Assembly: GCA_964610675.1 (NCBI GenBank)
Contig: CAZSWB010000001.1
Coordinates: 1-24,507, forward strand
Source: an uncultured Candidatus Saccharibacteria bacterium
GTDB taxonomy: Bacteria; Patescibacteriota; Andersenbacteria; UBA10190
Direction of reading: 5' to 3'
DNA length: 24,507 nucleotides
Position numbers and translations under genes: made by a program. Positions 1-24,507 of the stretch are shown here, piece by piece (position 1 is the stretch's first letter; every line of letters starts with the position of its first letter). Below the pieces are notes generated by a model. The model made no database searches, was not told the DNA's origin, and saw nothing but the letters and a program-made list of their open reading frames with translations.

Positions 1-336
1 TCCATCGGAAAAGGAGATTTGCTTATTGTGGCCTCCGGTTCGGGGGAAACACAGACCATCTATGACATTGTTGCAATCGCTCATAAAAACGGTGCACGTA
101 TCGCACTCGTGACAGGAAATCTCGATTCAAAAATGGGAACACTTGCACATACAATTGTTCGCCTCTCCGCACCATCAAAAACGAAGCAGGTAGAAGGATT
201 CACATCTAGCCAACCCATGACAACTCTCAATGAGCAATGTCTGGGTATCCTATTTGAGTCAATGGTAATGATGCTTATGGCTCAAATGCGAGAAACACAT
301 GATACGATGTGGGCGAGGCATTCAAACTTAGAATAG
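1..336 (+). CDS. hxlB: SIS-domain sugar-phosphate isomerase, 6-phospho-3-hexuloisomerase (HxlB/Phi) family; 5' end lies outside the window
   Basis: Frame 1 is open from base 1 (SIGKGDLLIVASGSGET...). The GSGSGET-like loop, SQPMTTLNEQ (cf. QPMGSLFEQ) and C-terminal RHSNLE (cf. RHANLE) are HxlB signatures. The partner hxlA is not in the window. Confidence 0.85.
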   Translation, partial: SIGKGDLLIVASGSGETQTIYDIVAIAHKNGARIALVTGNLDSKMGTLAHTIVRLSAPSKTKQVEGFTSSQPMTTLNEQCLGILFESMVMMLMAQMRETHDTMWARHSNLE

Positions 337-343
337 TATACAT

Positions 344-1018
344 ATGCAACACACGCACTGTGCACTAGCGGCATCGATCATATGTGGGAATCCGTTAAAC
401 CTGAAAGCTGATCTTGCGGCATTAAAAAAAGGAAACATAGACTATATCCATTTCGACGTCATGGACGGAGTGTTTGTTCCTCGCTACGGATTATTTCCCG
501 AATATTTACGAGCGATCCGTTCTCAAACGAATATCCCCATAGAAGTGCATATGATGGTAGAAGATCCAGAGCCATATATTCAAGACTATGTTGATGCCGG
601 CGCAACCATTGTAACACCGCACATTGAACCGCTGAAGCATGCGCATCGCACCGTTATGCGCATTAAAAGCGCGGGAGTACAAGCGGGACTAGCCCTCAAC
701 CCGGGCACACCCCCCTCATCACTCAATTATATTCTTGAAGATTTAGATCTTGTCATGTTGATGGCAATTAATCCGGGCATTGTCGGGCATAAAATAATTC
801 CACGTACTATGGAAAAGATTGCCGATGTGCGAAAACGAATTAATGCGACCGGAAAGGACATATTATTGGAGATTGACGGCGGGGTAACTCCTGAGAGCGG
901 AATACAAATGGTGAATGCTGGAGCGAATATGCTTGTTTGCGGTACTGGGACTATTTTTCAACCGCCAGCAACACTTGATAAAAAGATTCGAGAGTTTCGA
1001 AAAACGCTTGTACTATGA
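344..1018 (+). CDS. Ribulose-phosphate 3-epimerase superfamily protein with an AlsE-like (hexulose-6-phosphate) phosphate-binding loop
   Basis: Metal ligand motifs HFDVMDG, VHMMV and EIDGGV, plus LALNPGTP and MAINPG. The final loop VCGTGTIF is one residue longer than RPE VAGSAIF and matches the length of AlsE IVGTSGLF. Confidence 0.9.
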   Translation: MQHTHCALAASIICGNPLNLKADLAALKKGNIDYIHFDVMDGVFVPRYGLFPEYLRAIRSQTNIPIEVHMMVEDPEPYIQDYVDAGATIVTPHIEPLKHAHRTVMRIKSAGVQAGLALNPGTPPSSLNYILEDLDLVMLMAINPGIVGHKIIPRTMEKIADVRKRINATGKDILLEIDGGVTPESGIQMVNAGANMLVCGTGTIFQPPATLDKKIREFRKTLVL

Positions 1019-1731
1019 AAAAAGGTTCTCCATACAAACTCCTTATCACCACTTCGGGAACAGGATCTCGTCTGGGAGAACTTACCAAACATACAAACAA
1101 AGCCCTGGTTCCCATAGCGGACAAACCGACTATCTCACACATTCTTGACCTGTATGACCCCTCAATACCGCTTGTAATCACCTTAGGCTATTTACCTGAG
1201 CAGGTACGTACGTTTTTCAAGGATAAATACCCTAATCGAGATGTCACTTTTGCTGTCGTTGATCCCTATGAAGGTCCGGGAAGCAGCCTGGGATATTCCC
1301 TGTTGCAGGCGGAGCAACTGCTTCAGTGTCCTTTCATTTTCCATGCGTGCGATACGATTTTAACACAAGAAGTGCCTGTCCCCGATGAAAATTGGGCTGC
1401 TGGCTATGTACCTCCACAAGGAATGGATGCTACGCAATATAGGACGCATAAGGTGCAAGATGGACGAATTATCACTTTGCGCGATAAAGGAGAGACTGAC
1501 TTCAATGCTATTCATATTGGTGTGACCGGTATTGCGTCGTATAAGGAATTCTGGAGCATATTACGTACTCTGTATGAAAGCAATCCGGAAGATTCCGGAT
1601 GGTCGGATGTGCACGTCGTAGACGCGATGATTAAACAAGGTATTCCATTTCAAAGCGTGTTGTTTGATCCATGGCTCGATACGGGTAGCCCCGAAGCACT
1701 AGCAAAACACAGGAATATATCGGGCAAATAA
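1015..1731 (+). CDS. Sugar-phosphate nucleotidyltransferase (NTP_transferase/GT-A fold), stand-alone
   Basis: ITTSGTGSRLGELTKHTNKALV is the GxGxRL...K signature; also HACD and C-terminal WLDTG. ATGA overlap with the epimerase. Confidence 0.9.
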   Translation: MKKGSPYKLLITTSGTGSRLGELTKHTNKALVPIADKPTISHILDLYDPSIPLVITLGYLPEQVRTFFKDKYPNRDVTFAVVDPYEGPGSSLGYSLLQAEQLLQCPFIFHACDTILTQEVPVPDENWAAGYVPPQGMDATQYRTHKVQDGRIITLRDKGETDFNAIHIGVTGIASYKEFWSILRTLYESNPEDSGWSDVHVVDAMIKQGIPFQSVLFDPWLDTGSPEALAKHRNISGK

Positions 1732-1733
1732 AT

Positions 1734-1822
1734 AACCCATCGAACGCCTGACAGTATTTGATGGGTCTTGAGGTATTACGAGCCTCGAAGGGTTCTGAGA
1801 AAGGCTGGCCATCCATAGCCTT
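1734..1822 (+). other. Cluster of inverted repeats in the largest intergenic region (possible structured RNA)
   Basis: Stems: 1735-1744 with 1757-1766 (10 bp, one G-U); 1767-1773 with 1783-1790 (7 bp, one bulge); 1801-1807 with 1816-1822 (7 bp, one G-U). Alternative pairing 1734-1743 with 1785-1794 (9 of 10). No U-tract. Confidence 0.35.
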
Positions 1823-1924
1823 CCCACATGCGCTTAGTCCGAACCGCAACATATGTACCAAATGTGAACAATTTAGTCAAAAGCTATTATTGTCTTTTAC
1901 TCTGCTCCGTGCAACACTTTCTCA

Positions 1925-3505
1925 ATGGCGTACAAAAAACAAAAGTTGACTGTCCTTATCACTACCTCCGGAGTTGGGAGTAAGCTCGGGGATCTCACTA
2001 CCTATACAAACAAGGCACTTGTGAAAATAGGGAAAAAACCTGCCCTTTCATACATCATAGAGTCTTATCCGAAGGACACTCATTTTGTTATCACTCTGGG
2101 ACACTTTGGCGAACATGTGAAAGAATTCGTATCTTTGGCGTACCCAAAACTATCCGTGAAGTTCGTGCCTGTTCGCAAGTTTAGCGGGACAGGAAGCAGC
2201 CTTGTGCGCTCGATGGTGTCGGCGAGGAAGTATCTTCAAAAACCGTTCATTTATCATGCTTCGGATACCATTGTTCATCAACGTATTGTTGCTCCCTCTG
2301 AGAACTGGGCCGGAGGGCACAAATCTGATACTACTTCCCAATACGCTTCATTTGATGTTTTGGACGGTACTGTGCAAGCATTCTATCCAAAAGGGAATTT
2401 GAATCCTGATTTTTTGCATATCGGCCTTGTTGGAGTTAACGATTATAAAGAGTTTTGGAAGTGTGCACAAAAGCTGCTTGTGTCGCATCCGGATCGGGAG
2501 GATTTGAGCGATGTTGACATATTGTCTGCCATGCTTGAGCGAGGGTCAAGGATTGTCCCGCAATCTTTTAGTCCTTGGTACGATGTGGGGAATGTAGACA
2601 GTTTGCATGCTACGCGACAAGCAATACATGATTCATTTCATATTCTCGATAAGCCATCAGAATCTATTTATCTTTTCGAGCGATCTGTTATTAAATTCTT
2701 TAGTGATGCCGGTATTGTGCGAGATCGCGTACGCCGCGCAAATGCTTTAGGAAAACTTGTTCCAGTAATTGAAAAATCTTCCAAACACTTTTATCGGTAT
2801 AAGTATGTAGAAGGAGATCTTCTTGCATCAGTTATTACTCCGACCACTTTTCCTCATTTTCTTAATTGGGCATTCACGAATATGTGGAAACCAGAGACAG
2901 AAGTATCTCAAGAAAAGTTTCGCGCATTTTGCTATGACTTTTATTACACAAAAACTCTACAGCGAACCAATGAATTTTTAACAACACGGAATATTAAAGA
3001 TAGAGCATCTCTAATAAATGGCGAGCATGTCCCCTCTTTATCAAAATTGCTTCAAATGGTTGATTTTCATGCGCTCGCCGATGCGAAGCAGACATCGTTC
3101 CATGGGGACTTTATCCCAGACAATATCATTAAAACTTCAAAAGGATATACATTGCTCGATTGGCGGCAGAATTTCGGCGGGCTTCTTCGTGGAGGGGACA
3201 TGTATTACGATATTGCAAAACTGAATCACAATCTCGTGATTAATCACGATATGATAAATAACAATCATTTTAGCATTGAACGCAGAGGGAATAGCGTTAC
3301 CTGTGATATTTTCCGAAGCCAACGGCTGGTAGAGTGCCAAGAGGTACTAAAACTCTATTGTATCGAACAAGGACTCGATCTTCATAAAATTGAAATACTG
3401 ACTCCAATCCTCTGGCTTAATATGTCACCCCTTCATTCCCATCCATATGACGTATTTCTGTACTATTTCGGTAAGCTTCAGCTTTGGAAAGCACTGCACC
3501 GATAA
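1925..3505 (+). CDS. Bifunctional nucleotidyltransferase plus APH/choline-kinase-like phosphotransferase
   Basis: N-terminal ITTSGVGSKLGDLTTYTNKALV...WYDVG. The C-terminal half has the Brenner motif HGDFIPDNI (3101 onward), LLDWR (3158) and GDMYYDIAKL. Confidence 0.88.
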   Translation: MAYKKQKLTVLITTSGVGSKLGDLTTYTNKALVKIGKKPALSYIIESYPKDTHFVITLGHFGEHVKEFVSLAYPKLSVKFVPVRKFSGTGSSLVRSMVSARKYLQKPFIYHASDTIVHQRIVAPSENWAGGHKSDTTSQYASFDVLDGTVQAFYPKGNLNPDFLHIGLVGVNDYKEFWKCAQKLLVSHPDREDLSDVDILSAMLERGSRIVPQSFSPWYDVGNVDSLHATRQAIHDSFHILDKPSESIYLFERSVIKFFSDAGIVRDRVRRANALGKLVPVIEKSSKHFYRYKYVEGDLLASVITPTTFPHFLNWAFTNMWKPETEVSQEKFRAFCYDFYYTKTLQRTNEFLTTRNIKDRASLINGEHVPSLSKLLQMVDFHALADAKQTSFHGDFIPDNIIKTSKGYTLLDWRQNFGGLLRGGDMYYDIAKLNHNLVINHDMINNNHFSIERRGNSVTCDIFRSQRLVECQEVLKLYCIEQGLDLHKIEILTPILWLNMSPLHSHPYDVFLYYFGKLQLWKALHR

Positions 3506-4303
3506 TTATTTCCGAGTTAGCTTAAAATTCTTTGTGAATCGTGTGGATGAATGGGTTGAAATATCCCACTCGCTTCTCATTTGAGAAAAAGCTTGCTCTA
3601 CGGTATGTGCGAGGTTGGACTTGCATCCATAATCATCAAATAGAATGTATGCCGTCGGTGCGATCAAGTTGAGTTTTGCCATTAAGTCCATTGCCTCCAG
3701 AAACGACTGAGATACATCGCAGTCGATATGGATGAAGCAGAATTGTCTTATCTCTCTTTTTCCAAGATATGAGCGAATTCCGTCAATATCATTAAATCGA
3801 TACTTACCGATATGAATATTTTTCTTCGTGACCGGATATACCTGTTTGCTTCCCATAACATTGTCTTCGCACTGTCTGTATGATGTATTCGAGAATGCGT
3901 ACTTGCGAAAAGAACCATCATCGTACGGCAGTCCTTCGAAACTATCAAGACCCACGATTCTTTTTGAGAATACTCCCTGCCTCTCAAGCAGATACGCTAT
4001 CCAGAGAAGTGAAAATCCTCGGTACGTTCCAAATTCAGCAAGGTCCCCAGGGATATTTTCGCAATCTTTAAGAATGTCTCGAAAGTTGATAAGTCGTCCA
4101 ATTTGATGTTCGAGCTCACGATCTGCGCTCAGCTTTGTTTTCTCGTAGTACGCAGATGTCAGATCTTCGGGTTTATATATCATATCAAGCCGAGAAGAGT
4201 GATTCTGGCGTTTTTCATAGCTTATTTTTCGCAAATAGAGTTTGTAAATAAGCGGGATCTTGAGGAGCGACTCTTTTATGGCAGTGATCGAATCTTTTTT
4301 CAT
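3506..4303 (-). CDS. TylF/MycF/NovP-family sugar O-methyltransferase
   Basis: GDLAEFGTYRG, GLDSFEGLP, FIHIDCD and ILFDDYG are the characteristic TylF-family motifs. Confidence 0.85.
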   Translation of the reverse strand: MKKDSITAIKESLLKIPLIYKLYLRKISYEKRQNHSSRLDMIYKPEDLTSAYYEKTKLSADRELEHQIGRLINFRDILKDCENIPGDLAEFGTYRGFSLLWIAYLLERQGVFSKRIVGLDSFEGLPYDDGSFRKYAFSNTSYRQCEDNVMGSKQVYPVTKKNIHIGKYRFNDIDGIRSYLGKREIRQFCFIHIDCDVSQSFLEAMDLMAKLNLIAPTAYILFDDYGCKSNLAHTVEQAFSQMRSEWDISTHSSTRFTKNFKLTRK

Positions 4304-4313
4304 GGGTATCGTG

Positions 4314-4790
4314 TTATAGCTGTATGGTAAAGAATTTATCTAATACATGGTAGCACGCTTCTGCGACCGCACCTTCACCGGCGCGAAGAGTTGTTACGTA
4401 GTCCGCTGAATCTTTTGCCGTTGGATATGCATTCTGGGGAGCAATTCCGTATGCGACAAGCTTGAGGATGGGGATGTCGTGGATACCATCTGCCATATAT
4501 ATTGCGGTTTTGGGATCAAACTTTTTTATGAAATAATCCATCCGATCTGATTCAGAAACGAGCGTAAGGGGAATACCCATGTCATCCTCAATGCGTTTTT
4601 TCGTAATGGCAAACCCACGGCTGTCGGCACTTATTGCGCAGACGCGAATATGTTCTCTAATTGTTTTGATTCCATCCGCATCGTGAGGGCCGAAAACTTT
4701 TGCGAATTTGCCTTGAGACGTGTATAGAAATTGTCCGGTCGTAAAGACACCATCAACATCAAACACGAAATCTGTCGGTGTGAACTTCAT
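4314..4790 (-). CDS. KdsC/YrbI-like HAD phosphatase (C0 cap), divergent
   Basis: Motif I FDVDGVFTTG, K-x-F-x3-D-x-DG, and C-terminal ADYVT...AGEGAVAE. Motif II (ISADS) and motif IV (MADGIHD) deviate from the KdsC consensus ITGR and GDDxxD. Confidence 0.82.
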   Translation of the reverse strand: MKFTPTDFVFDVDGVFTTGQFLYTSQGKFAKVFGPHDADGIKTIREHIRVCAISADSRGFAITKKRIEDDMGIPLTLVSESDRMDYFIKKFDPKTAIYMADGIHDIPILKLVAYGIAPQNAYPTAKDSADYVTTLRAGEGAVAEACYHVLDKFFTIQL

Positions 4791-5464
4791 ACGTATTTTT
4801 TGCGTTGCGCAACTACTACGAGCTCATTTGTGAATATAAGAGGCGTTATAGGCGAGCTTAATTGGACTAATTTTCCAACATTTGTGATGTGTGTTTTCTT
4901 TATCACTTGAAAACCACTCATGCGAAGCATGTACTTGATGAGTCCGAGCGTAAAAAAGGTATGATGTTTGTAAATTCCACTTCTTCGATACATCACTTCT
5001 TGATATGAAATTCCAAACAGTGTTTTCAGCCGTACCATAACAGAAACATCATTAGGGATGGTAACAAGAAGATGCCCTCCTGGCTTTACTACTCGAGATG
5101 CTTCTTTGATAACCGAAATAGGGTCAAATACATGTTCAATGATGTCACCGGCAAGAACGACATCGTATGTACCATCTGGACCGGGAATGCCATCGTCAAG
5201 GTCTACAACCTCAGCGTCCACTCCCACAGAACGAGCCTTTTCAACTGCAGTAGCTGAGAAATCAATCCCCTTTACCGCATAACCGAGCGCGGCAACCTCT
5301 TTTGTAATCATGCCGCTGCCACATCCTATGTCTAAAAGTGTTGGCGTTCCGCCATGGTTGCGCTTGATCTCCTTGAGATAGGAAAAAATGATTTCTTCCT
5401 CTCGTCGAATTTGGCAGTAGTCCTCCTTCGCGTATCGAGTGTCTTCAATGGCTGCTGGTTTCAT
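4787..5464 (-). CDS. Class I SAM-dependent methyltransferase (Methyltransf_11/23-like)
   Basis: LLDIGCGSG, GIDFS, YDVVLAGDIIEHVFDP, VKPGGHLLVTIPN. Confidence 0.9.
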   Translation of the reverse strand: MKPAAIEDTRYAKEDYCQIRREEEIIFSYLKEIKRNHGGTPTLLDIGCGSGMITKEVAALGYAVKGIDFSATAVEKARSVGVDAEVVDLDDGIPGPDGTYDVVLAGDIIEHVFDPISVIKEASRVVKPGGHLLVTIPNDVSVMVRLKTLFGISYQEVMYRRSGIYKHHTFFTLGLIKYMLRMSGFQVIKKTHITNVGKLVQLSSPITPLIFTNELVVVAQRKKYV

Positions 5465-6201
5465 AGCGGTTTTTGTATAATGAGAACATAGTTTAACGGA
5501 AGGCTTTTATAAATGAGATTGTGAAATTTTTGAATTGGCAACCACTTACTGTTGTTGCAGAGCGCATCAATGACTTCATCAGCCGTCATACCGATACAAT
5601 TGAGAATAAGATAGATCGGTGAAAAAATATATGGGATCCCAAACGATGCAAAAAAATAGTTAATCAACTGGCACAATGTGCCGATATACCCTGACGTCTC
5701 TTTAAGAGTTTTTACCTGAAAATCCTTAAATGTCACAATTAATCCAAACTTGGTAAATCTCCAAAAGTCTACATTCCATGTTGGGTGATTTACGGTGTTA
5801 AAATTTTTGTAGGGAGCATTGTTGCTTGGAAGCGGTATCGAATGGACTTTCATAGCCATGGGTACCGAAATGAAGCATTCTCCACCCGGCTTTAATAAAC
5901 GAAATATTTCATTGACGGTTCCGGAGAGCTTTTCCGTATGTTCCAGAGTTTGATTGAGTACAATCCCATCAAAGGAGGAATCTTCAAGAGGGATTGACGA
6001 GCTGTCCGCAACAATGTCACACTCGGGTGTTTTGATATGGTCAACACCGATATATGATCCCGTAAAATATTTTGCATATGGCTTGTGTCCACATCCAATA
6101 TCCAGAATTTTAGATTCCTTGTCGTACGCTCTCGCAAACGACTTCATTTCCCTGTCGACTGGAATTCTTGCAAGATAGTTACTTGATAGCAGTGACGGCA
6201 T
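5461..6201 (-). CDS. Class I SAM-dependent methyltransferase of the type common in polysaccharide loci
   Basis: ILDIGCGHKPY, YIGVD, FDGIVLNQTLEH, LKPGG and DFWRFT. Confidence 0.88.
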   Translation of the reverse strand: MPSLLSSNYLARIPVDREMKSFARAYDKESKILDIGCGHKPYAKYFTGSYIGVDHIKTPECDIVADSSSIPLEDSSFDGIVLNQTLEHTEKLSGTVNEIFRLLKPGGECFISVPMAMKVHSIPLPSNNAPYKNFNTVNHPTWNVDFWRFTKFGLIVTFKDFQVKTLKETSGYIGTLCQLINYFFASFGIPYIFSPIYLILNCIGMTADEVIDALCNNSKWLPIQKFHNLIYKSLPLNYVLIIQKPL

Positions 6202-7183
6202 GGAAGACTTCTACATATTGGCGAATCATTGGCTCTATTCGAAAGCGCTCCTCGGCTATTTCTCGACTATTTAGCCTGTAGGAGGGTTGGTTGTTCATAA
6301 TCTTATATATATTATCAGCGAATGCAGTTAAATCAAGTTGTCGTTTTTCATAAAAAGCATGGCCGTGTGCGGGTATAAGTTCACTATTTACACCCGGTTT
6401 TGTGATCTCTGTCATTGCTCCGTCCGCTACTCCGCAAATGGGGAGTCCGCACGCCATGGCTTCAATAATGGTATTCGGACACGGAGGGTTCTGGTGGGTG
6501 TATAAAAAGACGTGCGCCGATTGAAGGTGCCGGGAAAGCCTATCGTTGCTAATCACCTGATGGAATCGAAGATAAGGTACATCTTTGTATGTTTGCGGAA
6601 TGTGGGCGATAGACTGACTGAAGTCTCCTACAATATCACAATAGAAGTTTTTGGTATATGTTTTCGCATATATATCGAGGGCCTTGATGATTGGAATAAT
6701 TTGGTCTTCTCTGCGGAAGCGGGAAACCGTCACAAACACTTGAGTATCTGGAGTGGTTTTCCAGGCTGATGGAATAAACCTGCTCGTGTCTACACCGTTA
6801 TAGACAATGCGCCACCGAGTGTCATTTCTCTTTCCTAAAAAAATATCACAGCAATATTTTGAGTATTTGCTTTGATATACGGTATAGGTTGAAAAATAGC
6901 GATGAATAATTTTTGCAGGGAGATTGTATAGATAGTAGAGTTTCCCGGCAACCGTGCTTGGGTAGTACGTTCCGTCTAGGCGATGGATGATTGGCTTATT
7001 ATGGATTTTTGCATGGATGAGGTATCTGAGCGGACACGATACAAGTACCAGCAAGACATCATAATCCGGTGAGAATGAAAAGCTTACGGTGTCTTTGTTG
7101 CCGTTCAAGCCTGCCTGCAGTTTTTTTGCGAACGTGGATGTTCCTCCTGTCGCACGCATCTTGATTGGGAGAAAGACCTTCAT
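6179..7183 (-). CDS. Glycosyltransferase family 4 with non-canonical P-X7-E motif
   Basis: N-terminal GG loop (ATGGTSTF), IVYNGVDT, NPPCPNTIIEAMACGLPI. Confidence 0.88.
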   Translation of the reverse strand: MKVFLPIKMRATGGTSTFAKKLQAGLNGNKDTVSFSFSPDYDVLLVLVSCPLRYLIHAKIHNKPIIHRLDGTYYPSTVAGKLYYLYNLPAKIIHRYFSTYTVYQSKYSKYCCDIFLGKRNDTRWRIVYNGVDTSRFIPSAWKTTPDTQVFVTVSRFRREDQIIPIIKALDIYAKTYTKNFYCDIVGDFSQSIAHIPQTYKDVPYLRFHQVISNDRLSRHLQSAHVFLYTHQNPPCPNTIIEAMACGLPICGVADGAMTEITKPGVNSELIPAHGHAFYEKRQLDLTAFADNIYKIMNNQPSYRLNSREIAEERFRIEPMIRQYVEVFHAVTAIK

Positions 7184-7986
7184 GTGCGGAAGAAGCTATT
7201 TTTTATGGATGTTGGAAATACCATTATGGCGATCGGTTCAAGGAGGAATAAGTAGTTCCATACAGGAGCGTGATACATGCGGATATATTTGATTCTTGTG
7301 CGAATTCCTTGCCTCATTTGTTCTTTACTGTGTGTTGACGAAATAGTATCCGTGGTATTGCGAGAACATAAAACGCGAGGAATATTATACATCTTAGTGT
7401 GTGGGAGTAATCGGAACCATAGGTCGCGGTCTTGCCCATACGTAACGTTCGCGTCATAACCACCGACTTGCTCTACGATGTCCTTGCGGAATATAACACA
7501 GCTATGTCCGAATGGGTTTTGTCGAAATATAGTTTTCTTGATTCGATTGTCGGTTTCCGGGAGCCGAAATACTCTCTTTGAATTGCGGTACGTATTTTCA
7601 TACCAGCACCCGACAATCCCGTATTCAGGATGCAGGCGAAGGTATTCGACTTGCATTGCAAGTTTTCCAGCGGCCCACGTGTCATCAATATCGATACGCG
7701 CGATGAGGGGAAATGATGTTTCATTCAGTCCGATACCAAGCGATTTTGTAAGGCCAATATTTATCCGATTACGGATTATTTTCATTGGAATCTCACTTAT
7801 GCGTTGCCATTGCAGTAGCTCTTCGTACGTGGCATCCGTTGAACCGTCGTCGACGCACACGATTTCTGATGGTTTGTAAGTTTGAGCGGCAATACTCTGC
7901 ATGCATTTTTGAATATGCGCGTGTCCGTTATACACAGCAACGAGAACGGAAACCTCAGCCTTTATTTCGGAAGTACTTGAATCCAT
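7180..7986 (-). CDS. Glycosyltransferase family 2 (GT-A)
   Basis: VSVLVAVYNG, VDDGSTD, NIGLTKSL, ARIDIDD (DxD), GGYD and QDRDLWFR. Confidence 0.92.
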   Translation of the reverse strand: MDSSTSEIKAEVSVLVAVYNGHAHIQKCMQSIAAQTYKPSEIVCVDDGSTDATYEELLQWQRISEIPMKIIRNRINIGLTKSLGIGLNETSFPLIARIDIDDTWAAGKLAMQVEYLRLHPEYGIVGCWYENTYRNSKRVFRLPETDNRIKKTIFRQNPFGHSCVIFRKDIVEQVGGYDANVTYGQDRDLWFRLLPHTKMYNIPRVLCSRNTTDTISSTHSKEQMRQGIRTRIKYIRMYHAPVWNYLFLLEPIAIMVFPTSIKNSFFRT

Positions 7987-8927
7987 TTTTCAATGATATT
8001 GGAAATATGAAATTGGTGCGAACGCTCCCAATTTTTAGCGCCGAATTGCTTCCGCTTGAGTTGACTTTTGATCAATTGATCAATGTAATGAGTAAATTCG
8101 TCAGGATTAGTTGCAATCATATTATCATCTCCCAATATCTCTCCAAATGCCCCGTGTCTGTTCGCTACTATCGGGAGACCGCAGGCCAGTGCGTCTAGAA
8201 TAGCGTTTGGCATATTGTCCAGAACTGACCAGTATACAAATATATCTAATGATGCCAGCTTGCTCACAATATCCTTTTGGTGTCCATGAAATACTATTTT
8301 ATACTTAAAATCCTTCTTGTGCTTTTGAGTAAACTCTCGGATCTTTTCGAGATATGTTCCATCACCATAAATATGAAATTCCAAGGATTCTATTGAATCT
8401 AATTTTTGAATGGCATACATGATTGTAATACTTCCTTCGGCCTTTTGTAGAAAGTCAAAACTCATGCTTGTGCCGATTTTAAGCGGATGGATCGATTCCC
8501 GAACTGGAGTATAATTCGGCAATTTCTCTATCGCATTTGGTATTACATGTGCGCATGTGAGCTTAAGCTGTATTTTTAAAAAATCTGAAGGAACTACAAT
8601 ATGTTTTGAACAGTAAATGCCGTATGGATACAGAAGTGCTAGGGGATTGCGCAATGAGAATTCTTCTCGGTAATCGCCACGAACATTGAGAATAAAGCGG
8701 TCCCTGTTGGGAATCCATAAGAATGGAATACCTGAAACAATGATATCCGTCCTGTTAAAATGAAGTCGTATCCAATGAAACAAACCACTTACGTGATATG
8801 TCGTGTACCCGTGCTCATGCAGTGTCTTTGCAAGTAGCGCATGTTGTTTATACGGCCCTCCTGATCGGGGAGAGAGGAAATACACTACTCTGTTCGTATC
8901 CCGGCTTTGTCCAGATGTACTTTCCAT
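7962..8927 (-). CDS. Glycosyltransferase family 4 with non-canonical D-X7-D motif
   Basis: RSGGP, VVPSDFLK, VIPNAI, IYGDG, LDNMPNAILDALACGLPIV. Confidence 0.85.
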   Translation of the reverse strand: MESTSGQSRDTNRVVYFLSPRSGGPYKQHALLAKTLHEHGYTTYHVSGLFHWIRLHFNRTDIIVSGIPFLWIPNRDRFILNVRGDYREEFSLRNPLALLYPYGIYCSKHIVVPSDFLKIQLKLTCAHVIPNAIEKLPNYTPVRESIHPLKIGTSMSFDFLQKAEGSITIMYAIQKLDSIESLEFHIYGDGTYLEKIREFTQKHKKDFKYKIVFHGHQKDIVSKLASLDIFVYWSVLDNMPNAILDALACGLPIVANRHGAFGEILGDDNMIATNPDEFTHYIDQLIKSQLKRKQFGAKNWERSHQFHISNIIEKWIQVLPK

Positions 8928-11131
8928 ATGAATACGTTTTCATTATCGGAATAGACTTTTTCAAAAATCTCGGGATTTTTATCAATCCCAGGGAATTCAC
9001 TCTCTTGACGGTCACCAGTAAAGCTGGACTTATATGGTCGAGATATGTAGGGATTGCGAGGATGCGTGTGTGCATAATACAGGTAGATTGGAGTCGAGGC
9101 ATATTCTTTTGGAATTTTCTGCTCTTTAATGGCAATGTCCGTATCATTTTTGGAAGGTGCTATTGAGGTTGAACACTCAAGAGCAACTTTTTGTTGGATG
9201 TAAGAAAGGTAACCGGGGTCGCATATACTCACGTTATCGTAGCTGGTATTTGATGACGCAGCATTGTCGGAGGTGCTTTTTTCAGTTCCCTCCGTTGCTT
9301 TTGCAGATATATTTAAAGAATTTACAGGTTTATCTGGATTTAGTTGGAAATTCAGCAGCGTGACTAGATGCTTTACAATTAGATTGCTATCTGCGGTTGC
9401 AAAGTACTCTGGTTCAATATGTATTCTATTGGATTGCGTGTGAAAACGCAGCAGGTTTTTTGATGATGCTGAAAAAATAATGCGATTCTTCGGCAAGTTA
9501 TTGATAATCCATTGTGCTGCCTGCTCTTCATATTCAGGAGTGGTAAATCGTCCCAAGTATGATACATATCCCGCCCCGAAAATGTTAATCGCAATCGATG
9601 CTGCAAGGACGATCATGATACCTCTTCTAAAATATGGAAATGCAAATTGATCAATATATTTGAGAAGTCCGAGAAGGGGGAATAGGAGGATAACGCCCAA
9701 AATCTGCCATGCCCGGTCAGGGAGATATGCTACGTTGCTCGTTCGCGGTGCAACCTCCGCAATAATAAAAAAGAAAACGATCAGCAGGAGCGGAATAATT
9801 GATCCAATGGTACGAATATTTTTTGTGATAAATGCTCGAAACTTACTGCTCGCAAGAACACCGACGATGTATGCCAGTATAATTGCAAGTGATAATGCGC
9901 CAGCATAGAATGCGTAATATTTCATTACTCCGGTTGCACCTGCCCATCCCACCGGATTTTGGTCAATATTTACATACTGTGCCGGAAACTGCCAATTTTG
10001 ATTTCCTTGTATGAATCGAGCAATCAGCTTATTTCCCAAAAATCTGATGCTTTCAACTATCCTACCGAGGCCGAGTTTTTCAACCCATGGAATAAGCAGG
10101 AAGAGAAAGATGAGTCCTTGGATTTTGTGATTCCACAGTATTTTCCGATACAGTATACCCATACACAGTATCCACGGTATGACTACCATCAGAAAAAGCG
10201 GATGGTAGAGGCTTCCTACTAGCGCGCTTATTCCAATTGCATACATGATCAGTCTGTCTTTTGTTGCGGCGTATGCCGCGCACAACCCCACTACGAAATA
10301 CATATATAGTAATGCCATCAGTTGCTGACGCACTATTTCGAACTCAAATATGATTACCGGTGAAGTAAGCGCTGCTCCAAGGAAAATATATAGCAACGGT
10401 CTTCGTAGAGTTCTTCCCGCAAGATAGAGTGGAGGTATGGTAAGTAATGAGAGAAACGGAAAGACATACTTGGAAATTGCATAAAAACTTGCTGATGACA
10501 GGTAGTGAAAAGCTGTAATAAAAACGGTATAAAGTGTTCTATCGCCATCATCAATTACGTACAAATTTCTTGCGGAAATGACCTCTTCGAATTTGATGAG
10601 CCAAGAGTAGGGATCAAGAACAGCTAAAAAGGGATATCTTGTAACGTTAAAAATATGTACTGCAAATACGAGCAGTAACCCCACGGTTACCGGATGGAGA
10701 AGAATGGTGCGATAAGGAAATGCGAGTGGTAATTCTTGAGTGGGGACATCCACAATTATTCGAGAAAAATATTGAACAGCTTTTTTCCAAAGGAGTGGAA
10801 TCAACGTAATGCTTACGTAGAAAAAAAGAGGTATCCATTGGTTGATATATCCAAATACCGTATAAACTCCCAACAGGATTGCCGGTACGAAAAATAACGA
10901 AGCGAGAATACTAAGAGCAATATAGAGGGGGATACTTAACGTCCTTTTTTGCAGCTTTTGTACCAGGTACATAATGTTTGCACCCGAAAGAAAGAACATA
11001 TGAATACTCGTAATAATCGTGCCAAGTAGCACAATTGCGATGTGGCTCGATCTAAGTCCTATGAGAAAAATTATTACAAGGAGAATGCTAGCGTAAGCAT
11101 TGGTTTTTATGAGCTGTTTTTCAAGTGTCAT
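8885..11131 (-). CDS. Large polytopic membrane protein (748 aa), putative GT-C-fold glycosyltransferase with a soluble C-terminal domain
   Basis: About 13 or more hydrophobic segments, an acidic loop motif LDPYSW, and a C-terminal domain starting EEQAAQWIINNLP. No WWDYG motif. Confidence 0.55.
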   Translation of the reverse strand: MTLEKQLIKTNAYASILLVIIFLIGLRSSHIAIVLLGTIITSIHMFFLSGANIMYLVQKLQKRTLSIPLYIALSILASLFFVPAILLGVYTVFGYINQWIPLFFYVSITLIPLLWKKAVQYFSRIIVDVPTQELPLAFPYRTILLHPVTVGLLLVFAVHIFNVTRYPFLAVLDPYSWLIKFEEVISARNLYVIDDGDRTLYTVFITAFHYLSSASFYAISKYVFPFLSLLTIPPLYLAGRTLRRPLLYIFLGAALTSPVIIFEFEIVRQQLMALLYMYFVVGLCAAYAATKDRLIMYAIGISALVGSLYHPLFLMVVIPWILCMGILYRKILWNHKIQGLIFLFLLIPWVEKLGLGRIVESIRFLGNKLIARFIQGNQNWQFPAQYVNIDQNPVGWAGATGVMKYYAFYAGALSLAIILAYIVGVLASSKFRAFITKNIRTIGSIIPLLLIVFFFIIAEVAPRTSNVAYLPDRAWQILGVILLFPLLGLLKYIDQFAFPYFRRGIMIVLAASIAINIFGAGYVSYLGRFTTPEYEEQAAQWIINNLPKNRIIFSASSKNLLRFHTQSNRIHIEPEYFATADSNLIVKHLVTLLNFQLNPDKPVNSLNISAKATEGTEKSTSDNAASSNTSYDNVSICDPGYLSYIQQKVALECSTSIAPSKNDTDIAIKEQKIPKEYASTPIYLYYAHTHPRNPYISRPYKSSFTGDRQESEFPGIDKNPEIFEKVYSDNENVFIWKVHLDKAGIRTE

Positions 11132-12273
11132 GTGATTGAATGGAGGTGATGTAAATAGTTCTGAATTGCACTATCCCAATTAAACTTGTCTCGTACCGAA
11201 TTCTGAGCGTTCCTGCCCAACCGTGCTCGCATATCCGGATCCTCTAAGAGAGTGTGTATGTTTTTGACCAAAGAATCAATGGAATGAGGCGGGTATAGGA
11301 GGGCACTGGTCTTGTGCTGAACGATTTCAGATGTTCCTCCCACGTTGGTTGCGATAATGGCAGTTCCGCAGGCGGCTGCCTCAAGCACCACCGTCGGAAG
11401 ACCCTCAGTGTAGCTTGGGTTCACCACAATGTCTGAAACCTTAAAGACACGTAATACTTCACGTGGCGGCAGCTCATGTAAGAATTCAACGCTTTCTCCT
11501 ATATCCAGCCTTCTCACTTCCTTCAGAAGCGCATCTTTTTGATTGCCGTTCCCTATCAATAAAAGCACTGCAGGAGTTTTTCGAGCAACTTGAGCGAATG
11601 CTTGGAGGAGATCGGATATTCCTTTACTTGCAATAAATCTACCTGCATAGGTAATAATCGGCTTTTTGCCATACTTATGCTTAAGCTCAAGACGTGGTTG
11701 AGCAGTCTGCAATATGGCGTAGTCGAACCCTCTGTATATAACCGGAACATTTCTTTCATCAAATGTTAATACGAATTCTTTCGCAGATATAGAAGGTGCG
11801 ACGGTAAGGGATGTGCGAGCGAAAAGAAAGGGGCTTAAGAACTTGTCATATACGTATCCCACCATTCGAATGATGAGGTTGGAGGAAATTACAAATCCGC
11901 TTCCATGCTCGATGTGCAGCCAGGGGATGCGGCGCGCACGCGAAATGCAGTACGCCAGTGGGGTGGTAAAAAAGAATCTTGTTACGGATATCACAACATC
12001 GAATCGTTCTTGTCGAGCTTGGAGAATGAGTTTCCAAAAAACAAAAGAGAAAATATTCGGCAGCGGATAGTTGTATACGATTTCCCATGCCGGAAAGCGA
12101 TAAACAGTCACGGAGTCATGCATTTCGATGTATTTTGTTGTACGAGGTAGTGCGCTCGTAAAAATAGTAATAGTGTTACCTTCCTTGCCAAGCCTATTGA
12201 GAAGCTCTTCACTGTATTTTTCCAAACCTCCGATGTGAGGGGGGTAGTAGGGGTTAAGAGCGAGAATTTTCAT
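11128..12273 (-). CDS. Glycosyltransferase family 4
   Basis: YYPPHIGGLE, YAGRFIASKG, SYTEGLPTVVLEAAACG, TNVGGTSE. Confidence 0.93.
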   Translation of the reverse strand: MKILALNPYYPPHIGGLEKYSEELLNRLGKEGNTITIFTSALPRTTKYIEMHDSVTVYRFPAWEIVYNYPLPNIFSFVFWKLILQARQERFDVVISVTRFFFTTPLAYCISRARRIPWLHIEHGSGFVISSNLIIRMVGYVYDKFLSPFLFARTSLTVAPSISAKEFVLTFDERNVPVIYRGFDYAILQTAQPRLELKHKYGKKPIITYAGRFIASKGISDLLQAFAQVARKTPAVLLLIGNGNQKDALLKEVRRLDIGESVEFLHELPPREVLRVFKVSDIVVNPSYTEGLPTVVLEAAACGTAIIATNVGGTSEIVQHKTSALLYPPHSIDSLVKNIHTLLEDPDMRARLGRNAQNSVRDKFNWDSAIQNYLHHLHSIT

Positions 12274-12625
12274 GATTATCTTGCGAGCTGTTGATTGCTT
12301 CCTTTCGTGTCAATGTTGATATATCTTGCTCTATTCTTTCAATAACAGAGAGGATCTTAAAAATAATCAAGAAAACAAGCAAAAACCCGATGAGTATTAC
12401 GGCGTTAATGTTTCCCTCAAGGCCGATGAGCTTTGCGAGGAGATTCGTGAAGCCGGGAAACAGTGCTACCGCTGCCATACCACCCCAAACAAGGAGGCGT
12501 ACGGAAAGCTTGAGAAATGACTGACCCGTACCGCGTCGGAGGAATTTCTGTACGCCATCGTACATCATAAACATGGCAATTCCGGTTACAACGATTTGAT
12601 AGAAGCGCAGGTGAATATCGAACAT
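12254..12625 (-). CDS. DUF2304-like small membrane protein
   Basis: 123 aa with three hydrophobic helices, LLVWGG...FPG...LA..IG, and the charged tail IERIEQDISTLTRKEAI. It lies directly downstream of a DPM1-like GT2, the usual DUF2304 context. Confidence 0.8.
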   Translation of the reverse strand: MFDIHLRFYQIVVTGIAMFMMYDGVQKFLRRGTGQSFLKLSVRLLVWGGMAAVALFPGFTNLLAKLIGLEGNINAVILIGFLLVFLIIFKILSVIERIEQDISTLTRKEAINSSQDNHENSRS

Positions 12626-12631
12626 ACGCTC

Positions 12632-13309
12632 CTACGATAACGCATTCCAGATCATCTTGTAAACGGTACGGATACCGTTCGAAATGTCCTGTTTATGAGT
12701 CTTGCTGGTAGAGTAATCCGTGTACAGCGTTGTGATTGGCACCTCCGCGTATGAAAGCTTATGCTTTGCAATCAGACGGATTACTTCACTTTCGTATTCA
12801 TAAGAGTCAGTCTTTGTATCTAGTAGAATGCAAGCTCTTCGAGAGTATGCTCGAAAACCAGACTGGCTGTCATGTACGTTGATTCCAGAATAAAGCTTTG
12901 TAATTCCGTTTGCAATTTTATTATGAAGCACTTTATGCGCCGGCATTGTTTTTGTTGCAATATGTCTGCTCCCGAGAATCACCTCAAATTTATTACTCAA
13001 GAGAGGCTGGATGAGCTGATTGATCTCGCTCGGGTCATGCTGCCCATCTCCGTCCATCGTTACTACAAAGTCCGCACCAAGTGAGAGCGCCGCTTCAATT
13101 CCTGTCCGAGTTGCGCCGCCTTTACCCCGATTTATTTTATGACGAAATACGAGTGCACCGTGGTTGGTTGCTATATCAGTTGTATTATCATGAGATCCGT
13201 CGTCCACTACAATAACGGAGGAGAAACCCGCTTTGAGCACATTGTCAATGACGTGCCCGATTACCCTCGCTTCGTTAAATGCCGGAATCACTATATATAC
13301 ACCCTTCAT
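12632..13309 (-). CDS. DPM1-like GT2, putative polyprenol-phosphate glycosyltransferase
   Basis: Start reassigned from 13360 to ATG 13309 (MKGVYIVIPAFNE). Motifs VDDGSHD, NRGKGGA, TMDGDGQHDP, GSR and DSQSGFRAYS. Confidence 0.9.
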   Translation of the reverse strand: MKGVYIVIPAFNEARVIGHVIDNVLKAGFSSVIVVDDGSHDNTTDIATNHGALVFRHKINRGKGGATRTGIEAALSLGADFVVTMDGDGQHDPSEINQLIQPLLSNKFEVILGSRHIATKTMPAHKVLHNKIANGITKLYSGINVHDSQSGFRAYSRRACILLDTKTDSYEYESEVIRLIAKHKLSYAEVPITTLYTDYSTSKTHKQDISNGIRTVYKMIWNALS

Positions 13310-13331
13310 GCAATGGAATATACTATAAACC
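13310..13331. promoter_or_regulatory. Putative bidirectional promoter with overlapping -10 hexamers
   Basis: 22-bp gap between divergent starts. TATACT at 13319-13324 (+) lies 7 nt before ATG 13332; TATATT at 13322-13317 (-) lies 7 nt before ATG 13309. Confidence 0.6.
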
Positions 13332-15344
13332 ATGAAACGGGTATATAGGGAGCATATCATTGCGCTTCTGGCTTTTGTTTTACTTACTGTAGTTATGACT
13401 TTTCCGGTTGCTTTCCGGATGCAAGAAGATATTGCGGGTTCGGGTGGAGATCCATGGCAGTCGATGTGGCGTTTTGAAGAAAAAGCAGAATCCGGCTTCA
13501 GCGGGTTTGTAACTGACGTGCTCGGCAGAGGAGAGCCGCGGCTTGCAAACCTATCCGTGTGGCCTTGGATGCCGCTTCATCTTCTTTTCGGCCAGCCGTT
13601 CACGTATAACTTGGTGTGGCTCCTACATTTTATTCTTGCGGGATACGCAATGGCATTGCTGGTGAAGATTCTTACGGTTGGCAAAAGTATTTTAGAACCT
13701 GCTCCGCTCTTGGCGGGCCTTATGTATATGCTCATTCCATATCATGTTGCTCACAGCTTGGGTCATTTTGGAGCCATGCAATTGCAATGGATTCCTTTTA
13801 TCGCGATTGCAGCTCTATCGTTGTTCCGATCCCCCAGTATTTGGCGTGCCAGTGTTCTCGGCATATTGCTTTCCATTCAGGCGTGGACGGAGCACCACTA
13901 CATAGTGTGGATTGCGCTCTTTGGTCTTATCGCCGGATTTGTGTATAGGAATGAAGTGAAACAAAAACTGAGTTTGCTCGTTCCTTCCCTCGGTATCTTG
14001 TCGCTCATCCTTATAATCGGAATTCTCTTTCCCTTTATCCCCACAATTCGCCTTGCGGCGACGCAAAGCAGCGCGTTGGAACTGGGAATGACGCAGACGA
14101 TTCGGTTCTCCGCGGATCTTTTCTCTTTCATTACTCCGCCATCCACTCATCCGATTTGGGGTGACGCATCAGATTCGCTTTTTGGAAAATACTTTACGGG
14201 AAACAAATCGGAAAGCGTGCAGTATCTTGGAATCAGCGTTGTAATCGCCATCTTGTTTTTTCATCGCCATATTCCGCAAAAACAAAAAAGGCTTTGGTTT
14301 GCAACCATACTCTTTTTTGGAATCATGAGCTTGGGACCCGTGTTGCATGTGTTTGGAAGGGAAACGGACATCCCTTTGCCGTACGCGATCGTCGCGAACG
14401 CTCCGGTGTTCTCGGCAATTCGCGTGATTGCGCGTGCGGGAGTAATGGTGAGCTTCGCGGCAGCCGTGTTGTTCGGCTGGGTGATCGCCACCAACCCGCC
14501 GGATCGTCGTGCTACTTTTCGTTTCGTGCCGTATCTCATTGGCGGCATCATTCTGTTGGAGTTTATGTTCTTTGTGTTTCCGATGCAATCCGCAAAACTC
14601 TCACCGATCTATGCCGCAATAGAAGGTATCCCCGGTTCTCACATTCTCGAGCTGCCAGCGGCTACGAACTACACTGCCGCGTCGCGTTCCTTGTATGCGA
14701 GCAGGATTCATGGGAAAGAAGTGCTGGGCAATATTGCGCTCGAGAGAGGACAGAGCGCAGAAGCGTATGACATCGTACGATCCTTTCCCGCACTTCGACA
14801 GCTTCTTTTTCTTCGAACGACGGACTTGAGTGAAATGCGTACGGAGTTTTTTTCACAAGATTTGATAGAAACGTTGCCTGACGTGATGAAATACCTTAAC
14901 ACCTATGCGATTATCATTCACACCGATTCATTGTCGGATGTTCAAAATACGGCCGTGCGTGAGTTCCTGGAGAGAGATACAGGATTTGTAAGTACGTCGT
15001 ATGAGGATGCCGTGCTGGTTACGTTGGACCCACAGAATACGTCGCGTACCGATGGCGTGTTTCTTGTTCGCAAAAATGGATGGGAACATGTGTGTCGCGA
15101 TAAACAGGTAAACAGCGTGTTTGCGGAAGTCTCATCGCATGCGAGCGTTTCGGTTATAAACACGAATTCGTATCCGGTCGCAATCGAGCTTCAGTACGAA
15201 TTAACTCCGGAGTCACAAGGAGAGCTGTTGGCGGAAACACGCGTTGTGGTTCAACCGGGGGAGCATGAAGTTGTGTTCACTCATACCGGAGAAGGAACAT
15301 CGATCATCAAAAACCCTGAAATGCACGTTACCCCGGTTCTATGA
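13332..15344 (+). CDS. Polytopic membrane protein (670 aa), YfhO-like putative GT-C glycosyltransferase
   Basis: GGDPWQSMW acidic loop, IPYHVAHSLGHFGAMQLQWIPF, FSADLFSF and IRVIAR, about 12 hydrophobic segments, then a soluble C-terminal domain. Confidence 0.6.
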   Translation: MKRVYREHIIALLAFVLLTVVMTFPVAFRMQEDIAGSGGDPWQSMWRFEEKAESGFSGFVTDVLGRGEPRLANLSVWPWMPLHLLFGQPFTYNLVWLLHFILAGYAMALLVKILTVGKSILEPAPLLAGLMYMLIPYHVAHSLGHFGAMQLQWIPFIAIAALSLFRSPSIWRASVLGILLSIQAWTEHHYIVWIALFGLIAGFVYRNEVKQKLSLLVPSLGILSLILIIGILFPFIPTIRLAATQSSALELGMTQTIRFSADLFSFITPPSTHPIWGDASDSLFGKYFTGNKSESVQYLGISVVIAILFFHRHIPQKQKRLWFATILFFGIMSLGPVLHVFGRETDIPLPYAIVANAPVFSAIRVIARAGVMVSFAAAVLFGWVIATNPPDRRATFRFVPYLIGGIILLEFMFFVFPMQSAKLSPIYAAIEGIPGSHILELPAATNYTAASRSLYASRIHGKEVLGNIALERGQSAEAYDIVRSFPALRQLLFLRTTDLSEMRTEFFSQDLIETLPDVMKYLNTYAIIIHTDSLSDVQNTAVREFLERDTGFVSTSYEDAVLVTLDPQNTSRTDGVFLVRKNGWEHVCRDKQVNSVFAEVSSHASVSVINTNSYPVAIELQYELTPESQGELLAETRVVVQPGEHEVVFTHTGEGTSIIKNPEMHVTPVL

Positions 15345-16498
15345 ATATCCTCATTATAAACTTTGAGTATCCTCCATTGGGAGGCGGAGGCGGGGTTGCA
15401 ACGAAAGATATGGCCGAAGAGTTGGCCAAACGGCACGACGTATTCGTCCTTACTACCGCGTTTCAAGGGTCGGTTCTTGAAGAAAGGGTGAACGGCGTTA
15501 TGATTCATCGCGTTCGCGTATTGAGAAGAACGTCGCTTCCAACATCGACGATTCTTTCTCTTGTTACGTTTGCCCCCGCAGCATTGTTTGCGGGCGTTCG
15601 AATTCTGCGAAAAATACCCTTTGATGTTATCTACACACAATTCGTTATCCCGTCCGGACTTCCCGCGATGCTGCTTTCAAGGCTCTTTCACATTCCGTTT
15701 GTCCTTACCTTTATCGGAGGAGATGTGTACGATCCTTCCAAAAAGATTTCGCCCCATCGATTTATGTTCCTTCGCATACTTGTTCGATGGATATCTCGTG
15801 CCGCAAGTGCACGCACCGCAATATCACACGATACAAAGCAGCGTACCATTGAACTGCACGGAGTGCAGGATGACATATTGGTGATTCCTATCGGTCTAAA
15901 AATGTACAAGGAGCAAATCGCAAGCAAGCAGGAATTTGGCTACTTAGAAAATGACATCGTATGTGTTTCCATCGGAAGACTTGTCGAACGTAAGGGGTAT
16001 GACGTGTTGCTTGCGGCATGGAAAGAGATCCCGGCTGCTAAGCTAGGCATAATAGGGGACGGGCCGCTCAAGGCGGAGCTTTCTCGCACCATACACGAGT
16101 ACGAACTTACCGATCGCGTTCGCCTGTTTGGGAAAGTGAGTGAAGAGGAGAAGATGCGATTACTTGCTCTTGCGGATATATATGTTTCGGCCGCGCAGCA
16201 TGAAGGATTCGGAATCGTATTTTTGGAAGCGATGCAAGCGGGGTTGCCCATTGTTGCGACAAATGACGGTGGCCAAACGGATTTTCTAAAGGAAGGGGAA
16301 CATGCGCTTCTGACCGAGCCAAACGATAGTCACGCCATTGCCCGTGCGGTCGGAAGATTAATCGAGAATAATGAGATGCGTGAGCGCATGAGCCGTACAA
16401 ACAAAGAAGCAGTGCGTGAGTACTATCTAGAACATACGGTGCAACGGATTGAACGCATTTTACTTGATCATCGAAAACAATATGAACATCGCGATTGA
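15341..16498 (+). CDS. Glycosyltransferase family 4
   Basis: EYPPLGGGGG, SIGRLVERKG, HEGFGIVFLEAMQAGLPIV. Confidence 0.93.
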   Translation: MNILIINFEYPPLGGGGGVATKDMAEELAKRHDVFVLTTAFQGSVLEERVNGVMIHRVRVLRRTSLPTSTILSLVTFAPAALFAGVRILRKIPFDVIYTQFVIPSGLPAMLLSRLFHIPFVLTFIGGDVYDPSKKISPHRFMFLRILVRWISRAASARTAISHDTKQRTIELHGVQDDILVIPIGLKMYKEQIASKQEFGYLENDIVCVSIGRLVERKGYDVLLAAWKEIPAAKLGIIGDGPLKAELSRTIHEYELTDRVRLFGKVSEEEKMRLLALADIYVSAAQHEGFGIVFLEAMQAGLPIVATNDGGQTDFLKEGEHALLTEPNDSHAIARAVGRLIENNEMRERMSRTNKEAVREYYLEHTVQRIERILLDHRKQYEHRD

Positions 16499-17591
16499 AG
16501 CACGATCGTTATCGGCAAAGGGCGGCGGGATTAAGACATACACTCATCAATTGATTGCCAACATGCTCATGGCGCATGAGGATGTAGACATAATGTACAG
16601 TTCCAAAAACGCAGTGGGCTCGTTTCCGAATGCGCAAGAAACGCTGATTCCGCTTGCGAGTGAGATACTTCTGCCGTACTGGCTGTCCGTGCCGGTGGCA
16701 AACCATGTACGGAAAACAAAACCGTCTGTGGCGCATTACACGAAGGCTGCGATTCCGTACAAAAGCGTTGTGCCTACGGTGGTTACCATCTATGATATTA
16801 TCCCCGTTCTGCTTCCGGAGACGCAATCGATTCTTCGCCGTGCGTACTGGCCTTCGGTGTTACGGCACGCTGCAAATCACGCAGACCACATTATGACAAT
16901 TTCCGAGTGCAGCAAACTCGATATTATCGAGCACTTTGGCGTTCGGGAGGAGAATATTACGGTTACGGAACTTGCGATCGACGCAACTCATTTTCATCCC
17001 GTTGATTCAAAAAACACAATGCACCCGTATATTTTGTTTGTCGGCACGCGCGATGCAAGGAAAAATATTTCTTCGCTCATTCGAGCGTTTGCACGAATTG
17101 CCGATACAATTCCGCATAATCTTGTCATTGCCGGAAAGCAAGCGGACAAACGAGATAATTCCATGGAAACCGCTGCGTCTTTGGGCTTGCAAAATCGTAT
17201 TGAGTTTCGGGATTTTGTCCCGTATGGGGAATTGCCACAGCTGTACTCCGATGCTGATTTATTTGTGTGGCCATCCATATATGAAGGATGGGGATTCCCT
17301 CCCCAAGAAGCCATGGCTTGCGGCACGCCCGTGATTGTAAGTAACGGAGGGTCTCTCCCGGAAGTAGTCGGCGACGCGGGGATCGTTGTTCCTTTCGCGG
17401 AAACGAATTTGCATAGGCGCATGGAAGATGAAGCATTTACCCGTTCGTTATCTAAGCAGATGCTGAGCGTATTGCAAGACACTGTCCTGCAACAGCGTCT
17501 TCGAGAGCATGGGCTTCTTAGAGCAACACTGTTTTCGTGGAAACATGTTGCGGAAAAAACGTGGTCGGTATATGAAAAACTAGTAGTATGA
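16482..17591 (+). CDS. Glycosyltransferase family 4, MtfB-like subfamily
   Basis: Start reassigned to ATG 16482 (MNIAIEARSL..GGGIKTY). Motifs VVTIYDIIP, LFVGTRDARKN, YEGWGFPPQEAMACGTPV, SLPEVVGDAG. Confidence 0.92.
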   Translation: MNIAIEARSLSAKGGGIKTYTHQLIANMLMAHEDVDIMYSSKNAVGSFPNAQETLIPLASEILLPYWLSVPVANHVRKTKPSVAHYTKAAIPYKSVVPTVVTIYDIIPVLLPETQSILRRAYWPSVLRHAANHADHIMTISECSKLDIIEHFGVREENITVTELAIDATHFHPVDSKNTMHPYILFVGTRDARKNISSLIRAFARIADTIPHNLVIAGKQADKRDNSMETAASLGLQNRIEFRDFVPYGELPQLYSDADLFVWPSIYEGWGFPPQEAMACGTPVIVSNGGSLPEVVGDAGIVVPFAETNLHRRMEDEAFTRSLSKQMLSVLQDTVLQQRLREHGLLRATLFSWKHVAEKTWSVYEKLVV

Positions 17592-18736
17592 AAAAGCACA
17601 TCGCATTGGTCACGAATGCAGGAGAACACTCCGGGGTAGGATCCCGAGCGTTCCACCTTGCCCACGCAATTGGGGAGCAGGACGATCTTCAGGTATCACT
17701 TGTGATGTTGGACGGAAAGAATAACGGGATCGTGCAATATACGTCTCGTGTCGTGCCGATAGAGGGGAAACATAAGCACCTTACAGCACTCCCGGGCTTC
17801 TTAGGCTCAAAAAGCATATCGTGGATACGGCTTGCAAAGCATATTCCCGTATTCGATCTGTATGACATTTCAAATCAAACCCTTTCCTTCATTGCAAAAA
17901 AGCGACATCCGAATATAGTCACCGTACATGATATTATCGAACTCACAAATCCTCAAGAAAGAAAAGCAAGGATGCTGAACCGGTATTTCATGAGCGGCAT
18001 ACCATCTGCCGACCGCATTGTTGCCGTATCGGAATATACGAAGCGACAGCTACTCGAACACTTCCGGATGGATAATAAAAATATTACGGTCATTCCGTAC
18101 GGAATAGATGCTGCATATCACGAGATACCAAATTTTCGTTCTACGATAGCGTACCGGGAGTTGCTGCAAACATTCAAGGTACGGGAGGGTTCCGATGGCA
18201 ATTCTCCCATCATTCTCGTTGTGGGATCTGAGCATCCGAGAAAGAATATGCAAACAGTTCTTGCCACGATGGAGCAGCTCAAGAAACAATTCCCGAATAT
18301 TCTTCTCATAAAAGTGGGGGATGCTGGATTGCTTTCCGGGAGACAAAAAACGTTGGATTTCATCGAGAAATTCGACCTTGCCGCACACGTAAAACTCGTT
18401 GGAAATATCTCGTCAGAGAGGCTCAACGAGCTGTATAATCTGGCAGACGTACTGCTCTTCCCCTCCTATCTGGAGGGGTTCGGAATGCCACCCTTGGAAG
18501 CTATGGCAGCCGGATGTCCGGTTATATGTTCAAACGCCGCTTCTCTTCCGGAAGTCGTTGGCGACGGCGCGCTCATGCACGATCCGGATGATGTGCAGGC
18601 GTTTGCGGATAGTATTGTGCGTATTGTCAGTGACCCTGCTACGAAACAATTACTCGTGGAAAAAGGAAAAGAGAACGCGGCACGATACAGCTGGAACAAA
18701 GCTGCCCAGCAAACCCTGACCCTTTATCGCACCTGA
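17588..18736 (+). CDS. Glycosyltransferase family 4, MtfB-like subfamily
   Basis: VTVHDII, VGSEHPRKN, LEGFGMPPLEAMAAGCPV, SLPEVVGDG. Confidence 0.92.
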   Translation: MKKHIALVTNAGEHSGVGSRAFHLAHAIGEQDDLQVSLVMLDGKNNGIVQYTSRVVPIEGKHKHLTALPGFLGSKSISWIRLAKHIPVFDLYDISNQTLSFIAKKRHPNIVTVHDIIELTNPQERKARMLNRYFMSGIPSADRIVAVSEYTKRQLLEHFRMDNKNITVIPYGIDAAYHEIPNFRSTIAYRELLQTFKVREGSDGNSPIILVVGSEHPRKNMQTVLATMEQLKKQFPNILLIKVGDAGLLSGRQKTLDFIEKFDLAAHVKLVGNISSERLNELYNLADVLLFPSYLEGFGMPPLEAMAAGCPVICSNAASLPEVVGDGALMHDPDDVQAFADSIVRIVSDPATKQLLVEKGKENAARYSWNKAAQQTLTLYRT

Positions 18737-20982
18737 AACAGGTCTTTACGAACGAGAACTATCAAAAGAAGCGTAAGAGTTGTAATAATGAGGCCAAGCA
18801 CCATGCCGGGAGGGATATATTGCACAGTAGCCGTCGCTTTCCCCGCAGGAACGTGAATCGTGAGCCTGTTCTTTGTACGATCAATCGCTCCGTGACTGGT
18901 GCGCCATCCCTGAGCATAATTCGAATTTACTTTGATATCCGTATCGCTTGTTGCGGTATATGAAAAAATGAAGGCATTCGGCGACCAGGAAAGGAGCGAA
19001 GTTCGTGCATCTGATTGGAGATATGCGGGAGGTTCATCCTGATTCACAGCTACCTCAATGGCTGATTTTGGTCCGATGACGGAACAAAACGATGCAGTTC
19101 CATACCCTTTTAATACTGCTCCGTATGTACGTGGAATATCGTTTCCCTGATGACGGGTTTCGAATGTATCGGAAATGTGAGTAATGGGAGATCGAAACGG
19201 ATACTCGATTTCGGTCGCAGGAGAAACAACAAAGCCTTGAGCGGCAATGGGATACGTAATACTTAAAAGATCTATACTGATGAAGCTTACTACAATAACA
19301 GGGATGAAGTGGAGATGAGAAGGGAAAATCGAAATCAGACGCTTCATCCCAAAACCTGCCAACAGTCCGGCGGACAGAAGCGTATACAGGACCAAGCGAG
19401 AAATATTGGAACGGGGTAAAAAAGACATGCTTTGGAGTAGGGGTTCAAATAGCGGGCCGAGGGAAGAGAGGAAAAGGGTGCCGAGCAAACCGATTGTAAG
19501 AAATCTGACGACTCGTGAAGATTGCACGAAAGAGATTCCAACCAATACGAGCGCGAATACACCGTACCCCACATATGCGCCGTATTCATGCCACCGGCTC
19601 AGTTGGTTGGATAGTACATATGAATCGTGCAGGTATCTGCCGAAGAAAATATCCCAGATACGCGAAAGCGTATACGCTGATCCTACAAACGCTTGATCAG
19701 GAAATTCTTTGACCCAGAATAGAGCCGGAATCAGTTGAAAGCCGGACAAACCAATCATCCACGCGACGGCATACAGCGTAATTTGGACTGCTCGCCAGCG
19801 CTTGTGAGCAAGGAGAGACAATGCGCCAAGCGAAACCATGGTGTAGCTGACTATATATATTCCCCCTTGAAGGACAGCGAGTGCAAGAAAGACTCCGGAT
19901 AACAGCGTCCATTGATGGTACAACGTCCTGTATGCCCTCTGCCATGCCCAGAAGACCCAAGGAACCCACATGTACGCAAAAATGATCGTGGTGTGTCCTT
20001 CCGTTGCTTTCAGCATGAGTGCGGTGGAAAACAGTACCGTAAGCGTTGCTATGAGCGATGAAAACGGATCAAGCAAAAGAGATTTCGCGAGCAGGAGTAT
20101 ACCCATGCCTCCGATTACGAAACTCAGCGTAAGGGCAATCCCCGTACCGTCTTCCACCCCGAATAGATATTGGAGCGCGAACGAAGGAGTGATGACCGCA
20201 AATTCAGGATCGCCCAACCCCGCGGTTCCGCCGCATATATACGGATTCCAAAGAGGAAATTGATTATGTTCTTTTATGGTGCTTTGATAAATATGCGAGA
20301 GAGAATATCGATAATCCCAATCGTAAATACCCCAATTCCCGGAACGATCCAAATAGGGAACTGTTGCCAATATGGAAAACATACAAATAATAAGCGCGGC
20401 ACCGAGCCACTTCCATCTTTTTGGTACCTGCAGGAAATAGAAGAATATGAGAGTCGTGGCAAGCGCCGTCCCGATGGCAATACCCTGCTTGGCGCCATCG
20501 GATACGGGTTCTTTGTATAGCAGGGAATATACGAGGGCTCCTTTCGCAGTTGCAACAAACACGAGCGGCGGTTCTTTCCAAGGAGAAAGAACGAGAGTGA
20601 TTTCCTGTTTTTTCGGATAGTGTAGTTGTGGGAAAAAAATTTGAATTTCCGCATACCCGCCTTGTTTGTAGTACGTTCTTTGATGCAGTTTACGCGCGAG
20701 TACGGTTCCTTGTTCGTCTTCGATATGCGCACGTATCGTTGTCGCGGAAGTAGCGTCATTAGCCGCATAGAGCGCAATACCGGCAATCGACTGTTCGTCA
20801 TGCAAAAGCGCTATGCGAAGAGGTTCCTGCCGCGTACTTTCCAATGTGGTTTCCGGCGCATCAAACCCCTGCATGACCGATGGATCGTATCTGCCCGAAT
20901 GTGTCCAAAAGACACCCGCAATTACGAGTGTTGCGGCAAGCGCAACCGCTATCTGGAGGAGTTTTTGCTTTGTGTACGGCAC
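18724..20982 (-). CDS. YfhO-like polytopic membrane protein (752 aa), putative GT-C glycosyltransferase with an extra N-terminal soluble domain; GTG start
   Basis: YDWDY acidic loop, PLWNPYICGG..GDPE, many hydrophobic helices, and a YfhO-like C-terminal beta region (NSNYAQGW...VPAG..YIPPG) followed by a final helix. Confidence 0.7.
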   Translation of the reverse strand: MPYTKQKLLQIAVALAATLVIAGVFWTHSGRYDPSVMQGFDAPETTLESTRQEPLRIALLHDEQSIAGIALYAANDATSATTIRAHIEDEQGTVLARKLHQRTYYKQGGYAEIQIFFPQLHYPKKQEITLVLSPWKEPPLVFVATAKGALVYSLLYKEPVSDGAKQGIAIGTALATTLIFFYFLQVPKRWKWLGAALIICMFSILATVPYLDRSGNWGIYDWDYRYSLSHIYQSTIKEHNQFPLWNPYICGGTAGLGDPEFAVITPSFALQYLFGVEDGTGIALTLSFVIGGMGILLLAKSLLLDPFSSLIATLTVLFSTALMLKATEGHTTIIFAYMWVPWVFWAWQRAYRTLYHQWTLLSGVFLALAVLQGGIYIVSYTMVSLGALSLLAHKRWRAVQITLYAVAWMIGLSGFQLIPALFWVKEFPDQAFVGSAYTLSRIWDIFFGRYLHDSYVLSNQLSRWHEYGAYVGYGVFALVLVGISFVQSSRVVRFLTIGLLGTLFLSSLGPLFEPLLQSMSFLPRSNISRLVLYTLLSAGLLAGFGMKRLISIFPSHLHFIPVIVVSFISIDLLSITYPIAAQGFVVSPATEIEYPFRSPITHISDTFETRHQGNDIPRTYGAVLKGYGTASFCSVIGPKSAIEVAVNQDEPPAYLQSDARTSLLSWSPNAFIFSYTATSDTDIKVNSNYAQGWRTSHGAIDRTKNRLTIHVPAGKATATVQYIPPGMVLGLIITTLTLLLIVLVRKDLFQVR

Positions 20983-21007
20983 ATCAAAAGTGTATCATGA
21001 TGTCATT
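20983..21007. promoter_or_regulatory. Putative bidirectional promoter
   Basis: 25-bp gap between divergent starts. TACACT on the - strand lies 6 nt before GTG 20982; TATCAT at 20993-20998 (+) lies 9 nt before ATG 21008. Confidence 0.5.
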
Positions 21008-22237
21008 ATGATCAAGATACTCTTTATATCAGCCCAGTATCCCCCCGAGGCAAAGGGCGGAGGTGAACTGTCCACCCATTATATAGCGCAAGGGCTCAAA
21101 CGGCTTGGCCACCATGTTCAGGTGATTACCAGCGGACAAAAAGACAGCAACGGGGAGGTGGATGGTATTTCCGTTCGCACGCTTCCGCTTGGTCTTCGGG
21201 ATAAGCCGCTGTTTGAGCGAATACAGAGCAGACGGGCAGCGAATATCTTCCAAAAGAGCGTACCCGACTTGACCTCCTATGATATTATACACGCGCATGA
21301 TTTCAGAAGCGCTCTGATGCTGTCCGAGTGCAAGATACCCCATGCAGTGGTGACGGCTCGGGATTATGCGCAAATATCGGGTTGTACGAATAACATACAG
21401 AGTGATGGCAATATTATGGAAGGATGCCAAGGAATGAACGAATTCTTTCATTGCCATCGAGTTGCGGAAGCGTCGTTTGCTCGCAAGCTTTTTCGCATAT
21501 GGCAATACAAGTACAATATGCCCTACCGAAAATCTGCATTCCGCTCATTTGCACATCAGATATTCATTTCTCGCGCTCAACAGGATCTGATCGAAAAGTA
21601 CCAGGATATCTCGCATCAACACACAGCCGTCGTGTACAATCCGATTTCTCACGAATATCTGACGGAGCCCCTGAAAAAAGGGGTCGAAGGCAATGTACTT
21701 TATGCCGGAAGGGTTGAAATGTACAAAGGCGTTCTCGTGTTGCTGACCGCATGGAGGAAGGTATTACAAGACAATCCTCGTGCGCACTTAACGATTGCCG
21801 GCGATGGAGCGCAGCGAAAGGAGTACGAAGATCTTGTATCCACCTGGGGGATGCAGTACAAAGTCACGTTTGTTCCGCATGTACCGTATCACCGCCTTAA
21901 GTCCATGATAAATGATTCGGAAATTCTCGTTGCTCCTCACCTCTGGGTGGAACCGTTCGGCAGAACCATTATCGAGGGCATGGCTCGAGGGAAAATCGTC
22001 ATCGCTGCAGATGTCGGAGGGCCAGCGGATTACGTGCAAAATAATGTAACCGGGCTGTTATTCAAGCGCGGATCCGCACATGAGCTTGCGCGTACCATTG
22101 AATACGCATTGCATATGAATCATTTTGATAAAAAAGAGATGGGTGTTGCCGCGAGGGATTTTGTACGAGATCATCTGAACATGGAAAGAATCGCGAAACA
22201 GTATGAGCAATTCTATAACCAAGTACTTCGGTCGTAA
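21008..22237 (+). CDS. Glycosyltransferase family 4 with a Cys-containing insert
   Basis: Start reassigned from 20813 to ATG 21008 (MIKILFISAQYPPEAKGGGE). Motifs YAGRVEMYKG and VEPFGRTIIEGMARG. Confidence 0.92.
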   Translation: MIKILFISAQYPPEAKGGGELSTHYIAQGLKRLGHHVQVITSGQKDSNGEVDGISVRTLPLGLRDKPLFERIQSRRAANIFQKSVPDLTSYDIIHAHDFRSALMLSECKIPHAVVTARDYAQISGCTNNIQSDGNIMEGCQGMNEFFHCHRVAEASFARKLFRIWQYKYNMPYRKSAFRSFAHQIFISRAQQDLIEKYQDISHQHTAVVYNPISHEYLTEPLKKGVEGNVLYAGRVEMYKGVLVLLTAWRKVLQDNPRAHLTIAGDGAQRKEYEDLVSTWGMQYKVTFVPHVPYHRLKSMINDSEILVAPHLWVEPFGRTIIEGMARGKIVIAADVGGPADYVQNNVTGLLFKRGSAHELARTIEYALHMNHFDKKEMGVAARDFVRDHLNMERIAKQYEQFYNQVLRS

Positions 22238-22238
22238 G

Positions 22239-23302
22239 TCATTCTGCGATTTGCTTTATGCTTTCGAGAACCATTTCAACCGAAATATCCAGCATCGTTT
22301 GATGCGGATCCTTCCCCAGCGGAACGTTTAGCTCCGTGTTGTACACGGGCACCGTATGAGGTGCTCGCACCACCAAACTCTTTTTTCCTCTTGGACCCGT
22401 GAGCGCTTCATCAATGCCGCTCCGATGTGCATTAGACCGGAATCATTTGATACGACCAAGCGGCAGTGCTCCATAACGGCGGCAGACGTGAGAAGGGAGG
22501 CGGAAACGGAAAAGGCGGATGACGGAGCGCTTTTGTTGATCATTTCGATAAGTTCCTGTTTTTGCCGCTCTTCGTTATTCCCGCCAAACACGAGGATTCC
22601 GGTATTCGGATATGTGTTCATGAGCGCCAGGGCAACTGCCGCAAACCGATCCAATGGCCATCTCTTTATTTCAAATCCCGGGGCGGATCCGGTATGGATA
22701 CCGATGTACGATTCTCTTTTTTGCGCATCAACGCCAACACTCGAAAGAATCTCTTCTGCCTCTTGCTTGTTTTCGTCCGGAATGTGTAATGCATAAAAGG
22801 GAACGTGCGCAATAGGTACGCCAAGTGGCATTGTTAGACGGAGATTTTGCTCCATGTCATGCATGTCGGGCTCTTCGTCAACCGTATCCGTTAAGAAAAG
22901 CTTCGTGTGGGGATTGCCTCGAAACGGATAGGTATGCCCGATCCGCACGGGTATTCCCGCAACAAACAAATATGACGCACTTTTTATTAATTGTCCGGGA
23001 GAGAGCACGACGGCGATATCGAACGCATTGCTGCGTAGTAAGCGAATATTCCGTATGTGAGTCTGAAGCATTGCCATACTGCTTTGTCCGGGGGATGCGT
23101 TACTAACATTCATTTCAATAACATCGTCGATCTCAGGTTGCGCTTGCGCAAGAACCTTTGTTCCGCGAGGCGCAACCGCCACCGTGACATGCCAATTGGG
23201 ATGCGCCTTCTTTACCGCGCGTATCGCGGGAAGCTGCATAACAAGATTCCCGATACCGGAAAGTGACAGAAACAGAATTCTTTTTCTATGCAAATTCGTC
23301 AT
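22239..23302 (-). pseudogene. GT9 (heptosyltransferase-like) glycosyltransferase, frameshifted near 22412; pseudogene or assembly artefact
   Basis: Start ATG 23302 (MTNLHRKRILFLSLSGIGN). Motifs GIHTGS...KRWP and SNDSGLMHIGAAL. The frame then runs into non-homologous residues and stops at 22328, while a GT9-like tail (DEALTGPRG...MLDISVEMVLESIKQIAE*) continues in another frame from 22412 to 22239. The LFGPT motif is absent. Confidence 0.8.
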
Positions 23303-24428
23303 AGAGTGCATTAAGTTTTTGTATGGAAGTATCCCACGAGAAATTCTTTTGCGCATGAGCTTGACCGTACGAACCAAAGCGCGTTGCCATGTCAGTATTA
23401 TTACAAATCGTGGTAACTGCCTGTACAAGCTCATGATGCGTCGAAAAGAGCAATCCCGCTTTCTCGTTCGGCATTACGTACGGAATACTTGCGGCGTTGC
23501 GCGCAACAACGGGGCATGCAGCAGCCATAGCCTCCGCGAGGACAATTCCGAACGCTTCATACCGCGACGCGTGAATGAATACACAGGCATGTTGGTATGC
23601 GCCAAGGAGCTCCTCGTCAGAAACATTGCCGAGCATGTGTACGCGATGCGCAACACCCAGTTTTTCTGCAAGGGCCGATAAGTGTTTTGCGTACCCGAAA
23701 TCTTCGCCCACAATGACCAGGTTTGCATCGGGTACTGCTCGAATGATTGGAGGCAATGCCTGAATGACGTCTTGCAGCCCCTTTTCCCGCGCAATGCGCG
23801 AAACGCTCAATAAGATGGTCCCGGTAATGTTCCTTTCAACAAAGGGATTCTTTTCACTTTGGCGAAATGAAGCGGCGGGAACTCCCGGGGAAATGACCTC
23901 AAACCGTTTTACGGGCAGTTTAGATCGTTCAATCAAAGCTTTTTCATATTCCGATAACACGATGACCACGTCTGCGGCGCGAAACGTAGCTGTTCCGATC
24001 GTATGCTTGTACAGTTGCCAGATGCGTTTTCTTCGTACCCTGTTTTCGTAAAAGATCGGATGAAAGAAAAAAGGTATGTGATGCTTTTTCGCGTATCTGG
24101 CGGACGCATCCGCAGCATGATACCAGAAGCCGTAGCTTTCCAGGATGTCCGGCTGGTGATGGCCTAAGTAGTAGGTAAGTGCCTGGAGACGCGGATATGA
24201 GACGTACGGCGTTTTTTTCACGCGTAACCGTTGTACGTAGATGGGGTCTTCGAGCAGCTGCTCCGGCTTGAGCATATCGATTGGGCCGTGCGTCCGCATG
24301 GTACTGGTAAGCACTCGCACGTCTCTGTTTTTTTTGATATCTCGCGTTCGCTCTACAATATTGTGGATATATACTTCAGCTCCTCCCGACGATGGAGGGT
24401 ATCGCAACGCCGTGTGAAGAATTTTCAT
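23286..24428 (-). CDS. Glycosyltransferase family 4
   Basis: RYPPSSGGAE, SVSRIAREKG, RYEAFGIVLAEAMAA. Confidence 0.93.
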   Translation of the reverse strand: MKILHTALRYPPSSGGAEVYIHNIVERTRDIKKNRDVRVLTSTMRTHGPIDMLKPEQLLEDPIYVQRLRVKKTPYVSYPRLQALTYYLGHHQPDILESYGFWYHAADASARYAKKHHIPFFFHPIFYENRVRRKRIWQLYKHTIGTATFRAADVVIVLSEYEKALIERSKLPVKRFEVISPGVPAASFRQSEKNPFVERNITGTILLSVSRIAREKGLQDVIQALPPIIRAVPDANLVIVGEDFGYAKHLSALAEKLGVAHRVHMLGNVSDEELLGAYQHACVFIHASRYEAFGIVLAEAMAAACPVVARNAASIPYVMPNEKAGLLFSTHHELVQAVTTICNNTDMATRFGSYGQAHAQKNFSWDTSIQKLNALYDEFA

Positions 24429-24507
24429 AGCGCCAAGTATTTCTTACCCATTTCAAATTCGTAGTATGCAGAAAGAAAACTCCATACGACACCTTGCCAA
24501 CCATCCA
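24425..24507 (-). CDS. 3' end of a GT2 of the KdtX/WaaE/LgtF (beta-1,4-glucosyltransferase-like) type; truncated by the window edge and not in the supplied ORF track
   Basis: Read manually: DGWQGVVWSFLSAYYEFEMGKKYLAL*, which resembles the typical LDGxxG...AxY..K C-terminus. Its TGA forms an ATGA overlap with the GT4 start at 24428. Confidence 0.6.
   Translation of the reverse strand, partial: DGWQGVVWSFLSAYYEFEMGKKYLAL

What the first reader, a model, noticed from the sequence alone, without database searches (positions are those of the whole stretch)
1..4790. Candidate undescribed pathway for a nucleotide-activated rare hexose/hexulose (isomerase + 3-epimerase + kinase + nucleotidyltransferase + HAD phosphatase)
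Seen in sequence: five activities cluster at the head of a glycosyltransferase locus, namely a HxlB-like isomerase, an AlsE-like 3-epimerase, a nucleotidyltransferase, a nucleotidyltransferase-kinase fusion and a KdsC-like phosphatase. Established: HxlB and AlsE both interconvert fructose-6-P with other hexulose-6-phosphates, and isomerase-kinase-phosphatase-nucleotidyltransferase is the logic of the GmhA-HddA-GmhB-HddC GDP-heptose route. Inference: these housekeeping-type folds are repurposed here to make a glycan donor. Model A is fructose-6-P to allulose(psicose)-6-P or a 3-hexulose-6-P, then anomeric phosphorylation, NMP transfer and removal of the 6-phosphate, giving an NDP-ketose. Model B reverses D-allose catabolism (allulose-6-P to allose-6-P to allose-1,6-bisP to allose-1-P to NDP-allose). 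No standard NDP-sugar genes (rml, gmd, neu, kds, gmh) are in the window. I do not recognise this combination as a characterised pathway.
Basis: partly seen in the sequence, partly recalled or inferred. Interest (0 to 1): 0.85.

Follow-up and report, generated by a model that had tools for sequence, protein, structure and literature searches.

The report
Conserved cassette for unknown activated sugar
The five genes are real. They belong to a widespread, never-characterised cassette that most likely turns a common sugar phosphate into a nucleotide-activated rare sugar for the cell surface of a tiny uncultured bacterium. The closest studied relative is a recently described phage pathway, and the exact sugar is still unknown.

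Summary
The window starts a contig of a ~0.86 Mb Patescibacteria (Andersenbacteria-like) genome. It encodes, in order:
- an HxlB-type SIS isomerase, cut at its 5' end by the contig edge
- an RPE-family epimerase
- a nucleotidyltransferase (NT1)
- a nucleotidyltransferase/APH-fold kinase fusion (NTK)
- on the other strand, a TylF-like methyltransferase and a KdsC-like HAD phosphatase, followed by methyltransferases and glycosyltransferases

The SIS-RPE-NTK-HAD core is strongly conserved. A scan of species-representative genomes found 305 NTK relatives. Of the 80 best loci, 47 carry an RPE next to the NTK (a SIS matched in 45 of them), and 61 carry the HAD. No hxlA was found upstream in relatives or in this genome. 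The cassette epimerase is an extra copy; the housekeeping RPE sits next to transketolase elsewhere.

NTK is a remote homologue of phage NT-kinase enzymes (AfhE type). With a HAD phosphatase and a SIS isomerase, these make UDP-D-arabinose through a sugar bisphosphate.

- All 45 cassette epimerases surveyed have the one-residue-longer, AlsE-like phosphate loop.
- In 26 loci SIS+RPE is replaced by a GatZ-like hexulose-6-P 4-epimerase plus a PMI-like cupin. The two front ends swapped at least 9 times on the NTK tree.

The product remains unproven. Earlier agents of this scan found the same cassette on other DNA.

The parts
1..336 (+). 3' part (111 codons) of an HxlB-type SIS sugar-phosphate isomerase, cut by the contig end
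   Evidence: PF01380 and TIGR03127 hits. Full-length orthologues score 188-195 bits against a cut-off of 160. Closest solved structures are B. subtilis YckF/HxlB and an HPS-PHI fusion. It is the only SIS-domain gene found in the genome.
344..1018 (+). Cassette-specific RPE-family ketose-phosphate 3-epimerase with an AlsE-length phosphate loop (G-T-G-T-I-F)
   Evidence: PF00834 205 bits; TIGR01163 210.7 against 212.6; AlsE model 158 against 271. Loop alignment. Orthologues occur only in genomes that have NTK.
1015..1731 (+). Stand-alone nucleotidyltransferase NT1. It is 41-42% identical to the NT domain of NTK and is an optional member of the cassette.
   Evidence: The GxGS(R/K)L motif and the catalytic Lys/Asp are kept. 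NT1 is absent from G012 and from many other loci. It is fused to SIS in L075.
1925..3505 (+). NTK: N-terminal sugar-1-P nucleotidyltransferase domain (~1-240) fused to a C-terminal APH/choline-kinase-fold kinase domain (~245-526)
   Evidence: Invariant HGDxxxxN and DWR motifs. AF2 model with pLDDT 92.5. Fold matches: LicC Z 23.8, LicA Z 14.4, APH(4) Z 14.3. The family profile hits phage NT-kinase proteins.
3506..4303 (-). TylF-family (sugar) O-methyltransferase, convergent with NTK
   Evidence: PF05711 E 1.8e-13. TylF-like genes recur next to the cassette. One homologue is an NTK-TylF fusion of 778 aa (P0082).
4314..4790 (-). KdsC-like HAD-IIIA phosphatase, proposed to remove the terminal phosphate
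   Evidence: TIGR01670 62 bits, below cut-off. The best solved relatives are KdsC structures. DVDG motif present. Found in 61 of 80 loci, usually directly after NTK.
4787..6201 (-). Two class I SAM methyltransferases (4787-5464 and 5461-6201), probably modifying the glycan or its sugar
   Evidence: Pfam Methyltransf_11/23. Syntenic in G011.
6179..8927 (-). Three glycosyltransferases (GT4-like 6179-7183, GT2 7180-7986, GT4-like 7962-8927) in the same minus-strand gene string as the HAD; candidate users of the donor
   Evidence: Pfam hits. Syntenic in G011.

Best explanation
The genes form a dedicated pathway that makes a nucleotide-activated rare aldohexose for the adjacent glycosyltransferases, starting from fructose-6-phosphate. 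Proposed steps:
1. The RPE-like enzyme epimerises C3 of fructose-6-P to give allulose(psicose)-6-P.
2. The HxlB-type SIS enzyme isomerises this ketose to an aldose-6-P, either D-allose-6-P or D-altrose-6-P.
3. The APH-fold kinase domain of NTK phosphorylates the anomeric C1 hydroxyl, giving a hexose-1,6-bisphosphate.
4. The KdsC-like HAD removes the 6-phosphate.
5. The nucleotidyltransferase domain of NTK, with NT1 as an optional second copy, couples the hexose-1-P to an NTP.
6. TylF-like and other methyltransferases O-methylate the sugar before or after transfer.

What is shown: the gene content, the domain architecture, intact catalytic motifs, conserved linkage, the accessory status of the epimerase and isomerase, and remote homology of NTK to phage bifunctional kinase/pyrophosphorylases.

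What is inferred: every substrate, the order of kinase and phosphatase, the nucleotide used, and the product.
For: Dedicated cassette:
- The SIS-RPE-(NT1)-NTK-HAD order is conserved in congeners, Moranbacteria and Microgenomates, and in 47 of 80 GTDB loci from many phyla.
- SIS and the cassette RPE occur only in relatives that have NTK.
- The housekeeping RPE is a different, divergent gene beside transketolase.
- The cassette is flanked by a Wzx flippase, methyltransferases and glycosyltransferases.

Bisphosphate mechanism:
- The NTK family profile matches phage NT-kinase proteins over their full length: Enterococcus phage 9183 ORF047 at E 5e-28, Synechococcus phage S-SRM01 at E 4e-19, and the RB69 gp52 kinase at E 3e-6. 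In those phages the gene sits next to a HAD, and in S-SRM01 and RB69 also next to a SIS gene.
- The phage enzymes AfhE and AfhF are reported to phosphorylate arabinose-5-P at C1, remove the 5-phosphate and form UDP-arabinose (PMC13326640).

Hexose rather than pentose:
- All 45 cassette epimerases surveyed have a six-residue G-[TSN]-x-x-[IV]-[FY] loop after strand 8. This matches E. coli AlsE (G-T-S-G-L-F). It is one residue longer than E. coli Rpe and than four of the five solved RPEs shown.
- In 26 of 80 loci SIS+RPE is replaced by a GatZ-like protein plus a PMI-like cupin. The AF2 model of the GatZ-like protein has pLDDT 89.6, its best fold matches are GatZ 2fiq and 3txv at TM 0.72-0.77, and the family profile hits only those two PDB entries.
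- GatZ and KbaZ epimerise fructose-6-P to tagatose-6-P (PMC11907403).
- On a maximum-likelihood NTK tree the two front ends change at least 9 times, and none of 200 bootstrap trees shows a single origin. This suggests the back end takes the same class of substrate from both.
- The phage pentose systems use a KpsF-type SIS and no epimerase.
Against: - Overall the epimerase is closer to canonical RPEs than to AlsE (173 against 115 bits to solved structures). It nearly passes the rpe equivalog model.
- The SIS enzyme passes the HxlB model. HxlB's known reaction is a 2-keto/3-keto shift, not an aldose-ketose isomerisation.
- The only biochemically characterised relatives of NTK act on a pentose phosphate.
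- The significance of the loop length rests on my recollection of Chan et al. 2008 (Biochemistry 47:9608). I could not retrieve that paper.
- If the two front ends have the roles I assign, they would yield different stereoisomers (allo/altro against talo/galacto). Interchangeability therefore requires a stereo-tolerant kinase and phosphatase.
- No glycan composition is known for any host.
- I found no literature on an NDP-allose or NDP-altrose route of this kind.
Confidence: 0.45

Rival explanations
1. Pentose version, a cellular counterpart of the phage UDP-D-arabinose route. The extra RPE converts xylulose-5-P to ribulose-5-P. The SIS enzyme makes arabinose-5-P (or ribose-5-P). NTK forms the 1,5-bisphosphate, HAD removes the 5-phosphate, and the NT domain makes an NDP-pentofuranose.
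For: - The architecture is the same as AfhE/AfhF plus a SIS isomerase, and NTK is a remote homologue of the phage enzymes.
- The epimerase is closest overall to true RPEs.
- From chemistry: the HxlB substrate 3-hexulose-6-P has the same carbonyl-to-phosphate spacing as ribulose-5-P, and the stereochemistry of the HxlB product corresponds to arabinose-5-P.
- An earlier agent of this scan reached this reading (e1-1136279).
Against: - The AlsE-length phosphate loop is present in all 45 cassette epimerases surveyed.
- The SIS enzyme is not KpsF/GutQ-type, unlike the phage isomerases.
- The genome already has a housekeeping RPE.
- The alternative front end is a GatZ-like enzyme, a family known only on six-carbon ketoses, and it swaps freely with SIS+RPE.
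Confidence: 0.2
2. The epimerase makes allulose-6-P. NTK phosphorylates the anomeric C2 hydroxyl of the ketofuranose, as PFK-2 does with fructose-6-P. HAD removes the 6-phosphate and the NT domain forms NDP-allulose. The SIS enzyme only feeds or balances the fructose-6-P pool.
For: - The KdsC family acts on 2-keto sugars with a terminal phosphate.
- No PGI-family gene and no other SIS gene were found in this genome, so the SIS enzyme could have a supply role.
- HxlB-type enzymes are ketose-ketose isomerases.
Against: - SIS is strictly accessory and travels with the cassette.
- In free-living bacteria such as Marinomonas, which I assume from general knowledge (not tested here) have complete central metabolism, the alternative cassette still carries its own dedicated isomerase. 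That implies the isomerase acts on the rare ketose.
- The NT domain is of the aldose-1-P type: RmlA, GalU, MurU, LicC and HddC folds.
Confidence: 0.1
3. A different chain length or origin. For example, a heptose from sedoheptulose-7-P, giving a 3-epimeric glycero-heptose as a variant of the GmhA/HddA/GmhB/HddC route. Another unanticipated sugar phosphate is also possible.
For: - The logic is identical to the nucleotide-heptose pathways.
- A GT9 (heptosyltransferase-family) gene lies in the window, and no GmhA was found in the genome.
Against: - GT9 is present in all 30 relatives of the same family and order that were searched, whether or not they have the cassette. It is therefore not linked to it.
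- The SIS enzyme matches GmhA models only at E ~1e-4.
- GatZ-type enzymes are known only on hexuloses.
Confidence: 0.08
4. Not a sugar at all: a LicA/LicC-like fusion that activates choline or another amino alcohol, with SIS, RPE and HAD being ordinary metabolic neighbours.
For: The best structural matches of the two NTK domains are pneumococcal LicC (Z 23.8) and LicA (Z 14.4). Some database sources name homologues 'choline kinase'.
Against: - The phage AfhE-type enzymes give the same LicC and choline-kinase-like structural hits, yet they are sugar-phosphate kinases/pyrophosphorylases (PMC13326640).
- NTK is tightly and widely linked to two alternative pairs of sugar-phosphate enzymes and to a sugar-phosphate phosphatase.
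- SIS and the cassette RPE are not housekeeping genes here.
Confidence: 0.03

Closest known systems
Phage AfhE/AfhF route to UDP-D-arabinose for arabinosyl-5-hydroxycytosine DNA (HY126 AfhE and AfhF; RB69 gp53:52, gp51, gp55; DLP3 gp81-83), as described in PMC13326640
   Same: - One polypeptide carries an N-terminal NDP-sugar pyrophosphorylase and a C-terminal APH-like kinase, accompanied by a HAD phosphatase and a SIS isomerase.
- The route goes through a sugar bisphosphate.
- The window's NTK family is a remote homologue (profile E 3e-6 to 5e-28).
- Both give the same LicC and choline-kinase-like structural neighbours.
   Different: - The phage isomerase is KpsF/GutQ-type; here it is HxlB-type.
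- The phage HAD is a small (113-128 aa) GmhB/PNKP-like protein with no detectable similarity to this KdsC-like HAD.
- The phages have no epimerase.
- The acceptor in phages is DNA; here it is a surface glycan (flippase, glycosyltransferases).
- The substrate here is probably a hexose.
Nucleotide-heptose pathways (GmhA, HddA or HldE, GmhB, HddC)
   Same: The order is ketose-phosphate isomerase, anomeric kinase, terminal phosphatase, nucleotidyltransferase. In HldE the kinase and transferase are also fused.
   Different: - The kinase here has the APH fold, not GHMP or PfkB.
- The phosphatase is KdsC-like, not GmhB.
- The isomerase is HxlB-like, not GmhA.
- There is an additional 3-epimerase.
- The domain order (NT then kinase) is opposite to HldE.
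E. coli D-allose catabolism (AlsE allulose-6-P 3-epimerase, RpiB/AlsB allose-6-P isomerase, AlsK)
   Same: The proposed first two steps are this pathway run in reverse. The epimerase shares AlsE's longer phosphate loop.
   Different: - The epimerase fails the AlsE model (158 against 271 bits) and is closer to RPEs.
- The isomerase is a SIS protein, not RpiB.
- The purpose is anabolic.
RuMP pathway pair HxlA/HxlB
   Same: Orthologues of the SIS gene pass the HxlB model.
   Different: No HxlA was found in the genome or beside the gene in relatives. The gene is accessory and embedded in glycan loci.
AmgK/MurU and LicA/LicC two-step activation (APH-fold kinase plus small nucleotidyltransferase)
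   Same: Same two folds, and the same kinase-then-transferase logic.
   Different: Those act on a free sugar or on choline and need no isomerase, epimerase or phosphatase. Here the two are fused, and they are fixed to sugar-phosphate enzymes.

Membership tests
Phage AfhE-type bifunctional sugar-phosphate 1-kinase / NDP-sugar pyrophosphorylase | N-terminal nucleotidyltransferase plus C-terminal APH-like kinase in one protein, with intact catalytic motifs | tested here: met
   GxGS(R/K)L plus Lys; HGDxxxxN plus DWR; two-domain model with pLDDT 92.5.
Phage AfhE-type bifunctional sugar-phosphate 1-kinase / NDP-sugar pyrophosphorylase | Sequence homology to the phage enzymes | tested here: met
   Profile A1 against phage proteins: Ef phage 9183 ORF047 E 5e-28 over the full length; S-SRM01 E 4e-19; RB69 gp52 E 3e-6; RB69 gp53 only E 0.02. 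The relationship is remote; pairwise BLAST gives E 6e-4. HY126 AfhE itself was not available to compare.
Phage AfhE-type bifunctional sugar-phosphate 1-kinase / NDP-sugar pyrophosphorylase | Activity on D-arabinose-5-P and UTP | not testable with these tools
   This needs enzyme assays. Context (AlsE-like loop, GatZ-like alternative front end) argues for a hexose instead.
Phage UDP-arabinose cassette | KpsF/GutQ-type arabinose-5-P isomerase partner | tested here: not met
   The window-type SIS scores 188-195 on HxlB and only ~19-23 on kpsF. RB69 gp55 and the S-SRM01 SIS score ~112 on kpsF.
Phage UDP-arabinose cassette | Small GmhB/PNKP-like HAD phosphatase (AfhF type) | tested here: not met
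   No similarity to RB69 gp51. The closest relatives are KdsC structures.
6-phospho-3-hexuloisomerase (HxlB, RuMP pathway) | Score above the TIGR03127 cut-off | tested here: met
   Orthologues score 188-195 bits against 160. The window's own copy is truncated and scores 108 bits.
6-phospho-3-hexuloisomerase (HxlB, RuMP pathway) | Partner 3-hexulose-6-P synthase (HxlA) in the genome or adjacent | tested here: not met
   No TIGR03128 match in the 96%-complete genome. The upstream genes in relatives are a flippase or other genes.
Ribulose-phosphate 3-epimerase (housekeeping RPE) | Passes the rpe models | tested here: inconclusive
   TIGR01163 210.7 against 212.6 (just below). Subfamily NF004076 186 against 165 (above). 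One orthologue scores 213.8.
Ribulose-phosphate 3-epimerase (housekeeping RPE) | Is the lineage's conserved pentose-phosphate-pathway copy | tested here: not met
   It is present only in cassette-bearing congeners. Another RPE paralogue was detected in 32 of the 40 relatives searched, and in the own genome it lies next to transketolase.
D-allulose-6-phosphate 3-epimerase (AlsE) | Passes NF007266 | tested here: not met
   158 bits against a cut-off of 271.
D-allulose-6-phosphate 3-epimerase (AlsE) | One-residue-longer loop after strand 8 that lengthens the phosphate site (recalled from Chan et al. 2008, not retrieved) | tested here: met
   G-T-G-T-I-F against AlsE G-T-S-G-L-F and Rpe G-S-A-I-F. 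Seen in 45 of 45 cassette epimerases. There is a one-residue gap against four of the five solved RPEs shown.
KdsC (KDO-8-P phosphatase) | Passes the KdsC models; kdsA/kdsB context | tested here: not met
   TIGR01670 62 against 107; NF007019 58 against 208. No kds genes in the window.
Nucleotide-heptose pathway | GmhA-type isomerase, GHMP or PfkB kinase, GmhB phosphatase | tested here: not met
   GmhA models match only at E ~1e-4, and no GmhA was found in the genome. The kinase has the APH fold. The HAD is KdsC-like.
LicA/LicC choline activation | Structural likeness of both domains | tested here: met
   LicC Z 23.8; LicA Z 14.4.
LicA/LicC choline activation | Choline as substrate | not testable with these tools
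   Linkage to sugar-phosphate enzymes argues against it.

The most novel reading that the evidence does not exclude
One conserved back end (NT/APH-kinase fusion plus KdsC-like phosphatase) is fed by two unrelated front ends that have been swapped repeatedly. One front end is an RPE-like 3-epimerase with an HxlB-like isomerase. The other is a GatZ-like 4-epimerase with a PMI-like cupin. Together they would form a modular 'bisphosphate route' that makes a series of NDP-activated rare aldohexoses (allo/altro and talo/galacto series) directly from fructose-6-phosphate. It would supply surface glycans in Patescibacteria, DPANN archaea and many ordinary bacteria, and it is evolutionarily related to the phage UDP-arabinose pathway.
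Probability: 0.4. Interest if true: 0.8.

Novelty: new variant of a known kind. Interest (0 to 1): 0.62.

Why it matters
Nucleotide sugars are the currency of glycan synthesis, and almost all known routes to rare hexoses work at the NDP-sugar level. A route that builds the rare configuration at the sugar-phosphate level and then activates it through a bisphosphate is known only for heptoses and, since 2025-2026, for phage arabinose.

This cassette has at least 305 relatives among species-representative genomes. It is especially common in Patescibacteria, whose surfaces are chemically unknown and probably mediate attachment to host cells. Identifying the product would assign function to four very common "hypothetical" or misnamed genes. 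These are currently annotated as 6-phospho-3-hexuloisomerase, ribulose-phosphate 3-epimerase, choline kinase or dTDP-glucose pyrophosphorylase, and KdsC. It would also give enzymes for making rare NDP-hexoses.

Cultured carriers of the sister cassette (Marinomonas colpomeniae, Campylobacter concisus) make the question experimentally tractable.

Tried and rejected
- Upstream hxlA. The window begins at the contig end, so I read the upstream region in three congeners and two other phyla. It holds a flippase or unrelated genes. The genome-wide HxlA search was negative.
- Housekeeping RPE. Rejected: another paralogue next to transketolase fills that role.
- Direct similarity to RB69. tblastn of NTK against 50,697 phage records did not reach RB69. 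Pairwise BLAST was weak. Only the family profile linked them.
- PDB sequence search with NTK gave nothing useful.
- Fold searches of the whole NTK model were dominated by the NT domain. The kinase domain appeared only at ranks 42-44.
- GT9 as a clue for a heptose donor. Rejected: GT9 is universal in the family and order regardless of the cassette.
- A single product common to both front ends. I worked through C3/C4 epimer and isomer combinations for C5, C6 and C7 ketose phosphates and found none that converge from central metabolites. A PHI plus RPE-on-3-ketose scheme giving tagatose-6-P fits the chemistry but conflicts with the AlsE-length loop.
- Literature. I found no paper on this cellular cassette, nor on NDP-allose or NDP-altrose made from hexose phosphates. 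He et al. (the AfhE/AfhF primary paper) and Chan et al. 2008 could not be retrieved.

Full report
**What is in the sequence.** The window is the first 24.5 kb of contig C1 of an 859-kb, 164-contig genome estimated 96% complete. Names attached to the closest homologues place it in Patescibacteria, Candidatus Andersenbacteria.

The plus strand carries four genes:
- The last 111 codons of a SIS-domain isomerase (1-336), cut by the contig end.
- An RPE-family epimerase (344-1018).
- A 238-aa nucleotidyltransferase, NT1 (1015-1731).
- After a 193-bp gap, a 526-aa fusion of a nucleotidyltransferase and an APH-fold kinase, NTK (1925-3505).

A minus-strand gene string converges on NTK. It ends with a KdsC-like HAD phosphatase (4314-4790) and a TylF-like methyltransferase (3506-4303). 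Upstream of these lie two methyltransferases and several glycosyltransferases. The rest of the window holds more GT4 and GT2 enzymes, DUF2304, a GT9, and three large proteins with no Pfam match. The only addition is the TylF-like gene between NTK and HAD.

**Are the genes intact and of the stated kinds?**
- SIS: full-length orthologues score 188-195 bits on the HxlB model (cut-off 160). Their closest solved relatives are B. subtilis YckF/HxlB and an HPS-PHI fusion.
- Epimerase: 205 bits on PF00834. It just misses the rpe equivalog (210.7 against 212.6), passes an RPE subfamily model, and fails the AlsE model (158 against 271).
- NT1 and the NT domain of NTK both keep the GxGS(R/K)L loop and the catalytic Lys and Asp.
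- The kinase domain keeps the invariant HGDxxxxN and DWR motifs across 45 homologues.
- The HAD has the DVDG nucleophile motif, and its nearest solved relatives are KdsC enzymes.
- An AlphaFold model of NTK (pLDDT 92.5) shows two domains. The first resembles LicC, RmlA, GalU, MurU and HddC (Z 20-24). The second resembles choline kinase LicA and APH(4) (Z about 14).

**Is the linkage real?** Yes.
- Among 40 relatives, NTK orthologues above 50% identity occur in three other species of the same genus, and a degraded copy lies at a contig edge in a fourth.
- The SIS gene and the cassette-type epimerase (81-85% identical) occur in exactly those genomes and nowhere else in the sample. The exception is the SIS gene at the degraded copy, where the contig edge cuts the locus.
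- Most relatives carry a different, divergent RPE paralogue of about 30% identity. In the own genome it lies immediately upstream of transketolase, so it is the housekeeping enzyme.
- In the congeners the order SIS-RPE-(NT1)-NTK-HAD is kept.
- The gene upstream of SIS is a Wzx-like flippase in two congeners and an unrelated divergent gene in the third, not hxlA. No HxlA was found in the genome.
- The same order (flippase, SIS, RPE, NTK, HAD, methyltransferases, glycosyltransferases) appears in Moranbacteria and Microgenomates contigs.
- A scan of one genome per GTDB species found 305 stretches encoding NTK relatives. Of the 80 best loci, 61 have the HAD and 48 an RPE. Forty-eight have a ~378-aa methyltransferase with a C-methyltransferase-type C-terminal domain. 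Most of the remainder are cut by contig ends.
- Carriers include many Patescibacteria classes, DPANN archaea, Bacteroidota, Verrucomicrobiota and Chlamydiota MAGs.
- Three fusions reinforce the functional link. One is NT1-SIS in an Uhrbacteria locus. SIS also occurs with an unidentified N-terminal domain in three further loci. The third is an NTK-TylF fusion of 778 aa.

**What is already known.**
- A 2026 paper (PMC13326640) describes the phage route to UDP-D-arabinose, which is used to arabinosylate 5-hydroxycytosine in DNA.
- In that route a SIS arabinose-5-P isomerase feeds AfhE, a single protein with an N-terminal pyrophosphorylase and a C-terminal APH-like kinase.
- The paper reports AfhE as both the arabinose-5-P 1-kinase and the UDP-arabinose pyrophosphorylase. 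AfhF, a HAD phosphatase, removes the 5-phosphate of the bisphosphate.
- The RB69 genes gp55, gp53:52 and gp51 have this layout.
- A profile of the window's NTK family matches phage proteins of this architecture:
  - Enterococcus phage 9183 ORF047, full length, E 5e-28. It lies beside a HAD in a thymidylate-synthase-like cluster.
  - Synechococcus phage S-SRM01 NDP-sugar synthase, E 4e-19. It lies between a SIS gene and a HAD in a glycan cluster.
  - RB69 gp52, E 3e-6.
- The cellular cassette differs in three ways. Its SIS is HxlB-type, whereas the phage ones are KpsF/GutQ-type. Its HAD is KdsC-like and unrelated to RB69 gp51. It always carries an epimerase, which the phages lack.
- I found no paper on the cellular cassette.

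**Pentose or hexose?** Two lines of evidence favour a hexose.

The first is the loop after strand 8 of the epimerase.
- The window's loop reads G-T-G-T-I-F. E. coli AlsE has G-T-S-G-L-F and E. coli Rpe has G-S-A-I-F.
- All 45 cassette epimerases surveyed have the six-residue form.
- HMMER alignments to four of the five solved canonical RPEs shown place a one-residue gap there.
- As I recall Chan et al. 2008, this extra residue lengthens the phosphate site of AlsE for a hexulose-6-P. I could not retrieve the paper to check.

The second is an alternative front end.
- In 26 of the 80 loci, SIS and RPE are replaced by a ~330-390-aa protein and a ~115-aa cupin. These loci include the cultured Marinomonas colpomeniae and Campylobacter concisus, and also several Patescibacteria.
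- The larger protein is a remote member of the GatZ/KbaZ family. Its family profile hits only 2fiq and 3txv in the PDB. Its model (pLDDT 89.6) matches those two at TM 0.72-0.77, clearly above class II aldolases. Language-model features point the same way.
- GatZ and KbaZ epimerise fructose-6-P to tagatose-6-P (PMC11907403).
- The cupin matches the isomerase domain of type II phosphomannose isomerases.
- This gives two parallel designs feeding the same NTK, HAD and methyltransferase. One pairs a ketose-phosphate 3-epimerase with a SIS isomerase. The other pairs a ketose-phosphate 4-epimerase with a cupin isomerase.
- On a maximum-likelihood NTK tree (80 rows, LG+G4, 1000 ultrafast bootstraps) the front-end type changes at least 9 times. 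Well-supported branches force 7-10 changes, and none of 200 bootstrap trees shows a single origin.
- The back end therefore seems to accept the same class of substrate from both front ends, and the GatZ family is known only on six-carbon ketoses.
- Free-living bacteria, which I assume have their own PGI and PMI, still carry a dedicated isomerase in the cassette. That isomerase most plausibly acts on the rare ketose phosphate, giving an aldose.

**Counter-evidence.**
- The epimerase is closer overall to true RPEs than to AlsE.
- HxlB's known reaction is not an aldose-ketose isomerisation.
- The only assayed relatives of NTK use a pentose phosphate.
- With the roles I assign, the two front ends give different stereoisomers. 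Their free exchange therefore requires a tolerant kinase and phosphatase.
- For these reasons I give the hexose route 0.45, the pentose (arabinose-like) route 0.2, an NDP-ketose 0.1, another sugar such as a heptose 0.08, and a non-sugar substrate 0.03.
- The order kinase-then-phosphatase is taken from the phage and heptose precedents. Phosphatase-then-kinase (free-sugar activation, as with KdsC followed by direct activation, or AmgK/MurU) would give the same product and is not excluded.

**Side checks.**
- The GT9 gene at 22328-23434 is not evidence for a heptose donor. GT9 occurs in all 30 relatives of the same family and order, with or without the cassette.
- The genome shows no GmhA, no PGI-family gene, and no SIS gene other than the cassette's.

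**Relation to earlier work in this scan.**
- Earlier agents met the same cassette on other genomes and reached the same general verdict: a conserved, uncharacterised route to an activated sugar. One of them favoured a pentose on the AfhE analogy.
- New here are four things: the accessory status of the epimerase and isomerase within one genus, the universality of the AlsE-length loop, the GatZ-like/cupin alternative front end, and its repeated exchange.

**Verdict.** This is a real, conserved cassette for an unidentified nucleotide sugar. It is a new variant of the bisphosphate route known from heptoses and from phage arabinose, and its product is unresolved but most likely a rare aldohexose.

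Noticed in passing
window 22328-23434 (-): A GT9 (heptosyltransferase-family) gene. Its Pfam match stops at profile position 204, whereas relatives reach about 229-243. GT9 is present in all 30 relatives of the same family and order, yet no GmhA was found in this genome, so its donor sugar is unclear.
   Followed up: partly
own genome C21:2353-3855: The divergent housekeeping RPE paralogue lies directly upstream of transketolase. The transketolase match contains one in-frame TGA. This could be a split gene, a sequencing error or recoding.
   Followed up: no
own genome (whole): No PGI-family gene (PF00342) was found, and no SIS-domain gene other than the cassette's, so no recognisable GlmS either. 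The genome is estimated 96% complete.
   Followed up: no
L096 3966-8704 (Campylobacter concisus); L091 3903-7569 (Marinomonas colpomeniae): A sister cassette in cultured bacteria: HAD, GatZ-like protein, PMI-like cupin, NTK. In C. concisus a ~380-aa methyltransferase follows; in M. colpomeniae an ABC-transporter-like gene follows instead. In seven other loci a 275-aa protein with no Pfam match sits between the GatZ-like gene and the cupin.
   Followed up: partly
L075 835-2091; L065 2144-3898; L067 1-1365; L079 3834-5282: SIS fusions. In L075 the N-terminal part is an NT1-like nucleotidyltransferase. In the other three, an N-terminal domain of 250-400 aa of unknown type precedes SIS.
   Followed up: partly
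L021 4622-6597 (Enterococcus phage 9183): A HAD plus an NT-kinase homologue, directly after genes annotated thymidylate kinase, thymidylate synthase and dUTPase. The layout resembles the phage DNA-glycosylation clusters, suggesting an undescribed sugar modification of this phage's DNA.
   Followed up: no
L022 4352-6764 (Synechococcus phage S-SRM01): A KpsF-type SIS, an NT-kinase homologue and a small HAD sit inside a cluster with GDP-mannose dehydratase, fucose synthase and several glycosyltransferases. This is an AfhE-like module in a glycan context rather than a DNA context.
   Followed up: no
phage-collection record MH319741.1, 16025-17545: A record named 'Marine virus AG-345-E15' (a single amplified genome) encodes a full-length NTK that is 43% identical. 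It may be cellular DNA or a virus carrying the cassette.
   Followed up: no
window 8885-11131 (-), 13332-15344 (+), 18724-20982 (-): Three 670-752-aa proteins with no Pfam match, interspersed with the glycosyltransferases. One has a 54%-identical counterpart in G011.
   Followed up: no

What the first reader, a model, noticed from the sequence alone, without database searches (positions are those of the whole stretch)
344..1018. Epimerase has the longer AlsE-type phosphate loop, pointing to a six-carbon substrate
Seen: the loop after the eighth strand (941-958) reads G-T-G-T-I-F. Established: pentulose-specific RPEs have G-S-A-I-F, whereas E. coli D-allulose-6-P 3-epimerase AlsE has the one-residue-longer G-T-S-G-L-F, a loop implicated in hexulose versus pentulose specificity. 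The N-terminal SIICGN also resembles AlsE SLMCMD more than RPE SILSAD, while PRYGL and NPGIVGH match neither. Inference: an automated pipeline would call this rpe, but it is probably a hexulose-6-P epimerase of distinct specificity.
Basis: partly seen in the sequence, partly recalled or inferred. Interest (0 to 1): 0.65.

Follow-up and report, generated by a model that had tools for sequence, protein, structure and literature searches.

The report
Cassette-bound sugar-phosphate epimerase, not housekeeping Rpe
This gene encodes a second, specialised copy of a sugar-phosphate epimerase that always travels with three other enzymes in an unstudied, widely spread gene cassette, which probably makes an activated rare six-carbon sugar for the cell surface.

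Summary
ORF 344-1018 (224 aa) is an intact RPE-family epimerase, and its loop after strand 8 (G-T-G-T-I-F, 941-958) is one residue longer than in E. coli Rpe and equal in length to E. coli AlsE.

In 163 family members the loop is bimodal. The long form co-varies with the AlsE-type Cys motif after strand 1.

The protein belongs to a distinct subfamily with its own invariant motifs, FV(P/S)R-x-G-L and NPGI(V/L)GHK. This subfamily forms a clan outside canonical short-loop RPEs.

It is an accessory second copy. The genome has another RPE-family gene in an rpiB-rpe-tkt operon, and only 4 of 13 other congeneric genomes carry an orthologue.

All 51 subfamily loci found, across many phyla, have a PHI-like isomerase next to the epimerase. 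Most also show the nucleotidyltransferase-kinase fusion and a KdsC-like phosphatase nearby. The kinase half of the fusion is distantly related to phage RB69's AfhE counterpart, from the UDP-arabinofuranose route.

A six-carbon substrate is likely (about 0.6) but unproven. Loop length alone is not decisive, and no assay exists.

Earlier follow-ups in this scan found the same cassette on other DNA.

The parts
344..1018 (+). RPE-family epimerase, 224 aa. It keeps the metal and catalytic residues H36, D38, H69 and D178 and the Met cushion M40, M71 and M140. It belongs to the Arg47 / long-loop subfamily.
   Evidence: Pfam PF00834 scores 205 bits. The AF2 model has pLDDT 86.7 and an RPE fold.
374..391 (+). 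Strand-1 motif S-I-I-C-G-N. It is AlsE-like in having Cys at the fourth position; canonical RPE has S-I-L-S-A-D.
473..493 (+). Loop after strand 2, F-V-P-R-Y-G-L. Arg47 replaces the Asn of both canonical RPE and AlsE (FVPN). The Arg is kept in all 51 cassette-linked loci.
770..793 (+). Capping and phosphate loop after strand 6, N-P-G-I-V-G-H-K. RPE has NPGFGGQ and AlsE has DPGFAGQ.
941..958 (+). Phosphate loop after strand 8, G-T-G-T-I-F. It is one residue longer than in E. coli Rpe and the same length as in AlsE.
1..336 (+). C-terminal 111 aa of a 6-phospho-3-hexuloisomerase-like SIS protein, cut by the contig end. Full-length orthologues score 188-195 bits on TIGR03127 (cut-off 160).
1015..1731 (+). 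Stand-alone nucleotidyltransferase. Its start overlaps the epimerase stop (ATGA). It is a lineage-specific extra copy of the fusion's N-domain and is absent from G012 and from most other loci.
1925..3505 (+). Fusion of a LicC/MurU-like nucleotidyltransferase with an APH-fold kinase. It has the same architecture as phage AfhE.
   Evidence: The paper is PMC13326640.
4314..4790 (-). KdsC/YrbI-type HAD sugar-phosphate phosphatase, the fourth conserved cassette member.
3506..4303 (-). TylF-like O-methyltransferase. It is a frequent but not constant neighbour of the cassette.

Best explanation
The gene encodes a catalytically intact 3-epimerase from a distinct RPE-family subfamily, marked by a long strand-8 loop, Arg47 and the NPGI(V/L)GHK loop. 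It is not the pentose-phosphate-pathway enzyme.

It is one step of a conserved, horizontally spread four-gene cassette: a PHI-like SIS isomerase, this epimerase, a nucleotidyltransferase-kinase fusion and a KdsC-like phosphatase. The cassette sits inside surface-glycan loci.

Inferred mechanism:
1. A ketose phosphate from central metabolism, most likely fructose-6-P, is epimerised next to the carbonyl. This uses the usual metal-stabilised enediolate chemistry and would give allulose-6-P.
2. The SIS partner isomerises the product.
3. The kinase domain adds a second phosphate.
4. The HAD enzyme removes the original terminal phosphate.
5. The nucleotidyltransferase domain makes an NDP-sugar, for example NDP-allose or NDP-altrose.

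This follows the logic of NDP-heptose synthesis and of the phage AfhE/AfhF route.

Shown here: the fold, the catalytic residues, the subfamily, the second-copy status and the cassette linkage. Inferred: the substrate, the order of steps and the product.
For: Enzyme intact:
- It has the RPE fold and all catalytic residues.

Second, accessory copy:
- The other RPE-family gene lies between rpiB and split transketolase genes.
- Orthologues occur in only 4 of 13 other congeneric genomes and in none of the 21 genomes of other genera of the family, while a distant RPE-family match is found in nearly all of them.
- A second RPE-family gene was found in all eight other cassette genomes searched for the family: three congeners and five from other phyla. 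In the four Bacteroidota the second gene is a canonical rpe scoring 254-270 bits.

Distinct subfamily:
- The subfamily forms a clan with support 98 (FastTree) and 88 (IQ-TREE).
- The short-loop RPEs form a separate clan with support 94.

Cassette linkage:
- All 51 loci that keep Arg47 have the PHI-like gene adjacent. Of the 49 with the exact FVPR motif, 40 also show the kinase fusion and the HAD phosphatase, and most of the incomplete ones are cut by contig ends.
- All 27 loci that lack the Arg lack the cassette.

Six-carbon hints:
- The strand-8 loop has the AlsE length.
- The partner passes the HxlB equivalog cut-off, yet no HPS was found in this genome.
- The closest phage homologue of the fusion (43% identity, 97% coverage) sits next to a HAD phosphatase and a mannose-6-P-isomerase-type cupin instead of the PHI plus epimerase pair.
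- ROK-kinase fusions to long-loop RPE-family proteins exist.

Pathway precedent:
- The kinase domain matches the RB69 counterpart of AfhE by hhalign (probability 89.5%, E 2e-6).
- The AfhE/AfhF steps are described in PMC13326640.
Against: - No biochemical data exist for any member of the subfamily.
- Overall sequence scores are higher against rpe models (TIGR01163 211 bits) than against the AlsE model (158 bits).
- RPE crystal structures are the best sequence and fold matches.
- The tree cannot say whether the subfamily arose inside the AlsE-type group.
- One complete genome (G049) uses a long-loop enzyme as its only RPE-family gene.
- From my memory of Chan et al. 2008, RPE and AlsE are mutually promiscuous.
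- A true PHI reaction would give an acyclic 3-hexulose-6-P, which does not fit an anomeric kinase. The proposed aldose-forming role of the SIS partner is therefore an assumption.
- The three substrate loops are the low-confidence parts of the model.
Confidence: 0.6

Rival explanations
1. It is a dedicated ribulose-5-P/xylulose-5-P epimerase. It feeds a five-carbon version of the cassette: xylulose-5-P is isomerised to an aldopentose-5-P and then turned into an NDP-pentofuranose, as in the phage UDP-arabinofuranose route.
For: - The best HMM and structure matches are RPEs.
- The only characterised enzyme with the same fusion architecture, AfhE, acts on arabinose-5-P.
- Glycan loci often carry redundant copies of housekeeping enzymes (general knowledge).
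- G049's sole RPE-family gene is long-loop.
Against: - Every cassette genome searched for the family already has another RPE-family gene.
- The partner isomerase is PHI-type (hexulose) rather than KdsD-type (pentulose).
- The loop has the AlsE length, and the changes in the strand-2 and strand-6 loops are invariant across the subfamily.
- The closest phage variant of the fusion uses a hexose-6-P isomerase cupin.
Confidence: 0.2
2. It acts on the PHI product. D-arabino-3-hexulose-6-P is ribulose-5-P extended at C1, and it would be epimerised at C4. Together with PHI the pair would convert fructose-6-P to tagatose-6-P or to a 3-hexulose epimer. The substrate is still six-carbon, but this is not AlsE chemistry.
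For: - The gene order is PHI then epimerase, with tight coupling.
- The PHI-like proteins pass the HxlB equivalog cut-off, and no HPS is present to use the 3-hexulose.
- The changes in the strand-1 and strand-2 loops could make room for the extra carbon at the head of the substrate (inference).
Against: - The distance from carbonyl to phosphate in 3-hexulose-6-P equals that in ribulose-5-P. That predicts a short strand-8 loop, but the loop is long.
- The product would be a ketose or an acyclic sugar, which fits poorly with an AfhE-like anomeric kinase.
Confidence: 0.12
3. It is the organism's ordinary housekeeping Rpe that merely sits next to a glycan locus.
For: - Pipelines annotate it this way.
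- It scores within 2 bits of the TIGR01163 cut-off.
Against: - It was found in only 5 of the 14 genomes of the genus, this one included, and in none of the 21 genomes of other genera of the family.
- A separate RPE-family gene lies in the rpiB-tkt operon.
- Its linkage to the cassette is invariant across phyla.
Confidence: 0.03

Closest known systems
E. coli AlsE, D-allulose-6-phosphate 3-epimerase (PDB 3CT7/3CTL; NCBIfam NF007266)
   Same: - Same fold and the same four metal/catalytic residues.
- Strand-8 phosphate loop of equal length (G-T-x-G/T-hydrophobic-F).
- Cys at the fourth position of the strand-1 motif.
- Both belong to the non-canonical, long-loop half of the family.
   Different: - Only 28% identity, and 158 bits against a cut-off of 271.
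- FVPR instead of FVPN, NPGIVGHK instead of DPGFAGQ, and DGG instead of DGS.
- A biosynthetic cassette context instead of the catabolic als operon.
- No resolved clade with AlsE.
Canonical ribulose-5-phosphate 3-epimerase (E. coli Rpe; TIGR01163; PDB 2FLI, 1RPX, 7SBJ)
   Same: - Highest overall sequence and fold similarity: 40% identity to E. coli Rpe and TM 0.92 to 7SBJ and 2FLI.
- The catalytic machinery is identical.
   Different: - The strand-8 loop is one residue longer.
- The strand-1, strand-2 and strand-6 loop motifs are all changed.
- It lies outside the short-loop clan (SH-aLRT 94).
- It is an accessory second copy and is never found in a pentose-phosphate operon.
Phage Afh route to UDP-D-arabinofuranose: arabinose-5-P isomerase, AfhE nucleotidyltransferase-kinase and AfhF HAD phosphatase (PMC13326640)
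   Same: - Same pathway logic and same fusion architecture: an SIS isomerase, then a kinase, then a HAD phosphatase, then a nucleotidyltransferase.
- The kinase domain is remotely homologous to RB69 gp52 (hhalign probability 89.5%).
   Different: - The phage route has no epimerase.
- Its isomerase is KdsD-type rather than PHI-type.
- By the paper's fold matches its HAD resembles a heptose-bisphosphate phosphatase rather than KdsC.
- The nucleotidyltransferase domain match is weak (probability 61%).
- tblastn against the phage collection found no match in RB69.
NDP-glycero-manno-heptose pathway (GmhA, HddA/HldE, GmhB, HddC)
   Same: It has the same four activities in the same logic: a ketose-phosphate isomerase of the SIS family, an anomeric kinase, a terminal phosphatase and a nucleotidyltransferase (established knowledge).
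   Different: - All four proteins belong to other subfamilies or folds.
- The heptose pathway has no 3-epimerase.
AgmD of angustmycin biosynthesis (PMC8599513)
   Same: It is an RPE-family enzyme used biosynthetically to make allulose-6-P from fructose-6-P. This shows that AlsE chemistry is recruited into anabolic pathways.
   Different: - Its downstream steps differ: a pyrophosphokinase and an adenine phosphoallulosyltransferase.

Membership tests
Ribulose-phosphate 3-epimerase family (Pfam PF00834) | Match over the gathering score, a (beta/alpha)8 fold, and the His-Asp-His-Asp metal/catalytic set | tested here: met
   It scores 205 bits against a cut-off of 21. H36, D38, H69 and D178 are aligned. 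The fold matches RPE structures at TM 0.92.
Canonical Rpe (NCBIfam TIGR01163 equivalog) | Score at or above the curated cut-off | tested here: not met
   It scores 210.7 bits against a cut-off of 212.6, a narrow miss. The looser subfamily model NF004076 is passed (186 against 165).
Canonical Rpe | Short strand-8 loop (G-S-A-I-F type) together with SILSAD and NPGFGGQ | tested here: not met
   The loop has 8 residues rather than 7. The motifs read SIICGN and NPGIVGHK.
Canonical Rpe | Sole or pentose-phosphate-linked copy, placed in the clade of housekeeping RPEs | tested here: not met
   The other copy lies in the rpiB-rpe-tkt operon. The short-loop clan excludes this protein with SH-aLRT 94.
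AlsE (NCBIfam NF007266 equivalog) | Score at or above the curated cut-off | tested here: not met
   It scores 158 bits against a cut-off of 271.
AlsE | Strand-8 loop one residue longer than in RPE | tested here: met
   The loop has the same length as in E. coli AlsE in the MAFFT alignment.
AlsE | Clade with E. coli AlsE, and an allose/allulose catabolic context | tested here: inconclusive
   FastTree places it in the same half of the tree, but the AU test cannot separate 'inside the AlsE type' from 'a third clan'. The context is biosynthetic, not the als operon.
AlsE | Preference for allulose-6-P/fructose-6-P over ribulose-5-P | not testable with these tools
   This needs an enzyme assay.
Afh-type sugar-activation cassette | Nucleotidyltransferase-kinase fusion homologous to AfhE | tested here: inconclusive
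   The architecture is the same. hhalign gives probability 89.5% for the kinase domain and 61% for the nucleotidyltransferase domain against RB69 gp52/53. tblastn against the phage collection gave no match in RB69.
Afh-type sugar-activation cassette | KdsD-type arabinose-5-P isomerase, a HAD phosphatase resembling heptose-bisphosphate phosphatase, and no epimerase | tested here: not met
   The isomerase is PHI-type. The HAD phosphatase is KdsC-type. An epimerase is present.
RuMP pathway pair HxlA/HxlB | A 3-hexulose-6-phosphate synthase encoded alongside PHI | tested here: not met
   There is no TIGR03128 match in this 96%-complete genome. In the orthologous loci of G005, G012 and G011 the genes upstream of PHI are a flippase, an SDR epimerase/dehydratase, or a gene with no family match, never HPS.

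The most novel reading that the evidence does not exclude
The Arg47 / long-loop subfamily is a new specificity class of RPE-fold epimerase. Paired with a neofunctionalised PHI-type isomerase, it converts fructose-6-P into a rare aldohexose-6-P (allose or altrose configuration) or a rare hexulose-6-P. That product feeds an AfhE-like kinase/nucleotidyltransferase and a KdsC-like phosphatase. The result would be a previously undescribed de novo route to an NDP-activated rare hexose, used in the surface glycans of many CPR lineages, Bacteroidota, Verrucomicrobiota and others.
Probability: 0.45. Interest if true: 0.7.

Novelty: new variant of a known kind. Interest (0 to 1): 0.55.

Why it matters
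Automated annotation labels these genes as rpe, so metabolic reconstructions of tiny-genome CPR bacteria may credit them with a pentose-phosphate step that this gene probably does not perform.

The subfamily has simple sequence markers: the Arg after F-V-P, the NPGI(V/L)GHK loop and the long C-G-T loop. These markers flag an uncharacterised nucleotide-sugar cassette in many phyla.

Working out the substrate would have three benefits:
- It would test, in a natural third lineage, the idea that strand-8 loop length sets pentulose versus hexulose preference.
- It would identify an unknown sugar in the surface glycans of uncultured bacteria.
- It might supply new enzymes for rare-sugar (allulose, allose, tagatose) production.

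Tried and rejected
Context was obtained through the genome search, the fetch from genomes and the search for related loci instead.
- Chan et al. 2008 could not be read. A full-text search for the loop statement found nothing.
- A literature search for PHI plus nucleotidyltransferase in polysaccharide loci found nothing relevant.
- A reverse RuMP role (PHI with HPS making ribulose-5-P, followed by Rpe) was rejected. No HPS is in the genome, and none lies next to PHI in the orthologous loci.
- The fold search did not discriminate RPE from AlsE.
- The AU test on 'subfamily plus short-loop clan' turned out to be uninformative, because three clans give a single unrooted topology.
- The context of G049's only RPE-family gene was not informative.
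- tblastn of the fusion against phages did not reach RB69. Only a profile comparison did.

Full report
OBSERVATION. The ORF at 344-1018 (+, 224 aa) is real. Bases 941-958 encode G-T-G-T-I-F. Pfam assigns the protein to the ribulose-phosphate 3-epimerase family (205 bits). In NCBIfam it falls 2 bits short of the rpe equivalog (210.7 against 212.6), passes a looser rpe subfamily model, and scores only 158 against 271 on the AlsE model.

I took E. coli Rpe, AlsE and SgcE by reference from MG1655. In the alignment, the window protein's V-C-G-T-G-T-I-F has the length of AlsE's I-V-G-T-S-G-L-F. It is one residue longer than Rpe's V-A-G-S-A-I-F. HMMER alignments to four of the five RPE crystal-structure sequences shown place the same one-residue gap. 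The catalytic His36, Asp38, His69 and Asp178 and the three Met residues are conserved.

IS THE LOOP MEANINGFUL? I surveyed 163 family members. They comprised 129 representatives from a search of 1.8 billion proteins clustered at 50% identity, the three E. coli enzymes, and other loci. The loop is strictly bimodal, with 82 sequences at 7 residues and 81 at 8.
- The short loop goes with SILSAD-type strand-1 motifs and NPGFGGQ.
- The long loop goes with S-x-(M/I)-C-x-(D/N) and PGF(A/S)GQ, as in AlsE.

On a tree built without the loop columns, the trait needs only 5 changes among 160 rows. The role of this loop in hexulose versus pentulose preference (the AlsE deletion mutants of Chan et al. 2008) is from my memory of that paper, which the library does not hold.

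One caution applies. Genome G049 (100% complete) has a single RPE-family gene and it is of the long-loop type. Loop length alone therefore does not exclude a ribulose-5-P role.

A DISTINCT SUBFAMILY. Close relatives (74-86% identity) come from Moranbacteria and Andersenbacteria MAGs, followed by a wider group at 49-61%. All share invariant features found in neither canonical RPE nor AlsE:
- F-V-(P/S)-R-x-G-L after strand 2, where the others have F-V-P-N.
- N-P-G-I-(V/L)-G-H-K after strand 6.
- L-V-C-G-T-(G/S)-x-I-(F/Y) after strand 8.

The subfamily is a clan (FastTree 98; IQ-TREE with a site-heterogeneous model 88). The short-loop RPEs form a separate clan (94) that excludes it. FastTree places the subfamily in the long-loop half together with E. 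coli AlsE. An AU test cannot distinguish 'inside the AlsE type' from 'a third clan'.

An AlphaFold model (pLDDT 86.7) has the RPE barrel. The three substrate loops are its least confident parts. Foldseek does not discriminate RPEs (TM 0.92) from AlsE (0.89).

NOT THE HOUSEKEEPING ENZYME. The assembly is 859 kb and 96% complete. It holds a second, divergent RPE-family gene on contig 21, lying between rpiB and split transketolase genes.
- Among 13 other genomes of the genus, only 4 carry an orthologue of the window gene. Three of them hold two RPE-family genes by the family model; the fourth orthologue is a fragment at a contig end.
- None of the 21 genomes of other genera of the family has an orthologue, while a distant RPE-family match is found in nearly all of them.
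- Five cassette-bearing genomes from Bacteroidota and Verrucomicrobiota also have a second RPE-family gene. In the Bacteroidota it is a canonical one scoring 254-270 bits.

THE CASSETTE. Upstream, cut by the contig end, is a PHI-like SIS protein. Full-length orthologues pass the HxlB equivalog cut-off (188-195 against 160) and best match B. subtilis YckF. No hexulose-phosphate synthase is present in the genome.

Downstream genes:
- A nucleotidyltransferase whose start overlaps the epimerase stop.
- A 526-aa fusion of a nucleotidyltransferase with an APH-fold kinase.
- On the other strand, a KdsC-type HAD phosphatase and methyltransferases, followed by many glycosyltransferases.

In congeners the order PHI, epimerase, (extra NT), fusion, HAD is kept. 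The surrounding genes are flippases, methyltransferases and glycosyltransferases.

A scan of 185,579 species genomes returned 78 loci.
- All 51 loci that keep the Arg have the PHI-like gene adjacent.
- Of the 49 with the exact FVPR motif, 40 show all four genes, and most of the incomplete ones are cut by contig ends.
- The 27 loci that lack the Arg have no cassette.

The carriers span many CPR lineages, Bacteroidota, Verrucomicrobiota, Pseudomonadota, Ignavibacteriota, Spirochaetota and one Nanobdellota MAG. The sample is biased by the search patterns, but the association is absolute within it.

HOW IT PROBABLY WORKS. The four non-epimerase activities match the logic of NDP-heptose synthesis. 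They also match the recently described phage route in which AfhE, a nucleotidyltransferase-kinase fusion, and AfhF, a HAD phosphatase, convert arabinose-5-P to UDP-arabinofuranose via a 1,5-bisphosphate (PMC13326640).

A profile of the cassette fusion matches RB69 gp52, the kinase part, at probability 89.5% (E 2e-6). It matches gp53, the transferase part, only weakly at 61%. tblastn against the phage collection gave no match in RB69.

The closest phage homologue of the fusion (43% identity over 97% of its length, marine virus AG-345-E15) sits next to a HAD phosphatase and a mannose-6-P-isomerase-type cupin in place of the PHI plus epimerase pair. This suggests that this branch of the fusion family handles aldohexose phosphates made from fructose-6-P.

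My best reading combines that variant with the AlsE-length loop, the hexulose-type partner and the existence of ROK-kinase fusions to long-loop RPE-family proteins. In this reading the epimerase converts fructose-6-P to allulose-6-P, the SIS partner isomerises it, and the kinase, phosphatase and transferase produce an NDP-hexose. I put the six-carbon reading at about 0.6.

The main rivals are:
- A pentulose substrate feeding an NDP-pentofuranose (0.2).
- C4 epimerisation of the PHI product 3-hexulose-6-P (0.12). That substrate is also six-carbon but predicts a short loop.
- A housekeeping role (0.03).

Arg47, His149 and Lys150 in the two capping loops might bind an extra anionic group on the substrate. 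I could not test this.

COMPARISON AND NOVELTY. The protein is a member of the RPE family. It fails the membership tests for canonical Rpe (cut-off, loop, motifs, context, clade) and for AlsE (cut-off, context, and an unresolved clade). It works like an AlsE-type 3-epimerase recruited into biosynthesis, as AgmD is in angustmycin synthesis (PMC8599513).

I rate it a new variant of a known kind. The cassette itself has been flagged and followed up several times in this scan on other DNA. The new contributions here are:
- the epimerase-level evidence (signature motifs, bimodal loop, clan separation, second-copy status);
- the cupin-isomerase phage variant as support for a six-carbon substrate.

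Noticed in passing
G000 contig 21; L002:2200-3054 (+), stop at 2584-2586: The N-terminal transketolase subunit downstream of the divergent RPE-family gene carries an in-frame TGA inside the conserved G-Q-G-L-S-I-A-(stop)-G motif. This could be a sequencing error, a pseudogene or recoding. I did not resolve it.
   Followed up: partly
L117 (Marine virus AG-345-E15, MH319741.1) 5305-7536: A variant cassette in a marine virus has a small HAD phosphatase, a mannose-6-P-isomerase-type cupin and a nucleotidyltransferase-kinase fusion. The fusion is 43% identical to the window's. An SDR epimerase/dehydratase lies upstream and a GHMP kinase downstream.
   Followed up: partly
L094:6098-7675 and L096 (uncultured Eubacteriales, human gut MAGs): A ROK-family sugar kinase is fused to a long-loop RPE-family domain in a single 526-aa protein. 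This looks like an AlsK-AlsE-like fusion.
   Followed up: partly
L092:5954-7693 (Armatimonadales MAG); also L086 and L090: These loci encode 555-580-aa proteins with a C-terminal long-loop RPE-family domain. In L092 the N-terminal part is a xylose-isomerase-like TIM barrel (AP_endonuc_2). In L086 it has no Pfam match. L090 was not scanned against Pfam.
   Followed up: partly
window 1015-1731 versus 1925-2660: The stand-alone nucleotidyltransferase is a paralogue of the fusion's N-domain (about 44% identity to the G005 and G012 fusions in BLASTP). It is absent from G012 and from most cassette loci in other phyla, so it is a lineage-specific duplicate.
   Followed up: partly
window 8885-11131 (-) and 13332-15344 (+): Two large proteins (748 and 670 aa) inside the glycosyltransferase block have no Pfam match.
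   Followed up: no
P0065 (Moraniibacteriota cluster representative): This orthologue has Asp in place of the metal-ligand His69 (E-V-D-M-M-V). It is otherwise 74% identical to the window protein.
   Followed up: no
L106:6164-7669 (Spirochaetales MAG): This outlier is only 40% identical but keeps F-V-P-R-L-G-L and has a PHI-like gene upstream. No kinase fusion or HAD phosphatase was found within the 14.7-kb locus held. The ORF as I extended it to the first upstream ATG is 502 aa; start not verified.
   Followed up: no
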